Below are positions 1 to 64,000 of a DNA stretch of 64,000 nt, piece by piece. Both the position numbers and the translations under genes were made by a program. The DNA comes from a virus, in the IMG/VR virus record IMGVR_UViG_3300045988_169928, positions 1 through 64,000 of that record. One strand, 5' to 3'. A model generated the notes under the pieces. The model searched no databases, was not told where the DNA came from, and was given only the letters and a program-made list of their open reading frames with translations. Numbering within the stretch: the first letter of the stretch is position 1; each line of letters opens with the position of its first letter.

Positions 1-198
1 TCAACTATTTTTTAGCTGATCAAGCATAGCAAGCGGAAACATAGCAGGATCAATATAAATGACCTATGATAGTCCTACGTGATCACCACAAGCCCGTACA
101 CGCCGTTTAACACGATCAATGGTAAATACCCCATGTACGATATAAAACGGCTTAAACGGGCTTACAATAGCAAACAGAAATATTTGCAATAGGTGTTA

Positions 199-243
199 TT
201 ATAAAAGCAAACAAATAGACCGCCTGTTTTTAGGCGGTCTATT
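199..243 (-). terminator. Rho-independent terminator after CDS 253..648
   Basis: Perfect 12-bp inverted repeat aatagaccgcct/aggcggtctatt with loop gttttt. On the minus strand it is followed by a U-rich run (ttgtttgcttttat). Confidence 0.7.
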
Positions 244-252
244 CTAATTCTG

Positions 253-648
253 TTAGTTAGCTTTCATCATGCTTTCTAGCCCTTTAACCCGTTGGTCGTT
301 AGCATTAAGGGCGTTGACGATCCAATAGATTGATTCATCTTCATCAACCAAGTCTAGAACACTATCGCTTGACTTGTATCCTGAATAGAAAATACTTTCT
401 CGAACGTATTTCTTATTAATGTTTAATTCTTTTGACCACTGTGCCATTTTAATTAGTTCGGCTAGGTCCTCGTCTTTTTCATAATCTAGCCAATCATCAG
501 TTGTAAAGATTGTTTCACTAGTGTAGTCATTAGATAAATCCATCAACAATTCTGACAAAGTGGTCAAGGATTGATCCTTTAGCTTGCTATAGATTGCTTG
601 TGCCTTTTCATCATTAGTCATTTCATTGTATTGCTTTGTAGTTTTCAT
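253..648 (-). CDS. hypothetical early protein (131 aa)
   Basis: Intact ORF with an RBS AAGGAG upstream. Type-A promoter at 670-715 and terminator at 199-243. Confidence 0.6.
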   Translation of the reverse strand: MKTTKQYNEMTNDEKAQAIYSKLKDQSLTTLSELLMDLSNDYTSETIFTTDDWLDYEKDEDLAELIKMAQWSKELNINKKYVRESIFYSGYKSSDSVLDLVDEDESIYWIVNALNANDQRVKGLESMMKAN

Positions 649-669
649 AATTGAAATCTCCTTTATTTG

Positions 670-715
670 ATTGTCTTTAGTATATCCTACTTGCCTTACT
701 TTGTCAATACTTTTT
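670..715 (-). promoter_or_regulatory. sigma70-like early promoter, type A (TTGACA-17-TATACT followed by AAAGACAATCAA box)
   Basis: Minus-strand -35 TTGACA (plus 702-707), 17-nt spacer, -10 TATACT (plus 679-684). Conserved gattgtctt box downstream of the -10. Confidence 0.6.
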
Positions 716-719
716 GAAT

Positions 720-884
720 TTAGTTAGACCAAAGTTCACGAACCGCCATAAATAAACCAGGCAACATTAATAACACCCCAACGATCAACCCCGGCCAATT
801 GGTTGAGTAAGCATCAAGGCTAAGATTAACAAAGATTGCCCCCGCAATGGTTAGAATAAGACCGTCAATAATATTAAATTTCAT
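720..884 (-). CDS. small hydrophobic membrane protein (54 aa, below the ORF-track length cutoff)
   Basis: Hand translation gives MKFNIIDGLILTIAGAIFVNLSLDAYSTNWPGLIVGVLLMLPGLFMAVRELWSN. Its ATG overlaps the stop of the upstream gene as ATGA, which suggests translational coupling. Confidence 0.4.
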   Translation of the reverse strand: MKFNIIDGLILTIAGAIFVNLSLDAYSTNWPGLIVGVLLMLPGLFMAVRELWSN

Positions 885-1219
885 CTTTCTACCCCCTGAT
901 ACTTGCTTACATATTTTAACCAGGCTTCGCCAAGGAATTTACGGGCCTTGGTTTTCTTAGCTTTACCATTCTTAAATAGGTTGCCCGGTTCATTCATGAA
1001 GTCTAAGACTTGCTTGCGATACCATATCTTAGTCGGCAACGGGTACCACGGGTTATTCTCGTGTTTAGCCCCTAGTAAGAATGCTAGTGCTAAATAAAGG
1101 TCGTCCATAGTTTCCTCTAGTTGGTTGCTAGGCTTATAAGTCGTGTGGCCGTGAATGTCCTTGTAATTTAGATACCCTGCCATAGCCCATTGTAGTTCGG
1201 TGAATTTAATCTCTTTCAT
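881..1219 (-). CDS. hypothetical early protein (112 aa)
   Basis: Intact ORF. Type-B promoter at 1240-1280. Confidence 0.6.
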   Translation of the reverse strand: MKEIKFTELQWAMAGYLNYKDIHGHTTYKPSNQLEETMDDLYLALAFLLGAKHENNPWYPLPTKIWYRKQVLDFMNEPGNLFKNGKAKKTKARKFLGEAWLKYVSKYQGVER

Positions 1220-1239
1220 GTTAATGCTCCCTTTCTATG

Positions 1240-1280
1240 GTTCTATAATACCACAACTAGCGATAAAGTCAATAGTTTTT
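1240..1280 (-). promoter_or_regulatory. sigma70-like early promoter, type B (TTGACT-16-TGnTATTAT)
   Basis: Minus -35 TTGACT (plus 1268-1273), 16-nt spacer, extended -10 TGgTATTAT (plus 1246-1251). Confidence 0.55.
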
Positions 1281-1412
1281 ATCGATTTTATTTAAATAAA
1301 AACTACTTTATTCTCCTTACTTAATAGACACTTTCCATAGTACATTGCGAAAACCATACCTTTTTATTTAGCCAATATACAATTGCCCCCTATTATGTTC
1401 AATAACCCCCTT

Positions 1413-1709
1413 TTAGCAAATGCTGTTAACCATATCTTCAATAATTTCGTTCTCCCCCATGTCCTCTTCAATGTCCCAATCCTCTAACCATGTTGAGTTC
1501 GTTTCAAACTCAAAAAGCATATTCTTGCGGCGGTTTTCTTGCCATACCTTACCATCAGGGGCCGTTGCCTTAACCCGTACCGTGTAGTTGTGACCCTCCA
1601 TATCATTAAACCCATCATAGATGATTTTAGTTACCTTAACAGTACCACCTAATTCAACTAGTTTGTTCATCAGTTCAAAGCCTTTTGCATGACCGCCTAC
1701 ATATTTCAT
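1413..1709 (-). CDS. hypothetical early protein (about 98 aa; start moved to MKYVGG)
   Basis: The ORF-track start at 1784 lies inside the promoter -10/-35. The internal ATG at 1709 has an RBS AAAGGGG 8 nt upstream. Confidence 0.55.
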   Translation of the reverse strand: MKYVGGHAKGFELMNKLVELGGTVKVTKIIYDGFNDMEGHNYTVRVKATAPDGKVWQENRRKNMLFEFETNSTWLEDWDIEEDMGENEIIEDMVNSIC

Positions 1710-1744
1710 TTTGTATACCCCTTTTCTTTTCTTTCCTTTTTTGA

Positions 1745-1890
1745 TTGTCTTTATTGTATTCCATCTTGTGATGATTGTCAACACTTTTTTTAAATTCTTT
1801 TATCTGATTTGCTTTCTTCCTTTTCTCGTTTTTTGATTGTCTTAATCATACAACTAGCGGGAAGCATTGTCAACACCTTTTTTAAATTTC
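1745..1890 (-). promoter_or_regulatory. tandem pair of type-A early promoters (TTGACA-17-TACAAT and TTGACA-17-TATGAT), each followed by an AAGACAATCAA box
   Basis: Plus-strand tgtcaa at 1776-1781 and 1868-1873; -10 boxes at 1753-1758 and 1845-1850; gattgtctt box repeated. Confidence 0.55.
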
Positions 1891-2085
1891 TTGGGATCGC
1901 CCTTGTAAAAGTTTTTATAAAAAATAGGTTGGTATGCTTGACAAGTCGAAGCGAAGGGGGTAAGGTTGATCGTTCATTTAGGGGTTAGGTTTAGCGATTT
2001 AGGTTGTGTCTTTCATCTTTCATTTAGTTCAGTTTAACTGTTAGGTTGTATGTTTATTACTAAGTGGTTAGATGGTTTAACTAGA

Positions 2086-2115
2086 TGATAATAAAAAGGC
2101 CACCTAAATGGTGGT
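2086..2115 (-). terminator. Rho-independent terminator after CDS 2121..2456
   Basis: Hairpin ggccacc...ggtggtc. On the minus strand it is followed by tttttattatc. Confidence 0.55.
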
Positions 2116-2120
2116 CTAAT

Positions 2121-2456
2121 CTAAAATTCAGCAACTACTCGACCATCCTGCACCACCGTAAAAATCTCTTTGGACGGGTAGTAATGTAATTCTGGTGCTT
2201 GGCCAGTTAATTCAGTTAAGAAGTTCTTAATGGAATCAACGTCTGAACGGCTTTCCCCCCACTCAACCTTGCCCACGCCGTTGGTAACGGTAGCCGTAAG
2301 CGTTCCATAGTGATATAATGACCACTTAGTACCGTCTTTAACCACTAGGTACTTTTCAATATGTTGCTTTTCACCCCGCCAACCCCGGTAAGAATAAGCG
2401 GTAGCATATCCTTTGCGACTTGCCCGTTCAATTAAAGTTAAAATCGTCTTGTTCAT
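2121..2456 (-). CDS. hypothetical early protein (111 aa)
   Basis: ORF plus type-B promoter at 2490-2540 (TTGACT-16-TGgTATGAT). Confidence 0.6.
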   Translation of the reverse strand: MNKTILTLIERASRKGYATAYSYRGWRGEKQHIEKYLVVKDGTKWSLYHYGTLTATVTNGVGKVEWGESRSDVDSIKNFLTELTGQAPELHYYPSKEIFTVVQDGRVVAEF

Positions 2457-2489
2457 GTTTGTTTCCCCTTTTCTTTTCTTTTCTTGTCT

Positions 2490-2540
2490 ACTCTTATATC
2501 ATACCATACTTATATTTAAAGTCAACACTTTTATTAGAAT
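2490..2540 (-). promoter_or_regulatory. type-B early promoter
   Basis: Minus -35 TTGACT (plus 2520-2525), extended -10 TGgTATGAT (plus 2498-2503). Confidence 0.6.
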
Positions 2541-2545
2541 TTATT

Positions 2546-2968
2546 CTACTTGAGTTGATCGTTAATGTATGTCTTAACCCTTTCTAATTGTTGATCAGTT
2601 AAATCATCGTCCCAGTCTAGGCCTAATTCATCGTGTAAGTCCTTGAGAACCATTTCCATGTTAATGTAGGCCACCATACTAGCCAAATCTTCGGGATCGC
2701 TGACGTTAGTATTAAACGTTCCCGATTGATCAGTTTCATAATCTTGGACGTATTCAATCGCCCCAAAGACCCCGGTTAAATTAGTGTTAGTGTAAAGCAT
2801 ATCGTCATTATCAAACTTGGCGAGTGCTTCGGCGGCCCGATAGGTACCAATGATCCAAGGATCAGCGTTAGTCGTGTACGTTTGAATATCTTCTAACGTC
2901 CGGCTACCACCGTCTAGTTCTGCTTCAATTGCTTTTAACATTGCGTTCTGATCAAAAAACTTACTCAC
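2546..2968 (-). CDS. acidic early protein, paralog of 4021..4458
   Basis: The two proteins align over their full length (shared NAML.AI, PW..G.Y.AA.AL.KFD, VSDPE..A..VAYINME.VL.D, KTYI.Q). Type-B promoter at 3005-3050. Confidence 0.65.
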   Translation of the reverse strand: MSKFFDQNAMLKAIEAELDGGSRTLEDIQTYTTNADPWIIGTYRAAEALAKFDNDDMLYTNTNLTGVFGAIEYVQDYETDQSGTFNTNVSDPEDLASMVAYINMEMVLKDLHDELGLDWDDDLTDQQLERVKTYINDQLK

Positions 2969-3004
2969 TTTAAAAACTCCCTTTATTTTCTTTAATTCCT
3001 TTTA

Positions 3005-3050
3005 CAATTATATAATAACACCGTTTAGGATAAAGTCAATACTTTTATTT
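3005..3050 (-). promoter_or_regulatory. type-B early promoter
   Basis: Minus TTGACT (plus 3034-3039)-16-TATTAT (plus 3012-3017). Confidence 0.55.
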
Positions 3051-3068
3051 AATTTCCTTGATAAATTA

Positions 3069-3338
3069 TTATAAGGCGTATGCCGTTCCCTCGTCATCTA
3101 CATATAGGATCGTGACGTCATCGTTCCCTTCTAGTCCCTTTTCATCATCAATCAGTAAATCATTTACATAAAGGTTGTCAAACAGTTCTGAAAGGCTCCC
3201 AAATTCTAAGTCAGAACCGGAAAAGAAATCATCTAGGGCGTCCCAAACTTCGGTAGGCAATCCTTCTAAGTCGTCCTGGTAAAAACCTTCGTAATCTTCA
3301 AACGCTTCGCTTAGGCTGTTGTAACTAACTTTGATCAT
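3069..3338 (-). CDS. extremely acidic small early protein (89 aa, about 25 Asp/Glu against 2 Lys)
   Basis: Composition read directly from the translation. Type-B promoter at 3370-3420. Confidence 0.6.
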   Translation of the reverse strand: MIKVSYNSLSEAFEDYEGFYQDDLEGLPTEVWDALDDFFSGSDLEFGSLSELFDNLYVNDLLIDDEKGLEGNDDVTILYVDDEGTAYAL

Positions 3339-3369
3339 GATTATTTCTCCTTTATTCCTTGTTCCTTAC

Positions 3370-3420
3370 TACACTTATATAATACCATAACTAGGTTAAA
3401 AGTCAACACTTTTATTAGAT
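3370..3420 (-). promoter_or_regulatory. type-B early promoter (near-identical copy at 3750-3805)
   Basis: Minus TTGACT (plus 3401-3406)-16-TGgTATTATATAAGTGTAG. Confidence 0.6.
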
Positions 3421-3425
3421 TTATT

Positions 3426-3725
3426 TTATTCTAATTCTTGCCACGTTAAGTCGTCATTGTAATGGTCAACCATCATACTAATGTAACTAGCAATCTCTTT
3501 GTCTTCGCCCCCGTTTCCCCAGTAGTGGTCAAAACGTACCTGCGACCATTTTAAGTCGTCTAGGTAGTAATCAATGGTGTATTCATAAACTACCTCCGAT
3601 AGTCCAGTTTGGGCAAGAAGAATTGTTTTTGTTTCATCACCCCGTTGTAAAGTGAGAATCGCTTCACCAATAGCGGTTTCTTTTAAAGAAACTAGCTTAG
3701 TAGTTGTCTTAGAATTATCTTTCAT
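3426..3725 (-). CDS. hypothetical early protein (99 aa)
   Basis: ORF plus a type-B promoter copy at 3750-3805. Confidence 0.6.
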   Translation of the reverse strand: MKDNSKTTTKLVSLKETAIGEAILTLQRGDETKTILLAQTGLSEVVYEYTIDYYLDDLKWSQVRFDHYWGNGGEDKEIASYISMMVDHYNDDLTWQELE

Positions 3726-3749
3726 AATAGCTTTTCCTTTCCTTATTCC

Positions 3750-3805
3750 TTCTACACTTATATAATACCATAACTAGGTTAAAAGTCAACACTTTTATTT
3801 AATTT
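3750..3805 (-). promoter_or_regulatory. type-B early promoter (duplicate of the 3370-3420 block)
   Basis: Plus-strand block cttatataataccataactaggttaaaagtcaacacttttatt is shared with 3375-3420. Confidence 0.6.
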
Positions 3806-3808
3806 ATT

Positions 3809-3994
3809 CTACCATTCTACCCCCTCAATTACATTGCCTTCATCATCTAACCGGCTTACATAGAACAACGGGCAACCATGATCAGCGCATAGTTCGTATA
3901 CGTCATAATAGTTAGGCTTAATGGTAGATTGTAATTCAGTTTCAAAATCAATGTCCACGCCGTCCTTGCTTGCGGTGATTAGGTAGTTTTCCAT
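3809..3994 (-). CDS. small hypothetical protein (61 aa)
   Basis: ORF packed between promoter-driven genes. Probably co-transcribed with 4021..4458. Confidence 0.4.
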   Translation of the reverse strand: MENYLITASKDGVDIDFETELQSTIKPNYYDVYELCADHGCPLFYVSRLDDEGNVIEGVEW

Positions 3995-4020
3995 GTTTAT
4001 TTCCCCCTATTTAAAATAGC

Positions 4021-4458
4021 TTACTTTGCTTGCTGATCAATGTATGTCTTAATCTTTTCTACCTGCTTATCAGTCAATTCTTCGTCCCAACAAATGTCTA
4101 AGTCATTAGAAATATCAGTCAACACCTTTTCCATGTTAATGTAGGCCACGATAGTAGCAATTTCTTCCGGGTCGCTTACATTAGTTACAATTGAACCAAA
4201 TTCATCTAGTTCATATGCCCGAACGTAACCAATAGCACCAAAGATACCATTTTGACTGATACTATCCACCGGGTTCAGGGCAACCAAGTTATCTTCATCA
4301 TCAAACTTTCCCAAAGCCTTGGCCGCTTGATACCGCCCAAGCACCCAAGGAATAGTGTTCGTGGTGTTATCTTGAATACTTTCCAAAGAACGATCACCTT
4401 CATTTAAAGATTCCTTGATTGCTGATAACATTGCATTGCAGTTAAACTGTTCACTCAT
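4021..4458 (-). CDS. acidic early protein, paralog of 2546..2968 (start moved to MSEQF)
   Basis: The ORF-track N-terminal extension reads through promoter B at 4497-4524. ATG at 4458 has an RBS AGGAAC. Confidence 0.6.
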   Translation of the reverse strand: MSEQFNCNAMLSAIKESLNEGDRSLESIQDNTTNTIPWVLGRYQAAKALGKFDDEDNLVALNPVDSISQNGIFGAIGYVRAYELDEFGSIVTNVSDPEEIATIVAYINMEKVLTDISNDLDICWDEELTDKQVEKIKTYIDQQAK

Positions 4459-4489
4459 TTTTAAGTTCCTTTCTTGTTTATCCTTATTA

Positions 4490-4535
4490 CAACTATATAA
4501 TACCATAACTAGATTTAAAGTCAATAGTTTTTATG
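4490..4535 (-). promoter_or_regulatory. type-B early promoter
   Basis: Minus TTGACT (plus 4519-4524)-16-TGgTATTAT (plus 4497-4502). Confidence 0.55.
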
Positions 4536-4598
4536 GTTTTATTTTAAATTAATTTCTTGCAACCTTGCAAGTACGATCAATTGAAAAATCATAATCAT

Positions 4599-5081
4599 TT
4601 ACCACCCTTCAAGTTCGGTCACGTCATTCTTCCAAAGGGTTCCAACTTGCGTATAAACGTCATATTCATTATTACAGTAGCCAATAGAACCAGTGGCGAG
4701 GTCAATTGCCCCGGTTATTTCATAACTACCAAAGGCGTCAAATCCTAACAGGTAGTCCTCCCGGCACTTATCATAAATAAGATAGTTACAAATATCCATA
4801 ATCATGAAATCACGGTAGTGAGTGTATAAATGATCGTCCTCAATCTGCAAGCAATCAATTTCTTCATCATCGGGGGACGGTTCAATATAACCGTTGTCTA
4901 ATAACTGTTGTACAAGTTCGGCCTTTTCCTTGTCGTCAACGTCCAAAGGGTAGACACTATCGAACAACGCCCCTAATTCTTTCTTGCTTTCAAACTTGCC
5001 TTCATCAACGAAATCAAGGCCCAAGTCCCAACTACGCTTTAATAGTGTGTCAATAGCACCATTGTTAGTTTGCTTGTTCAT
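4599..5081 (-). CDS. acidic hypothetical early protein (160 aa)
   Basis: ORF plus type-B promoter at 5115-5155. Confidence 0.6.
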   Translation of the reverse strand: MNKQTNNGAIDTLLKRSWDLGLDFVDEGKFESKKELGALFDSVYPLDVDDKEKAELVQQLLDNGYIEPSPDDEEIDCLQIEDDHLYTHYRDFMIMDICNYLIYDKCREDYLLGFDAFGSYEITGAIDLATGSIGYCNNEYDVYTQVGTLWKNDVTELEGW

Positions 5082-5114
5082 GTTTATTTCTTCCTTTCTT
5101 TAATTCCTTGCTAC

Positions 5115-5155
5115 AACTATATAATATCATAACTAGGTTAAAAGTCAATACTTTT
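5115..5155 (-). promoter_or_regulatory. type-B early promoter
   Basis: Minus TTGACT (plus 5143-5148)-16-TATTAT (plus 5121-5126). Confidence 0.55.
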
Positions 5156-5158
5156 TTT

Positions 5159-5641
5159 CTAAAAATCTGATTTAACCTTATCTTTTTTCGGGTGTAATAA
5201 CTCAAGCAATGCTTCATCTAGGGTCTTATCATCTTTGAGAATAAACAAACTCAAAAAGCTAGACAAGTTCCGAACCGTTTCACTGGTACAATTGTAGTTA
5301 ATCGTTAGGATCAACCGCCACCCCTCAAGGATTTTAGCCGTGCTTCCTCGTTCAATGATCACGATTCTATGCTTCGGGTCTAGTTCCTTATTTAATAGAT
5401 ACATTGTATAATCACCCGCTTGATTGTTAATGGTGTAATACTCGCCAAAATTAGCCTCAAAAGGCCCCGAAGCCAAGCACTCACTCACCGTGTAGCCTTG
5501 AAAGTCATCTTGAAAAGATAACAAGAAAATTGCTGATACCTTGACTGGTACCCCTTCACCGGCTCCCCGGTCTAATACCGCTAACCGTTCCAAGGCTTTG
5601 CGCCGTGCTTCATACTCCTTTTTCTCTTGCTTGTATGTCAA
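5159..5641 (-). CDS. hypothetical early protein (160 aa)
   Basis: ORF, probably co-transcribed with 5661..6308. Confidence 0.55.
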   Translation of the reverse strand: MTYKQEKKEYEARRKALERLAVLDRGAGEGVPVKVSAIFLLSFQDDFQGYTVSECLASGPFEANFGEYYTINNQAGDYTMYLLNKELDPKHRIVIIERGSTAKILEGWRLILTINYNCTSETVRNLSSFLSLFILKDDKTLDEALLELLHPKKDKVKSDF

Positions 5642-5660
5642 TCTTATATCCCCCTAAATT

Positions 5661-6308
5661 CTAGTCTGCAACCGTGTAGCTAGTTTGAATAATTTCCTTG
5701 GCTTCATGCCAATCTTCTAGTTTACCCTCAAGAAAACCTAAATCAAAAAGTCCTTCAATGTTTGCGTCTTTTGATTGAATACTCCCGGAACAATCCAATT
5801 CTTCGTCTTTCTCCCCCCTATCATTGAGTTGATAAAAGGTCACTAAGAAAACGTCCCCGTTAGCATAGTTAGTGTAATCTTCTAGTGTGTTATTAATGTT
5901 AGCTACAATGTCCTTTTCACTGATAAACCCTAGGTTTTTCTTTGCTTGTTCCATGTCAATCAAAACAAAACCATTAACACCACAATCCCAACCTTGATCA
6001 CTACCAAGGTAGTATTGCACCAGTGAGTGTTCATACTTTTCAACGGGGTAAATTAACTTGCCTTGTTCCTTGGCAATCTTTTTTAACCCCTCAAACAAAT
6101 CGCTTGCGTTCGTGTACTTGTCGTGTTCTTCTTGGTAGGCGTCCTCGTCACCGTCAAACAAGTTGTTCACTAGGTCATTCTCAACGTCATTAGCTTCGAT
6201 AAAGTATTTAATTTCATCACCTTGCCAATCAAGCGGGTTTTCGGGAAATTGATCATAATCTAATTCTGCAAGTTGGTTCAGCTTTTGGTTAATAAATAAT
6301 TCAGTCAT
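5661..6308 (-). CDS. acidic hypothetical early protein (215 aa)
   Basis: ORF plus type-A promoter at 6340-6385. Confidence 0.6.
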   Translation of the reverse strand: MTELFINQKLNQLAELDYDQFPENPLDWQGDEIKYFIEANDVENDLVNNLFDGDEDAYQEEHDKYTNASDLFEGLKKIAKEQGKLIYPVEKYEHSLVQYYLGSDQGWDCGVNGFVLIDMEQAKKNLGFISEKDIVANINNTLEDYTNYANGDVFLVTFYQLNDRGEKDEELDCSGSIQSKDANIEGLFDLGFLEGKLEDWHEAKEIIQTSYTVAD

Positions 6309-6339
6309 TTTAATTACCTCTTTCTTTTGTTTTCCTTGA

Positions 6340-6480
6340 TTGTCTTTATTGTAACCTACTTGCTTTAACTTGTCAACACTTTTTTGAATTTTATTTTTAA
6401 AAAATTAACTCCTTTTTCTTTCTTGCCTTTGCTACATTCTTATCATAACACGTCTAAGTTAAAAGTCAACACCTTTCTGT
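6340..6480 (-). promoter_or_regulatory. tandem early promoters (type A, TTGACA-17-TACAAT with AAAGACAATCAA box, then TTGACT-16-TATGAT)
   Basis: Plus tgtcaa 6371-6376 with attgta 6348-6353; plus agtcaa 6464-6469 with atcata 6442-6447. Confidence 0.55.
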
Positions 6481-6497
6481 TATTTTATCTAAAAAAA

Positions 6498-6683
6498 TTA
6501 CCTCCTACGATCATATAAGGACCCTAGCACAAACGCTCCAAGGAATGACCAGAAACCATACGGTGTAAAACACCATGCAACAATTGGCGGGGTCACTAGG
6601 ATAATCACCACCCAACACCACGGCTTTTGATACCATTGCTTTTCGGGCTTTCTCACTGATTTTGTTACGTCCTTTAGTCGCAT
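6498..6683 (-). CDS. small membrane protein (61 aa)
   Basis: One hydrophobic helix (WCWVVIILVTPPIVAWCF). A weak promoter sits upstream with a 20-nt spacer. Confidence 0.4.
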   Translation of the reverse strand: MRLKDVTKSVRKPEKQWYQKPWCWVVIILVTPPIVAWCFTPYGFWSFLGAFVLGSLYDRRR

Positions 6684-6818
6684 ATCTATAACCCCCTTCG
6701 TTTCTACGCTATTATAGTACCACCTAGCCTATCCCCTGTCAACACCTTTTTGGGATTTATTTTTGATCACCCCCTATATATAAGAAGAAAAAATTAAGCA
6801 ATTAATTTGATTTATCTA

Positions 6819-6847
6819 TTGACAAACGTGATGAAAGGTGGTAGGAT
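6819..6847 (+). promoter_or_regulatory. rightward sigma70-like promoter (TTGACA-17-TGgTAGGAT), the only clear plus-strand promoter in the early/middle region
   Basis: ttgaca 6819-6824, 17-nt spacer, taggat 6842-6847 with an upstream TG. Confidence 0.45.
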
Positions 6848-6927
6848 AGTAACCTTATAGGCAAGGACGATCATGACTGGGAGCGGGAGCGGGGCCACAA
6901 CGAACGTCTGTTTTTACTCCGATTTAC

Positions 6928-7031
6928 TTGGTACTCAAAAGTTATTCTTTGTATGGAAATCCCCGGTACTCAAAACTTATTCTTTATACAAAAAATACCG
7001 GGAAAAACCCGGTACTCAAAACTTATATTTT
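6928..7031. repeat. three 23-bp direct repeats (c/t)(c/t)GGTACTCAAAA(G/C)TTAT(T/A)(C/T)TTT
   Basis: Copies at 6928-6950, 6963-6985 and 7009-7031. A degenerate fourth copy lies at 7231-7257 inside CDS 7039..7812. Confidence 0.7.
6986..7016 (-). terminator. Rho-independent terminator at the end of the middle operon
   Basis: Palindrome taccggg-aaaaa-cccggta. On the minus strand it is followed by attttttg. Confidence 0.6.
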
Positions 7032-7038
7032 ATTTGTT

Positions 7039-7812
7039 TTAACCGTCAACCTCAATTTCTAGTCTTTCATGGTCACTAACTAACTCAATGCTTACTCCCG
7101 GAATAGAATCTTGATCAGTTAAGTCGTAAACATATGGCTTAACAATCACTTTTTTATAATCATAGATATTAACTAATGTATCTTCTTGGCTTAGACACAG
7201 ACGATACTTTTCCATTCCTTCTCGATCAGTGGGGTTCTCAAAAGTTATTCTTGATACACTTTGCTCATCATTTAAACGTTGACGCCTAATGATATGTTCT
7301 GTTGCCAGATTATAGCTAACTTGACGCCCTAACAAACCTAGGTTAAGCAAGTCTATAAGGTTAAAAATGTTAGTCTTATTCATCTTAACCTTGGTAAACA
7401 CAAAGGGCGTTTCATAAGTGTACTTAGCCATTAACAGATTATAGACTAACCCGGCGTCTGTAATTCTAATGATTACATAGGGACGATCATTAAAGGTAAA
7501 CGGGCGGTAGCTAAACGTTGGGTGTACTAATGTGACCCCCCACCTCCGGTAACCATCTAAACTCTGATATAACCCACTCGGGTTATCATTTAGATAAGTA
7601 GTTAGGGGTTCTTCATGGTCGTAGGTAACAAACTCCAGATGGCTAAAATCATCGGTTTGTCCCAATACTACCCAGTAGGTTTCATGCCGGTAGATTTCAT
7701 GGATTGTCTTAGTGTGTGCTAGGTTAATACTCATGTTAATTAGCTTATAATCTTGAAACCCCTTCTTGAGGAAACCTTGATGGGTCTTAATAGTTGAATA
7801 GGAATAAGCCAT
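7039..7812 (-). CDS. hypothetical protein (257 aa)
   Basis: Long ORF, tightly packed. Confidence 0.6.
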   Translation of the reverse strand: MAYSYSTIKTHQGFLKKGFQDYKLINMSINLAHTKTIHEIYRHETYWVVLGQTDDFSHLEFVTYDHEEPLTTYLNDNPSGLYQSLDGYRRWGVTLVHPTFSYRPFTFNDRPYVIIRITDAGLVYNLLMAKYTYETPFVFTKVKMNKTNIFNLIDLLNLGLLGRQVSYNLATEHIIRRQRLNDEQSVSRITFENPTDREGMEKYRLCLSQEDTLVNIYDYKKVIVKPYVYDLTDQDSIPGVSIELVSDHERLEIEVDG

Positions 7813-7816
7813 GATC

Positions 7817-8410
7817 TTACTTCCCTTCGTAGTAAGCCTTTAGCATTTCAGTCGGGTTGGATAAATCATCAAGTAACCCTTGTTGATCAACTTGCTTAAT
7901 TAATTCCATTAGGGTTGGGATAACCTCATTATGAATTTCTGGGGATTCCTGCTTCTCTAGATCATAGTATGCGGAGGGTGATAATTCTAGGTTACCAGTT
8001 TCAATAACATTATCGACTAGTTCTTCCCAATCCAGATGATCGATCATTGGAGTTTGATAATCAGATAAAGCATTAATCATTACCCCATAGAAAACTAAGG
8101 CGTCCTCCTTTTCTGCCTGTTCCTTGAGTTCGTTAAGTCGTAAGATTAGTTTATCTACGTTGTGACCATAAGGGCTAACATTAAGAACCTTAATTGTAGC
8201 CTTAAAGAGTTGATCTACATCATGACTGTTCTTAGCCAATTGATTAGCTAACTGCTTGTAAGTATCTAAACCATAAGGGATAACATACTTATGATCACCC
8301 AAAATAATAAAAGTAACTTCTTCCAACGGTTGAATTTGAATTGGCTTTTCATTCAGTTCAGTAAAGTAGATTGTTCGATTCTTTGACATTAAGTTAAAAC
8401 GCATTATCAT
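7817..8410 (-). CDS. hypothetical protein (197 aa)
   Basis: ORF. Confidence 0.6.
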   Translation of the reverse strand: MIMRFNLMSKNRTIYFTELNEKPIQIQPLEEVTFIILGDHKYVIPYGLDTYKQLANQLAKNSHDVDQLFKATIKVLNVSPYGHNVDKLILRLNELKEQAEKEDALVFYGVMINALSDYQTPMIDHLDWEELVDNVIETGNLELSPSAYYDLEKQESPEIHNEVIPTLMELIKQVDQQGLLDDLSNPTEMLKAYYEGK

Positions 8411-8417
8411 TACTCCT

Positions 8418-9128
8418 TTAATTCATCTCTAGGCCAGCACGGTCTAGTTGTTTCAGCAATTCCTTACCTTCTTTAGTCGCCCCAATTTGAGTTAAGATCT
8501 CCTGTGATCGTTGTTCAAGGGCTTGTAAGGCTTCTTGTTGTCTAGTCTTAGGGACATACTGTAAGAACACTTCGGTCATCGCCGTTTGTTGGGCTTGCAT
8601 GATTAACTGATACTGCTTGAGGGCTTCACCAGTCAATCCTCGGTTCTTGGCGCCGTAATACTTCTCATATAATTCTAGGGTTTTCAACACTACCGGCAGG
8701 TCAATAAAGTCACTCTCTTGGATTGTGTGCATTCCCTTCTTGAGTAGCTCCTCTAACAACTGCTCCGAACTATAAACAGGAATAGGTTTGGCAACCCCCG
8801 TTTCTGGTTCCCCTGTATAGCCAGTAGCGTGTTCTAGAACATCTTCTAAACTAGCTTCTTGTTCTGCTGTATGTTCCTTGATCTCTTTCTTGGAGGAACG
8901 TTTATCTCCTAACATTTCAATTGGTACCCCAGTTTCTCGTGATTCGGTTAGTTTATCCTTTAAATGGGTTAAACCAGCGGTACTCATTTTATATCCTTTA
9001 GTTGCTAAGTATTTCAGAATATATCGGTACGATTGTTTCTGATCTAGCATATTGACCACTTTACTGTATAGTGGTTGGTCTGCAATTAATTCTTTTAGAC
9101 TAAGACTTTGTAATTCCTTCTTGGCCAT
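8418..9128 (-). CDS. hypothetical protein (236 aa)
   Basis: ORF with an RBS AGGGG upstream. Confidence 0.6.
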   Translation of the reverse strand: MAKKELQSLSLKELIADQPLYSKVVNMLDQKQSYRYILKYLATKGYKMSTAGLTHLKDKLTESRETGVPIEMLGDKRSSKKEIKEHTAEQEASLEDVLEHATGYTGEPETGVAKPIPVYSSEQLLEELLKKGMHTIQESDFIDLPVVLKTLELYEKYYGAKNRGLTGEALKQYQLIMQAQQTAMTEVFLQYVPKTRQQEALQALEQRSQEILTQIGATKEGKELLKQLDRAGLEMN

Positions 9129-9386
9129 CTTATTTCACCCCTAGGCTATTTTACCATAATATATACTAAACACTCCACAAGTTATTTTTAAACCCCCTAG
9201 AAGCCTATTTATGAGCTAATAAGGGGCTATTATGAGGGGAATATAGTTAGGATAAAACCTAGTAAAATCAGGGGGTTAGCTTTATCGAAAGGTTGTTTAC
9301 ATTTGTTAGTTAAACTATTAAATATAACTACCCCTTTTAAACTAACTTTTACCCAGAATTAGGTTAAAATTATGGTGTTAATTAAA

Positions 9387-9740
9387 CTACTTGGATTCTA
9401 CTTTCTTAGTTGTAGTAGTTTTCTTACGAGTAGCCGTAGTCTTAGTCCGATGGGTAGTCTTAGGCTTGCTGGGCTTTTGCTTGTCCTCCTCAACCAGTGG
9501 AAAGAAACCAACCTCAACCCGTGAGAAATTGTCAACCCGAGTTACCTTGACTTCTTGGTGGTTGCTAGTCAATTGAACCTTAAAGGATTGATTCCCCTTG
9601 TTAGGTACACTAACAACAAACCCGGGAACTTGCTGAACTCGAACTGCTTCGTTAAGCACTGCTTGTTGGTAATACTTCTTAAATCCTTCACTAGCAATAA
9701 ACTTGTATAATGGTTCCTTGATATATTCTTTACTAATCAT
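9387..9740 (-). CDS. small protein with a Lys/Thr-rich basic C-terminal tail (possible DNA-binding protein)
   Basis: The C-terminus reads KPSKPKTTHRTKTTATRKKTTTTKK. The call is a guess from composition. Confidence 0.45.
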   Translation of the reverse strand: MISKEYIKEPLYKFIASEGFKKYYQQAVLNEAVRVQQVPGFVVSVPNKGNQSFKVQLTSNHQEVKVTRVDNFSRVEVGFFPLVEEDKQKPSKPKTTHRTKTTATRKKTTTTKKVESK

Positions 9741-10292
9741 TTAATACTCCTTATATTTTCGACGTTTAGATTCATTCTTGTTTCTAATTCTAACATACTT
9801 ATGGTTGCTAAACCGCCCTTTATCGCCCTTACCCTTCGATACTGATTTCCCGAGGGCTTTTAATCTCATGGTTTCGCTGTTGGCACCACTAATACTAGGG
9901 TTTAAGTTTGGTTGACGGTTGAAGAAATCTTCTGAACTGGTTCTAAAGCGGTAGTTATAGTTAATCTTAACATCATCTTCATTTAAGATTTGGACGGTAA
10001 CATAAAGTTTACCCGCTACAATGGCACCCGTTCTAACACTATGAACTTCGGTAACAGTAGACAGATTTTGTTCTTCATGTATTAACTTAAACTGAATTAG
10101 CCTTGGGTCTAAATGTTCATATCTAGACACCAAGTCCCGCCCATAGTTCAGATAATTCTTTAGATGAGCAGTTGTAAGGTGGTTTAGGGTGGTGTTAAAG
10201 CCTTGCAGGTAAAAACCCTTTTCTGACATCATATAGCTTTTACCGGTTAAGCTAACTCCCCGTAAACTAATGCTTTCTTTCTGTTTAGTCAT
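9741..10292 (-). CDS. hypothetical protein (183 aa, basic C-terminus)
   Basis: ORF. Confidence 0.55.
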   Translation of the reverse strand: MTKQKESISLRGVSLTGKSYMMSEKGFYLQGFNTTLNHLTTAHLKNYLNYGRDLVSRYEHLDPRLIQFKLIHEEQNLSTVTEVHSVRTGAIVAGKLYVTVQILNEDDVKINYNYRFRTSSEDFFNRQPNLNPSISGANSETMRLKALGKSVSKGKGDKGRFSNHKYVRIRNKNESKRRKYKEY

Positions 10293-10942
10293 ACTTGATA
10301 CCCCGTTGTATCATGAACATAAGTGTCATGAAAATGATAACGTTGTAACGGGTGTGATAGGCTAGTTTTATGGTAAGCATATAAACTAGCAATTAATCGT
10401 TGGGCTTGAGCAGTGGGAATCCGATTAAAATGATAAGACAAACTCTTGCGAGTATAATAAGTTGACCCCTCTAAATACTTGAGGATAGTAGCCCGTTCAC
10501 TACGCCACAGTAACCTCGAACTATCCTTTGTGTTAACTCGAGGACTAAGAGTAGCAGGCTTGATTAAACCTAATAGAGGGGCTGATTCAAACTCCTCATA
10601 GGAGATCAAACCAACCCAATACAGTTTAAGTTCCGTTAGTAAATGCTTAACTTTGTCAATTAACTTGTCTTGACAGAGTACATAAACATAGTTGCAAACT
10701 AAACTATAAGATTCTAATTGGTGAGGCAACCGAGCTAAAGTATCATGAATGGTCTTAATCTCAATCCCGATAATTCCTTGGGTACTACTACATAAGAGAA
10801 CATCAGAGATAACCCGTTTATTTAACTTTTTCTCGTATAAGATACATGATTGACCAAGTTTACCAACGTCATTTTCAAACAGTTCTTGATTATGCAAGAC
10901 ACTGTTCTTAATCTCATCTTCGTATAAATTATCCATTCCCAT
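10289..10942 (-). CDS. hypothetical protein, possible PD-(D/E)xK-like fold
   Basis: Motif GIIGIEIK. Weak. Confidence 0.45.
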   Translation of the reverse strand: MGMDNLYEDEIKNSVLHNQELFENDVGKLGQSCILYEKKLNKRVISDVLLCSSTQGIIGIEIKTIHDTLARLPHQLESYSLVCNYVYVLCQDKLIDKVKHLLTELKLYWVGLISYEEFESAPLLGLIKPATLSPRVNTKDSSRLLWRSERATILKYLEGSTYYTRKSLSYHFNRIPTAQAQRLIASLYAYHKTSLSHPLQRYHFHDTYVHDTTGYQV

Positions 10943-11489
10943 ACCTGAAATAGTCCATGTAGTTACGATACATTGGTTCTAAGTAACCTTGCCACTTACT
11001 AAAATCAACCACTTCCTTAGTCCAGTAAACGTGGTGAAAACCAATAAAGATACCAGTCATTTCTGGTTCTACATACCGATTAGAAATTGGGCCATCATAA
11101 TTATCTGGCTTCATTTCATAGAAACCTAAACAATAGCTATTAGTATCAGTATCAATCCCATCTGTAACTGGACTAACAAAGATGGACGGCTTATAAACCA
11201 ATACTTGTCTAGTAGCTTCATGGGGCTTAACTAAACTCATATCTTTGCTTAGATCAGTTGATTCACTATCAAACCGCTGTACTCGTTGGGTCTTAATTAA
11301 TGACTTCTTTGCTAAGACTTTTAAATCCTTACTTTTGTTATATTCCCTTAAACTGGCCTTACTAAATTCATAGGCCAAGATCAGACTACCATCGTCACCC
11401 GTTACTTGTTCTACATAATAATAGGGTTTGTCATTATATACGACTACCCCAGATAAAACTTCTAAGTTATTGTTCATTTTGATCACCAT
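10929..11489 (-). CDS. hypothetical protein (186 aa)
   Basis: ORF. Confidence 0.55.
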   Translation of the reverse strand: MVIKMNNNLEVLSGVVVYNDKPYYYVEQVTGDDGSLILAYEFSKASLREYNKSKDLKVLAKKSLIKTQRVQRFDSESTDLSKDMSLVKPHEATRQVLVYKPSIFVSPVTDGIDTDTNSYCLGFYEMKPDNYDGPISNRYVEPEMTGIFIGFHHVYWTKEVVDFSKWQGYLEPMYRNYMDYFRYGNG

Positions 11490-11967
11490 TTACTAAGGTT
11501 AAGGGCATTACCACGTTATCTTCTTCTAAACCTTTACCATACTTAATGGCGCTCTCTTTATTAGGAAAGGCAAACAATTCCTGCTTTTCATTTAGGATAA
11601 GTTGTCCATCTTTATGAGCTAGAAAGTAAACTGTATCAGGAATATAATTATCAATTGCCTTTTCTGAAAGAAGATAGGCTGTGTGCTTATTTTTCTTTTC
11701 ATCTTCATAGTGAACAATTAGTTTGTCCCAGAAAAACATCAAGGAAGATTGTCCACAGCTATAAGAATAAAACATTGACCGGTCAAAACTAACAAAAGTG
11801 ACTAAATATAAGATTAAATCTAACCACCATACCCGCATGAAAAAGTCGGTAATCATAACAGTCCCAATAGCAATAAATGAAATTAATAGATATATAGACG
11901 CTTTGAAACTCCAGTATTCTGGAGATTGGTTAAGTATCTTTTGGGTTTGTTCTTTAACTTTAGACAT
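11467..11967 (-). CDS. integral membrane protein (166 aa)
   Basis: Two to three hydrophobic helices (LLISFIAIGTVMITDFF..., LDLILYLVTFVSF). Confidence 0.55.
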   Translation of the reverse strand: MSKVKEQTQKILNQSPEYWSFKASIYLLISFIAIGTVMITDFFMRVWWLDLILYLVTFVSFDRSMFYSYSCGQSSLMFFWDKLIVHYEDEKKNKHTAYLLSEKAIDNYIPDTVYFLAHKDGQLILNEKQELFAFPNKESAIKYGKGLEEDNVVMPLTLVNGDQNEQ

Positions 11968-11978
11968 ATCACTGCTCC

Positions 11979-13472
11979 TTATAAGAAGGTGAAAATTGGT
12001 TGAATACCTTCTTCATTACTTAATATCATTAATTGGCTAGGAGCGCTGGCTACCCCTAAGGAATTGGAGTAATCAGTTGACCCAATTACTGAACCAGTCT
12101 GTAAGACTAGCTTACGATTACCAACTTCGTGAGCTTGTAATGAATGTAAGTGTCCACCAATTACGGCGTCTAAAGGTGTATCTAAGAAGGTAGAGAGTTT
12201 CCCTAAAATATCCTTGTTAGCTAACTTGTCCTTGTCACCATGCACAAACAGAAGATTGTTCCCATGATCTTGGACTAAGTGACGATACTCATCTTCGGGG
12301 TCTAACACATATAAATTCTTAATATCCTTAGTGGCAGTATCAATAATAGTTCGAGCTACTAAACTAACCCCGTCTTGCGGTAATTCATCTTTCTTGTCGG
12401 GAGCGAACCGGTCATGATTACCCTCAATTTCGGTATAGGTAAAGGTAAGATCAGGATAGGTGTTGCATAGCATTGACATAAAGTTAACCATAGCTGACGA
12501 TCCCCAACGGATTTGTTGAGCCAACGTCCCTTGAACAGACCAACCTTGGTTCTTACGCATTTGAACATTTTCGACTAGATCACCCATCATTACCACATTA
12601 ACTTCCTTGGGGTGGTACAGACGAATGGTTTCCTTGGCTTTGTTCAGGTACTTAGTTAAACGAACGTTAGCCTCATCTGTATTATAACTGACTAAGGTAC
12701 TGGAATTGAGCTTTTGAACGGCTCCCATGTGAACGTCAGAGATACATACGAACAAGGTGTTATCTTCTTGGTCATAGGTTTCTACATCTTCCTTGCTTGG
12801 TTGCGTAACAATCAAGGGTTCTGCCATCGCTTCAATGATGGCTTGCTTCGTCAATGCAACGTCAGATAACACCCGGCGAGCCTTGTTAATGTGTCGTTGG
12901 TCATTCTGTAAGGCCCGCTTACGAGTTGCTAAGATACCTAATTCATCTGTTAAGGTCTCCTGTAAGAAACGAGCTTGCTTCGGGCTTTTCTTAACGGACG
13001 GTTGTTCTTTCATCTCATCTAGGACGGCCAATACCTTGTCCTTAAACTCTTGCTTACTTGAAAAGATCAAGTCATGCTTAGCACTTAACTTTTCTACCTT
13101 ACGCCACGAGAACGTGTGACTAGGACTAGATTGTTGTAACTCATCGACAATCAAAGCAATGTTCTTTAGATCCTCTAGGGTTACTTGGTGAGGGTGATTA
13201 TCCTTACCAATATACTTATAAGTATCGGTACTCGTAACATCATCTTGATAGATGGAGTTTAGATCTTTACCTAGCTTGTATTGTAGATAAACCTTATTAG
13301 CTTCACTATCCTTAACACTAACTTCACCAACAAGTTTCATTAATTCTTGTTGATTAACTGGGTCTAAACCATAGTCCTTAAAGTAAGAATTAACTAAGCT
13401 AAGACTAACACTATTCTGGTACTGATTGGCTAAATGTCCTAAAACAGCCCAAGTAATTTCTTTGCTTTGCAT
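11979..13472 (-). CDS. sbcD: SbcD/Mre11-like metallophosphoesterase nuclease with a 230-aa N-terminal extension
   Basis: Calcineurin-like motifs are present: DVHMG (motif I), GDLVEN (motif II), GNHD (motif III), and downstream GGHLH/H motifs. The first roughly 230 aa lie outside the catalytic core. Confidence 0.75.
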   Translation of the reverse strand: MQSKEITWAVLGHLANQYQNSVSLSLVNSYFKDYGLDPVNQQELMKLVGEVSVKDSEANKVYLQYKLGKDLNSIYQDDVTSTDTYKYIGKDNHPHQVTLEDLKNIALIVDELQQSSPSHTFSWRKVEKLSAKHDLIFSSKQEFKDKVLAVLDEMKEQPSVKKSPKQARFLQETLTDELGILATRKRALQNDQRHINKARRVLSDVALTKQAIIEAMAEPLIVTQPSKEDVETYDQEDNTLFVCISDVHMGAVQKLNSSTLVSYNTDEANVRLTKYLNKAKETIRLYHPKEVNVVMMGDLVENVQMRKNQGWSVQGTLAQQIRWGSSAMVNFMSMLCNTYPDLTFTYTEIEGNHDRFAPDKKDELPQDGVSLVARTIIDTATKDIKNLYVLDPEDEYRHLVQDHGNNLLFVHGDKDKLANKDILGKLSTFLDTPLDAVIGGHLHSLQAHEVGNRKLVLQTGSVIGSTDYSNSLGVASAPSQLMILSNEEGIQPIFTFL

Positions 13473-13563
13473 AATAAACCTCGCATTTATCTAAGAATTA
13501 ACCTTATTATACCACGAGGTCAATAAAAAAGCCATACCCAATTTAGGATATGACTTAAAGAAT

Positions 13564-13836
13564 TTAATGAGTGGAGGATCCACTGCCAGAAGTAGGAGAA
13601 GCAGACCCGCTTGTAGCCGATGAAGCCGATGTAGGTGAACTAGCACCCGTGACAGCGGTTGACCCAACAGCAACCTTTGGTGACATACGCCCATCGCCAT
13701 CTTCAAAAGCTACTTGATACTTGCTTGCGTCAACAGAAGCAATCCCCTTTAGAGTTACCGAGGAAGCTCCCGGATTTCCTTGCGCTACCAGTTGACCATT
13801 CTGATCGTAAGCATTCAAAATTAATGTACTTGCCAT
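13564..13836 (-). CDS. small protein with a Ser/Thr-rich tail (90 aa)
   Basis: Strong RBS GGAGG upstream. The C-terminus is SSPTSASSATSGSASPTSGSGSSTH. Confidence 0.45.
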   Translation of the reverse strand: MASTLILNAYDQNGQLVAQGNPGASSVTLKGIASVDASKYQVAFEDGDGRMSPKVAVGSTAVTGASSPTSASSATSGSASPTSGSGSSTH

Positions 13837-13855
13837 TTAAATTATTTCCTCCTTT

Positions 13856-14212
13856 CTAATTAATATAGCCCTGATGAATATTACCAATAATCGTGTAGGG
13901 CTTAATCAAAGCTAATTTGGGATTGTCAAAGGTAAATTGGCCAATCTTGTAAACTAACTTTTCTTTATCAAAATGAACCTTATATAAGTCCCCACCATTA
14001 CTTTCGATTAAATCACCATCATATATATCATGGCCCTTGCTATCTTGCTGGTGTAAGTTGTATTCAACTTTAAAGTCTTTGCCTACATGGCCAATTACGT
14101 CCATGAAGGTTAGGTTATTAGGGTCTAAGATGGTACCATCTTGAGCCAATACAAAGGTTGGTGTGTAATCATTGTATTCTTCACTCCAGATCCGATATTC
14201 ACTGTTATACAT
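13856..14212 (-). CDS. YopX-like protein
   Basis: C-terminal IIGNIHQGYIN resembles the YopX IGNI(Y/H)ENPELL hallmark. The N-terminal RIW motif also fits. Confidence 0.45.
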   Translation of the reverse strand: MYNSEYRIWSEEYNDYTPTFVLAQDGTILDPNNLTFMDVIGHVGKDFKVEYNLHQQDSKGHDIYDGDLIESNGGDLYKVHFDKEKLVYKIGQFTFDNPKLALIKPYTIIGNIHQGYIN

Positions 14213-14618
14213 TCTTTAAATACCCCCAACCATTAGAAACCACATCGACACCCGAGCCAAAAACGCCACAACAAACCCTATTATAACCATATATAGTAGC
14301 ATTATCACAAACTACAGCATATCCAGAAACATGAGCGTTATCATAAACCACAGCATTATCGCAAACCCAAGCATTACCTAAAACCATAGCATTACCATAA
14401 ACCTTAGCTTTATCACAAACTAGAGCATCTTCATAAACTTTAGCATTATTATAAACCCAAGCAGTATCAGATTGAGAAAGATTGTCATATCCTTCAATCC
14501 AGCCACCTAGATCGCCCTTCTTAACGTCCCCAAAGGACTTTACAGCCTTAATCTGATAAAGGGTATGGCCATCTACTTTCTTAGTGTGATGGGTTAATCT
14601 ATATTTCTTATTAAACAT
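14205..14618 (-). CDS. hexapeptide-repeat (left-handed beta-helix-like) protein, family member 1
   Basis: Six-residue periodicity A-x-V-x-(G/D)-(N/D/Y) over more than 12 turns. It shares the N-terminal domain (KY.LT..TK..GHTL.QIKA.KSFGDVKKGDLGGWIE.Y.NLSQS) with the other members. True start is MFNKKY. Confidence 0.6.
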   Translation of the reverse strand: MFNKKYRLTHHTKKVDGHTLYQIKAVKSFGDVKKGDLGGWIEGYDNLSQSDTAWVYNNAKVYEDALVCDKAKVYGNAMVLGNAWVCDNAVVYDNAHVSGYAVVCDNATIYGYNRVCCGVFGSGVDVVSNGWGYLKNV

Positions 14619-14638
14619 AATAGTAATCTCCTTAATCA

Positions 14639-15184
14639 TTAAGAAACCACAGCATTTCCGCGAACAAATGTAACCCCGCAAACACTAGCATAACCATGAA
14701 CTTTAGCATTACCATAAACTTTAGCTTTGTCCCAGACTTCGGCATTCCCATACACCATAGAATCACCATAAACCATAGAATCGTTAAAAACTATAGCGTG
14801 ACCATGAACTTTAGCATTATCACAAACTAGGGCACCATCATAAACTCTAGCACCACCATAGACCTCGGCACAGTCCCCAACCAGGGCATAATCAAAGACC
14901 TGGGCATGACCATGAACTTTAGCATTACCACAAACCCGAACATCACCATAAATCATGGCATGACCATAAACCAAAGCAGTATCAAAAACTTTAGCTTTAC
15001 CCCAGACCTTAGCTTTGTCATAAACCCAAGAATTACCAGATTGTGAGAGGTTAGAGTAACTTTCAATCCAGCCCCCTAAATCCCCCTTCTTTACATCACC
15101 AAAGGACTTTACAGCCTTAATCTGGTGAAGGGTGTGACCTTCTATTTCTTTAGTGTTATCTGTTAATTTATACTTCTTACTCAT
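14639..15184 (-). CDS. hexapeptide-repeat beta-helix protein, family member 2
   Basis: Same N-terminal domain and about 19 hexapeptide turns. Confidence 0.65.
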   Translation of the reverse strand: MSKKYKLTDNTKEIEGHTLHQIKAVKSFGDVKKGDLGGWIESYSNLSQSGNSWVYDKAKVWGKAKVFDTALVYGHAMIYGDVRVCGNAKVHGHAQVFDYALVGDCAEVYGGARVYDGALVCDNAKVHGHAIVFNDSMVYGDSMVYGNAEVWDKAKVYGNAKVHGYASVCGVTFVRGNAVVS

Positions 15185-15194
15185 AAGAAACTCC

Positions 15195-15863
15195 TTAGCC
15201 TTGTTGTCTTGATTTAACTAATTGTTCCGCAAAATGAACATACATCTCGTACATCTTTCCCGATAATTCCGAATCCTTGTATGCTTTCTTAATTAGTTCT
15301 TCCCCTGTTCCATCAAAACAACCCACGTGCCATCGCTGGTTAGACAAAACATAAACAAACTGTCTCCTCGATGACCAATTATTATTAAAGACTAGGTATG
15401 AACTATCGTCCTTAATATCATCATCTTCTCGAATGTTGATACTACTTTGAATTGCGCTATTACCATAAACTTTAGCATTCTTATATACTTGAGCATAACC
15501 ACAAACCATAGCATTACCATAAACCATAGCATTATCATAAACCCAAGCATGACCCATAACTTCTGCACTACCATATATCTGGGCATTATCACTTACTTGA
15601 GCATTACCTAGAATCTGTGTGTAATCAAAAACCTGTGCATTACCATAGACCCAAGCATTACCCCAAACTTCTGCATTACCATAAACTTCTGCATTTTCAC
15701 CAACCCAAGCATTACCAGAATGTGAGAGATTTAGGAAGCTTTCAATCCAACCACCTAGCTCACCCTTCCTTACGCCATCAAAAGACCTTAAAGCCTTAAT
15801 TCGATGAAGGACATGACCATCTACTACTTTAATGTTATCCGTTAATTCATACTTCTTGTTCAT
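15195..15863 (-). CDS. hexapeptide-repeat beta-helix protein, family member 3, with an extra 75-aa C-terminal domain
   Basis: Same family. The ORF-track start at 15926 reads through promoter B at 15899-15926, so the true start is MNKKYELTD. Confidence 0.65.
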   Translation of the reverse strand: MNKKYELTDNIKVVDGHVLHRIKALRSFDGVRKGELGGWIESFLNLSHSGNAWVGENAEVYGNAEVWGNAWVYGNAQVFDYTQILGNAQVSDNAQIYGSAEVMGHAWVYDNAMVYGNAMVCGYAQVYKNAKVYGNSAIQSSINIREDDDIKDDSSYLVFNNNWSSRRQFVYVLSNQRWHVGCFDGTGEELIKKAYKDSELSGKMYEMYVHFAEQLVKSRQQG

Positions 15864-15894
15864 AAGAAACTCCTTTCTTTTATCCTTTCGACAA

Positions 15895-15930
15895 CTATAT
15901 GATAACACGGCTAGGTAGATTGTCAACAGT
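15895..15930 (-). promoter_or_regulatory. type-B-like promoter (TTGACA-16-TATCAT)
   Basis: Plus tgtcaa 15921-15926 and atgata 15899-15904. Confidence 0.5.
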
Positions 15931-15944
15931 TTTTATAGAAATAG

Positions 15945-16640
15945 CTATTCTAGATACCCTTTGAGTTCCTCTACATACTCGTTTACTTCCTTGTTACTCA
16001 AATGATATTCTTTTTTAATGAACTCCAGACTTTCCCTTAATGAATATCCTTCTACTCCTACCATTAGTACAATCTCAATTAATGGTTCTACGTGTGATGA
16101 ATTGTTTTTAATCATACGAATCGTATTAATGGTAAACTCATCAATTTCATTATTATCACCTGTACTGATGATCTTGCTAATCACACTGTTCTTCTTTTTA
16201 GATTGTCCATAAGACAGTTTAGGCTGATCGTAGTTATAGTCAATTAAATCTTCCACGGTCAAAGTATCTGACTTCAACGGGGTAATATGTTGGTCATAGC
16301 GGTGTTTGTGTTCTAGGTAGCTACCACGAATGCGGATCTTCATCATCATTAAAATGTAGCCGGGAAAGTCTACATCGTTTTCCATATCGTATTCTTTTAC
16401 TAGATCAATGAATACTTCTGAGATATAAGCGTATAATTCTTGGCGATCAGTATAACTCATCTTAGTTTCTGTTCCACCATATAAACGGCCCAAGGACTTA
16501 ATCAAGTTATCATAGGTTTTAAGTAACTTTTCGGGATCCCGTAAAAAGGTTAGTTTATCACCCTTAGACCCAATGTAGATACCATTAAGTTCGTTAAAGA
16601 CATTCTTCTTATCATCATTATATCCAGTTTTATTAACCAT
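15945..16640 (-). CDS. putative phage sigma factor-like protein
   Basis: The segment YISEVFIDLVKEYDMENDVDFPGYILMMMKIRIRGSYLEH loosely resembles sigma region 2. It was not checked by search. Confidence 0.35.
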   Translation of the reverse strand: MVNKTGYNDDKKNVFNELNGIYIGSKGDKLTFLRDPEKLLKTYDNLIKSLGRLYGGTETKMSYTDRQELYAYISEVFIDLVKEYDMENDVDFPGYILMMMKIRIRGSYLEHKHRYDQHITPLKSDTLTVEDLIDYNYDQPKLSYGQSKKKNSVISKIISTGDNNEIDEFTINTIRMIKNNSSHVEPLIEIVLMVGVEGYSLRESLEFIKKEYHLSNKEVNEYVEELKGYLE

Positions 16641-16654
16641 AATTTACCCCTTTA

Positions 16655-16690
16655 ACACAAAAAAGCCTTAGCATAATGCTAAGACTATTT
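16655..16690 (-). terminator. Rho-independent terminator
   Basis: Palindrome cttagcat-a-atgctaag. On the minus strand it is followed by cttttttgtg. Confidence 0.55.
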
Positions 16691-16714
16691 CAACTTATTT
16701 ATTATAATTGTACA

Positions 16715-17077
16715 CTATTCCCAAAGACTAGAACCGTCTGACCAACAAGATTCTGGGTTATACACATCTTTAGTGATTAGGTTACAGAAGTTTAGGGTAT
16801 ATGGAATCTTAACGCCACTTAACTTATTAACTACATAGCCACGGGCAAAACGAGGATAGGTTTCAATAAACGTTACCACGGCGGTTGAGTTTGGGGTCTT
16901 GGCTTTAGAACGATAGATAAAAGCCCGATCACCATTCTGAATATGCTTATCAAACTTATCCCGATATTCTTGGTACACGTCCTCCGTAAAACGAGGCCCC
17001 AACCGTGATTCTGGCTGTGGCTGTTCATATAACTTGAGGTAGGCGAGTAAGTCGTCAACAATTTGATTATTGTTCAT
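16715..17077 (-). CDS. hypothetical protein (120 aa)
   Basis: ORF. Confidence 0.55.
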   Translation of the reverse strand: MNNNQIVDDLLAYLKLYEQPQPESRLGPRFTEDVYQEYRDKFDKHIQNGDRAFIYRSKAKTPNSTAVVTFIETYPRFARGYVVNKLSGVKIPYTLNFCNLITKDVYNPESCWSDGSSLWE

Positions 17078-18326
17078 TTAAGATTTCCCCCACTTCCTTA
17101 GCTAATCGATCAGGTAAGTTACCCTTACTATACTCACTCATAAAGTGCTTATAGTTGTATTCTTGGTACTTAGGTTCTAGCTTCTGTTGTTGGTGGATAT
17201 AGTATTCACGCATTCCTTTAATCATTGGGAACTGTTCTTCATACATAATCAGAGTTGTGTTAAACAACGGCGGATAACATTGTGGGAAAAAGTCCTTAAT
17301 TAGTTGTTGCCATAGTTGATCACGGATTGCTTGGTTCTCTGGTTCCTTGAGCTTCTCCACTAAGTCCATCGTATTCCGACCACCAATTAAGACTTCACCA
17401 TCTTCATTAGTATACTTAACTGATCGACCAGTAGAAATAATTCCAGCGTCTTGGCCCTCTAATACTAAGTTTAATTCGAGATCATAACCCCACTTACCAA
17501 TAATACCAGCCTGAAAGTCGCTTCCCCAGTTTTCACCAACCTTGGACTTAACAACCTTAACTCGAGTAATCTGACCAATTGGCTTGGTATCAGTAGACTT
17601 GGCCTTTAGATTGCCTGACTTCTGCAATGTGATACGAGTTGACAGCAAGTGTTCCCAACCCTTACCACCAACGGTCTTGAGTTGGGCATAGCGTGGGTTT
17701 GGGGCGTTAAAGTCATCACGTGCTTGATTAAGGGCAATTAGCATACCGTTATTAGCAATCAAATTAACTTGAATCTTACGGCCTACCACAGCTAAGGCCC
17801 GGGCTTGTTGTCCAACTAGCTGTTGCCCTAATTCTCCTTCTGCTTGCATGGAAGAATTGGTCATTGCCACGGTGTCCCATACGAACAAAACTACCCGATT
17901 CGGGTCAGCTTCATGAATTTTAGCTAAAGTATCAACAATGCTTCGACCAATTGATTCAACTGATAGTTCTTCCATAGTACCATCTTTAAGTCGTTTTGGC
18001 TTCATAGTTAATACTTGGTTCGGGTCAGCACCCAGTTCCTCTAACCGACTAGCGTCTTGGGTTCCTTCAACGTCATAGTAGATCGTAATTCCGCCCATCT
18101 TTTGAAGGTTCTTAATCATAAGACCCATCAAACTAGACTTACCTGCACTACTCTTACCTGCTACTTCGGAAACCCGACCACTAGCAGGGAAACCACCAAC
18201 CAAGTTGTAATCAAACCGAGGCATTAGCGTTGGCAACCAGTCATTAATTTCACCCATGCTAGTGCTACCATAAGTAACTAGGTTATCATTACCATTGAGT
18301 TGTCCTAAAATATCTTGTACTTCCAT
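17067..18326 (-). CDS. RecA/UvsX-like recombinase
   Basis: GGFPASGRVSEVAGKSSAGKSSL...GGITIYYDVEGTQD...LGADPNQVL aligns with the RecA core and includes a Walker A motif. Confidence 0.7.
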   Translation of the reverse strand: MEVQDILGQLNGNDNLVTYGSTSMGEINDWLPTLMPRFDYNLVGGFPASGRVSEVAGKSSAGKSSLMGLMIKNLQKMGGITIYYDVEGTQDASRLEELGADPNQVLTMKPKRLKDGTMEELSVESIGRSIVDTLAKIHEADPNRVVLFVWDTVAMTNSSMQAEGELGQQLVGQQARALAVVGRKIQVNLIANNGMLIALNQARDDFNAPNPRYAQLKTVGGKGWEHLLSTRITLQKSGNLKAKSTDTKPIGQITRVKVVKSKVGENWGSDFQAGIIGKWGYDLELNLVLEGQDAGIISTGRSVKYTNEDGEVLIGGRNTMDLVEKLKEPENQAIRDQLWQQLIKDFFPQCYPPLFNTTLIMYEEQFPMIKGMREYYIHQQQKLEPKYQEYNYKHFMSEYSKGNLPDRLAKEVGEILNEQ

Positions 18327-18343
18327 TTTTAACCTCCTAGCTA

Positions 18344-18799
18344 TTAGCGAACTAAAGCGCTACCGTTAATCCAAAGGTCTCCACCAACGTTAGCGTCACC
18401 CATAACCTGACTTTGACCAAAAACTTGAGCGTCATCATGAACCTTAGTATTACCACCAACTTGGGCATTATCTAATACTCTAGCATGGTCATAGACACAA
18501 GCATTACCATAAACTTTCGCATTATCTAAAACCTTAGTGTGATCATAGACCCAAGCGTTATCATATACCCGGGCATTATCATAAACCTGTGCATGATCTT
18601 CAATCCTTGCGTCATCACCAACCATTGCATCACCATAGACCCAGGCACTACCATATTGTGATAGGTTATCATAATCTTCAATCCAACCCCCTAGATCGTC
18701 CTTCTTAACATTACTAAAATCTTTTAATGCTTTAATTTGATGAAGGGTATGACCATTTACTACTTTAGTATGATCCGTTAATTCGTATTTATTATCCAT
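18344..18799 (-). CDS. hexapeptide-repeat beta-helix protein, family member 4
   Basis: Same N-terminal domain, followed by about 16 perfect AxVx(D/G)(N/D/H) turns. Confidence 0.65.
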   Translation of the reverse strand: MDNKYELTDHTKVVNGHTLHQIKALKDFSNVKKDDLGGWIEDYDNLSQYGSAWVYGDAMVGDDARIEDHAQVYDNARVYDNAWVYDHTKVLDNAKVYGNACVYDHARVLDNAQVGGNTKVHDDAQVFGQSQVMGDANVGGDLWINGSALVR

Positions 18800-18852
18800 A
18801 ATAAACCCCCCTAATAAAAAAGCCCCCGCCTAAGCGGTAGCCTTCAATTTTG

Positions 18853-20094
18853 TTAAATGTTGTCTAAGAAATCATCAAGTGATTGACTGCTTTCCAGTTG
18901 GCTCCCATCAGACGGTTGACTTGTATTACTAAATGGAAGATCATCATCTGACATTGTAGTTTGATTACCTGCAAAAGGTTGTTCATTAGAAATACTTTCA
19001 GAAGGACGAGGAGGCCATGTGGTAGTTTCATTTCCTACCCCGTCCCTATTTTCTGGATTGTTGCTAAAGTTAGGGGTTTGTGGTGTTGGCGCTTGACCCC
19101 CAAAACTAGGAGCTTGTTGGGTTGGTGCTTGGCTTCCGAAGTTAGGAGCTTGGGGGACACTGTTAGTATTCACACTTGGTTGTGGAGCTGGACTTGGTTG
19201 ACTAGGAGTAAACCCTTGTGCTTGTGGTGCCTGTGTTTGACTACGAGTATCTAAAGTTGTGATCCCTAACTTATTCATCTGTGTGTCTACGCTATCCTTA
19301 ACGTAGTTATATACCTTTTCATAGAAAGTAGGGCTAGTTTCTAACAATGGACGGCGTTCCTGTTTAAGATTAGGAATATACTTGTAGCTACCATCTTGTT
19401 CCTTTTCCAAGTAGTTAAAGGACATTGGAGGTAATGCAATCTGATTCAAAGCATTAGCCGTGCTAGACCAGTGCCGGTCTGAACCTTGGGTAGACTTTAA
19501 TTCAACAGGGAATGTTTGACCCGCACTAATAAATTGGAGTGGGGTGTTAAACAATGGTTGTCCTTGGTTGTTCATATAAGGAACACTTGGCTTGAGTAAC
19601 TCTACTAAGTTACGAAGCATACCATGAGAAATATCGAAAGCGTTGATGACTTCTTGGTTGGTATTGCCATCAATTTCTTCTACATAGGCCCCTTGTTGGT
19701 TAGGCCCAACTCGAACCCCAAGGAAGGTTGAACGTTCTTGCATTTGGAGGCCAAAGCGCCCACTAGCAATCTTAATCGCTTCTTCATTACTACTAGTAGC
19801 CTTCATTTGTGACCGGTTGTAAAAGAACACGTTAGCAATCAACTTCCCTAATACATCATTAGGGTCAGTCCGGTCAAAGATAACTGGAATGCTAGTTGGT
19901 TCTCCTTGACGATTAGTGTAGCTTAACCATGAACGAGTGTATGAAACAAAGGGAAACTCGCCTTCTTCCAAGGGGAGAACACGACCAACGAATGGTGTCT
20001 TACCAATGTTGATTGCCCGGAAATTGTTTTGTTGCTGTTGTTGTGCATTGTGCGTATCACCTAAAATGGCTTCAATCTGTTCTTCAAATGACAT
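18853..20094 (-). CDS. possible ssDNA-binding protein (gp32-like) with a Q/P-rich region and an acidic tail
   Basis: N-terminal PFVGRVLPLEEGEFPF resembles the gp32 core. The low-complexity APTQQAPSFGGQAP tract and the acidic DDDLPF tail are consistent with this. It is a tentative call. Confidence 0.4.
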   Translation of the reverse strand: MSFEEQIEAILGDTHNAQQQQQNNFRAINIGKTPFVGRVLPLEEGEFPFVSYTRSWLSYTNRQGEPTSIPVIFDRTDPNDVLGKLIANVFFYNRSQMKATSSNEEAIKIASGRFGLQMQERSTFLGVRVGPNQQGAYVEEIDGNTNQEVINAFDISHGMLRNLVELLKPSVPYMNNQGQPLFNTPLQFISAGQTFPVELKSTQGSDRHWSSTANALNQIALPPMSFNYLEKEQDGSYKYIPNLKQERRPLLETSPTFYEKVYNYVKDSVDTQMNKLGITTLDTRSQTQAPQAQGFTPSQPSPAPQPSVNTNSVPQAPNFGSQAPTQQAPSFGGQAPTPQTPNFSNNPENRDGVGNETTTWPPRPSESISNEQPFAGNQTTMSDDDLPFSNTSQPSDGSQLESSQSLDDFLDNI

Positions 20095-20136
20095 GATTTA
20101 GATTCCTCCTTTTAATATGTCCTAAGTATACAACAG

Positions 20137-20772
20137 TTACTCGTCTTTTGCAACCTGTAATTGGTATTCAATTTCAACTAGGAATAATAACAAGTAACCC
20201 GCTAAATCAACTAAAGTATCTTGTAATGATTCATTAACCCGTGGGTCTGTACCAAAGGCGAGTGACTTAATTCGGTTGAGCTTATCAATAATACGTACCC
20301 CATAAGACGGTACCATTCCAAACAACTCTACCGTGTCATGAGTAGATGAACCATAGTCATGATTCTTAGCCTTTAGAATCCCAACAAGTGCAGTTAGTTC
20401 TTCCTTAAATTCATCTAGTTCCATTGGTCGTTCATCTAGCAAAAGGTGCATAATTTCCAAGGTGTTAAGGAACATATTCGTGATTAAGGATTCTACATAA
20501 GAAACGTCCTGTGTGTATAAAGTGTCATCTTCACTATACAGTTGACGCATTAGTAGATGAACGTTTTCCCTAGTCTTAATCAGGAAGTAGCTAGTAACTT
20601 CTTCATTATTGAGATCACTAGGCAACTTATGATATAGACGAAGGTACGTCTGATCTGGTGAATAGATTTGAACAAAACTATCCTTCGTTTTGAGATACTG
20701 GGTTGCTACATCTTCAACCCGATTTTCAACCGCTGTTAAATTAGAATCAAAAGTATCATTGTAACTATCCAT
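20137..20772 (-). CDS. hypothetical protein (211 aa)
   Basis: ORF. Confidence 0.55.
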   Translation of the reverse strand: MDSYNDTFDSNLTAVENRVEDVATQYLKTKDSFVQIYSPDQTYLRLYHKLPSDLNNEEVTSYFLIKTRENVHLLMRQLYSEDDTLYTQDVSYVESLITNMFLNTLEIMHLLLDERPMELDEFKEELTALVGILKAKNHDYGSSTHDTVELFGMVPSYGVRIIDKLNRIKSLAFGTDPRVNESLQDTLVDLAGYLLLFLVEIEYQLQVAKDE

Positions 20773-21299
20773 TAGTGTTCCACCTTCCGTTCTGCCCGAT
20801 TATTAGCGCTAAGAGTTTGGTAAAGATTAGACTTCATCTCTAAAGCCTTACATAACCACTTTAGTACCCGAGTTTGATAATCAGCCCGGTTAATCTTTAC
20901 CATTAATTCTTGGTAAGACTTGGTAGTATTAATTGCAGAAGTTAACATAGTTTCTGTTGGCTTCTTACCCCCATTCATCTTCTTTAACCCTTCATTATTT
21001 AAATAGTTAGCATACAAACTCCCTTGCAATGCTTCTAACTGGGTCTTTAAATCAGACGTTTCCAAAGCCTTACGTTCAGCCAACCGGGCTACAATAAAGT
21101 AGTCATTAGCTAGTTTAGAAACATTTAGGTTTTGGTTATCTATATTCAACAATTCTTCGGGGTTTAACGTTACTGTTTCCCCATGTTCATTGATATAGCC
21201 AATTGGTTTCATTGCGTCTTGAATAATCTCATTGTTCATGACTAGAACCCCTTTCCTTTTGTTGACATAATAATACCCCCAACAAGTGGGGGTTGTCAA
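20772..21299 (-). CDS. hypothetical protein (175 aa)
   Basis: ORF. Confidence 0.55.
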   Translation of the reverse strand: MTTPTCWGYYYVNKRKGVLVMNNEIIQDAMKPIGYINEHGETVTLNPEELLNIDNQNLNVSKLANDYFIVARLAERKALETSDLKTQLEALQGSLYANYLNNEGLKKMNGGKKPTETMLTSAINTTKSYQELMVKINRADYQTRVLKWLCKALEMKSNLYQTLSANNRAERKVEH

Positions 21300-21310
21300 T
21301 AGTTTTTTAG

Positions 21311-21919
21311 TTATTTATAGCGTGCAATAATATCTGATCGCAACTGATTCTTTTGTTCTTTGTCATTCATACGAATAAATAACTGTAACTTCCACCTAGC
21401 TAAAATCTCATGGAGGTAATCAAAGACAGCATTAATCAAAGCTACATCTGTTTCATCATCAAAGTTAAGCAAGACCTGATCGGCAATATAACGGGTGTCG
21501 TTTAACTGGAACAACAAATCTCTTAAATTAGTTTTAGAATTAATATGATTGATCTCAATCGCTACCGTTGATACTGCACTAGCGGTTTGCATATTCTGTA
21601 ATTCTTTTTGGGTAAAGTCATGTAACTCGTATACATAATAAGACTTACGATTCGTCCCGACTGCTAAGAATACATGGACTGGAATCACTGTCTTAGTACG
21701 TAGAATTACCCGTTGACCACTTTCATAGATGGCCTTTTGTTGCCTTACATAACTATTAAAATGATCTACTACATAAGTTACCTCATCTTGATTCTTTAGG
21801 GCTTGCTTAATCTTAGCCATGTTTTCTTTATTTAATACAATCGCATTATTTGTATCATAAAAATTGAGGTTCAAAACCCTAAATGTGTTATCAATGTTTA
21901 CTTGTTTTCTTAATCGCAT
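21311..21919 (-). CDS. hypothetical protein (202 aa)
   Basis: ORF. Confidence 0.55.
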   Translation of the reverse strand: MRLRKQVNIDNTFRVLNLNFYDTNNAIVLNKENMAKIKQALKNQDEVTYVVDHFNSYVRQQKAIYESGQRVILRTKTVIPVHVFLAVGTNRKSYYVYELHDFTQKELQNMQTASAVSTVAIEINHINSKTNLRDLLFQLNDTRYIADQVLLNFDDETDVALINAVFDYLHEILARWKLQLFIRMNDKEQKNQLRSDIIARYK

Positions 21920-21921
21920 AG

Positions 21922-22569
21922 TTACTTAATATTATCAACTAAATCATCATAATCAACTTCATGATTAACTGGCTTTAAATTATGGTTTAAAACGTCCCAA
22001 TCTAACTTAGAATAAACCTGCTGAATTTGTTCTGGGTTTACCTGTTCAAATGTAACTAGATTCGTTATTAACATTTGATAGCGGTAGGTGAGTTCTGTAC
22101 GCTTCTGGTAGAAACTCATTACCTTAATCATTACTGGCCCCTTAGTTACTAGATCACTATAAACATTAGCATTATAGGGGAATATTACATAATCGTCCTC
22201 ATGGACTACATGGAAAATTAGAAGGGGGGCAGTAGCACCAACTCCACCTAACCGATTACTGTCAGTAATAACCTGTTCTAAGAAAGATGGAATTTCTCCA
22301 TTGTTATTAAAGATATTAGTTAATCGAACTTTATCATGGTTCTTTAGCTCATAATTAAAAATGCTTAATGGGTGGTCATTAGGAAAGAAAAGATCTCCAA
22401 CAAAGCCAGCCTTGCCTTCTTTTTCAGATTGGTTATATTTGGTCTGGATTCCCCTATATGCGCCACTGCCACCAGTTCGCTGGACGTCAGTTTTAAACGC
22501 CATCGAGAGTTCCTTGGCGATTCGGCGCTCATAGTTTTTTCCTTTTAAAACGCGTCCCTGTCCTTGCAT
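21922..22569 (-). CDS. putative Hjc/RecU-type Holliday junction resolvase (PD-(D/E)xK)
   Basis: KGKNYERRIAKELSMAFKTDVQRTGGSG matches the Hjc N-terminal pattern KG..ERE....L...G...R..GSG. GDLFF...ELK gives the D...E-x-K catalytic motif. Confidence 0.5.
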   Translation of the reverse strand: MQGQGRVLKGKNYERRIAKELSMAFKTDVQRTGGSGAYRGIQTKYNQSEKEGKAGFVGDLFFPNDHPLSIFNYELKNHDKVRLTNIFNNNGEIPSFLEQVITDSNRLGGVGATAPLLIFHVVHEDDYVIFPYNANVYSDLVTKGPVMIKVMSFYQKRTELTYRYQMLITNLVTFEQVNPEQIQQVYSKLDWDVLNHNLKPVNHEVDYDDLVDNIK

Positions 22570-22630
22570 TCTTGTTTCCTTTCATAGTTTACTTCATTAT
22601 AGCAGATTTTATAAAACTTAGACTTTACTA

Positions 22631-23542
22631 TTATTTCAATCCATGCTTAATCAAATACTTCCTAATCTTAGATAAAGTATCTTCTGTATATGGTACAGCA
22701 ATTAGATTATACCCATTGTTTTTAGCATAGTCTAACTTCATCTTATCGTGTTTTTGTTGTTTCTTAAAGGTAGCTTCTCCACCAAAGTAATCAATTGGTT
22801 GGTAGTGCTGAATCCCTTGATACTCAATTAAGATATTCTGATCTGGGATATAGAAATCATAGGATAAAAGCCTATCATCTTTTAGGTCATCAAATGTTTG
22901 CTGGGTTTCATAGTTAAGGTTAAGAGTATCTAGTATCTTATTAATAATAGTTTCACCTTTAGGACTATTACAATAAGGGCAACGGTATCCTTGAATGAAA
23001 TTGGTAGGTAGTACTTCATATACATTCCCACAGGTTTTATGCTTGACTTTTAACTTGGACCTATTGTTAACATAAGTATCTAAGAATACATATTCATCGC
23101 CCACTAAACTGTAAATTTCCTGTTTAAACTCTTTGTCTGTTTTCTTAGTGGTTCCAAAGCAATAAGGACACCGACTACCACTAATAAAATGATAGGGGGT
23201 TACCTCGTAAATGTTTCCACACTGGTTGTGTTTAACTCTTAACTTATTATTAGCACCAACATATGATTCTAAAAATGTATAATCACTACCCACTAGATCA
23301 AAGACCTCTTGCTTAAACTGGGTATTAGTCTTTTTAGCATTCCCACTACAATAAGGACAACAACTGCCTTTAATAAAATTACTTGGTGTAACCTCGTAGA
23401 CATTCCCACAAACGTTGTGTTTTACTCTTATCTTAGTCCTTTTATTAACATAAGTATCTAAAAATACATATTCATTACCTACTAGATCATAGACTTCTTG
23501 TTTAAATTCTTCATCTGTTTTTCTTTTTGTCATAATAACCAC
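22631..23542 (-). CDS. endonuclease with three N-terminal CxxC Zn-ribbon repeats and a C-terminal Vsr/DUF559-like PD-(D/E)xK domain
   Basis: Three repeats of about 65 aa (E/K)FKQEV(Y/F)DLVG.EY.FL..YV....K..VKH..CGN.YEV.P..FI.G..CPYC each end in CPYC. The C-terminus YDFYIPDQNILIEYQGIQHY matches the vDFxx...lvIEvDGxxH pattern of Vsr-like nucleases. Confidence 0.6.
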   Translation of the reverse strand: MVIMTKRKTDEEFKQEVYDLVGNEYVFLDTYVNKRTKIRVKHNVCGNVYEVTPSNFIKGSCCPYCSGNAKKTNTQFKQEVFDLVGSDYTFLESYVGANNKLRVKHNQCGNIYEVTPYHFISGSRCPYCFGTTKKTDKEFKQEIYSLVGDEYVFLDTYVNNRSKLKVKHKTCGNVYEVLPTNFIQGYRCPYCNSPKGETIINKILDTLNLNYETQQTFDDLKDDRLLSYDFYIPDQNILIEYQGIQHYQPIDYFGGEATFKKQQKHDKMKLDYAKNNGYNLIAVPYTEDTLSKIRKYLIKHGLK

Positions 23543-23559
23543 CCCACTAACCTATATAT

Positions 23560-23600
23560 TTATAGTATATGACTACCTTAACTATAAATCAATCTTGGAT
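23560..23600 (-). promoter_or_regulatory. promoter for the Zn-ribbon endonuclease gene (TTGATT-17-TATACT)
   Basis: The minus strand reads ccaagaTTGATTtatagttaaggtagtcaTATACTat. Confidence 0.5.
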
Positions 23601-23645
23601 AATAAAAAAAGATAAAACTAAAGCCCTGCTACTTGCAGGGCCTCG
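23600..23645 (-). terminator. Rho-independent terminator upstream of the endonuclease cassette
   Basis: Perfect stem gccctgc-tactt-gcagggc, followed on the minus strand by tttagttttatcttttttt. Confidence 0.65.
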
Positions 23646-23647
23646 TC

Positions 23648-24346
23648 CTAATAATCTAACAATAACTGTGACTCTGAAACTAGCTTAAAAATCGCACGGG
23701 CCTCTTGGTCATACAGAACCCGATCCCTTGTAAGCTCCAATAAACTATTCAGATATTGTTTGTTATCTTTATAAACTACTCTTAATTGATTAGACCACTC
23801 TCGTAATTTCTTGATTTCGTCTGGATTGTATTCCATATCAGAAAACAGCTTATCTACTAGCTTATCTAGATCAGTTTGGGTTAGTAAATTAGTTAACTTG
23901 CTATAAAAGATGAAATAATTAGTTACCTTACCCTTGACTGCAAAGATTCCTAACTGACCCTTGTCATACTTAACAGCTAAGTAATGGTCTATATTAATGG
24001 ATTCTTTAAATAAAGAGGAATAGTTGTTCTTAATCTCCTCACTCTTTAGAATGAAAGATCGTAATAATGAAGCTAAGTTTTCTTCACTAAAATCATGTGA
24101 TGGTACCAACTTTAAAACTACATGGTCAAAGTTCAATACCATTTCCGTGAAGTCCTTCAATAAATCTTCTTCATCAATTAATAAATCTTCTTTGCTAGTA
24201 TTAGTTAAAACGTCTAAGCCGTATTGGTCAACTAATTGATTAGGGGTAACTGGTGAAATATCCTTACTAGAAACTGCCTTGGCAAATTCATTTAACCCAT
24301 TAGCCTTTAAACAATCCTTAAAAGACTTAATTAATGATACTGGCAT
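23648..24346 (-). CDS. hypothetical protein (232 aa)
   Basis: ORF. Confidence 0.55.
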   Translation of the reverse strand: MPVSLIKSFKDCLKANGLNEFAKAVSSKDISPVTPNQLVDQYGLDVLTNTSKEDLLIDEEDLLKDFTEMVLNFDHVVLKLVPSHDFSEENLASLLRSFILKSEEIKNNYSSLFKESINIDHYLAVKYDKGQLGIFAVKGKVTNYFIFYSKLTNLLTQTDLDKLVDKLFSDMEYNPDEIKKLREWSNQLRVVYKDNKQYLNSLLELTRDRVLYDQEARAIFKLVSESQLLLDY

Positions 24347-24348
24347 TA

Positions 24349-24675
24349 TTACTTATCCTCTTGATCGTCTTGATCGTCTTGATGAATTTGACCATAAATC
24401 TTGTCAACCGTATCTAATACATACTCCTTATCTAAACCTAAGTCGTCCATAAAGATAGTAAAAGCATAGATTGATTCCGTGATCATCTTGGAAATACGTA
24501 ACTTATTAGTGTCCTTTTCGACATCACTCACCTTTTCAGATTCAGGAACGACCCCATAACCATTGGCGGCAATCTGTACATCGGTGTGATCCTTGTCACC
24601 ATCGGTAATAGTAAAGATAATGTTCCGCTTCTTATCTAATTCTGGTAAATCCTTATTCATTATTGTTGTCCTCAC
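24349..24675 (-). CDS. acidic hypothetical protein (108 aa)
   Basis: ORF with a DQDDQEDK tail. Confidence 0.5.
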   Translation of the reverse strand: MRTTIMNKDLPELDKKRNIIFTITDGDKDHTDVQIAANGYGVVPESEKVSDVEKDTNKLRISKMITESIYAFTIFMDDLGLDKEYVLDTVDKIYGQIHQDDQDDQEDK

Positions 24676-25006
24676 TTTTTAATTGGCTTTCCCAAATTTT
24701 TTGGGTAACATCTACCATCTCATTAACTTCTTGTTCAGTCATAATTCCTTTACTAACCATCATGGAACACAGACTAGAAATTAATGAATTGGTGTAACTA
24801 ATTAAACTATCGCTATAATGTTGAGCTTCCGCTAGATATTCTTCTAAAACTTCATAGGCTTCGCCATACTCAACCTTGTCTTTATCATGTTGGCCCACCG
24901 CTTGAGTGACCTTATCATGATCTAGCTTCTCGACTTGATGCTTGATATGCACATAATCAATGAAAGCAACCGCGGAAAGCATTCTCAACGGCGTTTGATT
25001 CGCCAT
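24653..25006 (-). CDS. hypothetical protein (117 aa)
   Basis: ORF. Confidence 0.5.
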   Translation of the reverse strand: MANQTPLRMLSAVAFIDYVHIKHQVEKLDHDKVTQAVGQHDKDKVEYGEAYEVLEEYLAEAQHYSDSLISYTNSLISSLCSMMVSKGIMTEQEVNEMVDVTQKIWESQLKSEDNNNE

Positions 25007-26066
25007 TCTGTCGTCCCCCTAACATATTTAGTACATTAGCAAGATTAACGTCCCTAGCTTGGTCAAGTAATTCTTTTACTTTAACCTTGCCTAAGTCGTT
25101 AGCGTCTTGATCTATACTAGCATTATACACTATCTTTAAAGGCTTGGAAAGACCCTTATTCAAAAGACGCTTATATAGTTGAAATGTTTGTTGCTTAGCG
25201 TCATTATCTAAGAATAAATAGACAGCAGTAGCTCGAGAATTAATAATCATCTCAACCTGTTCATCTGATATATTCTTACCAAAGGTTGCTACTCCTACAT
25301 AATCGCCTTGGGTACAGGTCAAGGCGTTAAACACCCCTTCACAGACCACCATAATATGGTTATCTGTTCGGTTAAGGTTAAAGATAGTATTCTTCTTAGT
25401 GTGTTGGTGGTCATTAACCGCTACCCCGTTAAAAGACTTGATATAGGGGTTTGAATCAATTGACCTAGTATTCCAATAAATAGCCTTCCCATTATGATCA
25501 AAGGTAATAAAGACTACCTGATTATTAATGTAAAAGGACTTGTTCTTAGTTTTCACTAGACCTTTAACTACATAACAGACCTGGTAGTCCACGATTTCCT
25601 GATCGGTCATACCCCGTTTATATAGATACTGGAAGAAGGGTTCAGTAGTTGAGTTGTGTTCCCTTAATAGATAACAGTTAGTCGGTAGAGGAATCATTTC
25701 CATTGGTTTGGGCTTAGCAACTTTCTGTTGGCCTTTGATACGAATAAGTGAACCCAGCAAAGTGCTACCGGGTTGCTTAAAACTTACTTGATGATCTAAA
25801 CCATAATCTTTTAATGCGCTAGTAGCTTCTTGATATGAAATCTTATCTAATTGGGAGATAAAACTAACAATGGAGTTACCTCTAGTTTCACATAGGAAAC
25901 AGATAAACTTACCCTTGGGAGATACATACATCTTTTTACGGTGGTCGTCACAAAAGGGGCAGTTAAAGTTAAGTTGGTTGCCCCCAGATAGATTAAAATC
26001 ATTCAGACCGAGGTAGCCCACCAAAGCCTGCTGATCCTTACTTAATTGACTATTCATAACGATCAC
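24957..26066 (-). CDS. DnaG-like DNA primase (CHC2 zinc finger plus Toprim)
   Basis: Zinc finger CPFCDDHRKKMYVSPKGKFICFLCETRG. Toprim-like VVCEGVFNAL and LFLDNDAKQQ. Confidence 0.75.
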   Translation of the reverse strand: MIVMNSQLSKDQQALVGYLGLNDFNLSGGNQLNFNCPFCDDHRKKMYVSPKGKFICFLCETRGNSIVSFISQLDKISYQEATSALKDYGLDHQVSFKQPGSTLLGSLIRIKGQQKVAKPKPMEMIPLPTNCYLLREHNSTTEPFFQYLYKRGMTDQEIVDYQVCYVVKGLVKTKNKSFYINNQVVFITFDHNGKAIYWNTRSIDSNPYIKSFNGVAVNDHQHTKKNTIFNLNRTDNHIMVVCEGVFNALTCTQGDYVGVATFGKNISDEQVEMIINSRATAVYLFLDNDAKQQTFQLYKRLLNKGLSKPLKIVYNASIDQDANDLGKVKVKELLDQARDVNLANVLNMLGGRQNGESNAVENAFRGCFH

Positions 26067-26664
26067 GTACCTTAACTATCTTTTGCATATAACTGTTCAT
26101 TCGATACGCCATTCCTAAATCCATTAAAGACCTTTGTTCTTCTTTAGTTGCAAACTTTAAGAGGTTCTTAGTTTGTGGTGCTAGGTTGTCTTGCCGATCA
26201 AAGATAGTGTTCTCTAACTCGTTTAAAGTATTTGATAACAAGGTAAAGTTATCCTTAACCATTTTCTGGTTATAGTATTCGTCCCATGTAGCTAAACCCA
26301 TACTCTTAAACTTAGTGGTTAGACCTAAATTAAGCGTTAATACACTATCATAAATACCGGGAACATTATTCTTATAGTCATACAATTCCTCTAGATAAGG
26401 ATAGGATTCTTTATCTTTAAGGTAAAACAAGCCCTTAAATTTTTGGTTGGCATGATGATCTACATACAAAATAATATGTTTAAAAGTATTTGAGTACCTG
26501 TAATCAAGGTAAGGACTTAATGGGTACCAATAAATGCCGCTATCAGCAGGTAAGGCTACAGTATCCTGATGGCTCTTAGACGCACATGATACCAACAACT
26601 TTACTGCGCCTTTATCCTTGATGGCTTTCGTTTTCAGTGAATTGGGTGTAGTTAGAATTCCCAT
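26050..26664 (-). CDS. hypothetical protein (204 aa)
   Basis: ORF between the SbcC-like gene and primase. Confidence 0.5.
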   Translation of the reverse strand: MGILTTPNSLKTKAIKDKGAVKLLVSCASKSHQDTVALPADSGIYWYPLSPYLDYRYSNTFKHIILYVDHHANQKFKGLFYLKDKESYPYLEELYDYKNNVPGIYDSVLTLNLGLTTKFKSMGLATWDEYYNQKMVKDNFTLLSNTLNELENTIFDRQDNLAPQTKNLLKFATKEEQRSLMDLGMAYRMNSYMQKIVKVRDRYE

Positions 26665-26676
26665 TTAAATATCTCC

Positions 26677-28542
26677 TTATAATTGTAATTCTCCGTTGTT
26701 ATCGTTAATGTTAAGGATATTTTGAAATTGGTCATTATATTTCAGGTCTGGGTTGTGGCTAATGACTAATACCGTCATATCGTCTTTACTGATCTTACTC
26801 AATAGTTCAACTACTTCATCAATACCCTGTTGATCTAGATTATCGAATAATTCATCAAGCACCACGAGATTAACCCCACCAATTTGGGTTTGCAGGTATT
26901 CCATAAAGGAGATATTGAGTGAGATACCTACACGGCGCTTCTCGCCCGAAGAAAGTTCTGAATACAGCTTCCTAGCTTTAGGAGTATTAACTAGCAAGTC
27001 AATCTTATTACTGATCTTGCCAGTTTTGGTGGTCGTCTGTGAGGTAATGCTTGCTTGGATTTCACCTCCTGTAAGAATATCTAACGTTTTTGCTAGATGG
27101 TCATTCAGAAAAGGAACTACTCGATTTAGCGCTTGGGTCTTAACCCCACGGTCTGAATAAATTTCTGATAACTTGTTGAGTTTTTCAATCTGACTCTTAA
27201 TCTGATTAACTTGTTCTTGTGCCTTAATAAGTTGGCTGTGATAGTCAGTTGATAGTTCTTTGGGCTTCTCAATTGTTTGTTTGTCCAACCTAATAAATAC
27301 ACTCTGTGCTTCTTCATACTGGCTAAGCCTTTGTTGTGCTTGTTGTAGGGCTAATGTTGCTTGCCTCATCTGTGCATTAATCTTTTCTTTTTGACTGTTA
27401 AGTTGATTTAATTTATTTAGACTTTCCTTAGCACTAGCCTGCTCCTGCTCAACAATAGCTTTTACTTGTTGGGACTTGTTTTCTGCTTGATTATATTCTT
27501 CCTTTTGGGATAGGTATTGTTGTTTCCCTTCTTGTAACTGTTTAGTGAGATTAGTAATCTCAACTTGTTTATGTTGGGCGTCTAGAACATTCCCACATAA
27601 ACTACAAATAGCATTGGGAGTATTCTGAACTTTCTTTAACTGGGCAAAGATTTCTTGTAATTGATTGTAGGTATGCTTTTGAACATTATACTTTCGATCA
27701 GCTAGGGAACGAGCCTGATTGTATTCATTTAGGTGGGGAGCAGTTGTGTTAATTCCTAACTTATCAATTTGATTATTAAGAGTTAGCAACGCCTGTTTGT
27801 TATGATCAACTAAATAAGTTTGACTAGCCACTTCCTGTTCCAAGGTAGCTTGATCAGTTTGAGATAAATAATCAAGGTACTTCTTCTTTTGACCCTCTAG
27901 AGTATCCTTATTTTGCTTCCACTGCTCCTCTAGGGCCTTTTGATAGTTGCCTAGGTCAATTATATGTTGTTGGCCTTCTTGGGCCTTAGAGAGGCCCTCT
28001 TGAGCTTCCTTAAGATCTTCCTTAACTAGGGCGTATGCTTTCCGATAAACTGCAATATTAGTTAGATCTTCCAACATTGCTTTCTTAGTCTTATCAGTTG
28101 CATTAATAAAGGTGTTTAGTTGTTCTGGGCTGAACACCAGAGAGTTAAGGAGGGTATCTTCTTTAAAGCCTAAAATATCAATGATCTTATCATTGGTTTC
28201 CTTATCCGTAGACAAGGTAATATCTTCTTCATTACAGGTTAGAATTACCTTATTCTTATACTCCTTGTCCTTACGGTAACGAGTAACTTCATAGTCTTTG
28301 CCATTAATTTCTAGACTAACCCGAGTAAAGGTACCACCCTTAGAACCATGTTTGATAACCTCATCAGCTTTGGTACCATCGGGACACTTACCATATAAAG
28401 CATAGAGTAAGGCAAAATAAATGGAACTCTTGCCGCTCCCGTTATCTGCGGATAACAAGGTTAAACCTTGGTAGTTGTCTAAGTTGACTTTTAAATGACT
28501 GTAAGAACGAAAGTTTTTCGCTTCAATTTCCTTAATCTTCAA
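26677..28542 (-). CDS. sbcC: SbcC/Rad50-like ATPase
   Basis: Walker A LLSADNGSGKSSIYFALLYALYGK, a long coiled-coil middle, a CSLCG zinc-hook-like motif, the ABC signature LSSGEKRRVGISL, and Walker B/D-loop LVVLDELFDNLD. Confidence 0.8.
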   Translation of the reverse strand: MKIKEIEAKNFRSYSHLKVNLDNYQGLTLLSADNGSGKSSIYFALLYALYGKCPDGTKADEVIKHGSKGGTFTRVSLEINGKDYEVTRYRKDKEYKNKVILTCNEEDITLSTDKETNDKIIDILGFKEDTLLNSLVFSPEQLNTFINATDKTKKAMLEDLTNIAVYRKAYALVKEDLKEAQEGLSKAQEGQQHIIDLGNYQKALEEQWKQNKDTLEGQKKKYLDYLSQTDQATLEQEVASQTYLVDHNKQALLTLNNQIDKLGINTTAPHLNEYNQARSLADRKYNVQKHTYNQLQEIFAQLKKVQNTPNAICSLCGNVLDAQHKQVEITNLTKQLQEGKQQYLSQKEEYNQAENKSQQVKAIVEQEQASAKESLNKLNQLNSQKEKINAQMRQATLALQQAQQRLSQYEEAQSVFIRLDKQTIEKPKELSTDYHSQLIKAQEQVNQIKSQIEKLNKLSEIYSDRGVKTQALNRVVPFLNDHLAKTLDILTGGEIQASITSQTTTKTGKISNKIDLLVNTPKARKLYSELSSGEKRRVGISLNISFMEYLQTQIGGVNLVVLDELFDNLDQQGIDEVVELLSKISKDDMTVLVISHNPDLKYNDQFQNILNINDNNGELQL

Positions 28543-28545
28543 GGA

Positions 28546-30012
28546 CTATACCCCCTTAATTGCGTTGTTAATTACTTGTCCTAAATCAACATCTTTTGGA
28601 ATGGACTGCTGTTTCTGATTATTATTCTTACCCCGTTGTCCTAAATCAGAAGAAACAATCATCTTATGTTCTTCTTGTTCTTGGGGGGTTTCTTCGTTTA
28701 GTTTGAAACTCTTTAAATCATATCTGAAATAAAGAAAATCATCGTCTTTCCAATAACCATTACGAACCTTATCAATATACCAACGTACATAACCCTTGTC
28801 CTTTTCTTCACCCTTAGAGTTAAGAGTACAAGCAAAGGCCACCGTGTTAATCTTACGGTAGGAACCTTCTACATTAGCTAGGGTTGCTACATCTTCAATA
28901 CTAGCCCCCCGGTTTAATTGGGTTGCGGTAATGATTAAAGTATCTGTTTGTTGGGCCAACTTTACTAGGTCTTGAAAAAGTAGTTCCCCCGCCTTGGATT
29001 CACTATCAGAATATTCTTGGCGCTTTAACAGGTCTGCATAGTCTAAAACCACCACATCAATTTTAATACCATTGACCCGTTCCACGGATATAATCATTTG
29101 TTTTAAATCATCTACCTTTAGAGTTAAGGGAGTAGACTTTTTAAAATAAACATTCCCATAACCGTCAGTATTAGCTAAGTTATGATAATAAGATTGTAAC
29201 TTGCTAATATATTCTGGGTTCACCTGACCCTGTGTATCAAATACTTCTTTAATTCCCGCATTCAAAATAATACGGTCAAATCTCAATACTTGGTCTTGTT
29301 CCAATTCTTCCAAGGTAACGTGTAAAACGTTGTTGCCACCTTGCATTGCATAATAGTAAGTTAGGTTGGTTAGCAAGGTTGACTTACCACCACCTGATTT
29401 AGCCCCGAATAAAGCTACTTGACCTAATTCAAGACCACCACCGGTAACTCGATCAAATGAAGATAACCCCGACTTAATCTTACGTTGGTTAAACTTATCA
29501 TAGATCGCTACCCGTTCATCAATATCTGATAAAAGGTTTAAGGGCTTGTATTGGGTACCAGTTAATGAAATATCATTAATTGTATTTAAACGTTTAGCAA
29601 CCCGCTCCCCAATATTAGTATCACCCTTACTAGCTTCCTCTAAGATGGCGTCATTGGCTAGTTGTGTATGAATATAGTTCTCTAATTGAGTGGTAACTAC
29701 TTCACTTTCATCTTCGGGAGTATTAAGTAAGCTATCTGCTTTTTGAAATAACTGATCTAAAATTTGATCGGGAATCTGTTGCCCGGCTTGCTTGGCTTGC
29801 AGTTTTAACCGTTGTTCTAAGAGTAGATTCAGGGCTTTCCCAGTAATTGCCTCATCATGTTGTCCATAGTAACGTAACAAGGTCTTGGCAATCAATGATA
29901 AAGTCTTATCATGAATTAAACTAGGGATCCCCTTACTTAATACTTCCCTAGTAAAATATGCCGAGTGACTGGCCCGAATGATTAATTGTTGTTCTAATTC
30001 GTAATTTTCCAT
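28546..30012 (-). CDS. DnaB-like replicative DNA helicase
   Basis: N-terminal helical domain. C-terminal RecA-like core with Walker A GAKSGGGKSTLL, Walker B VVVLDYADLL, and the arginine-finger region. Confidence 0.8.
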   Translation of the reverse strand: MENYELEQQLIIRASHSAYFTREVLSKGIPSLIHDKTLSLIAKTLLRYYGQHDEAITGKALNLLLEQRLKLQAKQAGQQIPDQILDQLFQKADSLLNTPEDESEVVTTQLENYIHTQLANDAILEEASKGDTNIGERVAKRLNTINDISLTGTQYKPLNLLSDIDERVAIYDKFNQRKIKSGLSSFDRVTGGGLELGQVALFGAKSGGGKSTLLTNLTYYYAMQGGNNVLHVTLEELEQDQVLRFDRIILNAGIKEVFDTQGQVNPEYISKLQSYYHNLANTDGYGNVYFKKSTPLTLKVDDLKQMIISVERVNGIKIDVVVLDYADLLKRQEYSDSESKAGELLFQDLVKLAQQTDTLIITATQLNRGASIEDVATLANVEGSYRKINTVAFACTLNSKGEEKDKGYVRWYIDKVRNGYWKDDDFLYFRYDLKSFKLNEETPQEQEEHKMIVSSDLGQRGKNNNQKQQSIPKDVDLGQVINNAIKGV

Positions 30013-30728
30013 TGAAGATTTTCCTTTGCTAAGTTATCGCTAAATGCTAACAAGTTTTGTAGATCATCTTCATTATAGCTGAACTTATCTAGGTTTTCTA
30101 GCCCTATATAATAGATTGCATAATCAACTGGGTCTTTAGGTAAGTTATTTAAAATGTCAGAGAACACTAATAACTCTGGTTGCATAGACTTAATTCCCTT
30201 TAACAACAGAATTTGTTGGGGGGTTGGGTTACTTTCAATCTTCCTACGATAGGCTTCTAGGTATTCAAGATTATCATAGTAAGGCAAGGATAAATTCATT
30301 ACTAACTCCTTGTAAGCTCCCTTAACTAGATCAATCAAGTTAAAACCAGCTTGAATAGTTGAGTAATAGTTGTAGACAGCCCGAGCCGTTAAGTTGGTAC
30401 AATATTCAGTAACGAAGCCATGGTGGGGCAGTCGTTTGTTTTCATAGTGGATTGCTGTTGTCAATGCTTTTTTCCAATTTTGGGTAACGAAAAAGATACC
30501 CATTGGCCGTTTGTTCTTCCGATTACGATCAAGATAAGCAAAGTAAGCCAGTGTTCGATCTAATAGATAAACTGGGTTTGCTCCGTTATCACCAATTGCG
30601 TTGAGAAACTCTAAGTATTGTTGTTCCTTGCCCCGAGTATATTCAGATACATAACGGTGGCCTAAGTAAACCGTGTTAATATCATCAAGGGCAAACTTTA
30701 ATAAATCTTGTTCTTTCATGATTATCAC
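29994..30728 (-). CDS. hypothetical protein translationally coupled to the helicase (possible loader or initiator accessory)
   Basis: It overlaps the helicase gene by 19 nt. No recognizable motif. The function is a guess from position. Confidence 0.35.
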   Translation of the reverse strand: MIIMKEQDLLKFALDDINTVYLGHRYVSEYTRGKEQQYLEFLNAIGDNGANPVYLLDRTLAYFAYLDRNRKNKRPMGIFFVTQNWKKALTTAIHYENKRLPHHGFVTEYCTNLTARAVYNYYSTIQAGFNLIDLVKGAYKELVMNLSLPYYDNLEYLEAYRRKIESNPTPQQILLLKGIKSMQPELLVFSDILNNLPKDPVDYAIYYIGLENLDKFSYNEDDLQNLLAFSDNLAKENLQWKITN

Positions 30729-30757
30729 CTTCCTTATCTATAAGTGTAACGCAAAAT

Positions 30758-30796
30758 TGGCCAAAAAGAAAGCCCCCAAACTTAATTGAGGGCTTC
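30758..30796 (-). terminator. Rho-independent terminator immediately upstream of the replication operon start, at the end of a structured leader
   Basis: Minus-strand stem AAGCCC ... GGGGCUU followed by UCUUUUUGG. It ends 30 nt before the start codon at 30728. Confidence 0.6.
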
Positions 30797-30846
30797 TTTA
30801 GTCAACCACCTCAAAATTTAATTGAGGGCTTCTTTAGTCAACCACC
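30781..30846. repeat. two 30-bp direct repeats (c/t)TTAATTGAGGGCTTCTTTAGTCAACCACC, 6 bp apart
   Basis: Copies at 30781-30810 and 30817-30846. The second overlaps the mutually exclusive palindromes ctttagtca/tgactaaag and ccactgac/gtcagtgg (30844-30863). Confidence 0.75.
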
Positions 30847-31102
30847 ACTGACTAAAGTCAGTGGCTTGTGAGCAAGCACCCTTCTGATGAGTGCTTGAAC
30901 CACAATTTGCATAGATAGGCCACTGCGAACAGCTCTACGAACTGTTTCGTCTTACACGGCAATTACCAATGCCTTTTATGTCCCCAGGTTGCCATAGGGA
31001 CAATTTATTACAATCGTTGTTAGATAGTTAGTCTGATAATGCGGTAATCGTTCACTTTGGTTCTTAGTGATTCAATTACTAAGCTAATTACTATCTACAA
31101 GT

Positions 31103-31131
31103 ATTCTAACATAGTAGGTCTATCTATTCAA
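31103..31131 (-). promoter_or_regulatory. sigma70-like promoter (TTGAAT-17-TAGAAT) at the start of a leader of about 340 nt
   Basis: Minus -35 TTGAAT (plus 31126-31131), 17-nt spacer, -10 TAGAAT (plus 31103-31108). Confidence 0.45.
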
Positions 31132-31165
31132 TAGCCAAAGTCACGGTATTTCCGGCTAGGCATAA

Positions 31166-31399
31166 TTAAAACTTTGCTACCTTAGCGTCTTTAATATCAA
31201 CATTAGGAATTTCTGGGTTAGATTGATTGCCTAAGTTAATTTCATTCTTTTCGTCATCAATGATCTTAGCATAGGCTTGATTCTGTGCCAGTAACTTGAT
31301 GTTCTCATCGGTCAACAGGGCAATTCGTTGTTGATACAACTTGATAATATCTTCGTATTCAATTGATACTCGTTGACTACGCTTAATCTTAGTTGGCAT
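31166..31399 (-). CDS. hypothetical protein (77 aa), last gene of the tail operon
   Basis: ORF. Confidence 0.5.
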   Translation of the reverse strand: MPTKIKRSQRVSIEYEDIIKLYQQRIALLTDENIKLLAQNQAYAKIIDDEKNEINLGNQSNPEIPNVDIKDAKVAKF

Positions 31400-31408
31400 A
31401 GTACCTCC

Positions 31409-31651
31409 TTATTTACTTGACATAAGTAATTGATTAATTAAGAGTTGGTGCTTGTCATTATTATACATCTCTGGAACATACAAAGTCTTGGTTTCTAGAT
31501 CATAGATTTTGTATTGCCCCGTTGATACTAAATGATCAATGCAATCTTGGGCTGTCCACCCGTCCTTATAATAAGGGCCATTCGCACACCAAGTGACTAG
31601 ATCATCAACTTGGGTAACGAAACCATATGGATTTACTACTTTATAGGCCAT
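31409..31651 (-). CDS. hypothetical protein (80 aa)
   Basis: ORF. Confidence 0.5.
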   Translation of the reverse strand: MAYKVVNPYGFVTQVDDLVTWCANGPYYKDGWTAQDCIDHLVSTGQYKIYDLETKTLYVPEMYNNDKHQLLINQLLMSSK

Positions 31652-31689
31652 TTTTCCTCCCTATTTATGATACATAATTAATACTTTAT

Positions 31690-34600
31690 TTACATATTAT
31701 TTGAACCAGTTACTTCTTGAACAGTCCCTGAATCAGAGGTGTGTCCATCATCAGTACCTTGTGGGAAAGACCAGAAGTTATTTCGTTTATCCCTATTACC
31801 AAAGATAATCACATAGCCAGCCCCAAAGGCAATCCCTGCTAAAGTATCACCGGAGCCGGAAAGCAATGCTGGATAGTTGCCTTGAACATACCCACCACCA
31901 TTTTTATTGAAATGGACTAAACCTATTCTTAAAATGTTATCTCCACGTTGCCCATTGGGACTAGACAATGCAAAACCATACTCATTTCCATCAGCAAGAG
32001 GAACTGCGAAATTTGATCCATAACTTGGACTTTGAACGTGCCAATACAAACTACTACCATATCCATGGGCATTTCCATAAGAATCAAACCAAATACCAGA
32101 CGCTGAATTTGATTCGTCCCAATTAACATTGTATTGAGGTTCAATAGTATGTTCTAGTAAAGTGCTATAAGGGAGGGAACCATAAAAGGACAGTGCTGGT
32201 TGGGTTGCCGGATTTCCAAAGTTCATCTCACCAGAAATACCAATCCCTGATTTACCATTAATTGAAATGTGCATTCCACCACGATAACTATCCAAAAATG
32301 AATAGCTGGAATTAATTTCCAAACCTTCACTGGTTAGTTGTGTTTGCCCTGCAATTCTAACACCCAAAAAGTTACCAGGATTACTAATATGACTTAATTG
32401 TAATGATCCCAAGGGGCTAAACTTAGTCTGATACTCATTCACATATTGAGTTGAACTAGTGGTCGTTTGTCCCACAAAGATACCCATACGAACACTATCT
32501 ACAGAAACAACATAGGCTTTTTCATTACTACTAATACCCTTACTAATTAAATTTAGTTGTAATAGATTATTGTTAATATACTGTTTATACTCATCTTTCC
32601 AAACAAAGTAAAAGTCATACGTATAATAACCGGGCATTAGTGGTTGAAATTCACCATCAATTTCAGTGTAAATACTATCATTACCGGGCTTGGCTACCCC
32701 TAGGTTAATTTGTGCGAAACTAGCATTGGTTCCACTCTCGTAGTTAATAGGAATCGAAACAACAACCTTATCACCAGCAGTTAGGTTGTCTGAACGTATA
32801 AGCCCCAATACCCCAAATTGGGAAGCGTCTAAGTGTGGATAAGGCATACCAAAGCGGCCACCTAGGGAAGTTAATGTATCTAATCTACCACCAATTAGCT
32901 TAGATGTAAATTGGCTAAGATCAACTGCAAATGGATCGGTGACTGAAAGAGGTACCCCGTAGTTATCCCCTTGATTACCTCCCGGATTTGCTGATTCAAC
33001 ATAAACACTATGCAAATAAACATCACTTGATGGAGTATAAGCGACAATACTGTAACCACTTTGTTGGTAGCTGACTGGATTTCCGAAGAAATAGTGTGTA
33101 TTTTGAAGAGCAGTATCTGAATCTGAAACTTCAATAGTAACTCTGGCCCCATTATGCAAACCACAATGCCAAATATAAGCCCCAAAAACATAGGTTACGT
33201 TTGCAGATAGTTTAATTGTTTTATTTTGGGTCGGATATAAATCCGAATTCGATCCAAAAGTAAACAAAGATCCAACTAATCTAGGGAACTCAACAGTTGA
33301 TAAAGTCCAGCTAAGAGTATCGGAACCACCCCAGCCATTCATACCATTGCTATTCATACTTTGATTTACAGAACTGGTAATTGAATCAGTAATATTATAG
33401 TTAATAGTATACTGATTCATACTTCCTTGTTTGTCTTTATCCCAAATTGGAATATAATTTCTAGTGTCTGATACCCCATTAACTGGGGCACTGAACCGGT
33501 GGTTCCAACCATAAGAATCAGCATAAATATCACTTGTCACACCCAAAGCCCGCATAGCGTTATTAGGGGCACTACCAGTACCATTAAAGTTAACTTGACC
33601 AGTTGTCCAAGCGTTATTTAAACTAAGGTAAGAAGAGTTAACACCTGCTATTGAATTCATCAAGTTCAAGTCTTGGGACATACCAAAAGTGGTTTCACCA
33701 ATACTTGATACATGATAACGATACTTATCGGCTTCACTTAGCTTTGAATGATAAGCAGTCCCAATATCTAATTCAGACCCTTCAATTACACCATCTGAAT
33801 AAGTCCCATTAGAAATTTGAGCGTTTTTCGAGGTAGAGGTCATTGCCCCATTGCCATCAATTTTAAAACCTGAACCAAACACAATCTCACTATTTTGACT
33901 CGTCAAGGTAAGTTTATCAACAGACACATTACCATGAATTACAGCGTCTTGAGCGATTAAGGTACCAGATGAGGTTATCCACGTCTTAGTATTCCCAGAT
34001 TTATCCTTTGTAGCAAACAGACCAGCGTCACCAGCTAGAGAATCATTACTACCATAAGTGCCTGCTGTGCTTTGGCTACCAACTGATGGCCCTTGAATGG
34101 TTAAGCCACCCTTGGAAATGACAACACTACCACCACCTTGGGGAGAAACTTCCATTCCATTTTGGTCAATGGTAAAGGAGCCGTTTGCCGCTACAATCGA
34201 ACCATTAACAGACAACGTACCACTTAAAGTAAGATCTTGTCCTGAAAAGTCAACCCCTGATATATTACCTGTTGAGATGGTAGAACCTGTAATAGTAAGA
34301 TTACCATTGGTATCAACATGGAACACATCTACTCCCGACTTCTTAATTGCAAAACCATTACTTGAGTTAACTATTACCTGTGTTTTGTCTGCTGTGGCAG
34401 TTAAACCATTGTCATTAAGGGTGACACCCTTATAAGTTACGTCCTTACGAACAGCATTGGAAGATACATCGGCAATATTAGATGAATAATTAGTAGACAA
34501 CTTGTCTACCGTTACCATAAAGTTAACCCGGTTTACCTCATCTGGAGAGAAACTATATCCAGCCCGGAAGTAAGCAGTCTTAGCCGGCGCATTAGCATAT

Positions 34601-37600
34601 GCAACCAGTCGAGTGTTATTGGTACTAGAAATATGACCATTTGATACATAAGCGGTTAAGGTGGAAACTTGACCGTCCCCCTTCGAGCTACTTACCAACG
34701 TTTCATTGCTAGACCCTTGATAAGCAGGAGTGTGCCCGACAAAGGCAAAGGAAACCCGTCCCTGTAAATCAGCAGGTGCATAGGTAGAAGGCAATCCATA
34801 CGACTGTAACAAGGTACATAGATCTTGTGACGCTGTTTGGAAGTCGGTAGAATCTTGAATAAAGCTATCTCGGGTTGCAATTGCTACTACTAGATCTTGA
34901 CTAGAAATTGATTTTAAGTAGTTTACTAAAGCATTAGCATTATCAACCGTAGCAAACGTGTCCCAATATTGTGTATCTACCCTTCGTCCAGAATATGGAT
35001 CAAAAGTGGCAACAGTAGTGCCTCGCCCAGAAACAGCTAACTTAGATTGTAATAAACCAGACGTTTGAATATAAAGGTCTTGATAATTAGTTGTCGCGGC
35101 TTGAGAAACAATACTAATTTTTAGCATTCGTTCATTGTAGTAAACCCCATTCAAACTTTGTGGGTTAGTAAATTGACTATTATTACCATCTAAAGTGGAA
35201 TTTCCTTGATGGTTATTAGTACCATTAGAAATAAAATTGTGATCACTATCTGCAAACTCAACACTAGCACTAGTAGTTATTCCCGGATAAGCAGGATAAT
35301 CGTAGTGAGTTAGGAATACCCGTTGGCCCTCACTAATTGGATACCAAGGTGTATAGTATTTATTTTGTAACCAACTAGCATAGATACTGTCAGAAGGGTT
35401 AGGCGACCAAGGGTGGGCAACGGTACCTTCCTCGACCATTGGTAATCGTACATAAGCATCACAACTTTCACTCTTAGCATGGTAGATGATATGTGCTTTG
35501 TTTGCACTATTAACAGTTCCGCTGACAGCATATCTTGTCCAGTTGCTAGTTAAGGTGACTACTTTTGTAAAATCACCTTCACGACCAATCATAAATGTGC
35601 CAGACCCTTTCATTTCGACTGAGAACGTTTCTGAATCACCAATCGCAAATGGTTCTGTACTATTAGCATAGATAGCATTCCATCTACCATAGAATCCACC
35701 ACTGCTTGTGGTGCTTGTGATATGTGCTGTTGCTATGCCATCACTACCGGTATTCCAATCAACGGTTGGATTGTTTATATCTGTATTTGCAAAAGATTTT
35801 GAATTAAGCCATAGGTTTAGTCCGCCTCTATTGACAGAACTACCTTTTTGCAAAGTAGTTAAGTCCCAATAGTTACTACCCTGTGCTACCGTAATACTAT
35901 CGTCCCTAGTGTAATCTTTAATTGCATTCCCAGCAACTAACTTTACACTCCTAAAGGAAACGGTACCCTTAGTTTCACTATTGTAAACTTGACCCAATAA
36001 AGCAGTTAAAACAGACCCTTTATCCCACGTACCAGAAACAGTACACGTATAAGTTACCCAATCAGTAGTTAGTAATAACTTAGTCTCACTATCTGTACTG
36101 GTAAAGGTGCTAGTTTGGTTTGGAACACTAGGTGAAGTGGTAACTGATACTTGGGTGGTTTTATTCTGTAATTGTGAATATGCGTTCCCCCAAGCAGGGT
36201 ACATATGAACATAATCGCCGCTAACGGTACTTTTAGCTTGAACTTGGAATGTATAAGTAGTATCAGTTGAAGTATAGTCAAAAGGATAATCCCCATTGTA
36301 AGTGCTAGTCGAATCTAGAACAGGATTTGAGTAGTAAGTAACATCATCAACCATTAACAGGTTTTTATCACCATTGATATTGGCCTGTAAATTACTATCT
36401 AATGACTGAATAGTCAATTGTTGTAGTGTCCAATCGCTTTGAGTGAATGCACCGCTTGGTCTAGCAGTTGTACAGAAATAAGTTGACCCAGATGTTGTCC
36501 AAATATCCCCTAAATCATAGGGAGTAGTTGGGGTAGAGGTAAAGTTACGTTTCTTAGATGAATCAAACATCTTTACCCATGTGTACTTGGTAGGGTCATC
36601 TGAACTGGTTAGATTGTAATCAGTATAAGTACCAAAATAATTATAAGAATTATTACCAGGTGTATCTGTAAATCCTACACTACCATCTGCTGAATTAGCA
36701 TAAGCAATATGGAAATAAGTAGTTTGACCATCTGCACCTGGCTTACCTGGAACCCCATCGGCACCCTTAATTAAACTCCATGTATAATCAGTAGCTGTAC
36801 TTGACTCATTGCTACTTTCCTTGTTGTAAGCTATCCCGATATAGCTCATTCCCGTTGGTGAGTCGCTCATGCTACTCCCGCTACTATCAGTGGCATACTT
36901 AATCCACGTATAGTAAGTTTTGCCATCTACACCCTTAGCTCCTGGAATACCTTGGTCACCCTGATCACCTTTGGGACCTTGTACTAATTGCCAAGAGTAA
37001 AGTGCTGGATTAGTGCTATCAGTTTGTATGAAGTCCGTATAACTACCAATGTATTTTCTAGAACCAGGAGTATCAAGAGAAAAGTTTGTTTTACCATCAC
37101 TGCTATCAGCATAGGCAATATGGAGGTATGGTGTCTTACCATCAGCACCTGGCTTACCCGGTACCCCATCTTTACCATCTGCACCATCTGCACCCTTGAT
37201 TAATGACCAAGCGTATTTAGTAGGATCAGTGCTATCTTCAGATGTAAAGTCAACATACATACCAATATAAGTTCGATTGCTATCTGATACTGTAAAGTCA
37301 GTTTTACCGTCTAAAGAGTTAGCATAAGCAATATGAGTGTAACTTGACTTACCATCTGCACCAGCAGGTCCTTGAATACCTTGTTCACCTTTTGGGCCTT
37401 GAAGACCTTGTAAACCCTGTTCACCAGGGTCACCCTTTAGTCTAGACCATGTGTACTTAGTATGATCAGAGGAATCTTCTTCAGTAAAGTCAGTATAAGT
37501 ACCAACATATAAAGCATTAGCAAAGTAAGTTAAGTTAAAGCCATTAGTACCATCACTACTATTAGCATAGGCAAAGTGTACATAACTTGTTTTACCATCA

Positions 37601-39954
37601 GCACCTGGTTTACCCGGCACCCCATCTTTACCATCTGTACCATCAGTACCTTTCATTAATGACCACGTGTACTTAGTAGGGTCAGTGCTATCTTCAGATG
37701 TAAAGTCAACTAGCAAACCAATATAAGAAGCACCACTAAAGCTATCTACACTAAAATTACTCTTACCATCAGCACTAGTTGCATAAGCAATGTGGGTATA
37801 ACTAGTTTTACCGTCTGTACCAGGAATACCTTGTGGACCCTGGGTAGGAACAACTACCCATGTACCATTTTGATACTGTTTTAGTGTACCATCTGTATCT
37901 GTCCAAAAGTCACCATCATTAGGGTCAGCTGGGGCAGAACTAGCAACATAATTATTGTTAACATTATTATCAATAAACTGTACCCAATTCTTGCTAGAAA
38001 TATCCCATTTGTAAACATTGTACTTAGTCTTACCATCACTAGTAGAAGCAACATTTTGATACCATAAATCACCATCATTGTATTGAGTACCACTAGGTTC
38101 GGTGGCTTGATAGTAGTTATGAGGTAACTTATCTGCGGTTTCTTGGGCTTTTTCAGCGGCTGTCTTTGCGTCTTGGTAGCCCTTGAGGTTAGCTTCCTGC
38201 CAGACACTATTGGTATACTGCATAATATTGCTAGTACCATCAGAGTTAGTTTGAAGCCAAAGGTCGCCCTCTTTAACGTTAGCTCGATCTGGTTCTTGTG
38301 ACCCTTGATAGATAGAGTTAGCCTTATTAGAGGTTTCACCAACCTTCTGGTTTAACTGGGAAGTAAACTTGCTCCGATATGTTTCTAACAAGCCCATGAA
38401 GTCAGTAATTGCTTCATCAATCTTTACCCGATCAACTTTAACATTACCCTCGGTTTCAAAAATCCAATCGGTTAAGTTTTTTAAGGAGTTTTCATTCGTT
38501 TTGAGTTCGCTAACGTCAATTCCAACCGTAGTCCCATAGTCCATTAAGGCTTGGCACTGTGAATACAAAGCATTGAGTTGCTGTTGTAATTGGGCCTTAT
38601 CATGGGGGGTTAAAATGTCGGGGTCTGAACTAGCGTCCCCACTAATTTTAACCCCAGTTGAACCTGATGTTCCATTATTAACCTGAATCGAACCCGCTGT
38701 AATGGTTCCCATATCTGGACTAATATCAGACAGTTTAATAATGTTCATCTTATCAGCCGTGACTGTCTTATCCTTTAGCTTAGTACCATCAATGGTACTA
38801 TCTTCAATGTTATCCCCAGAAAAGTTCTTAACTGTAATCTTGCTAAAGTCCATGACCCCGCCGTCAAGGAACATACTAAGAGCGGATAGGCTATTTGAGT
38901 TAGAATCAAATAACTTAACATCATTGATATAAACCCCGTCCGTCCGAACTTCAAGATTAGTGGCTTGCTCCTTGGAATCAACTGTTGTGGAACTCTTTAA
39001 AGAGATAGTATCATCTTTGGTTTTCCCTAGGTCGAAAGTAACAGTCGTTGGGGCACTATCAAAATCAGCAGTATAGGTCTGATCTTCTTCACTAGCCCGA
39101 GGTAGGCCTGCCTTTTTCTTTTGGTGGCCGATATACTTGTTGAGTTGCATACCGTTCTTATCCATATGTAAGACGGTAGAAACTCCAGTAAAGGAGGTGT
39201 TAGTAAAGACTAACTCAAAATCCCCGGACTTATTAACATAAAACCGGGTAATGTGATTATCTGCGTCTAAGCCATTTGGGTTATCCTCATGGACAAGTAA
39301 CCAATCCCCGGCTTTTTCCCGTTGTGGGTCATGGATCTTTCCATCAATGGTTGAATAAGGAACCAAGGATAAGTCAGTATAAAGTTCTGAATAGTCTTGG
39401 GAAGTATCATCATCAATGACCATAAAGGAATAACCATTCAAACTTTCAAATAGCCGACCGGAACCCGATCGATAACTAATTTGACCAGAATGGTGAACGT
39501 GTTGTTCTGCTAGACCTGTTTCAGCAATGTAACCATCTTTATCATCACCACTATCAAATAGGGTTGGTGAAATAGCTTCGTATTGTTCCCCATTAGGAGC
39601 ATATACCCCAATTACAATTGGTGACGTCTTGTGACCATTAAGATAAGCGATGGCTACAGTATCACCAATCTGAACTGGGCGGTAGTGTCCATAAGTACGA
39701 CCTTCACTATCTTGGCCAAAGTAATCAAGTGGAATCCGAGCGCTCCCAGTCCCATTACCACTACCATCAGCAACAATACTAGATACCCCGCTAGTCAACT
39801 TAAAGTCTAGGGTTCCTTGGTGATAGTAAACCTTAGTAACTTTACCCAAGACAATTAAACTAGCGTCCTCACTGGAACCAATATTTACCTTAGATAAACT
39901 AGCTTGGTGTGTCGTGGGGTCAAGATTAAAGATATTATTACTCATATACACCAC
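31690..39954 (-). CDS. giant tail spike/fiber protein (2754 aa): gpV/gp5-like OB-fold N-terminus, six collagen-like (G-X-Y)n tracts each followed by a beta-module of about 50 aa, and a long C-terminal beta-rich region
   Basis: N-terminal RIPLDYFGQDSEGRTYGHYRPVQIGDTVAIAYLNGHKTSPIVIGVYAPNG fits the phage baseplate-spike (gpV/VgrG) OB-fold signature. G-X-Y runs such as GDPGEQGLQGLQGPKGEQGIQGPAGADGKSSY occur six times. Each run is followed by YTHIAYA.S.DGK..F....YIG.Y.DFT.EDS.DPTKYTWS. Confidence 0.8.
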   Translation of the reverse strand: MVYMSNNIFNLDPTTHQASLSKVNIGSSEDASLIVLGKVTKVYYHQGTLDFKLTSGVSSIVADGSGNGTGSARIPLDYFGQDSEGRTYGHYRPVQIGDTVAIAYLNGHKTSPIVIGVYAPNGEQYEAISPTLFDSGDDKDGYIAETGLAEQHVHHSGQISYRSGSGRLFESLNGYSFMVIDDDTSQDYSELYTDLSLVPYSTIDGKIHDPQREKAGDWLLVHEDNPNGLDADNHITRFYVNKSGDFELVFTNTSFTGVSTVLHMDKNGMQLNKYIGHQKKKAGLPRASEEDQTYTADFDSAPTTVTFDLGKTKDDTISLKSSTTVDSKEQATNLEVRTDGVYINDVKLFDSNSNSLSALSMFLDGGVMDFSKITVKNFSGDNIEDSTIDGTKLKDKTVTADKMNIIKLSDISPDMGTITAGSIQVNNGTSGSTGVKISGDASSDPDILTPHDKAQLQQQLNALYSQCQALMDYGTTVGIDVSELKTNENSLKNLTDWIFETEGNVKVDRVKIDEAITDFMGLLETYRSKFTSQLNQKVGETSNKANSIYQGSQEPDRANVKEGDLWLQTNSDGTSNIMQYTNSVWQEANLKGYQDAKTAAEKAQETADKLPHNYYQATEPSGTQYNDGDLWYQNVASTSDGKTKYNVYKWDISSKNWVQFIDNNVNNNYVASSAPADPNDGDFWTDTDGTLKQYQNGTWVVVPTQGPQGIPGTDGKTSYTHIAYATSADGKSNFSVDSFSGASYIGLLVDFTSEDSTDPTKYTWSLMKGTDGTDGKDGVPGKPGADGKTSYVHFAYANSSDGTNGFNLTYFANALYVGTYTDFTEEDSSDHTKYTWSRLKGDPGEQGLQGLQGPKGEQGIQGPAGADGKSSYTHIAYANSLDGKTDFTVSDSNRTYIGMYVDFTSEDSTDPTKYAWSLIKGADGADGKDGVPGKPGADGKTPYLHIAYADSSDGKTNFSLDTPGSRKYIGSYTDFIQTDSTNPALYSWQLVQGPKGDQGDQGIPGAKGVDGKTYYTWIKYATDSSGSSMSDSPTGMSYIGIAYNKESSNESSTATDYTWSLIKGADGVPGKPGADGQTTYFHIAYANSADGSVGFTDTPGNNSYNYFGTYTDYNLTSSDDPTKYTWVKMFDSSKKRNFTSTPTTPYDLGDIWTTSGSTYFCTTARPSGAFTQSDWTLQQLTIQSLDSNLQANINGDKNLLMVDDVTYYSNPVLDSTSTYNGDYPFDYTSTDTTYTFQVQAKSTVSGDYVHMYPAWGNAYSQLQNKTTQVSVTTSPSVPNQTSTFTSTDSETKLLLTTDWVTYTCTVSGTWDKGSVLTALLGQVYNSETKGTVSFRSVKLVAGNAIKDYTRDDSITVAQGSNYWDLTTLQKGSSVNRGGLNLWLNSKSFANTDINNPTVDWNTGSDGIATAHITSTTSSGGFYGRWNAIYANSTEPFAIGDSETFSVEMKGSGTFMIGREGDFTKVVTLTSNWTRYAVSGTVNSANKAHIIYHAKSESCDAYVRLPMVEEGTVAHPWSPNPSDSIYASWLQNKYYTPWYPISEGQRVFLTHYDYPAYPGITTSASVEFADSDHNFISNGTNNHQGNSTLDGNNSQFTNPQSLNGVYYNERMLKISIVSQAATTNYQDLYIQTSGLLQSKLAVSGRGTTVATFDPYSGRRVDTQYWDTFATVDNANALVNYLKSISSQDLVVAIATRDSFIQDSTDFQTASQDLCTLLQSYGLPSTYAPADLQGRVSFAFVGHTPAYQGSSNETLVSSSKGDGQVSTLTAYVSNGHISSTNNTRLVAYANAPAKTAYFRAGYSFSPDEVNRVNFMVTVDKLSTNYSSNIADVSSNAVRKDVTYKGVTLNDNGLTATADKTQVIVNSSNGFAIKKSGVDVFHVDTNGNLTITGSTISTGNISGVDFSGQDLTLSGTLSVNGSIVAANGSFTIDQNGMEVSPQGGGSVVISKGGLTIQGPSVGSQSTAGTYGSNDSLAGDAGLFATKDKSGNTKTWITSSGTLIAQDAVIHGNVSVDKLTLTSQNSEIVFGSGFKIDGNGAMTSTSKNAQISNGTYSDGVIEGSELDIGTAYHSKLSEADKYRYHVSSIGETTFGMSQDLNLMNSIAGVNSSYLSLNNAWTTGQVNFNGTGSAPNNAMRALGVTSDIYADSYGWNHRFSAPVNGVSDTRNYIPIWDKDKQGSMNQYTINYNITDSITSSVNQSMNSNGMNGWGGSDTLSWTLSTVEFPRLVGSLFTFGSNSDLYPTQNKTIKLSANVTYVFGAYIWHCGLHNGARVTIEVSDSDTALQNTHYFFGNPVSYQQSGYSIVAYTPSSDVYLHSVYVESANPGGNQGDNYGVPLSVTDPFAVDLSQFTSKLIGGRLDTLTSLGGRFGMPYPHLDASQFGVLGLIRSDNLTAGDKVVVSIPINYESGTNASFAQINLGVAKPGNDSIYTEIDGEFQPLMPGYYTYDFYFVWKDEYKQYINNNLLQLNLISKGISSNEKAYVVSVDSVRMGIFVGQTTTSSTQYVNEYQTKFSPLGSLQLSHISNPGNFLGVRIAGQTQLTSEGLEINSSYSFLDSYRGGMHISINGKSGIGISGEMNFGNPATQPALSFYGSLPYSTLLEHTIEPQYNVNWDESNSASGIWFDSYGNAHGYGSSLYWHVQSPSYGSNFAVPLADGNEYGFALSSPNGQRGDNILRIGLVHFNKNGGGYVQGNYPALLSGSGDTLAGIAFGAGYVIIFGNRDKRNNFWSFPQGTDDGHTSDSGTVQEVTGSNNM
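36550..37850. repeat. six tandem coding repeats (collagen-like tract plus beta-module, about 210-230 bp each) inside the giant spike/fiber gene
   Basis: Protein residues about 703-1135. The repeats are also visible at DNA level, for example ggtaccccatctttaccatctg recurring near 37160 and 37620. Confidence 0.7.
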
Positions 39955-39960
39955 CCCTCC

Positions 39961-40500
39961 TTAAAATTTAAGCATATACTTAACTACCTTAGAATTGGTA
40001 TTAGTATAAGTTTCTAACATTCGATTCTCATAAAAGAGTAAGGAACCTGTACTTGATACAGCATTGGCCAAAAGAGCATGACTAGCTAAGTCTTTTTGAA
40101 AATCAACAACTCCAATTTGGGTGTACTTAAAGGTATCTAATTCTGATACTGATAGGGTTCCTACTAAACATACATAACGTGCGTCTTGAGTTGGGATCCC
40201 CGTACTAGGTAAAACCGTAGTCGGGTCTACAATTGACCACGCCTTTGACTTATAAGTAATGGTTGTGTCAGTATCGGTAGATGACGTAGAAGCAGTATTT
40301 GTGTCATAACACAGATAAAGATGGTCAACCTTTAAAAAGGCTTTGGGGTCTGTTAAAGAAGTAGTTGTTTCGTTCTCTGCTTCCAGGTTATTAGAATCTG
40401 GCCAGTCAGCTTCCTTAGCAAACTCAAAGTAGAGATGACTATGATTATTAATAAAATTGATTGCTTGTTGAATATGTCCAACTTGTGTTGTAATTGCCAT
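39961..40500 (-). CDS. hypothetical tail/baseplate-associated protein (179 aa)
   Basis: ORF between two fiber genes. Confidence 0.5.
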   Translation of the reverse strand: MAITTQVGHIQQAINFINNHSHLYFEFAKEADWPDSNNLEAENETTTSLTDPKAFLKVDHLYLCYDTNTASTSSTDTDTTITYKSKAWSIVDPTTVLPSTGIPTQDARYVCLVGTLSVSELDTFKYTQIGVVDFQKDLASHALLANAVSSTGSLLFYENRMLETYTNTNSKVVKYMLKF

Positions 40501-40511
40501 ATTTTCCTCAC

Positions 40512-42383
40512 TTAATTTGTTTCCATTGTGAATGTTTCAGCACTATTAGCTAATGTAATTATATCACTTGGGGCGTTAAATAAATACCCTAGGTAATTAA
40601 CTGATAGGATAGTGATATTAGCTACTGTTGGCCAAACCTGAAACATGAAGTTACCCCCATCTGATAGATATGGGGCTATACTTGATAGATTAACCTTAAA
40701 GATAGTGTAATCAGAATGAACTTCATATTCAATAATTGGCTTGACCCAAAGATGGAGATTGTAGTCATATAATTCTAAACGAACATCTTGGGTTAAATCA
40801 ATGTTGGCTTGGTTTTGCAAAACAAGTTCTAATCGTTGGGTATTAGAATTAGCTAAGTTATCTAGGATAAACTGCTTAGCAGTCTGTTCACTAGATTTAA
40901 TTGCTTGCTTGTATACGGTTAAGTAACCTAAAAGATCAACCCCACCTAACAGGCTAGTTTGTGTTTGATCAACGGTAAACGAACTAGCTTGACTATCAAT
41001 TGAACTAATCAAAGTTGGTTGGGTAGTAATTTGACTACCTAACTGTTGTTTTAGGTTTTGTGAGGTAATACCCAACTCTGCTTGTTGCTTAGTTTGTAAC
41101 CAACTATTATAGATACTATTAGAAGGATTAGGTGACCAAGGAGTAGCTATACTACCCTTTTCAATTTTGATGTGTTTAATCTTTAGCAAAGTTGATTTAT
41201 TGGCATAAATAACCCAGTTAACCCAGCCACTATTCCTATTAACAGTGAAAGTATTTGATATTCTTTGCCAATCGCTAGTTAAATTAACTTGACCTAAATT
41301 ACCGTTATCACTACCTTCATAATGAAAATTGCTTCCTTGAATAAAACCATTCCCACATACATCAGCGGATAATGTATATACTTGTCCTACCTCTGGTATA
41401 AATGTACTGGCCCAAGCACCCCAATAGGGACCAAGGCCACTAATTGGTGCATTATTAGCATATTGGACATAGTCTGTTTCATCATCATACTTCTGTATAG
41501 TCTGTGTTCCGTTGTTGTTATGGAAAGGAAACTCAAATTTTGCTGTTCCTGTTAATAAGTTAGTACCACCACCAGTCGTATCAATGACTGTATCATAATC
41601 TTCTTTGTTACTCCCAATATATACTACTGGGTTATAACTAGAGTTACTGGTTGCATACTGTTTTCCCGCATTTAGGTTATCCTTGTTATAGTTAAAAGGA
41701 TCACCTACATAGGTTGCTAAGTCGAGCTTACTATTTAGATAGGCGGAATTAGTCTGGGTAAAGTTAGCATAGTCTGTATCTGAACTTTCAATAATTTGAG
41801 TGGTTGGTAAACTCAAGTCTAAAATCGGTGCTGTATTATTAATTACATTGACTAAACTTGTTACTACCCAATATACACCGGCCGGTCGAAATAGATTGAT
41901 AATCTCATTTACAATCTCACTGTAAGGGCCTTCAATTTGAACATCAATTACTGCATAACGATAGTAGGGATCAGTAAAAAATTTATGTGTATTATAATGA
42001 CTAGCATTCCAAACAAACATATCTCGCCAAGGTTCATAAATGTAGATATGATCTTGGTTAATCTTTAAGAAATCAGTTAAGGCTTTAGTTAAGGCCGGAA
42101 TGGTGTTCCGTTCATGCAAAACATGATTAACCAAAGCGGTTCGATAATCATCATCGCTTCGGTTATCCCGGTGTAACCCTAACCAACGACCCCAGTAATC
42201 AAGCCATCTACCATTAGCGGTATCAAGATATGTTTCTAGTTTAGAACTGTATAGGTCTAATTCTGTTTTATCTAACTCACTCTGTAAACTACTAATAAAA
42301 GCGTCATTAGCTGAACCATCGTCCTTAGTAATACCTTGGACGTTAAACCCCCAAAAGGGTTGTAAATTATCTTTAATTGCCAT
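40512..42383 (-). CDS. baseplate/fiber protein with a DUF2313 (Mu gp48 / P2 gpI-like) N-terminus and a C-terminal receptor-binding region
   Basis: N-terminal LDYWGRWLGL...DDDYRTALV fits the DUF2313 LD.WE..LGL pattern. The central motif EKGSIATPWSPNPSNSIYNSWLQTK is shared with the giant fiber. Confidence 0.6.
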   Translation of the reverse strand: MAIKDNLQPFWGFNVQGITKDDGSANDAFISSLQSELDKTELDLYSSKLETYLDTANGRWLDYWGRWLGLHRDNRSDDDYRTALVNHVLHERNTIPALTKALTDFLKINQDHIYIYEPWRDMFVWNASHYNTHKFFTDPYYRYAVIDVQIEGPYSEIVNEIINLFRPAGVYWVVTSLVNVINNTAPILDLSLPTTQIIESSDTDYANFTQTNSAYLNSKLDLATYVGDPFNYNKDNLNAGKQYATSNSSYNPVVYIGSNKEDYDTVIDTTGGGTNLLTGTAKFEFPFHNNNGTQTIQKYDDETDYVQYANNAPISGLGPYWGAWASTFIPEVGQVYTLSADVCGNGFIQGSNFHYEGSDNGNLGQVNLTSDWQRISNTFTVNRNSGWVNWVIYANKSTLLKIKHIKIEKGSIATPWSPNPSNSIYNSWLQTKQQAELGITSQNLKQQLGSQITTQPTLISSIDSQASSFTVDQTQTSLLGGVDLLGYLTVYKQAIKSSEQTAKQFILDNLANSNTQRLELVLQNQANIDLTQDVRLELYDYNLHLWVKPIIEYEVHSDYTIFKVNLSSIAPYLSDGGNFMFQVWPTVANITILSVNYLGYLFNAPSDIITLANSAETFTMETN

Positions 42384-42387
42384 TTAA

Positions 42388-43941
42388 TCAACCCTCGTCA
42401 ACAACACTATACAGGACTTTAGTATTTCCATTTACATAGTAGATGGTAGTCTTTGTCCATAAGTAAGGTTTGTCATCAGTCGTTTGTACATAATCACTAG
42501 ACCAGTCACCATCCGGTCGAACGGTTTCAGAATTAGCTGTCTGATAAGTAACCTCTGTCCGCCGAATACTTGTGTTATCCAATAATTCGTTAGCTTCATA
42601 GAATTGAACGTTAATGCTACCAACCCTTAGTAATTCATTGGGGTTAGTACGGTAAACGTCTACAATTTCAACCCCACGGTCAATTGTCTTGTTACCATCA
42701 GAATCTAAACTAACTGCCTGTTGCCAATTGTTACCATTCGAGGAAGCAAAGTCCTTGCGATCTCGCTTTAACCCAATTTCCCCGTAGGTGTCATTAGCTG
42801 TAATATCCACCGGTTGAAGATAAGGGTGATTAATCATTGTTCCCTTAACATTAGTCATTGAATCATCAGAGATGGTTGCATATTGAAGCATAGTATCATC
42901 TGGATAGGCGGTAATATTAACCTTGGTATCAGCAATCCCGGTATCGGAAATATCCATTACTTGCTGTTCAATATCAGAGATATAGATATTCTCACCAGCG
43001 GTAAACTGATTAATGTAGTTTTGAATGGTAGCACTAACCGTAGTTAAGAAGTCATCTGTTTGTAAAGTTTCATAATTAACTTGAACCCCAATCGATAAAG
43101 CTAAATTAGTTTTATGCGTTGGCATAACGGTTACTCGAATCCCCGCCGGCCGATATGGTTCCACGGCCTCTGCAATTTGTTGGGCTAAATCATCACTTAA
43201 ATTACCGTTAGCATCATGACAGAATAAAATAACTGAACCATATGTTTCTTCATACTCATACACTCCGGCTACGTTATTTACACTTTCTGCCGCATAAACT
43301 AATGACTGGTTAGTACCCTTAGCAATGGCCTGAATCATCTTACGGAAACGTACTTGTTCTTGATCGGTGGTTTCTTCATCGTTCCCAGTTGTAAATGCTT
43401 GAATATTAGTGACACTAGCATAGCTTCCTACGTCCGTACTAGAATCAATTACATTAGCTGGGATATTCCCGTAAGACCCTTGAACCGTACAGTAAACAGA
43501 TATGGTAAAGGTTTGGGTTCCCTTGGGAATTGTATAATCATTTTTAGTTACATAAACCTGTTCATAGGCACTATTACTAGAATAGAACTTAGTACCCCGG
43601 TTAATAATTGAAGCATTAGCCAAAGGGGCGTTCAGTGTGATTGTAATGTCCCCATAGGCCGTTGTAGCGTTTTGCTTAGAAAACCCAAAGGCACTTGTCA
43701 AACCGTCTACAATCGCTTCCTGTAAGTTCTCAAGGGTATAGTAATAGAGCTTCTCAATCTCAATTGATTCTGCTTCAATTAAAGTCCTAGTAATTGAACC
43801 CTCGGTGAAGTCATTTAAATAATCTGTGTGCGTAGTAATGTAATTAATCTGATCAGTTACCATATCGGTTGCTTTCTTAAAAGCAAAGCCGTTGGTACTA
43901 ATTGTTACTGTATTAGAATTGGTATCGACAGATACGGCCAT
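42388..43941 (-). CDS. baseplate J-like protein (gp6/gpJ family)
   Basis: The N-terminal ...FTEGSITRTLIEAESIEIEKLYYY... matches the conserved baseplate-J region. Size and position, just upstream of the I-like gene, also fit. Confidence 0.7.
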   Translation of the reverse strand: MAVSVDTNSNTVTISTNGFAFKKATDMVTDQINYITTHTDYLNDFTEGSITRTLIEAESIEIEKLYYYTLENLQEAIVDGLTSAFGFSKQNATTAYGDITITLNAPLANASIINRGTKFYSSNSAYEQVYVTKNDYTIPKGTQTFTISVYCTVQGSYGNIPANVIDSSTDVGSYASVTNIQAFTTGNDEETTDQEQVRFRKMIQAIAKGTNQSLVYAAESVNNVAGVYEYEETYGSVILFCHDANGNLSDDLAQQIAEAVEPYRPAGIRVTVMPTHKTNLALSIGVQVNYETLQTDDFLTTVSATIQNYINQFTAGENIYISDIEQQVMDISDTGIADTKVNITAYPDDTMLQYATISDDSMTNVKGTMINHPYLQPVDITANDTYGEIGLKRDRKDFASSNGNNWQQAVSLDSDGNKTIDRGVEIVDVYRTNPNELLRVGSINVQFYEANELLDNTSIRRTEVTYQTANSETVRPDGDWSSDYVQTTDDKPYLWTKTTIYYVNGNTKVLYSVVDEG

Positions 43942-43952
43942 TTAGTTCCCTC

Positions 43953-44666
43953 CTATCTTAATGAGATATTCCCCGTCTTGGAACGGTACAGATACAAGTC
44001 AAAAGCCTGATCATAGTTAATCGGGGTGACAGTAGCATTGATAAATATTTCATCATAAGTGAGTTGACTTTTAGTAATCTTACAGTCTGCAACCCTTGAA
44101 TCAGTTGTAATGGTTCGCCTTAGCTCCACAGCCGCCTCACTCAATAATTTATCATTCATTGGTTGGCCTAACATATCGACTAAACGAGAACCATAGTTAG
44201 GGTGCATAAGTAAGGTTCCCCGTCTAGTTAAGATTCTTAAAATCAAAGACTGCTGTAAATTAGCTAACCCAGATACTCGCTCAAAGGTATAACCATTATC
44301 ATCACTCTGTAATACCCCCATCTGTTCTGTTAATAACGAATCAGTTGAGATATTTAGTTTTAAGTCCATACCCAATGAAGTATCATAATAATAATTCTTA
44401 TAGTGAGCGGTGTTGCTTTCTTCAATTAGGTTTGAATTAGCAGTATCTATATCATTACTATTAGGTAATAGTAAAGACTGTCCCCATGTTAAGAGATGGT
44501 CTGGGTCTTTGAGTTGTTCCTCTGGACTGTCTACAATATACGGGTACTTTAAGTGATTCAGTTTGGCTAATGTTTGCCACTGATCTATATCATTATACAA
44601 CTTTTGGGCAATAACCCGTAAGTCCTCACCAGCCTTGATTACATAATGCTTGTATACTGACAACAC
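43953..44666 (-). CDS. baseplate protein with an N-terminal LysM-like domain
   Basis: YVIKAGEDLRVIAQKLYNDIDQWQTLAKLN is LysM-like, as in P2 gpX or T4 gp53-type baseplate proteins. Confidence 0.55.
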   Translation of the reverse strand: MLSVYKHYVIKAGEDLRVIAQKLYNDIDQWQTLAKLNHLKYPYIVDSPEEQLKDPDHLLTWGQSLLLPNSNDIDTANSNLIEESNTAHYKNYYYDTSLGMDLKLNISTDSLLTEQMGVLQSDDNGYTFERVSGLANLQQSLILRILTRRGTLLMHPNYGSRLVDMLGQPMNDKLLSEAAVELRRTITTDSRVADCKITKSQLTYDEIFINATVTPINYDQAFDLYLYRSKTGNISLR

Positions 44667-44674
44667 GCCACCCC

Positions 44675-45244
44675 CTATTTTGTATGCCCATAAGTGGACA
44701 ACACATAAGCTAATCGATTTTCCAGATAACCTAAATCAATTTCAAACTTACGTAATTTATTAATAATATCCACGTAATAATCAGTTTCACGGTTCATTAT
44801 ATCTTGATGATCGCCAAACCAATCACATAACAAATTTAAATTCTTACGAATCCGTTGAATATCCACCTTAGAAATTTCATTTACTAATTCAACTTGGTTT
44901 ACCACAGCCCAGTTGAAAGCTACAATTTCCAAATATTGAGCTACCAACACCATATAAACCCCCGGGTGGGAATGAAATAAGTTAGTTTGTTCAATGTATT
45001 CCTCAAACTGACCGGTGGTAGATGAAGTATTAGTAAACTTAACTGGTAGGTAACTACTGGTAACTTTAGTAAACAGATATAGTAATCGAGAAGTTGATAA
45101 ATCCGGTTGCCCATACCCATTAAAATCAGATAAGTAACGGTCGGGTATTACAACCTTATCATCATTAGTTACATTTAATAGCTTATATAATAAATATTGC
45201 TTATAAGTAATACTTGGAAATACACTTGCTGTACTAACCGCCAT
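44675..45244 (-). CDS. hypothetical baseplate-region protein (189 aa)
   Basis: ORF. Confidence 0.5.
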   Translation of the reverse strand: MAVSTASVFPSITYKQYLLYKLLNVTNDDKVVIPDRYLSDFNGYGQPDLSTSRLLYLFTKVTSSYLPVKFTNTSSTTGQFEEYIEQTNLFHSHPGVYMVLVAQYLEIVAFNWAVVNQVELVNEISKVDIQRIRKNLNLLCDWFGDHQDIMNRETDYYVDIINKLRKFEIDLGYLENRLAYVLSTYGHTK

Positions 45245-45252
45245 CTACTCAC

Positions 45253-45843
45253 CTACTTTCCATCATTTAACATTTGTCGAACCGTATACCCAATATTAGA
45301 ATAATACAAATTAGATTGACCACTATTGTTTGCATATGGATCAGTAATTAACGTCTGTGACTTATCATCTGTACTGGCAGTATCTAATCTTCCTCGTACA
45401 ATCATGGTAATAGAATAACGTACTAAAATTGGTTCTGAAACATCTTGGGTAAAAGAATAACCATTTGGACTAATTGCCACATCATACCAATAATCATCAG
45501 TATAGTTCCAAAATTCAAGATAGTGTAAACTAGACGTTGCGGGAGGTGCCATACGAGAATCTGTATATGCGGTAAGGAAAAGCCGTAACTTTTTATAGTC
45601 CTCAAACCCTAAACCTTGACGCCAACCTGTTGTCCCAGAGATGGTAATTGTACGTTCCCCAGTACCTAGTTCCTGAACACTACCCCATTGAGCAGTATTG
45701 ATATAACTTGTTCGGGTTGCTACCTGTTCTTGGATATTTTGGGGATTGATAGCAAAATTAAAGGTATCAATTACATTCCCATTTACGTCAACTTGTTTAA
45801 ACGCTACCCGACTTAATCTGTGGTAGCCATCTGCAATTGCCAT
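45253..45843 (-). CDS. hypothetical baseplate-region protein (196 aa)
   Basis: ORF. Confidence 0.5.
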   Translation of the reverse strand: MAIADGYHRLSRVAFKQVDVNGNVIDTFNFAINPQNIQEQVATRTSYINTAQWGSVQELGTGERTITISGTTGWRQGLGFEDYKKLRLFLTAYTDSRMAPPATSSLHYLEFWNYTDDYWYDVAISPNGYSFTQDVSEPILVRYSITMIVRGRLDTASTDDKSQTLITDPYANNSGQSNLYYSNIGYTVRQMLNDGK

Positions 45844-45914
45844 TTATTTTATCCCCCCTTATTCAAATTTAATATACGAAAAAGGGAACCTATCAAGGCT
45901 CCCTTTATTAGTTA

Positions 45915-48900
45915 TTATGATACTTTCTTGCTTGGGTCGTATTGCAAGTAACAACTTAATTTACGCACTCTAGGCGTCCTGAAATTGTTAGGACTTTGCA
46001 AGTATAACCTTACCTTGAATTGTGTTGCTAAGTGGTTTTGATCAGTTGCAGTCGGTACTACCGCCTCATATACATAACGGGTAAAGTAGTTTGTCTGTGC
46101 CTTGGTACTGGTTGGTGTAGAACTGGTAGCATTAGTCTTAGTTGTAGTGCTTGAAGCTCCACCACCACTAGGAAAGTTATACCAAGTTGTCCCACCATCA
46201 ACTGAATACATTGGGTTGACTTGTGGTAAGGCAGTACCAACTTCTGGAATGTAGGCGTCATACTGGAGCTTTACATAATTGAAGGCGGCGTCACCGCTTT
46301 CATCGACATTGATACTTTCATAACTAGCGGCCTTTCCAGTTAATACAGCCACTAATGATAAATCTTCTGTGGTTAAAACAGGTGCAATATAGTCATCAGA
46401 ATTAAAGTCGGCCTTTAGTTGCATTGCAAAGGTATTCTTAAAGGAGATTACCTCGCCATCTACCGTTTGAATGCTATCATCGCTAGTAACCGCTGGAACC
46501 CCATCTGTACTTGTAGCCGAAGGCATAGCCTGATTATTGTTATTTACAGGCAACGCTAACCATGGACAGTTAGCTAAAGCAGTCGATACACTAGCCCCTG
46601 TGTAAGTTGAAGAATCACCTTGCAATACCCGAATATACCAATTCATAGACGTGTTTTGGTAGGTTAAGTAAGAGGTTAGAGCGGCCAACCGATCTAAGGC
46701 AGTTAGCCGGTTCTTATTAGTAGAACTCTTACCATCAAGATTATCCCCTAAGTCCTTTATCCATGTTTCACTAGACTTAACCCAGTCAGCAATCACAATC
46801 GGGTCAAAGAGAATCTCGCCATTCTGTTGGTACTTACATACGTTAACCGCAAACTTAATTGAGCTTGTTCCATCAGCAGTCCAAGTTTGGGCGTTGTTAG
46901 AAATAAACATTACCCCATTTGAGTTTGGTGCCGAGGTTAAAGTATCACCAACAGATACGGTAACTGTATTGGAAATCTGGACATTCTTACCAGTAGCATT
47001 CGGGTCTTTGTTACTGATTGCATTCGGGTTAGTGTTGTAAACCGTAGCACTGGTTCCGGCGCTAACAACCTTTTGACCCTTGGTTGCCGAGAACACTTCA
47101 TAAGCATTACTATCAGAAATCAAGACGATCGCATAACCCCGATTACCAGTCAAAGTAACTGAATCGGTAAATGTTACTCGAGTACCTAAACTCCCATCAT
47201 CGGAAACTTGAATCTGATCTGGCGTTAATGTAACACTAGTCCGAACCACGTTGTTAGGATAACCATCATCTGACAATTCCCGAATTTGAACAATTAAATC
47301 AGAAGTGTGAGCAGTGTCACTCTTATCAGCCTTCTTATAGAAGTAGAGGTCAACAGAGGATAATTGCCGAGTTTCACCAATGGTAAATGATTGGGCCAAC
47401 GGGTCAACAATATCAACTGAATATACCCGCTTTTCAATGATATTTTCAGTTGTCTTTAAAGTACCTTGGGCAATGTAGTTGGTGCTTGCCTGATCGTTGG
47501 CATTATCAATAATCTTAACCGTCCGAGTACCACAACGAATTACCCCACCCGGAATCGTAAAGGTACCACGGATTTCACCATTAGCATTAGTCTTAAAGGC
47601 TCCATTAGTACCTTTATAATCATCACTAGCAGGCGTTGGGTCAAGAACCGCTACCCCATCAATGGTGATCTTATATCCATCGGAAAAGGCCGGTAAGTTT
47701 TGAGCCACAAATGAAATGGTTCGTTGCCGAATATACTCAATGGCACTTTCAGTAGTGGTAGACCCACCATCGGTTAGCATATACCCGGTCTGTTGACCTT
47801 CGTTTATCCAATTAATACCTTGTAAGTTAGAGTATTGGTACTGTTGGCTAATAGCGTCAGCATAAGATTGTGTTTTACCCGTCCGTCCGACAGCTAAATC
47901 CCCATTAGTATGGTACCACCACTTATTAAGGCTAACCTTACCAGCATCAGTTTCCCGAGTAACAGTAGTAGAATCTGTATCAATCCAATTATCACTAGCT
48001 GGGTCAATTGTTAAAGTCCCATTAGCACTAAAGATATTAAATTCGTTAACATTGGTTGTCCCAGTTGAAATTGGCTGATTAATTGCCACTTCTTCATGAT
48101 ATGGTGGGGTAACTAATGACCCCTTAATTGCTACTTGTGAACTGTCAAAGTTAACATTAGGAGTTAAGTCAGCCATTGCTTGGCTAGGTAATAGGATTTC
48201 ACCATTTTCAAAGTCATAAGCAACCGTAGAATTTTCATCGTCCCGGTTATTAATCGTGTTAAAGCTATCAGAAAGAACATCTTTCATCAAGCTAGGATCT
48301 TCCGACCGAGCAACCGTTTGGTTCATGTTAGCAATTGCTAAATTGTATTCGGTGTTAGTTAGCCGGCGTCCCCATTGTTGTAGTGTTTCAAAGGTTTGTC
48401 GAGTTACAGTCTGCATAGTAAAGACTGCATTGTGGGAGTTAGGATAGATTAATACATAACCTAATTCCAAGGTATACGGGTCATTAACCACAGGTGGAGT
48501 AACTGACGCAAGTGGGGCCGGTTGCCCTTCGATAACCTTGAATGGATTTGAGTTATCCATTGTAATCCTAATCATATCAATTCGTGCTTCAAAGTACACA
48601 TAAGATACAATGATAGTCGAACCAGCTACCGGCTTAGCCCCATTTGAATCATCAATATCAATATACGTAGTTCCACCATCTGAAACCACAGTATAATCAG
48701 TACCTTGAACTGCATTAGTTGAATAGTCATAAACTACTGTATAGGACTGACCTTGATTAGGAACATTAGCACCAGCCAAAGGCTTACCAGAAAGATCTTG
48801 ACCCCAGTGAATAACGTTGTTAACGTAGGTAAAATCTACACCTGCTGTATATTGGTTGGTGTTATCATAAACCTGACGAATATAGGTAACATTATCCGGG

Positions 48901-50396
48901 GTAAACGTATCTAGATTGCCACCACCAACAGGGCGAGTATAGGTTACTGTTTTACGTGAAGTAAAGCTAACCCCATTAACCACCTTAACAGGTTGGTTAA
49001 TCAGCTCATACTTACTACCGTCACCCTTATAGTAGTGACCTTCATTGGTAGTAGTTCCTGTATCGTTAGCAATTCGTACCCTTAAATTAGTTGTCGAATC
49101 AGTGGCAATCGAATAACCTTGAACATATGCTTGACCCTTATCTACATCTAACAAAATCTTGTTAGCGTCCATTGGGTCTTGAGCACCCTTAGTTGAATCA
49201 GAGTTTAAGTGAGGGTGAACCTCAAAGCCTTCTGTTCGGAAAGACCCTGACTGGTCATAAGTCCGCTTAGCTAAAATCTTGGTGATATTAGTGTAGTCTG
49301 GACGAACCTCACTTTGGTTAATAACGTTATCTTGGAATACAACGAAGTCAACGGCTGAATTATCATTATAGGTTAATACCACTTGATAATTCAAACGGTC
49401 AGCCCCAGCTAAACCATTAGTAACCGTACCCGGGGTATCATCTAATAAATCCTTATCATCGGCACTAGTAACAATCGTTTCATTTAATGCTAAACCAATT
49501 GTTTCCTTACCAGTCCCGGTAATGGAAAATGTTTGTTCATCAAATTCACGAACTAGCCCACCTAACCATACTCGACCAGCGGTAACTTTGTAATTCTTAA
49601 CCTTCTCTGTGCTAGAAGCAGTGGTTGTGTCCTTACTAGAAATTACATAAGGCTTTTCGGTTGTTCCTTCCACAACCATTGGGTTATTAATTACAACCCC
49701 TACAATGGAATTTGAGTTGTCATACCCCGCATTAATATATAATGCTAAGTCTGTATTACCAGAAATCAGGGTATCGAACACAACAACCACTTTGTGTGCA
49801 GTAGTAGTATTAATGTTTACCTGATTATTATTTGAATCAATGTTGTAGTTCGCACTCGCCATATCTGTTAATGACGAATTAAGCATTGCTACTCCATCAA
49901 GTGTCCACTTCTTTAAAGTAAGTTGAGAACTATCAAAGTCCAGATTTAACTTATCTAGAATACCCGTAGTCTTGGTAACGTTAAGGGCAATAGTTAGACC
50001 TAAGCCCTTAGTAACATTAACACTGAAACCCATTGCTGATTGGTCTGTGCTAACGTTAGCCGCACTGGTAAAGTTAATGTTACCCTTAGCTACATAATCA
50101 GTCGTAGAAAGGGTTGCATTAGTAGCACTAAGAGTGGCGACACTAAATAGGTTTTGACTATTACTGGTAGAAGAAGCCGTAGTAGCTACCGGTACCACCT
50201 GCATACCAGAAACTACCGCACCCTCGGCAAACACGGTTGATCCTAGCATATTTAACTGGTCATTTTTAATTGATTGTTCTTCTAATAACTCTTGGGAAAG
50301 GGCGGGGCGTCCCGGACGAAATAGCACCTCGCTAAAACGCTTTGCCCGATTAAATTTATTATTGTAAGGCAAAACGCTTGTATCAATTGTTGCCAT
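45915..50396 (-). CDS. large virion structural protein (1493 aa), probable baseplate hub or distal tail protein
   Basis: Size and position directly after the tape measure protein. Conserved-looking N-terminal FNRAKRFSEVLFRPGRPALSQEL. Confidence 0.55.
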   Translation of the reverse strand: MATIDTSVLPYNNKFNRAKRFSEVLFRPGRPALSQELLEEQSIKNDQLNMLGSTVFAEGAVVSGMQVVPVATTASSTSNSQNLFSVATLSATNATLSTTDYVAKGNINFTSAANVSTDQSAMGFSVNVTKGLGLTIALNVTKTTGILDKLNLDFDSSQLTLKKWTLDGVAMLNSSLTDMASANYNIDSNNNQVNINTTTAHKVVVVFDTLISGNTDLALYINAGYDNSNSIVGVVINNPMVVEGTTEKPYVISSKDTTTASSTEKVKNYKVTAGRVWLGGLVREFDEQTFSITGTGKETIGLALNETIVTSADDKDLLDDTPGTVTNGLAGADRLNYQVVLTYNDNSAVDFVVFQDNVINQSEVRPDYTNITKILAKRTYDQSGSFRTEGFEVHPHLNSDSTKGAQDPMDANKILLDVDKGQAYVQGYSIATDSTTNLRVRIANDTGTTTNEGHYYKGDGSKYELINQPVKVVNGVSFTSRKTVTYTRPVGGGNLDTFTPDNVTYIRQVYDNTNQYTAGVDFTYVNNVIHWGQDLSGKPLAGANVPNQGQSYTVVYDYSTNAVQGTDYTVVSDGGTTYIDIDDSNGAKPVAGSTIIVSYVYFEARIDMIRITMDNSNPFKVIEGQPAPLASVTPPVVNDPYTLELGYVLIYPNSHNAVFTMQTVTRQTFETLQQWGRRLTNTEYNLAIANMNQTVARSEDPSLMKDVLSDSFNTINNRDDENSTVAYDFENGEILLPSQAMADLTPNVNFDSSQVAIKGSLVTPPYHEEVAINQPISTGTTNVNEFNIFSANGTLTIDPASDNWIDTDSTTVTRETDAGKVSLNKWWYHTNGDLAVGRTGKTQSYADAISQQYQYSNLQGINWINEGQQTGYMLTDGGSTTTESAIEYIRQRTISFVAQNLPAFSDGYKITIDGVAVLDPTPASDDYKGTNGAFKTNANGEIRGTFTIPGGVIRCGTRTVKIIDNANDQASTNYIAQGTLKTTENIIEKRVYSVDIVDPLAQSFTIGETRQLSSVDLYFYKKADKSDTAHTSDLIVQIRELSDDGYPNNVVRTSVTLTPDQIQVSDDGSLGTRVTFTDSVTLTGNRGYAIVLISDSNAYEVFSATKGQKVVSAGTSATVYNTNPNAISNKDPNATGKNVQISNTVTVSVGDTLTSAPNSNGVMFISNNAQTWTADGTSSIKFAVNVCKYQQNGEILFDPIVIADWVKSSETWIKDLGDNLDGKSSTNKNRLTALDRLAALTSYLTYQNTSMNWYIRVLQGDSSTYTGASVSTALANCPWLALPVNNNNQAMPSATSTDGVPAVTSDDSIQTVDGEVISFKNTFAMQLKADFNSDDYIAPVLTTEDLSLVAVLTGKAASYESINVDESGDAAFNYVKLQYDAYIPEVGTALPQVNPMYSVDGGTTWYNFPSGGGASSTTTKTNATSSTPTSTKAQTNYFTRYVYEAVVPTATDQNHLATQFKVRLYLQSPNNFRTPRVRKLSCYLQYDPSKKVS

Positions 50397-50440
50397 TAAT
50401 TTTAGTCCTTTCTATAAGGTTTGTTCTACTTTAATATAGT

Positions 50441-50785
50441 CTAGTGTTCCTCATTGACTACTTGTAGTTCTTCTTGATCGGTCTTTTTTCCATACTCAAA
50501 AATCTTCTTGGGGTTAAAGCCGTCCCAATAATCAATAGGGTTGTTATCCTTGTCCACAACCTTAACTACCGGGAATGACATTGCATTATAACGGGTCTTT
50601 AACTTATCTACCAAGTGTTCCCGATAAGCAACCTTGTCCGGGTCATCAGTCGTGAAATCAGCTAGATTAGGCTTTGATTCATCACCATAGTAGTTAGTAG
50701 CAACAGCGGACTTCATGCCCCGCAACAGGGCCATCGTACGCATACAATTAGAACAGTCTGTCTTTTCATAGATTACAAAGTGCAT
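50441..50785 (-). CDS. NrdH/glutaredoxin-like redoxin
   Basis: CSNC (CxxC) lies near the N-terminus after a beta-strand. The C-terminal SFPVVKVVDKDNNPIDYWDGFNPKKI matches the NrdH motif VPVV....W.GFRPDKI. Confidence 0.55.
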   Translation of the reverse strand: MHFVIYEKTDCSNCMRTMALLRGMKSAVATNYYGDESKPNLADFTTDDPDKVAYREHLVDKLKTRYNAMSFPVVKVVDKDNNPIDYWDGFNPKKIFEYGKKTDQEELQVVNEEH

Positions 50786-50797
50786 TCTAGTTCCTCC

Positions 50798-53700
50798 TTA
50801 ATGTGAGTAGTAGTCTAACATTATCTGTTGTTGGCTATTATTAACCCACGCATTAAATGTATCGTTAATGATACTATCTATAATATCATTTTTATTCCGG
50901 CTTTGAACGGCTTGTGACGTATCTATTTTAACTTTTATTTTCGGAGCATTTCTCTTTACCCTATGAACAACGCTATTAGCTTGGTTAAGGGTTGTGTAAC
51001 GAGTCTGCAAAGCCCTCAAGTCAAGCACAGATACTGGGGCACTTTCTCGGCTAGTACACATACCTTGAATAGGGCCTGTCATACTCCCCCCGGTAGCATG
51101 AGTTACTAAGCCCCCATTAGCATAACCTCGGGTAGGGCCAGAAGGCGACCAACCAGCGTGACCATAGAGATAGCTGGCCCAGTTAGCAATGTTAAAGAAA
51201 GCATAAAGTTGATCAACCCCGGAAAGGATATTATCGTGACCCTTAACTTTATACTTGTTAAAGGTTCCTTGAATCATCTGTAATAGCCCTTTAGCCGGGT
51301 CACCATTAGCTGAATTAACATCTTGAATTTGTTGAGTAATTGTTTGATCATAGTTTGATTCACCAGCAATTAACTTCATTAAGTTTTCTAGCTGTGAATC
51401 ACTAATGTCAACCCCCATTGCCTTAGCAACTTCCTTGGCCTTCTTTAACCAGTATTCCTTTGACTTAGTTGCCCCATCATTGGAAACGTCACCAGCAGTC
51501 TTAGAATCACTTGAACCATTCTTGGCCGCATTCTTAACTTTCTTATATATCTCGTTGAACCACATTCTCAAATGTTTAATTAATTGCTTTTGAGAAGCAT
51601 TAACATCTTTGTGTTTAACACGATATACGCCTAGCTCGGACAGAAAATGTAAAATCCCGTCCTTAATACTAGTAAGAATACTTTTATGCTTAGCTGACTT
51701 TTTACGTGGTGTATATGCTTGACTATTTTGTGTACGTGATTGTGTACGTGATTGTGTACTGGTCATCTTGGCTTTGTTATCCTTGTCTTTGGTACTTGCC
51801 TTAGCATTGCCTGACATTAATAACAAACCAGTTCCAATCCCAACCCCTATACCAACAATGGTACCAACTTTACCTGTCTTAGGCATTTTAGACAGAACCG
51901 AAAGCCCAGATTTAGCAACACTCTTTATACCAGCCCCCATTGTCGCCATTGTACCACCTTCAATAGCGGCATTGATAATACCATCACCAGCTCCCATCAA
52001 GGCACTTCCACCAATAATTCCCATTGCACCTATCTTTGGGTGAGAATTGACAAAAGAACTTAGATTACGTCTTAAACCATCTAGTGATTGGGACGCTTTA
52101 ATTTGTGATGATTGAATTGCTTGCTGTTGGGAGCGAATGGAGCTAGTACCAGTCTTATGATACTTCTTACTATTTACCCCTTTACCTTTAGTCTGTTTCT
52201 TAACGTTAGCACGGGTAAACTTGCCATCAGCATACAACTTGACTAATGAATTAGCCTGTTCATATGATAGTGAGTTTCCAGACAAAGTTACCAAGTTTTG
52301 AGTAGTAACTGCAATTGCCCCGGACTTGCTACTGGTTTGCTGTCTAGCAGTCCGATATAAGTTACCAATAGGTGTCTTGTATAGATAAGGGTCTGACTTA
52401 GCCCGTTGTGCAGTCTTTAAGGCTACCATATTACCGGATTGATTATACCCAGTAAAGTTCTTGTTATCTAACCATAATGATAACTGTTGGTTTTGGTTAT
52501 TAGCATTATTAGATACATTAGCTAAACCAGAATAGGCTTGGGCACCCGCACTACCTTGCCAAGAAGAACCAGTCTTACTCATCATTGACTGGAAACCAGC
52601 AATATTAATCTGATCATTAGTGGTCAACTTACCACTAGTTGCCGCTGTCTGATACATACTAGATAAGGCTTTTAATTGGGAATCAGCCTTCGCACTAGTA
52701 TGAGAATTGGTTAAGCTATTCTGAATTGCGTCTGCTAAACGTTCACTATCACTTGCTGACAAGCCTTGCGTATTAGTAAGCCCAGCCACACCTAATAAAT
52801 TAACAACTGTATCGTTACTTGCCCCGTTTGTAAGAGCCAAAGCTCCCCAAGTGTTAGTAAGACGAGAAATAGACTTGTTTGATAAATTACCTTTACCAGT
52901 ATTGCGAGTATACGCCCCTAAATAAGCTGAACTTTCTGATAAGTCCATTCCTAACTTATTATTACCCAAGGTGTTGACAATGCTGTTATCACCACCGCCC
53001 CGTGCATACATAGCACCGGCAATATTGTTAAAGTTAGTAAGACGGGCATTACTACCTTGTGATACATAATAAGGGCCAGCAATTAAAGCGGTTCTAACTG
53101 CTTGACGAATTAAGAAAGAATGGTGATTGTGGATATACCCAGCAATAGAATCATTGCTAGGTAATACCTTAATGGTATCTTTGGTATCAGTATTATTAGT
53201 AACATTATCAATACTGGTCTTAGCGTGAATTGCTTCACCAGTCCTAGTAACCGCTTCTTGAGCTTGAGTTAGCCGATTAGACAACTCATCTAGATACTTA
53301 CCACTCTTTGATAAGTTATTTAATTGCTCCCTAATTCCTGCTAGGGTGTTTACATCATCGACACTTAAACTATCTTGGCCCTTAATTTGATCTTGTCGAG
53401 AACTTAATTCGTCAATCTGGGATTGAATGTTATTCCGTTGATCAGTTACTTGGCTATCTAAATCAGTTATTTTTTCTCGGGTATACTGATTATTTGATAC
53501 ATACTCCTGATACTTTTGGTAAGTAACAACCCCAGAATCGACACTCTGATTCCAACGATTAGATTGAGTTGTTGATCTTAAAACGATATTCTTAACTTCT
53601 TTACCTAATTCAGAATTAACAAAATCGTTGGCTTGTTGTTGATCAGCATACTCTGAACTCTGATATACCTTTGATGAAGATAGATTAAATGACTGAATAT

Positions 53701-54034
53701 CTTGATATTTATCACTGTTGGCTAAGGAATTAATTTGACCAATTCCTTGGGTAGCTTTATCTAAGGCGTCAACCAATTGTTGATAAGCCTGTCGGTTATA
53801 AAGGGTGGTACTATTTAATTCACCCTCAAGGTTATCTTGTTGTTCCTTGAGTTGGTTAAGTGCGTCTACTAGATCACGTTGTAAATTCGTAGACCGCTTA
53901 TTAGAGATTGTATTATTGTTGTTAACCCCGGATTTATAAACCCGGTCAATTTCTTTCTCAAGCTGTTTAACTCGTTTTTGTAAAGGAACAGCAGTCCCAC
54001 TTGCCAGCTTTAATGTTAAATCATATTCAGTCAT
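50798..54034 (-). CDS. tail tape measure protein with a C-terminal lytic transglycosylase (SLT) domain
   Basis: Long helical Q/S/N-rich protein with a glycine-rich TM-like segment GAGDGIINAAIEGGTMATMGAG. SLT motifs ESNYDQT...GLLQMIQGTF...Y near the C-terminus. The ORF-track start at 54052 is TTG. ATG at 54034 has an RBS GGTGGTGA. Confidence 0.8.
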   Translation of the reverse strand: MTEYDLTLKLASGTAVPLQKRVKQLEKEIDRVYKSGVNNNNTISNKRSTNLQRDLVDALNQLKEQQDNLEGELNSTTLYNRQAYQQLVDALDKATQGIGQINSLANSDKYQDIQSFNLSSSKVYQSSEYADQQQANDFVNSELGKEVKNIVLRSTTQSNRWNQSVDSGVVTYQKYQEYVSNNQYTREKITDLDSQVTDQRNNIQSQIDELSSRQDQIKGQDSLSVDDVNTLAGIREQLNNLSKSGKYLDELSNRLTQAQEAVTRTGEAIHAKTSIDNVTNNTDTKDTIKVLPSNDSIAGYIHNHHSFLIRQAVRTALIAGPYYVSQGSNARLTNFNNIAGAMYARGGGDNSIVNTLGNNKLGMDLSESSAYLGAYTRNTGKGNLSNKSISRLTNTWGALALTNGASNDTVVNLLGVAGLTNTQGLSASDSERLADAIQNSLTNSHTSAKADSQLKALSSMYQTAATSGKLTTNDQINIAGFQSMMSKTGSSWQGSAGAQAYSGLANVSNNANNQNQQLSLWLDNKNFTGYNQSGNMVALKTAQRAKSDPYLYKTPIGNLYRTARQQTSSKSGAIAVTTQNLVTLSGNSLSYEQANSLVKLYADGKFTRANVKKQTKGKGVNSKKYHKTGTSSIRSQQQAIQSSQIKASQSLDGLRRNLSSFVNSHPKIGAMGIIGGSALMGAGDGIINAAIEGGTMATMGAGIKSVAKSGLSVLSKMPKTGKVGTIVGIGVGIGTGLLLMSGNAKASTKDKDNKAKMTSTQSRTQSRTQNSQAYTPRKKSAKHKSILTSIKDGILHFLSELGVYRVKHKDVNASQKQLIKHLRMWFNEIYKKVKNAAKNGSSDSKTAGDVSNDGATKSKEYWLKKAKEVAKAMGVDISDSQLENLMKLIAGESNYDQTITQQIQDVNSANGDPAKGLLQMIQGTFNKYKVKGHDNILSGVDQLYAFFNIANWASYLYGHAGWSPSGPTRGYANGGLVTHATGGSMTGPIQGMCTSRESAPVSVLDLRALQTRYTTLNQANSVVHRVKRNAPKIKVKIDTSQAVQSRNKNDIIDSIINDTFNAWVNNSQQQIMLDYYSH

Positions 54035-54090
54035 TATTTCACCACCTATCAATCGTAATATACAAGAAAAGACCTACTTTTCGGTAGGTC

Positions 54091-54705
54091 TTAATCATTA
54101 TCTTGATACTGTTTAGAATCTTTAAGAATGTCGTCCCAATTCTGTTGAATCTGTTGGTGGGCACTTTCTTGTTTCTTTTGATGTTCATACAGGGCAGTAT
54201 TGATCTTTTCAGTAATTTCTTTATCATACTGTGATAAGTCCTTAGCTTGCATACCAGCATTAATATCTGTCTTTTGCTTTAATTGTAAGGACTGTTGATA
54301 AAGTTTATCTAGATCTTCATCACCCTCAAGAAGATCTTCTTCCTTGTTAGAATAGAACTTCTTTTCAAAACTATCATCAGAGTACGAAGCCGTTTCTTCC
54401 ATACCCTTAGCGGCCAATTCTTGTTCATGAACGTCCTCATTCATAGACTGAATGATAAATTCACGCTGTGCATAGGTTAATGACCTAAGTTTAGGGTCAT
54501 TAGGAAGAACCCTAAAAAATTTCATGATTGCCCACAAGTTACGACCAGAAACTGACTTAACTAGTGGTTCAATCCCACCAACCTTATTGATTGCGGGACT
54601 AACTAATGGGTTGTAATTCTCAACTTCATCATCTTTATTGTGCTTGGGTGTCCAGAAAGGAGTATAACCATTCTTGATAGTCCCCCCATACTTGGAATAA
54701 CACAT
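54091..54705 (-). CDS. tail assembly chaperone, frameshift-extension ORF (T part of G/GT)
   Basis: It overlaps the 3' end of 54635..55279 by 71 nt in the +1 frame, immediately upstream of the tape measure gene. Confidence 0.5.
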   Translation of the reverse strand: MCYSKYGGTIKNGYTPFWTPKHNKDDEVENYNPLVSPAINKVGGIEPLVKSVSGRNLWAIMKFFRVLPNDPKLRSLTYAQREFIIQSMNEDVHEQELAAKGMEETASYSDDSFEKKFYSNKEEDLLEGDEDLDKLYQQSLQLKQKTDINAGMQAKDLSQYDKEITEKINTALYEHQKKQESAHQQIQQNWDDILKDSKQYQDND

Positions 54706-55279
54706 CTGTCCGATAAGTGTTATCTAAATTAGTAAACCATACAGGGACATTATCACCAACTACTTGGAAGTAGGCAATAGCTAGGAATAAATCCTTTGCA
54801 TTAGCTAGGAAGCCATCACCTAAACCATTAGTCAACTCAACGTAATTTCCTTGAATCTTGGCCTGTTCTGCTACGCTCGGTGCGTGCATTTTAACCACAA
54901 TCTTCTTTTGCTTAGTTCCATTGGTAGGGGAACTAACATCATAAGTATATTCCTTGACAAAATGATAAGCGTCATTCGAGCTAGTAATATCAGCTAATGC
55001 TTCTTGTTCCTTGGAATAACGCTTAGAACTATTCTTAGCGTCAAGCTGATCAGTTAAATCAGCATTTTCTTCCTTGGCCTTCTTTAACTGTTCCTCTAAT
55101 TGCTTAACTCGTAAATCCGTGTCTACCGGAGTATCTTTCTTCTCAACCTTCTTTTCTTCCTCTTTAGGAGCCGTTCCACCTACTGGTGCCCGACCCGTCC
55201 GCTTAGCAATTTCAGCTTGCTGACGTTCCTTCTCCCGCATTTCCTTTAGAATCTGTTCTCGTTGTTGACTTGTTGCCAT
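54635..55279 (-). CDS. tail assembly chaperone (G-like)
   Basis: Position upstream of the tape measure gene, an overlapping downstream ORF, and a GGGGGG run at plus 54682-54687 within the overlap. Confidence 0.55.
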   Translation of the reverse strand: MATSQQREQILKEMREKERQQAEIAKRTGRAPVGGTAPKEEEKKVEKKDTPVDTDLRVKQLEEQLKKAKEENADLTDQLDAKNSSKRYSKEQEALADITSSNDAYHFVKEYTYDVSSPTNGTKQKKIVVKMHAPSVAEQAKIQGNYVELTNGLGDGFLANAKDLFLAIAYFQVVGDNVPVWFTNLDNTYRTDVLFQVWGDYQEWLYSFLDTQAQ

Positions 55280-55537
55280 CTAATCTTCACCTCGTTGTTT
55301 CCTGATACTTGTATCAAGTTTTCTGATTTCCTTAATTATATCATCTAAAGGTAAACCAGAAACCTTAGCCAAAGCATAATAGAACCTTACAGACTTATTA
55401 TAAATATTTCCTTGATAAGCAAGGTCAGAATTTAAAACATTAAGAGGTACTTTAAGAATCTTTGCAAACTGTTCTTTGTCAATATCATGATTCTTAACAT
55501 ACATACCAATTGCGTTTAATCGATCTGGACTAACCAT
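55280..55537 (-). CDS. hypothetical protein (85 aa)
   Basis: ORF. Confidence 0.5.
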   Translation of the reverse strand: MVSPDRLNAIGMYVKNHDIDKEQFAKILKVPLNVLNSDLAYQGNIYNKSVRFYYALAKVSGLPLDDIIKEIRKLDTSIRKQRGED

Positions 55538-55544
55538 AGTATCA

Positions 55545-55769
55545 TTACTTCCCTTCTTCTAACTTTAAGCATTCTTTCATTACTTCGCCTGTCGTTTTGT
55601 TGACAAACTTAGCAAGGCTTTCCATATGGCAAAAACGGATATTACCAAACTTAGAATGAGCACGGTAATTAACTGACTGCTTGAACACACCCTCAAATTC
55701 AGCTAGTTTCACCTGACTAATTCCGTGCTTCTTGAGATACTTTCCATAACCGTTTAACAATTTAATCAC
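55545..55769 (-). CDS. hypothetical protein (74 aa)
   Basis: ORF. Promoter TTGACA-17-CATAAT at 55795-55823. Confidence 0.5.
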   Translation of the reverse strand: MIKLLNGYGKYLKKHGISQVKLAEFEGVFKQSVNYRAHSKFGNIRFCHMESLAKFVNKTTGEVMKECLKLEEGK

Positions 55770-55794
55770 TCCTTTGTTCCTTTATGACATCTTT

Positions 55795-55823
55795 ATTATG
55801 CAACAATCATAGCTAATTGTCAA
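55795..55823 (-). promoter_or_regulatory. sigma70-like promoter (TTGACA-17-CATAAT) driving the chaperone/TMP block
   Basis: Plus tgtcaa 55818-55823 and attatg 55795-55800. Confidence 0.5.
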
Positions 55824-55874
55824 CACTTTTTTTAGATTAACAGGTTATATTAAGTAAGAAATGGTGGTGATTAA

Positions 55875-56849
55875 ATGGAAAATGAAACAGTCGAACGTCT
55901 GAACCCACTCTATGTTCAGTCACAAATGAAACCAATCGAGATTAAAGGAGTTGTCCAATTAATCGAACAACACTCGATTGAAAGTATCTATGAACAGTCC
56001 TACAAGTGTCCCTGTGTCGATCCACAAACCTTACAACCAAGACCAGATTGCCCAATCTGTCATGGGCAGGGCTTTATCTTCATGCACCCTAAATCTTTGG
56101 ATATTGCTTTTGTATCTGACCAAAAACAGTTCAGTCTAAATACCCAAGGAATAGATCAAAATGGGGCAACTTTGGCAACTCCTCAAATTACTATTAACCA
56201 AGTTGAGCAAGGAATTAAACCCGGAGATCGTATTACAGTCCCCGGTTGGACTACTACTGAAAACTATATCTTCAACGTAGACCAGCAACGATTGAATAAT
56301 GGTATCTATTTACCATATAAAGTACAATCCATTAATGAAGCCTATGCCATTTCAGGTGGTAGTTTATCCCGGTTAAAAGAGGGTGATCTAACCCTTGATG
56401 GTGACTTCTTAAAAGTAACCAACGATCAACTATTGAATAGCACTATCTCCCTAAGCCTAGAGGTAGTTAAACGTTTCTATGTAGTTAGCCTTGATAAGGA
56501 ATTACGTTACCAGAAATACTTAAACCTAGCTCAAAAGTTGTGGGCGCTTGGTAATGGTACTGGCGAAATCAGCAGTGATGAAACTGATGATTATACGACC
56601 CTTAATAGTTACCTTAGTAACCAACAGGCTATGCAAATGGATAAGGTTAAATTTCCACAAGTTCAAAAACGAGATGGGAAGCTAATTGATACTGGCAAGA
56701 AACAAATCTACCGTTTGCCACCCCAGTTAAGATTAAAGCGGGAAAACTTATATTTCTCAAATATTAATCTTACTAATAAGGAAAGCAATGGTAATACAGC
56801 TATTACTGACCCACGGGTTACTGAAATGAATGACTTCTTAGGTGATTAA
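55875..56849 (+). CDS. hypothetical virion-region protein with a C4 zinc ribbon (324 aa)
   Basis: CPCVDPQTLQPRPDCPICHG motif. RBS GGTGGTGA. First gene of the rightward island. Confidence 0.55.
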   Translation: MENETVERLNPLYVQSQMKPIEIKGVVQLIEQHSIESIYEQSYKCPCVDPQTLQPRPDCPICHGQGFIFMHPKSLDIAFVSDQKQFSLNTQGIDQNGATLATPQITINQVEQGIKPGDRITVPGWTTTENYIFNVDQQRLNNGIYLPYKVQSINEAYAISGGSLSRLKEGDLTLDGDFLKVTNDQLLNSTISLSLEVVKRFYVVSLDKELRYQKYLNLAQKLWALGNGTGEISSDETDDYTTLNSYLSNQQAMQMDKVKFPQVQKRDGKLIDTGKKQIYRLPPQLRLKRENLYFSNINLTNKESNGNTAITDPRVTEMNDFLGD

Positions 56850-56851
56850 TC

Positions 56852-57565
56852 ATGGCTAGTATTGGTAACTTAATCGGGCGTGAAGGTATTAACGCTTTAA
56901 AGAAATACCTTGAAGATGATATTAGTAAAGAAAAATATGTTAATTCATATGCTAAAGGGTTACAAAAGCAACTAGAACAAACTTTTGGTAAACAAGCAAT
57001 TAAACTTAGCACTAATGGTTTGAAGGTTGCCTATAAAATAATTGAAGATACTAGTACCAATGAACAAATTAGGTTCATTGATCTAAAGCCATACTTCATG
57101 CAGTCACCCAAAGCTAAGCCAACCAAAGATGGTGGCTGGTATCTAAAGATTCCAGTTGGTGGTTTCCAATCCACTACCAAAATGCGAATGGCCTATGGAC
57201 GGTCACTGTGGGACGATATTAGCCACTTAAACTTTGGGGAAACTGGTGGCCAGAATGCTAATATTGAACGCTTTAAGAAAGTCCTTAATAGTTCTGGTGA
57301 AGGCGAGGGGGTACTAGCTTACCAATGGAAGTCCACCAACATTACCCGTATTCAATCAGGTGGTGGTAAGTATGGACACTACATTACTTTCAGAACCGTG
57401 TCCAATAAGTCCGACCCTATGAGTTGGGTTGTGGGGCGTAATGCTATGCAACAACAAGTCAACGCCCGGTCTTTTGACCCTCAAAAGGCTAAAATAATAT
57501 CTAATATCATTCGTGAAGCCATTATTAGAAACATTGAACAGTACAACCAAAAGGAGGATATGTAA
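56852..57565 (+). CDS. hypothetical protein (237 aa)
   Basis: ORF, tightly coupled to its neighbors. Confidence 0.55.
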   Translation: MASIGNLIGREGINALKKYLEDDISKEKYVNSYAKGLQKQLEQTFGKQAIKLSTNGLKVAYKIIEDTSTNEQIRFIDLKPYFMQSPKAKPTKDGGWYLKIPVGGFQSTTKMRMAYGRSLWDDISHLNFGETGGQNANIERFKKVLNSSGEGEGVLAYQWKSTNITRIQSGGGKYGHYITFRTVSNKSDPMSWVVGRNAMQQQVNARSFDPQKAKIISNIIREAIIRNIEQYNQKEDM

Positions 57566-58401
57566 TGGCCATTGTAAACGTAGATCAGTTACTATTAGAT
57601 GAAACCAATTCAATCTTAACTGGTGTCCTTGCTAATAGTAACTATCTAAAAAACAATATTCTTAATTCTCTCCCCAGTGATATGGTAGATTCATTTATTA
57701 ATGAGTATTGTACTGATAGCAATCACCTTGGAAAGAAGATTAACACCTACTTTGCCTTCCCAACTACTGCCCCAACGACCGCATTCCTCTTATTTCAATT
57801 TAAAGGGTCAGAAGAAGATGATGAATCTAGTGCCCTCGGGAGTGTTGAAGGACAAACCATCTCTAATAGTGTTGGCCAAGCTATTCATGAAAAGTTAGTT
57901 GTTAAAACCAAAAATGCAACAGCTTGGGTTGAACCTACTCAACAAATTCATAGTGTTATCTCAATCCCCCAAACCACTAATTATAACTTGCAAGATAATA
58001 AAGTTTATCTAACATATATTCCACCTTATGGTGATGGACAACACAAAATTGACCTGTATTACAATACAAAGGTTGAAAAAGATGGTTATAGCAGTCCAAT
58101 TGGTATCAATACTAATGAAGGGGTAACAATTGACTTTGTATGTAGCAACATTAGTACCATTCGTTGTTTGTCTGCTATCTTTACTTATATTCGTATATAC
58201 TTAAAACAAACCTTGGAAGAAAACTATAATGTTTACCTTCCAACAATTGAGATGAATGGTATGGACGTAATTGAAGATACTAAAAGTAATGGTTTAGATA
58301 GCCAACCACTATTCTACCGGCGCTTAACAGTTACCTACAAAGTTACCCAAACCATTGATCAGAATACTAGTCTCATTGAAAATATTAAAACAGGGTGGTA
58401 A
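57565..58401 (+). CDS. hypothetical protein (278 aa)
   Basis: The ATG overlaps the upstream stop (TAATG). Confidence 0.55.
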   Translation: MAIVNVDQLLLDETNSILTGVLANSNYLKNNILNSLPSDMVDSFINEYCTDSNHLGKKINTYFAFPTTAPTTAFLLFQFKGSEEDDESSALGSVEGQTISNSVGQAIHEKLVVKTKNATAWVEPTQQIHSVISIPQTTNYNLQDNKVYLTYIPPYGDGQHKIDLYYNTKVEKDGYSSPIGINTNEGVTIDFVCSNISTIRCLSAIFTYIRIYLKQTLEENYNVYLPTIEMNGMDVIEDTKSNGLDSQPLFYRRLTVTYKVTQTIDQNTSLIENIKTGW

Positions 58402-58404
58402 AAC

Positions 58405-58611
58405 ATGGTCGAAAAGAAAACAGAAAGCAAAGTTAAAGTATTTAGCCTAGACAAGTTTATTCAAACAGCTAAGTCACTTCCTAAGTACAAAGGAGTAACT
58501 GATATTCAATATGCGGGTTTTATCCGTTTAATGGAAACCCAAGATCGGCAGTTCAGCCTTGAAGGCGGAGCCGATTATGTAAAAGACCTAGACGCTTATC
58601 TAGGTTTGTAA
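58405..58611 (+). CDS. hypothetical protein (68 aa)
   Basis: ORF followed by the terminator. Confidence 0.45.
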   Translation: MVEKKTESKVKVFSLDKFIQTAKSLPKYKGVTDIQYAGFIRLMETQDRQFSLEGGADYVKDLDAYLGL

Positions 58612-58617
58612 ATAAAT

Positions 58618-58655
58618 AAGCACCTACCAAACTTAATGGTGGGTGCTTTTATTAT
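58618..58655. terminator. bidirectional Rho-independent terminator between convergent transcription units
   Basis: Stem agcacctacc ... ggtgggtgct with loop aaacttaat. T-runs on both sides. Confidence 0.6.
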
Positions 58656-58717
58656 GCCTGTATTTGGCCTTGAGAAGCTCATACAGCCATCTTAGATATA
58701 TGTGTGGTTAATTATAC

Positions 58718-59643
58718 CTAGATCTCGTTATAACGGTTAATCAGCTCCTCTGGAGCTACTTCGTCATCATCAAAGCCTTCAACATCATGGTAAAGACTTT
58801 GCAAGTTCTTGAGAATCTTTTGGTCATGGAAGTTAGCCTTACCATAGTAGTTGTTAATAGACTTGGTGATAACGTCCTTTAATTCACTCGCCTTAACTAC
58901 ATCTTCATCTACGGACTTAGCAACTTCATCAGAAGCAGGGTCAACCGACTTACCTTCTGGGAAGCTCTTAGATACTTCTTCCTTTTCATCTTCTTCATAG
59001 ATAGACTTAGCTACCTTGTCAATCGACTTAGCTACTTCGGCCTTCTTGCTTTCTCCGTCCGTAGACTTAGCTACTTCTTCTTCGGACTTTTCAACGCTGT
59101 CCTCTGGTTCTTCAACCGACTTTTCAACTTCCTTATCTGGATCTGGTTCCTTAACAGACTTTTCAACCATACCAAGCAAAGATTGGTTCTGAACAACGAC
59201 AGACTTAACCAAACCAATTAATTCGTTAGTAGCACCAATCAAAGACTTAACCATTTCATCGTCCTTTGGTTCATCTACTGACTTTTCAACGTCTGGGTCT
59301 ACATCTTCGGACTTCTTAGCCTTGTGACAAGATTCTTCTACTTCGTCATCTTTACTCTTGATAGCGTCCTCATCATCTGCACCATCTTCATCATCTGCAC
59401 CATCTTCATCGCCCGAATCATCAGACTTATTGGACTTCTTAGCCATCTTTTCCTTTTCCGGCTTGTCGTCTTCGTCACCGTCACCATCAGGAATTTGGCC
59501 ATCATGAATTTGAACAGATTCCTCTACTTCATCATCTTCGGCGTCATCTTTCTTGAGTTCCTTATGTTCAAGGGACTTGGCTTCGTTTTCTTCGAGGGAC
59601 TTCTTAATTTCATCAATGTGTTCAAAAACGTCTTTTAATTCCA
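58718..59643 (-). CDS. highly acidic repeat-rich protein, scaffold-like (start moved to MELKDVF)
   Basis: GGAG RBS 12 nt upstream of the ATG at 59643. It is Asp/Glu-rich with repeated VEKSV and VAKS motifs and ADDEDGADDEDGADDEDA repeats (an 18-bp DNA tandem repeat near 59380-59420). It lies directly downstream of the protease. Confidence 0.5.
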
Positions 59644-59663
59644 TATCTTTATAAATCTCCTTA

Positions 59664-60518
59664 TTAATCATTACCTGGATTGATTGAATTTTCAAGTTGT
59701 CTAAGACGATTATCTGTATCTGCTTGTTGATCAACTGTTCGCACAATTAACCGGGCGTCTGCTTCGGATAACCCACTAAATAACTGAACAAAGATAACCC
59801 TTGCGTCCTCGTCAGCGTCATTCTTATCTAATTCTTCGGCTAAACTAGTTGCCACCGTTTCCAATCCAAGTTTCTTGGCCTGCTTTAAGTTAAATACTAG
59901 ATTGTTAAAGGTGCCTAAAAAAGATTCCTTACGAAAGGCGGCCCCACCTTGAACTGTTGCACTATTTACGTCATACCCAGCAGTCATAGTTTCCATGTCT
60001 TTGATTACTTGGTCGCTACTCTTGTTTTTAGAGTTAAACAAAGACTTGTTTAGTACCTGCCAACTACAAGCGGGGTTAGCCGGGTGTGTAGTTACTGCTA
60101 CCCCAGTAATCTGAACCTGACGAATAATTGAATCATCTTCATCGTCCCGTTCAATAACTTTACCTTCAACTGAAAAACCTAAATGACGATCAATATCATT
60201 TTCCTCAATGTTTTTGTACAGCTTAATAATATTCTGTACCTGTTCCATATTAGAAAATAGCTTAGCCTCTAGAAATAAACCCTTGTTATCTAAATGTGTA
60301 TTCTCCGTTGGTACCCCGATAATCTGATCAGTATCATGTTCATAGTCGATATAACCATGATCTAACAAATATTCATAGTGAATACCATTAGGGTCAATTG
60401 TTTCTCCCTGATAATCTCTGTCCCCTGTCGATGAGTAGCCACTAATCGTAATGACTTTATCATCATCAGACTTGGCAACTTTATCAAATGGGAGAAACAC
60501 ATCAAATTTTGCCACCAA
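59664..60518 (-). CDS. prohead protease (HK97/U35-S78 family)
   Basis: ISGYSSTGDRDYQGETI and VAVTTHPANP are typical prohead protease motifs. Position within the head module fits. Confidence 0.7.
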   Translation of the reverse strand: MVAKFDVFLPFDKVAKSDDDKVITISGYSSTGDRDYQGETIDPNGIHYEYLLDHGYIDYEHDTDQIIGVPTENTHLDNKGLFLEAKLFSNMEQVQNIIKLYKNIEENDIDRHLGFSVEGKVIERDDEDDSIIRQVQITGVAVTTHPANPACSWQVLNKSLFNSKNKSSDQVIKDMETMTAGYDVNSATVQGGAAFRKESFLGTFNNLVFNLKQAKKLGLETVATSLAEELDKNDADEDARVIFVQLFSGLSEADARLIVRTVDQQADTDNRLRQLENSINPGND

Positions 60519-60622
60519 ATCACCACCAATACATACTATATACTACTAATAATATAAACACGATTAAATTATTAGCCAATAAAAAAACCTAGGTAAGATA
60601 CCTAGGCTCTTATTAGTTATAC

Positions 60623-62113
60623 CTACGACAATTCAAACAGGGATTCAGCGTCACTAGCATATAATACGTTGTGGAGCTTCACAATTCGCTTAGGGTAAAT
60701 TACCTGTAATGCGCCGTACCAGAGCATTGCAAAGTTCGTAGCAGTGGTCGTTACAGCCAGTGGGAACTTCATAATTGGTGCAAACTCAAGGTAACGAATG
60801 TTTTCTGGACGCCGGTCAAGAATGAATACGTCAGCCGTACCCGGAATAGTTTCGTTAACATCGGTGTAAGTCAAAGTCCCGTTTTGGAACTTGGACATCG
60901 GTACCCGGTCAATCAGACGGAAATCTTCATCGCCCGGTACATCAGACTTCCGGTAGATGGCTACATAGTGCGGAAGGTCAGTTACCAATGGAGAAAGAGT
61001 AATCGTAAGAGTTACCCCGTCAGTTGCGGCAGTCGGAGTAGCCGTAGCAATATCAGATGGAAGGCTGTCGTGAGCGCCAACAGCAACTACCCGATATTGA
61101 AGTTCAGTCCCTACTTCCTTGCTAAGGATTGTCCGACCCTTTGCGTCCTTCTTATCGTCAGTTAAGAAGGCACCACCTTGACCAGCAACTTGCTTAGCTT
61201 GAACCGTAGGAGCGGCCCCAGCATTAACATCTGGAGTGGATTCAGTATCAAGTACCAAGTCAAGATCCATGATAGTAGAACCATGCAGGTTAATATCCCC
61301 ATTAGCGGAGATGAACCGGGTAATATCAAACCCAACTTGCATTCCGTGGTCAGCCGGGTTCGGTTGAAGAATCCGTTGGGAACCAAGGTGTTGGTTAATG
61401 AAGTCAGCCTTGACACCAATCGGCATATAAGCGTCAGTTGCCTTCCCGTAACCACGCTTACCAATCATCGTAGCGGCTTCGTTCAGCTTACCCGGATTTA
61501 AAGCGCCACCATGAAGGTCAATGACGTTATCTTGATCCATCAGCTTGGAGATACCGTCAAATTCGTAACCTTCACCATCTTGGGTAGCAAGGTCAGAATC
61601 TCCATAGAAGGTAGCATATTCAATTGCCTTAGCAATCGTATTTACCCCACTAATTTCCAGCAGGGTTTGGGTGTCAACCGTAGTGTTAGCCCATTGCATA
61701 GCAAAGGAAGCACCCTTAGTGTCAACTACGAACTTAACGTTAACGGTCTTTTGACGTGCGTTAGGCGTGTTAACACTTAACTTAGCAATTTCTGGTTGGA
61801 ACAGTTGGTGTCCCGTCCGCCCATGGTTGTAGTATACGGTGTACTTTTGAACGGTTTGGTTAACCGGAACCCGTTCCAAGTCCTTGTAAATGGTGAAGTC
61901 ATTTTCACCAAAAGTAGTAATGTTCAGAGTTGGGTCAAGACTTTCCAACCGGTAAGCCGCCCCATCAACTTGTGTGTCGGGGGTAATACCATAACCGGCC
62001 TCTAAAGCCTTACTAATTTCTGAAACCATACCATCGTTCTTGGCAATTTCTTCGGAACGATTCGTGGACTTAAATACAGTATCCGCGTGACTCTTTGTTT
62101 CTAGCTTAGGCAT
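60623..62113 (-). CDS. major capsid protein candidate (496 aa)
   Basis: The head module has only one large gene in this slot. The gene is insulated by its own terminator (62208-62252) and strong promoter (62320-62360), which suggests high expression. No diagnostic motif was recognized, and the gene order is atypical. Confidence 0.45.
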   Translation of the reverse strand: MPKLETKSHADTVFKSTNRSEEIAKNDGMVSEISKALEAGYGITPDTQVDGAAYRLESLDPTLNITTFGENDFTIYKDLERVPVNQTVQKYTVYYNHGRTGHQLFQPEIAKLSVNTPNARQKTVNVKFVVDTKGASFAMQWANTTVDTQTLLEISGVNTIAKAIEYATFYGDSDLATQDGEGYEFDGISKLMDQDNVIDLHGGALNPGKLNEAATMIGKRGYGKATDAYMPIGVKADFINQHLGSQRILQPNPADHGMQVGFDITRFISANGDINLHGSTIMDLDLVLDTESTPDVNAGAAPTVQAKQVAGQGGAFLTDDKKDAKGRTILSKEVGTELQYRVVAVGAHDSLPSDIATATPTAATDGVTLTITLSPLVTDLPHYVAIYRKSDVPGDEDFRLIDRVPMSKFQNGTLTYTDVNETIPGTADVFILDRRPENIRYLEFAPIMKFPLAVTTTATNFAMLWYGALQVIYPKRIVKLHNVLYASDAESLFELS

Positions 62114-62207
62114 ATGTTCTAATAACTTCCTTTCATCTAGATGAATATCTATTTATTAATTCTAAGTACAATATAGATAAACCCTTGTTCTAAAATTAAT
62201 ATAAGAA

Positions 62208-62252
62208 ATTATAACAAAAACAAAAAGACCATGAACGTTAATTCATGGCCTC
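62208..62252 (-). terminator. Rho-independent terminator after the portal gene
   Basis: Stem gaccatgaa-cgttaa-ttcatggcc. On the minus strand it is followed by tttttgtttttg. Confidence 0.65.
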
Positions 62253-62319
62253 TTTGCATTGTAGAAAGACAAATCAAAGAAAAGAAAGAAGTTTTATCAC
62301 TCGGCTTGACTAAAGCCTT

Positions 62320-62360
62320 GACTATATATTAACACACTCTATCAAATTGTCAACACTTTA
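62320..62360 (-). promoter_or_regulatory. sigma70-like promoter (TTGACA-16-TGtTAATAT) for the capsid-candidate gene
   Basis: Plus tgtcaa 62348-62353 and atatta 62326-62331. Two CTTGACTA boxes sit just upstream. Confidence 0.5.
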
Positions 62361-62364
62361 TCGA

Positions 62365-63915
62365 TTATTTTTCTTTAGTTTCTTGCTTTTGCTTTTCTTC
62401 GGCCATTTCAGCACCAGATACTCCCTTGTCAGGGTTACTCTTATCCTTTTGCTGTAATTCCTTATTGGAATCTGGGTCATTTTTAGCAATGGTATTAAGG
62501 TACTGAATATAAGCAGGACTACCCGGAACATCACCATTCTCTACTGGCTTCAATCCCATCATGGCCCGACCTTCATTAATAGTTAAGCCAACTTCTTCCT
62601 TAGACTTAATTAAAGCAACTTCTTTTTCAGCCTTTTCTTCGTCACTCGGTGTGAAAATAAATTGATATTCATTATCAACATAAGCAAGAATACTGTCAGT
62701 CATTAACCGTTCAATATTCTTGAGCAAGGGAATTAAACCTGATTCCTTAGAAGCGGTTAACTTAGCTTGAGCCGTCTTACCTTCATTTAAAACAGAAGAT
62801 CCTTTACCACTACCATTTACCCCACCACGGTTATTAACATTAATTTCTTCGGGTTGAATATTAAAAACAGCACAAATCTCATTTGTTAAATACCCTAAGA
62901 ATTGGGTAAACTCCATGTCTTTAGAGTTCTGTTGCATATTAACATACTTGGCGTCATGACCAAACATGATCGGAATCTTCCAACTACCATTAACCGACTG
63001 GGCCGGGGTTAAATTACGCCGTAAGGCGTCTAGACTGGCCCGACTTCCCGTTGTTCCATCACCGGGGTCAATCAACAGCATACCCCGAGTTAAACCACCT
63101 TGGGAGAAGAAACGGGCGTTAAACTGTTCAGCATTGGTTCGGTAATTCAATTGGGGAATGGTTGCTTCCACCGGACTTTTACCATAACCACCAGAACGAA
63201 CGTTTGGTTGAGACCAGAAAGTCTTAAAGACTAAATCCTTGCTAGTATACGTGCTTTGCTTTTTGTGGTCAACATACTGGACATACGTCTTTGGGCGGTC
63301 AACAGATTTAGGGAACCGCTCAATTAAAATGTTACCAGCACTAACATGGTTAAAGTGGTTCAGTTGATTGCTAGACTTAGATTCAAAGATACGCTCAATA
63401 TTAACCTGATCAAAGACGTAGTAGTCATAGATAACCTTAGCAAGAAACTCACTAAAATTGTCACGCCAATCAAATTGATCTTTACCCGTATAATAGATAA
63501 ACCGTTCAAGTTCCTTAGAACGTTCCTGTTCCTTTTTGGTCATAGAAGAATAGGTTTTACCCTTCTTAACTACCCTAAACCCATCACCAGTTGGACTTAA
63601 ATGTGCGGGAGTAGCATAACGAACAACTTGGTTAGTTCGAGTACGGATAATTGATTGAACCAGAATATCTTCTGCATACTGGGTCAATTGGGCCTTCTTA
63701 CGCAAGAAATAGTCTTGGTCAATCTGTGTACGCTGACCACTCCTTTGGTTTTCCCGGTCATTACCAATCGTAATAGATAAATCATCTAGTCGTTGGTCAG
63801 CTTTCCCCGGAGTAAACTTCTTGGCTAAGTCATTCTGATAGGACTTAGTTAGTTCCTCTGGACTAAAGTAATTCTTTTGTTCTCTAAACATATCAAATAA
63901 TCCCATGATTATCAC
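62365..63915 (-). CDS. portal protein
   Basis: A 516-aa protein at the head of the morphogenesis module, directly upstream of the capsid-candidate and protease genes. It has charged termini, typical of portals. The call rests on position and size. Confidence 0.6.
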   Translation of the reverse strand: MIIMGLFDMFREQKNYFSPEELTKSYQNDLAKKFTPGKADQRLDDLSITIGNDRENQRSGQRTQIDQDYFLRKKAQLTQYAEDILVQSIIRTRTNQVVRYATPAHLSPTGDGFRVVKKGKTYSSMTKKEQERSKELERFIYYTGKDQFDWRDNFSEFLAKVIYDYYVFDQVNIERIFESKSSNQLNHFNHVSAGNILIERFPKSVDRPKTYVQYVDHKKQSTYTSKDLVFKTFWSQPNVRSGGYGKSPVEATIPQLNYRTNAEQFNARFFSQGGLTRGMLLIDPGDGTTGSRASLDALRRNLTPAQSVNGSWKIPIMFGHDAKYVNMQQNSKDMEFTQFLGYLTNEICAVFNIQPEEINVNNRGGVNGSGKGSSVLNEGKTAQAKLTASKESGLIPLLKNIERLMTDSILAYVDNEYQFIFTPSDEEKAEKEVALIKSKEEVGLTINEGRAMMGLKPVENGDVPGSPAYIQYLNTIAKNDPDSNKELQQKDKSNPDKGVSGAEMAEEKQKQETKEK

Positions 63916-64000
63916 TCACCAAATTCCTTTACATCTGTCACCCCATACTCACGTTGTAAGTCGGTCTGTTCTCCATTAAATAATTCCGGTGATAAAAACT

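Follow-up and report, generated by a model that had tools for sequence, protein, structure and literature searches.

Four paralogous YdcK-family beta-solenoid proteins encoded by a Limosilactobacillus fermentum phage

A 64,000-nt stretch of Limosilactobacillus fermentum phage DNA (hereafter the window) encodes four paralogous proteins, M1 to M4, which are uncharacterised members of the known YdcK family and do not represent a new kind of system. This family already has entries in Pfam (PF18836, YdcK beta-solenoid repeat), NCBIfam (NF040481, YdcK_fam) and PHROGs (5070 and 7964), and crystal structures of Salmonella YdcK have been solved (2F9C, 2PIG). The first-pass annotation had recognised no characterized system here, which holds for function but not for the family itself. 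We found no published function for YdcK, PF18836, PHROGs 5070 and 7964, or the homologues of phages Sfi19 (orf229) and LfeInf.

Results

The four ORFs proposed to form a paralog family with a common N-terminal domain are present in the window (Table 1), and their products share 46-61% identity in pairwise BLASTP alignments. The corresponding E-values (1e-41 to 1e-51) place their paralogy far past chance. Each gene starts with ATG and is preceded, 6-8 nt upstream, by a ribosome-binding site of the AAGGAG or GGGGG type. A tblastn search of the window revealed no fifth copy, the next-best match (38125-38319, E = 0.049) lying within a 2754-aa ORF. The surrounding genes encode YopX (PF09643), a sigma factor (phrog_1025) and a RecA/UvsX-like recombinase (PF00154, phrog_97), in agreement with the interleaving described earlier. 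M4 lies between a gene coding for a 413-aa protein and the UvsX-like recombinase gene. Furthermore, human gut metagenome contigs carry the same gene order together with an identical M2, which was found on 17 contigs.

Table 1. Positions of the family genes and of putative expression signals in the window.
Feature	Position	Strand	Description	Basis
M1	14205..14618	-	137 aa: N-module, 10 hexads, irregular Cys/Gly-rich tail	ORF + RBS
M2	14639..15184	-	181 aa: N-module, 21 hexads (~7 helix turns)	ORF + RBS
M3	15195..15863	-	222 aa: N-module, 15 hexads, C-terminal alpha/beta domain	ORF + RBS
M3, N-module	15711-15863	-
M3, 15 hexads	15441-15710	-
M3, C-domain	15198-15428	-
M4	18344..18799	-	151 aa: N-module, 15 hexads; acidic, pI 4.8	ORF
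Putative sigma-70/sigma-A-type promoter, extended -10	15899..15926	-	36 nt upstream of M3 start	TTGACA-N13-TGtTATCAT; 11/12 consensus positions
Putative terminator hairpin	13529..13556	-	Would close the M3-M2-M1-YopX-hyp90 unit	11-bp stem followed by T-run
Putative terminator hairpin	16664..16686	-	Follows the M4-UvsX-hyp120 group and lies upstream of the sigma-factor gene; putative function	10-bp stem followed by T-run

Promoters of the extended -10 class occur four times in the window, compared to 0.2 expected by chance. The one upstream of M3 would allow M3, M2 and M1 to be made early in infection from a host-type promoter, while M4 appears to be cotranscribed with the recombinase gene.

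Profile searches with the four proteins recovered the known family. M1 (43.0 bits), M3 (39.2 bits) and M4 (42.2 bits) exceeded the PF18836 gathering cut-off of 30 bits; M2 (25.1 bits, E = 1.4e-5) fell just below it, yet shares 46-61% identity with M1, M3 and M4. M1 (1e-60), M2 (2e-64) and M4 matched phrog_5070, whereas M3 matched phrog_7964 from end to end (E = 3.5e-80). All four aligned with NF040481 (E = 1e-18 to 1e-24), starting at profile positions 12-24 and covering about the first third of its 326 positions. Their scores of 67-87 bits, compared to an equivalog cut-off of 350, indicate that M1-M4 are domain-level relatives rather than orthologs of YdcK. Using phmmer, M2 aligned with YdcK (2f9c_A, E = 7.5e-20) through the N-module, residues 17-60 of M2 corresponding to residues 24-70 of YdcK. 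YdcK of Salmonella and E. coli is the top match by both sequence and structure, with a homologous N-module and the same type of hexad beta-helix; however, it has 326 aa and a longer and less regular helix than the phage proteins (137-222 aa), whose genes form arrays. Proteins of PHROGs 5070 and 7964, such as orf229 of Streptococcus phage Sfi19 and gp057, gp061, gp062 and gp064 of Lactobacillus phage LfeInf, share the architecture of M1-M4. No PADLOC-DB model matched any of the four proteins at E ≤ 0.01.

M1-M4 open with a common N-terminal module of about 51 aa, slightly longer than the 45 aa initially estimated, in which 25 positions are invariant among the four. The module is followed by A-x-V-Y-G-N hexads in continuous register, whose number (10, 21, 15 and 15 in M1 to M4, respectively) replaces the earlier count of 12 to 19 turns. 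Repeat number and surface residues vary between copies, as noted before. AlphaFold2 modelled M3 as a capped beta-helix (pLDDT 95.8) that is very probably left-handed, as had been anticipated, and the best Foldseek matches of this model in the PDB were 2f9c and 2pig (YdcK, probability 1.0), followed by the beta-helix proteins gamma-carbonic anhydrase, DapD and PglD. Based on this model, the N-module (a beta-hairpin and the first coil) almost certainly starts a left-handed beta-helix of uninterrupted hexads with an Ala/Val core, closed in M3 by the alpha/beta C-domain. Tyr or Phe recurs at hexad position 4 and Asn or Asp at position 6, where they would form corner ladders. Position 2, with a family-wide entropy of 3.7 bits compared to about 1 bit at core positions, would lie on the three flat faces.

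Only Ala and Val are conserved in the helix, both among the four paralogs and in a 56-member alignment, and all invariant polar residues map to the N- and C-domains. We detected no loop insertions in M1-M4, and no conserved His or other polar residue in the helices of the four paralogs or of 56 homologues. Across the family, the unbroken run of hexads ranges from about 1 to 37; some homologues keep both end domains with just 2-4 hexads, and some members have less than one turn. Repeat units reported by TRF (periods of 18, 36 and 54) matched by only 62-75% in the longer arrays, which makes the hexads old in terms of DNA sequence. Recent repeat slippage was rejected on this ground.

The C-domain of M3 (aa ~146-222, ~77 aa) folded confidently when modelled alone (pLDDT 90.8). 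The unique 75-aa domain reported previously is real, but unique within the window only, as the same domain is widespread in Streptococcus phages and also occurs in LfeInf. Free-standing versions exist among the homologues. In a phmmer search, the M3 C-domain did not align with YdcK. Its similarity to the KilA-N/APSES DNA-binding domain, in sequence or structure, was equivocal.

The N-module matches 8,850 clusters at 50% identity, and family members are encoded at no fewer than 589 IMG/VR loci. The family is represented among phages of Bacillota, Pseudomonadota, Bacteroidota, Fusobacteriota, Thermotogota and Actinomycetota. Copy number in related phages varies: arrays of 2-6 copies within 8 kb were found at 22 of the 80 IMG/VR loci sampled. 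Nearly all phage records among the tblastn matches listed for the N-module have it at a single place. Some family proteins contain several modules in one chain, joined by linkers and not forming continuous helices. Many homologues are named "polymer-forming cytoskeletal protein" by NCBI, whereas some records say "transferase" and some phage homologues are annotated as "pentapeptide repeat".

Family genes are found in early, lysogeny-switch and recombination modules of phages. The Sfi19 homologue lies between cro and gam/sak4, a Mannheimia phage homologue follows recT and an exonuclease gene, and the phiAGATE homologue, some 3 kb away from an ocr-like gene, sits amid small genes that are mostly annotated as hypothetical. 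The genes directly adjacent to the family at the 80 loci are diverse, the recurrent named ones being anti-repressors, RecT/Bet/Erf/UvsX, SSB and exonuclease. About 10 of 114 match recombination families and equally many match anti-repressors; for most, we found no recurrent named family. Clustering of the 241 neighbours at these loci yielded 208 clusters and no conserved partner gene. With neighbours this heterogeneous, guilt by association is weak.

Comparison with LfeInf, which is 93% identical to the window at the DNA level in this region, revealed a different layout of the copies. The window has three copies beside the sigma-factor gene and one beside uvsX, whereas LfeInf has one and three, respectively, plus a fifth, M3-type copy encoding 333 aa near the genome end. 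LfeInf gp057, the ortholog of M1, is a fusion of an M3-type head (nt 1-99, 100% identical) and an M1 body. Likewise, M4 is 91% identical to gp061 but is a mosaic, with the upstream region and 5' end of gp064, a gp062-like middle and the body of gp061. As judged from these sequences, the arrays grow and collapse by homologous recombination inside the N-module coding sequence, with genes being fused and deleted, and presumably duplicated by the same route.

For M4 and gp061, the sole clean ortholog pair, dN/dS was 0.26, compared to 0.00-0.10 for neighbouring genes. This value exceeds that of the neighbours but stays well short of 1, and mosaicism inflates it, since the differences between the two genes are mostly mosaic recombination in the N-module and not point substitutions; it is not evidence of positive selection. 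The diversifying interaction with host targets proposed at first is hypothetical.

Discussion

We tentatively propose, with somewhat less than even confidence, that M1-M4 are soluble, non-enzymatic YdcK-family proteins that are made early and act by binding through their variable faces, most likely as accessory modulators of host takeover and counter-defence or of phage recombination and replication. Recombination reshuffles the paralog set, as the comparison with LfeInf shows. Each paralog would be a rigid prism with its own length, charge and face chemistry. Such proteins would most plausibly work by sequestering host factors or blocking them, or else by modulating the recombination and replication proteins of the phage itself. 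The N-module may serve as a common docking site or as a common folding cap, and its extreme conservation could reflect folding or capping alone. Passages of the Aravind-lab papers on polyvalent proteins and jumbo phages and of the EVADES preprint gave no functional information on the family, and the main text of the anti-defence papers that we found describes no beta-solenoid, hexapeptide or pentapeptide fold.

Pentapeptide-repeat DNA mimics such as Qnr and MfpA, repeat beta-helices without enzymatic activity, exert their effect by surface mimicry or by binding. They may offer a functional analogy to M1-M4, which would likewise be non-enzymatic repeat beta-helices, but their period is five instead of six. 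DNA mimicry, one of the options raised in the first-pass annotation, is unlikely as a general mechanism and we rejected it as such because charge is not consistently acidic: the pI of the four paralogs ranges from 4.8 to 8.2, and across the family its median is 5.7, with 21% of members being basic.

The proteins could instead have no anti-host role and work as accessory factors of phage recombination or replication, as rigid adaptors or regulators of the UvsX-like recombinase, SSB, an Mre11-like exonuclease or DNA ends. We consider this unlikely. Although recombination genes recur next to the family, they represent only the ~10 of 114 immediate neighbours mentioned above, no more than anti-repressors, and no partner is conserved. 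Moreover, the phiAGATE member and the M3-type copy of LfeInf-like contigs are located amid early genes, far from recombination genes, and fold matches bearing on such a role were at noise level.

Still less probable, in our view, is a more specific reading in which the arrays are a recombination-driven repertoire of rigid binders. The N-module coding sequence would act as a crossover site that shuffles helices of differing length and face chemistry, so that phages could rapidly produce novel inhibitors or decoys aimed at targets in host defence or takeover. If true, the arrays would diversify, in the manner of a cassette system, a class of beta-solenoid counter-defence proteins that had not been recognised before.

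Bactofilin helices are right-handed and polymerise via their ends. Polymer-forming scaffolds of this kind, which would build filaments inside the infected cell by end-to-end assembly, would fit the cytoskeletal name of many NCBI homologues, and M2 (19.3 bits) and M3 (15.8 bits) weakly match Pfam Bactofilin (PF04519). However, both scores are under the 27.9-bit cut-off, M1 and M4 have no match, and multi-module relatives are linker-joined. In the predicted structures, the conserved cap module occupies the N-terminal end, and the C-terminal end of M3 is capped too, making this explanation very unlikely. A point in its favour is that the bactofilin BacM has been modelled using YdcK as the template (PMC4372379).

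Similarly, we find it highly improbable that M1-M4 are hexapeptide-repeat enzymes, i.e., acyl/acetyltransferases or gamma-carbonic-anhydrase-like trimers with active sites at the interfaces. M1-M4 do share with this trimeric LpxA-like superfamily the hexad logic (aliphatic at i, small at i+4) and the predicted left-handed beta-helix, such enzymes are the next structural neighbours after YdcK, and some homologues are named transferases. Hexapep (PF00132) exceeded its 27-bit cut-off in M4 (32.4 bits) and scored below it in M1 (25.2), M2 (23.9) and M3 (22.2). Matches to NCBIfam models for LpxA, LpxD, GlmU, PglB-like and gamma-carbonic anhydrase proteins reached only 10-30 bits against cut-offs of 150-660 and reflect the repeat only. 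Known left-handed beta-helix enzymes being trimers, a site that a monomer model does not show might conceivably lie at a trimer interface. Yet M1-M4 lack the loops, the substrate-binding domains and the conserved catalytic or metal-binding residues of LpxA-like enzymes, and the length of the helix is unconstrained; an enzymatic function is unlikely given the lack of loops and of conserved polar helix residues and the range of hexad numbers. The initial view that a catalytic motif is missing is supported.

Finally, phage tail spikes often contain beta-helices, but that these proteins are virion components such as fibre or spike parts is hardly credible given their small size, their place in a replication/recombination module behind a host-type promoter, the position of temperate-phage homologues between cro and replication genes, and the lack of any structural PHROG match for M1-M4.

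With thousands of matching clusters and a solved bacterial structure, the family is among the larger phage-associated protein families without known function. The window and LfeInf differ by reciprocal array collapse, which shows copy number to be changeable and provides ready-made natural "deletion mutants" and a convenient experimental pair. If M1-M4 are early-expressed binders as we propose, capped beta-helices would add a new structural class to the known host-takeover or anti-defence proteins, besides offering a natural scaffold for engineered binders.

Organization of M1-M4 and of the hexad repeats

Pairwise BLASTP comparison of the four hexapeptide-repeat (hexad) proteins M1-M4 gave identities of 46-61% (E values of 1e-41 to 1e-51) and, judged on sequence, they are clear paralogs. 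Alignment of the four proteins revealed a common N-terminal part of ~51 residues with 25 invariant positions, referred to here as the N-module, which is followed in each of them by hexads (consensus A-x-V-Y-G-N) in a strict six-residue register with zero insertions. We counted 10, 21, 15 and 15 hexads in M1, M2, M3 and M4, respectively, slightly off the 12-19 reported in the first-pass annotation, which had rightly described the extra C-terminal domain (C-domain) of M3 and the interleaving of the four genes with YopX-like, sigma-factor and RecA/UvsX-like genes. The GC skew is the strongest of the window at 14-16 kb (-0.33) because of codon repetition in the hexads. At the DNA level, the hexads have diverged (TRF periods of 18, 36 and 54, with just 62-75% matches in the longer arrays), and recent slippage was therefore rejected as their origin.

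tblastn searches using all four proteins as queries found no fifth copy in the whole window. M1 gave a weak match (E = 0.049) at 38125-38319, inside a very large ORF, which is probably chance or an unrelated beta-rich stretch. In a gut-metagenome variant of the same phage (contig L091, 664-1098), the M1 gene abuts M2 and is called as 144 aa vs 137 aa, a minor population-level variation of the array.

Coordinates of M1-M4 and of other features of the window
Feature	Position	Strand	Description
M1	14205-14618	-	137 aa; ATG start, good ribosome-binding site
M2	14639-15184	-	181 aa; ATG start, good ribosome-binding site
M3	15195-15863	-	222 aa; ATG start, good ribosome-binding site
M4	18344-18799	-	151 aa; ATG start, good ribosome-binding site
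Putative promoter	15899-15926	-	TTGACA-N13-TGtTATCAT; extended -10, host-type consensus; upstream of M3
Terminator-like hairpin	13529-13556	-	3' of the fifth gene downstream of the promoter
Terminator-like site	16664-16686	-	beyond M4, the UvsX-like gene and the 120-aa gene
Imperfect hairpin	18810-18845	-	GC-rich, then T-run (GCTACCGCTTAGGCGGGGGCTTTTTT); directly upstream of M4
hyp90	13564-13836	-	90 aa; Ser/Thr/Gly-rich tail
413-aa protein gene	18853-20094	-	phrog_18678, unknown function; long Gln/Pro-rich tail
DUF1599 protein gene	20137-20772	-	211 aa; 'nucleotide modification associated domain 1' (PF07659); replication module
Very large ORF	31690-39954	-	2,754 aa

Family assignment and predicted fold

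M1, M3 and M4 matched the Pfam model PF18836 ('YdcK beta solenoid repeat') above its gathering score, with M2 just below. All four matched the N-terminal third of the NCBIfam profile YdcK_fam alike, as well as PHROG 5070, and M3 matched PHROG 7964 end to end, both PHROGs being labelled 'unknown function'. The closest solved structure was that of Salmonella YdcK (2F9C/2PIG; E = 7.5e-20, with the N-module within the alignment), a structural-genomics protein without known function. The full YdcK equivalog model scored M1-M4 at 67-87 bits vs a cut-off of 350 bits, therefore these proteins are domain-level relatives of YdcK, not orthologs. The first-pass annotation had correctly seen a family of uncharacterised function but recognized no known system; since the family is catalogued and has a solved structure, M1-M4 are further members of a known family.

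M3 was modelled with AlphaFold2 using 55 homologs (mean pLDDT of 95.8). The model consists of an N-terminal beta-hairpin and first coil, fifteen two-residue strands at hexad spacing, and a four-stranded C-terminal domain with two helices. A Foldseek search of the PDB with M3 placed YdcK at the top, followed by gamma-carbonic anhydrases, DapD, PglD and LpxD, all of which have a left-handed beta-helix. M1-M4 are thus predicted, almost certainly, to be capped left-handed beta-helices of the YdcK family.

Distribution of the family and of its end domains

M3 as the query matched over 6,000 clusters defined at 90% identity. With a 66-residue N-module query, the representatives of 8,850 clusters (50% identity) were matched at E <= 1e-3, and those of 3,442 at the stricter threshold of E <= 1e-10. 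The N-module (consensus KKYxLTxxTKxxxGxTLHRIKALKxFxDVKxGDLGGWIExExNLSQxGNCWVYD) has no Pfam model. It was found in 81 GenBank phage records, at a single place in nearly all those listed, from phages of Streptococcus, Liberibacter, Bacillus, Vibrio, Edwardsiella, Xanthomonas, Mannheimia, Bacteroides, Fusobacterium, Oceanotoga, Mycobacterium and others. N-modules from phages that infect unrelated hosts were 36-63% identical to that of M2, and the 26 sequences selected for one homolog alignment (A4) shared 55-70% identity; conservation of the module across phyla is remarkable.

The family occupies at least 589 IMG/VR loci, and 22 of the best 80 carry two to six N-modules within 8 kb. Tandem arrays are recurrent in the family, and the phage of the window is therefore not unique in its four-gene expansion. 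Helix length is not conserved and is evidently unconstrained: across 203 family members, unbroken runs comprise 1-37 hexads (median of 15), some homologs of ~145 aa retain both end domains with just 2-4 hexads, and free-standing C-domains of ~80 aa exist. Furthermore, some relatives carry several complete modules per chain, joined by linkers. A 592-aa protein has three; among the database proteins P0121, P0124, P0129, P0140 and P0154, some combine two or three units of N-module plus helix, with or without a C-domain, in a single polypeptide; proteins with N-module matches reach 2,114 aa. Such multi-module proteins are fused equivalents of the tandem gene arrays. One relative also has an N-terminal HTH domain.

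Among predicted viral structures, the end-domain fold recurs C-terminally in other phage solenoid proteins (TM 0.63-0.70, 13-30% identity). Examples are a 333-aa protein of the comparison phage LfeInf, proteins of Listeria phage LMTA-57 and of Bacillus phages phiAGATE and Bp8p-T, and ORF044 of Staphylococcus phage Twort. Phage beta-solenoids are therefore recurrently partnered or capped by this fold.

Array turnover between the window and LfeInf

Over 80% of its length, the window shares 93% identity with Limosilactobacillus (Lactobacillus) fermentum phage LfeInf (Herelleviridae, Hopescreekvirus). Its exact gene order recurs on human gut metagenome contigs, and an identical M2 is present on 17 contigs. 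LfeInf also has four copies in the corresponding region, in a layout reversed relative to the window: a single copy (gp057) separates YopX from the sigma gene, and the other three (gp064, gp062 and gp061) are upstream of uvsX. A fifth copy, of the M3 type, is close to the genome end, and related ~106-kb contigs carry a longer M3-type gene (297-310 aa) at another position that would fall outside the window.

The first 99 nt of gp057 are identical to M3 (95% amino-acid identity and a dS of 0.02 over the first 42 codons) and the remainder corresponds to M1 (87% amino-acid identity), making gp057 a chimera of an M3 head and an M1 body. The intergenic sequence upstream of M4 is that of gp064; the 5' coding segment of M4 is nearest to gp064, then to gp062, and from nt 133 on M4 is identical to gp061. 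These two mosaics therefore show that in each lineage one three-gene array collapsed into a single gene. The collapse occurred by crossover inside the conserved N-module coding sequence, and an ancestor with three plus three copies is the simplest one. Gain and loss of copies by recombination is thus strongly indicated.

M4 and gp061 have a dN/dS of 0.26 vs 0.00-0.10 in nine flanking genes. Since nine of their 14 amino-acid differences fall within the mosaic N-module, most of this excess is due to recombination, and it does not constitute evidence of positive selection.

A 69-aa gene located between gp064 and gp062, gp063 (8450-8656 of LfeInf, L001), is missing from the window along with these two genes. 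The hyp90 protein is 100% identical to LfeInf gp055, and the dS of its gene is 0.014 vs 0.10-0.37 in its neighbours, which points to either recent exchange or nucleotide-level constraint.

Genomic context and expression

The putative promoter upstream of M3 and the terminator-like hairpin at the other end would bound a single transcription unit, M3-M2-M1-YopX-hyp90. Extended -10 promoters of this class number four in the window vs 0.2 expected by chance. The other three (TTGACA-N12-14-TGnTAnnnT) are at 6714-6742 (-), 6819-6847 (+) and 62326-62353 (-); the first two form a divergent pair, possibly the sign of a control region for early genes. M4 is followed downstream by the UvsX-like gene and the 120-aa gene. 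The imperfect hairpin preceding M4 is kept upstream of LfeInf gp064 and was not called by the terminator scan; it could act as a weak terminator separating the 413-aa gene from M4. The 413-aa protein, an ortholog of LfeInf gp065, has a DDDLPF motif close to its C-terminus that is similar to the acidic C-terminal tip of bacterial SSB (DDDIPF). This protein may be a phage SSB or a decoy for SSB-interacting proteins. The DUF1599 protein could be a sign that the phage modifies its DNA bases.

In other phages, members of the family also occupy early regions. The homolog of S. thermophilus phage Sfi19 lies in the interval from cro to the gam/sak4/helicase genes, with AcrIIA6 three genes upstream; that of Javan14 precedes DnaC-like replication genes; that of a Mannheimia phage directly follows recT and an exonuclease gene; and that of phiAGATE is among small genes mostly annotated as hypothetical, ~3 kb from an ocr-like gene. 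At 80 viral loci, the 241 neighbours fell into 208 sequence clusters, therefore no partner gene is conserved. The recurrent annotated neighbours were anti-repressors, RecT/Bet/Erf/UvsX recombinases, SSB and exonuclease, which assigns the family to the early module for the lysogeny switch and recombination; a location in early or accessory modules is strongly predicted. In lambdoid phages, many known host-takeover and anti-defence genes reside in this module. That M1-M4 are dedicated recombination or replication accessory proteins seems unlikely.

Proposed role of M1-M4

No catalytic apparatus is detectable in M1-M4, and an enzymatic role is highly improbable. The helix has no loop insertions, and its only conserved residues in the four-paralog and 56-member alignments are core Ala and Val, all invariant polar residues being in the N- or C-terminal domain. 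Furthermore, members with less than one helical turn cannot build an LpxA- or PglD-type acyl-CoA site. Transferase and gamma-carbonic anhydrase models scored 10-30 bits vs cut-offs of 150-660, so these matches reflect the repeat only. A bactofilin-like polymer, for which the Bactofilin matches were below the Pfam threshold, and a virion component are each highly improbable as well. The charge distribution argues against general DNA mimicry, and none of the PADLOC defence models matched M1-M4.

Hexad position 2 is highly variable (3.7 bits) beside invariant core positions, and M1-M4 differ in length and charge (pI 4.8-8.2). We tentatively propose that they could be non-enzymatic, early, host-directed binders. 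They would act by binding rather than catalysis, each paralog offering a distinct rigid surface. The N-module could serve as a folding cap or as a shared site that docks onto something conserved universally. The proteins may help to take over the host or to counter its defences, or may modulate the recombination machinery of the phage itself.

The scale of the family in phages, its recurrent arrays and the N-module-mediated array collapse relative to LfeInf appear to be undescribed in the searchable literature, and array turnover by recombination is the clearest new result here. The M1-M4 family represents very common 'dark' phage genes with a clean structural model.

Follow-up and report, generated by a model that had tools for sequence, protein, structure and literature searches.

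Collagen-like repeat units in a probable one-chain central tail spike of a Hopescreekvirus-like Limosilactobacillus fermentum phage

Overview

The DNA analyzed here, a stretch of 64,000 nucleotides that we call the window, comes from a relative of Lactobacillus phage LfeInf (Hopescreekvirus). The most likely product of one minus-strand gene in this window is a central tail spike extended within one chain into a very long trimeric adhesion fibre; the phage would be a Hopescreekvirus-like (Herelleviridae) myovirus infecting Limosilactobacillus fermentum. The gene is a real and tidy case of modular tail-protein evolution in which every building block is already known. Its features, all on the minus strand, are as follows.

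31690..39945 (-): coding sequence of the spike-fibre protein, 2751 aa from ATG 39945, with the stop codon at 31692-31690
39956..39962 (-): Shine-Dalgarno sequence AAGGAGG, spaced 10 nt from the ATG and sharing bases with the stop codon of BW3TFN, the gene upstream
38920..39915 (-): central-spike N-terminal module, OB-fold then predicted beta-prism, aa ~14-345 (profile match to 9euf_B)
37849..38919 (-): stalk, aa 346-702 (from sequence; helical/coiled-coil nature predicted)
36565..37848 (-): six tandem units, each a collagen-like tract plus a beta-module of ~50 aa, aa 703-1130 (Pfam, sequence)
35845..36564 (-): conserved neck after the last unit, aa 1131-1370 (comparison with relatives)
35386..35844 (-): swappable CBM-like cassette, aa 1371-1523 (sequence shared with tail-fibre-like proteins)
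34732..35025 (-): ILEI/PANDER (POMGnT1-stem-like) domain, aa 1644-1741 (Pfam PF15711)
33769..34434 (-): Gly/Ser/Thr-rich repetitive fibre segment, aa ~1841-2062 (common to more distant spike-fibre relatives)
31693..33687 (-): distal ~665 aa, candidate receptor-binding tip, aa 2090-2754 (family-specific)

The open reading frame at 31690..39954 reported in the initial annotation is present and comprises 2754 codons when counted from GTG 39954 as the maximal frame. The true start, however, is probably ATG 39945, giving a product of 2751 rather than 2754 aa, because the AAGGAGG at 39962-39956 is spaced 10 nt from this ATG and only 1 nt from the GTG, and because the public gene call for an identical protein (P0024, 2751 aa) begins MSNNIF. 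An assembly artefact or a frameshift-joined frame was ruled out by the recovery of the exact window protein on 14 contigs, up to 109 kb long and from at least two sequencing runs; the split form of the locus described below is equally reproducible.

Genomic context

LfeInf (NC_029058) is the closest sequenced phage, with ~89% nucleotide identity over 82% of the gene and identical synteny. Genes for a tube initiator, a gp25-like sheath initiator, Baseplate_J, a TmpF-like protein, BW3TFN, and a DUF4815 tripod homologue surround the spike-fibre gene. The latter stands at the end of the baseplate module, unlike the spike gene of A511 and of Kayvirus phages such as 812, and in the window it is the tripod homologue that sits at the "spike" position of the Kayvirus/A511 order, a placement that counts against the central-spike reading. 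RBP genes of the Kayvirus type are absent after the baseplate cluster, and the tail sheath gene, annotated in LfeInf, lies outside the window. PHROG searches of two downstream ORFs (80 and 77 aa) and of LfeInf gp081 returned no useful function, and we found no literature on LfeInf tail proteins.

The N-terminal spike module

An N-terminus with the OB-fold of contractile-system central spikes had been proposed, and homology to a solved structure now bears this out. A profile built from 19 homologues matched residues 3-375 of 9euf_B, the central spike (ORF58/gp112) of Staphylococcus phage 812, with E=3e-26; the domain names used here are taken from the description of that spike (PMC13433997). 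The homology covers aa ~14-390 of the window protein, that is, the OB-fold, the beta-prism, and the first part of the coiled-coil, into which the profile match runs on. The OB-fold assignment comes from this homologue and not from Pfam, as Phage_base_V (PF04717) scored 15.7-21.7 bits, under its cutoff of 23.8. The 812 spike was found by the family profile only, and phmmer with the whole protein against PDB sequences gave no match.

An AlphaFold monomer model of the N-terminal part consisted mostly of strands at a mean pLDDT of 53.7, and Foldseek ranked 9euf_B first (E=3e-13), followed by the PVC, R2 pyocin, and AFP spikes, with TM-scores of about 0.2-0.26 for this low-confidence monomer. The second AlphaFold model, discussed with the C-terminal region, was of similarly low confidence (mean pLDDT 52.5), probably owing to shallow alignments and to a native state that is an intertwined trimer, and therefore fold matches to either model are taken as supportive only. 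By tblastn, the N-domain occurred in 658 phage records, mostly with Herelleviridae hosts, including Kayvirus, Bacillus phages (25-29% identity), Enterococcus phages, and A511, the last at a locus annotated as GP-PDE.

That annotation raises the question of an enzymatic spike, a candidate that we rejected: no GDPD domain was present among Pfam matches at E<=0.1, and the match to the 812 protein (848 aa) was confined to its N-terminal 375 residues. The glycerophosphodiester phosphodiesterase label carried by PHROG 2204 and by RefSeq LfeInf gp083 is, as judged from these alignments, inherited from the shared spike N-domain, and the annotation "glycerophosphoryl diester phosphodiesterase" should not be trusted for these proteins.

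The spike module might instead be re-used to attach a peripheral baseplate fibre to wedge or arm proteins while another protein plugs the hub. Such an arrangement would fit the location of the gene, which comes after those for the TmpF-like protein and BW3TFN ("tail fibre network") and occupies the position of the Kayvirus tripod gene, and it would fit the existence of the fibre part as a separate protein in split-type relatives. We nevertheless regard it as improbable, in that ~370 residues of the N-domain are homologous to a spike whose structure was resolved within the hub channel, and no other ORF in the window matched the spike N-domain HMM, which leaves the window with no second spike candidate. 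The collagen and coiled-coil parts likewise suit the threefold axis of a spike.

Stalk and collagen-like array

Between the spike module and the array lies a stalk composed of a short segment of I/L-x-D-type repeats, a Leu/Gln-rich, putatively helical (coiled-coil-like) segment, and three W-repeats of the form (E/D)GD(L/F)W...Y...W at aa 562, 627, and 680. It is followed by six tandem units, each a collagen-like tract joined to a beta-module, as had been noted from the sequence; the interval 36550-37850 given for them was also correct. The G-X-Y tracts begin at aa 706, 769, 841, 921, 993, and 1064 and contain 4, 7, 10, 7, 7, and 5 triplets, respectively, and every tract then runs into the pattern Y-x-H/W-I/F-x-Y-A ... 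Y-I/V/F-G ... Y-x-W. Pfam detected both components above their cutoffs: Collagen (PF01391) with 35.7 bits against 27.2, and BppU-like_C (PF21470) with 44 bits against 27, the best stretch being in unit 6. A weak profile match to Tuc2009 BppU (5e7t_B, E=0.078) was also obtained. By profile, the beta-module is of the BppU-like_C, or "3-beta domain", type.

The repeat array had been described as a ready substrate for slipped recombination, which is too strong. The units are 39-71% identical to one another in amino-acid sequence and 63-86% identical at the DNA level, with a longest exact repeat of 23 nt, and Tandem Repeats Finder reported only short periodicities of 9-27 nt in the gene. Because the units have diverged to this extent and share no longer exact repeat, a high-frequency slippage (contingency) locus was rejected. 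The changes in unit number among relatives, as read from sequence, are evolutionary recombination events and not evidence for high-frequency slippage.

The C-terminal region

C-terminal of the array, the composition is S 12.5%, T 9.9%, G 9.8%, and N 8.0%, which agrees with the Thr/Ser/Asn-rich character first attributed to this region. The neck after the last unit is conserved among relatives, some of which hold an extra CBM-like cassette in a slot that is empty in the window. Next comes the cassette of ~150 aa, bordered by NRGGxNL and EEGxxAHPWSPxPxDS, which is common to ~65 tail-fibre-like proteins at 45-91% identity (64-74% for most); the few carriers with named hosts are from Limosilactobacillus and, in one case, Fructilactobacillus. 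Of 20 relatives, 9 have nothing in the cassette slot, and the rest hold several different cassettes there. Comparison of these proteins shows exchange of CBM-like cassettes with Limosilactobacillus tail-fibre-like proteins. Pfam gave no match on the cassette, and Foldseek returned weak matches to CBM30/22/29/4/6 (E 0.009-0.08) from a low-confidence model; the occurrence of the cassette in tail-fibre-like proteins is no more than suggestive of a carbohydrate-binding module.

A discrete lectin-like domain had been suggested, at low confidence, around residues 1640-1745. This segment corresponds to the Pfam ILEI/PANDER domain (PF15711), which scored 34.7-40 bits against a cutoff of 27 and covered 87 of 90 profile positions, in a stretch modelled at a pLDDT of 64-83. 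Its fold weakly matched the carbohydrate-binding stem of POMGnT1 (5ggj; probability 1.0, 22% identity, E~9e-3) and FAM3C ILEI (5lc4), with both matches at 20-23% identity and E ~1e-2; at E<=0.001, Foldseek of the second model gave no match. The repetitive fibre segment that follows is matched at 36-55% identity by the more distant relatives P0113-P0121.

The distal 665 aa are specific to the family. An exhaustive HMMER search of 1.84 billion representative proteins gave five matches, namely three long proteins that span the region (two already known as family members), a 157-aa fragment, and one weak match, and so no relatives outside the family were found in that set. The sole Pfam signal in this region was a sub-threshold CBM_4_9 (E=0.15). 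Pfam searches on ten separate segments added nothing to ILEI and the sub-threshold OB signal, and the weak BppU match noted above was all that a profile of the C-terminal 1600 aa drew from the PDB.

Fused and split forms of the locus

What is one gene in the window is four in LfeInf, gp083, gp082, gp081, and gp080, encoding proteins of 863, 373, 57, and 2027 aa. The LfeInf spike has one unit followed by an extra terminal domain, and its fibre has an N-terminus of its own, MIVASNNITLSNVNDG, and cassettes that differ from those of the window protein. Among 22 clusters of related proteins, 14 begin as a separate fibre protein and seven are fused; unit counts in the fused clusters are 1, 2, 2, 2, 4, 6, and 6, which confirms the repeat-number variation among relatives anticipated earlier. 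Further fused relatives were found at 41-48% N-terminal identity. Two fusion junctions map within G-X-Y coding tracts, and a single in-frame deletion of about 2.2-2.4 kb separates each of P0041 and P0032 from LfeInf. Outside the myophages, unit 4 of the window is 82% identical over 336 nt to the Tal gene (the gene that follows Dit) of phages J-1/PL-1, and the Tal of Lactobacillus phage J-1 (J1_17) carries five units of the window type. Taken together, these comparisons show that recombination inside G-X-Y coding tracts alters unit number and fuses or separates spike and fibre, and that at least one collagen/3-beta unit is shared with siphophage Tal genes.

Might the single chain be a recent deletion product, cleaved after assembly or poorly functional, with the split four-gene design as the working one? 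The majority of split forms among the close clusters and the simple deletions that separate P0041 and P0032 from LfeInf would be expected in that case. Fusion, however, is found in seven close clusters with four different unit numbers as well as in the relatives at 41-48% N-terminal identity; the exact protein recurs on the 14 contigs mentioned above; no protease or autocleavage domain was detected by Pfam; and Bacillus phage Vp4 has an accepted fused homologue. We consider this explanation very improbable.

There remains the question of what the array is for. It may be a linker without a tuned length function, a tolerated remnant of recombination among modular tail genes. The occurrence of 1 to 6 units in otherwise collinear relatives, the divergence of the units, and the presence of one of them in an unrelated siphophage Tal are all in keeping with such a linker, and we give this reading serious weight at somewhat under an even chance, as none of our observations speaks directly against it. 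It is compatible with a central spike-fibre and differs solely on whether length matters.

Comparison with known systems

The window protein resembles gp112 of phage 812 (Kayvirus), which is ORF58, the "GP-PDE", of phage K (9euf chain B; PMC13433997), not only in the homologous OB-fold, beta-prism, and start of the coiled-coil but also in general design: both are long trimeric spikes protruding from the baseplate with cell-wall-directed modules at the far end, as predicted for the window protein. Whereas 812 gp112, 848 aa long, terminates in a TNF-like knob plus a phosphodiesterase "petal", the window protein lacks a GDPD domain and carries instead six collagen/3-beta units and ~1600 aa of CBM, ILEI, and fibre modules.

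A fused spike of 2033 aa, Gp111, has been described in Vp4, a Herelleviridae phage of the Bacillus cereus group, with an R2-pyocin-like N-terminus, a coiled-coil, and several CBM folds in one chain; in its close relative Deep-Blue, these functions are divided over Gp188 (679 aa) and Gp186 (1463 aa) (PMC11406892). This dichotomy is the same as in the window clade. The host genus and C-terminal modules differ, and, as far as the part of the published description available to us goes, neither a collagen-like or 3-beta array nor ILEI is among the features given there. A spike with an internal collagen array was initially called unusual, which is only partly right, given that spike-fibre fusion recurs in seven of the 22 clusters, in the further relatives at 41-48% N-terminal identity, and in Vp4 Gp111.

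Tal extensions of siphophages offer a precedent for the array. In Streptococcus thermophilus phages such as TP-778L, 9851, SW13, and DT1, variable-length collagen-like linkers are paired with 3-beta domains of ~60 aa and interspersed with CBMs, including a POMGnT1-stem-like CBM_1 (PMC9437275). There, the extension is attached to a gp27-like Tal of a non-contractile tail, in contrast to the gp5/gpV-type OB-fold and beta-prism spike of a contractile tail in the window.

Proposed mechanism

On the homology with 812 gp112, the N-terminal OB-fold and beta-prism would form a trimer lodged in the hub channel of the baseplate. The helical part, the three W-repeats, and the six collagen/3-beta units may then form a segmented, flexible stalk, in which the 40 G-X-Y triplets alone would extend about 34 nm at 0.286 nm per residue; trimerisation by tracts as short as 4-10 triplets is our assumption. 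This stalk would hold the CBM-like cassette, the ILEI/POMGnT1-stem-like domain, and the distal region ahead of the baseplate, where these modules may bind cell-wall polysaccharide or teichoic acid and set host range. By the model for 812, binding and baseplate rearrangement would be followed by departure of the spike from the channel, so that the tube passes and DNA exits.

A further possibility is that in these Hopescreekvirus-like phages the contractile tail relies mainly, perhaps solely, on the spike-fibre for receptor binding, and that between 1 and 6 units are selected to match the thickness of the host surface polysaccharide. That range would amount to an estimated length difference of roughly 30-45 nm. 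We hold this view to be doubtful.

Biological meaning

These data suggest that L. fermentum myoviruses, which are known as fermentation contaminants and members of the gut virome, adhere via the central spike and not via side fibres alone. The breakpoints in collagen-coding tracts support an earlier proposal for S. thermophilus phages, in which collagen-like repeats serve as recombination joints for host-range modules, and carry it over from the Tal proteins of siphophages to the spike of a myophage. Host-range determinants are to be sought in the swappable cassette and in the orphan distal 665 aa. Within one genus, the locus exists as one gene or four, with 1 to 6 collagen-jointed spacers, and thus constitutes a natural experiment; if length matching is true, the fused and split alleles would be a ready system for the path from central-fibre binding to baseplate triggering and spike release.

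Gene model and baseplate setting

The minus-strand ORF 31690..39954, initially read as a single 2754-aa protein, is present in the window and translates without a break. Its first in-frame start is a GTG, separated from an AAGGAGG motif by only 1 nt; a second start, ATG 39945, lies three codons further on, with AAGGAGG 10 nt before it. Because of this spacing, and because public annotation starts the identical protein (P0024, 2751 aa) at MSNNIF, the spike-fibre protein is most likely 2751 aa long; residue numbers below follow the 2754-aa version. The same protein was read on 14 contigs, the longest reaching 109 kb, that stem from two or more sequencing runs; this rules out an assembly accident as the origin of the long ORF.

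The closest sequenced genome is that of Limosilactobacillus fermentum phage LfeInf (Lactobacillus phage; Herelleviridae, Hopescreekvirus), and no closer phage was found in the phage collection searched. The spike-fibre gene shares approximately 89% nucleotide identity with LfeInf over 82% of its length, and the flanking gene order is the same on both sides. As judged by homology, the surrounding genes are a contractile-tail baseplate cluster; LfeInf has a tail sheath gene annotated at another place in its genome.

Genes of the baseplate cluster and its downstream edge
Tail-associated lysin, 1084 aa
50441-50785, minus strand: thioredoxin/glutaredoxin-like protein, 114 aa, all Pfam matches sub-threshold
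45915-50396, minus strand: DUF4815 protein, 1493 aa, homologue of phage 812 ORF65 (E=1e-145)
Tail tube initiator
gp25-like sheath initiator
Baseplate_J protein
40512-42383, minus strand: TmpF-like protein, upstream of BW3TFN
BW3TFN ('baseplate wedge 3 tail fibre network component'), preceding the spike-fibre gene
31409-31651, minus strand: small ORF, 80 aa, directly downstream of the spike-fibre gene
31166-31399, minus strand: small ORF, 77 aa, downstream of the spike-fibre gene

The two small ORFs, which are followed by the replicative helicase gene, are kept in every relative inspected, fused or split; a family search with them detected no family, and they may be fibre assembly factors. The length of the TmpF-like protein ranges between 453 and 635 aa in close relatives (contigs L004, L005, L006, L009 and L010), so its gene is a second modular baseplate gene in the cluster. 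In the tail module, the thioredoxin-like gene has the tail-associated lysin on one side and, on the other, the DUF4815 protein, which is taken, from its homology, to be the tripod protein.

Compared with Kayvirus, the gene order is swapped: the tripod homologue is flanked by the tail lysin and tube initiator genes, in the place of the weld and spike genes of phage 812, whereas the spike homologue ends the cluster, where Kayvirus encodes the tripod. Both the terminal position of the gene and the occupation of the Kayvirus 'spike' slot by the tripod homologue would suit a peripheral location of the spike-fibre protein, the main rival reading, which we regard as improbable; a seat in the central hub is preferred.

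Elsewhere in the window, an SbcC-like ATPase gene (26677-28542, minus strand) encodes 621 aa. Its counterpart in LfeInf (L001 21745-24738) has 997 aa and is annotated with an excised internal mat_peptide, and that of relative L005 (13971-14202) has 996 aa with Hom_end/LAGLIDADG matches, so that the length difference looks like a presence/absence polymorphism of an intein. The replication module also holds a 303-aa HNH/homing-endonuclease-like ORF (22631-23542, minus strand). At 55875-58401, three plus-strand genes of virion or unknown function interrupt the otherwise minus-strand structural region, an inversion also seen in LfeInf.

N-terminal central-spike domain

A direct search of PDB sequences with the whole spike-fibre protein gave no match. 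Searching with a profile built from 19 homologues of the N-terminal region gave 9euf chain B, with E=3e-26 (profile positions 14-392, chain residues 3-375). This chain, titled 'GP-PDE domain-containing protein / ORF58' of phage 812, is the central spike gp112, a trimer plugging the hub channel (PMC13433997). The match spans the OB domain and beta-prism, runs into the beginning of the coiled-coil, and stops before the knob and petal. It bears out the spike-type OB N-terminus that had been proposed, with the Pfam Phage_base_V model falling just below threshold, and by this comparison the N-terminus is a central-spike domain. Structure prediction gave a low-confidence AlphaFold monomer of aa 1-350 (pLDDT 53.7), for which Foldseek ranked 9euf_B first (E=3e-13) and PVC, R2 pyocin and AFP spikes lower; owing to the poor model quality, this ranking is consistent with the spike identity and was not counted as independent evidence.

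A tblastn search with the N-domain retrieved 658 phage records (Staphylococcus 299, Bacillus 194, Enterococcus 69, Listeria 55 and Lactobacillus 26), including an A511 locus annotated as GP-PDE; among the ORFs of the 64-kb window, no second one matched the N-domain HMM. Pfam detected no GDPD domain in the spike-fibre protein, consistent with a match to gp112 that does not reach the knob and petal. The label 'glycerophosphoryl diester phosphodiesterase' (PHROG 2204; RefSeq LfeInf gp083) was therefore rejected for the window protein, and appears to be inherited via the shared N-domain. The GP-PDE annotation of LfeInf gp083 (L001 9010-11601) is probably a transfer error in this clade, the GDPD scan being that of the window protein.

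Collagen-like array

The six tandem units of the initial annotation were confirmed at aa 706-1130 by inspection and by Pfam Collagen and BppU-like_C, both above gathering scores. Their tracts hold 4, 7, 10, 7, 7 and 5 G-X-Y triplets, each followed by a module of approximately 50 aa that shows the motifs Y-x-H/W-I/F-x-Y-A, Y-I/V/F-G-x-Y and Y-x-W, and the units share 39-71% protein identity. In Tal of Streptococcus thermophilus siphophages, C-terminal extensions pair variable-length collagen-like linkers with three-stranded '3-beta domains' of about 60 aa (Goulet et al., PMC9437275). Lactobacillus phage J-1 Tal (gene J1_17, directly after Dit) has five units of the window's type; unit 4 of the window protein is 82% identical over 336 nt to phages J-1, PL-1, iLp84 and PLE3, and the units of the window protein also hit numerous PHROG families whose annotation is tail fibre or host-specificity protein. 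By these comparisons, the array in itself is a known kind of module and not new.

Fused and split alleles

The window's single gene corresponds to four genes in LfeInf, an arrangement found again on independent contigs.

LfeInf genes at the corresponding locus
gp083, L001 9010-11601: 863 aa; spike N-domain and stalk with one unit, plus an additional domain at the C-terminus
gp082: 373 aa
gp081, L001 12738-12911: 57 aa, acidic; between gp082 and the fibre gene
gp080: 2027 aa; N-terminus MIVASNNITLSNVNDG

ORFs of the gp081 type occur in split-type genomes only, and the label 'helicase subunit of the DNA excision repair complex' (PHROG 7926) is implausible. The closest N-terminal homologues of the spike-fibre protein have 863-869 aa. 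Among 22 close protein clusters recovered by the C-terminal query, the fibre starts separately in 14, is fused to the spike in seven and is truncated in one (P0039). Unit number varies, as had been suspected, from one (P0041) through two (P0032, P0033, P0045) and four (P0040) to six (P0025 and the window), so natural relatives do without five of the six units; synteny is identical for all fused genes inspected. More distant relatives (41-48% N-terminal identity) are also fused, and six of eight have 2-6 units.

The DNA of P0041 and P0032 is collinear with LfeInf save for single in-frame gaps of about 2.2-2.4 kb, whose breakpoints fall within G-X-Y coding tracts. At the P0041 junction (...PTQGPQGVPG/IPGAPGKDGQTTYFH...), the first tract of gp083 is joined to the last tract of gp080. 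Of the earlier suggestion that the array is a substrate for slipped recombination, the variation in unit number stands, and alignments indicate that the array is a recombination joint over evolutionary time; it is not a demonstrated slippage hotspot, since units within the gene are only 63-86% identical in DNA and no exact repeat exceeds 23 nt.

C-terminal region

Ser, Thr, Gly and Asn are abundant in the approximately 1620 aa after the array. The lectin-like segment tentatively placed at about 1640-1745 matches Pfam ILEI/PANDER above threshold at aa 1644-1741, a domain with presumptive sugar binding. A model of aa 1360-1765 was of low confidence overall (pLDDT 52.5; 64-83 in the ILEI stretch). 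Foldseek matched its ILEI part to the POMGnT1 stem (probability 1.0, 22% identity) and FAM3C ILEI (E 1e-2 to 1e-1), and its cassette part to several beta-sandwich CBMs, with E of only 1e-2 to 1e-1. CBMs are interspersed in S. thermophilus Tal extensions, and CBM_1 resembles the carbohydrate-binding POMGnT1 stem domain (PMC9437275).

Internal segments of about 65 further proteins share 45-91% identity, mostly 64-74%, with the cassette (aa 1371-1523); the named ones comprise tail-fibre or gp58-like proteins from Limosilactobacillus fermentum and L. mucosae, and one tail spike protein from Fructilactobacillus sanfranciscensis. Relatives differ at the cassette slot, which lies between NRGGxNL and EEGxxAHPWSPxPxDS: in 9 of 20 it is empty, and in the remainder it holds several unrelated cassettes; a second slot upstream behaves likewise. 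Comparison shows array and cassettes to be modular and to have been exchanged. For the distal 665 aa, a search of 1.84 billion representative proteins gave only five matches. Three of these are long and span the region, two being known family members; the others are a 157-aa fragment and a weak match.

Proposed mechanism and precedents

The spike-fibre protein would trimerise and sit in the hub, from which a segmented fibre would project, the collagen alone spanning approximately 34 nm. The CBM-type and ILEI modules may bind cell-wall glycans and determine host range, and the spike would exit the channel after baseplate rearrangement, by analogy with the proposal for phage 812.

The closest functional precedent lies in Herelleviridae of the Bacillus cereus group: Vp4 Gp111 (2033 aa) combines an R2-pyocin-like spike, a coiled-coil and several CBMs, functions that Deep-Blue splits between Gp188 and Gp186 (PMC11406892). 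In the literature searched, neither a collagen/3-beta array carried by the central spike of a myovirus nor a set of fused and split alleles within one genus, with breakpoints mapped, was found described. Structurally, the nearest homologue is phage 812 gp112, and the extension is best matched by the Tal extensions of siphophages that infect lactic acid bacteria. The window protein is a combination of known pieces, the notable point being that the array is carried by a myovirus spike instead of a siphovirus Tal.
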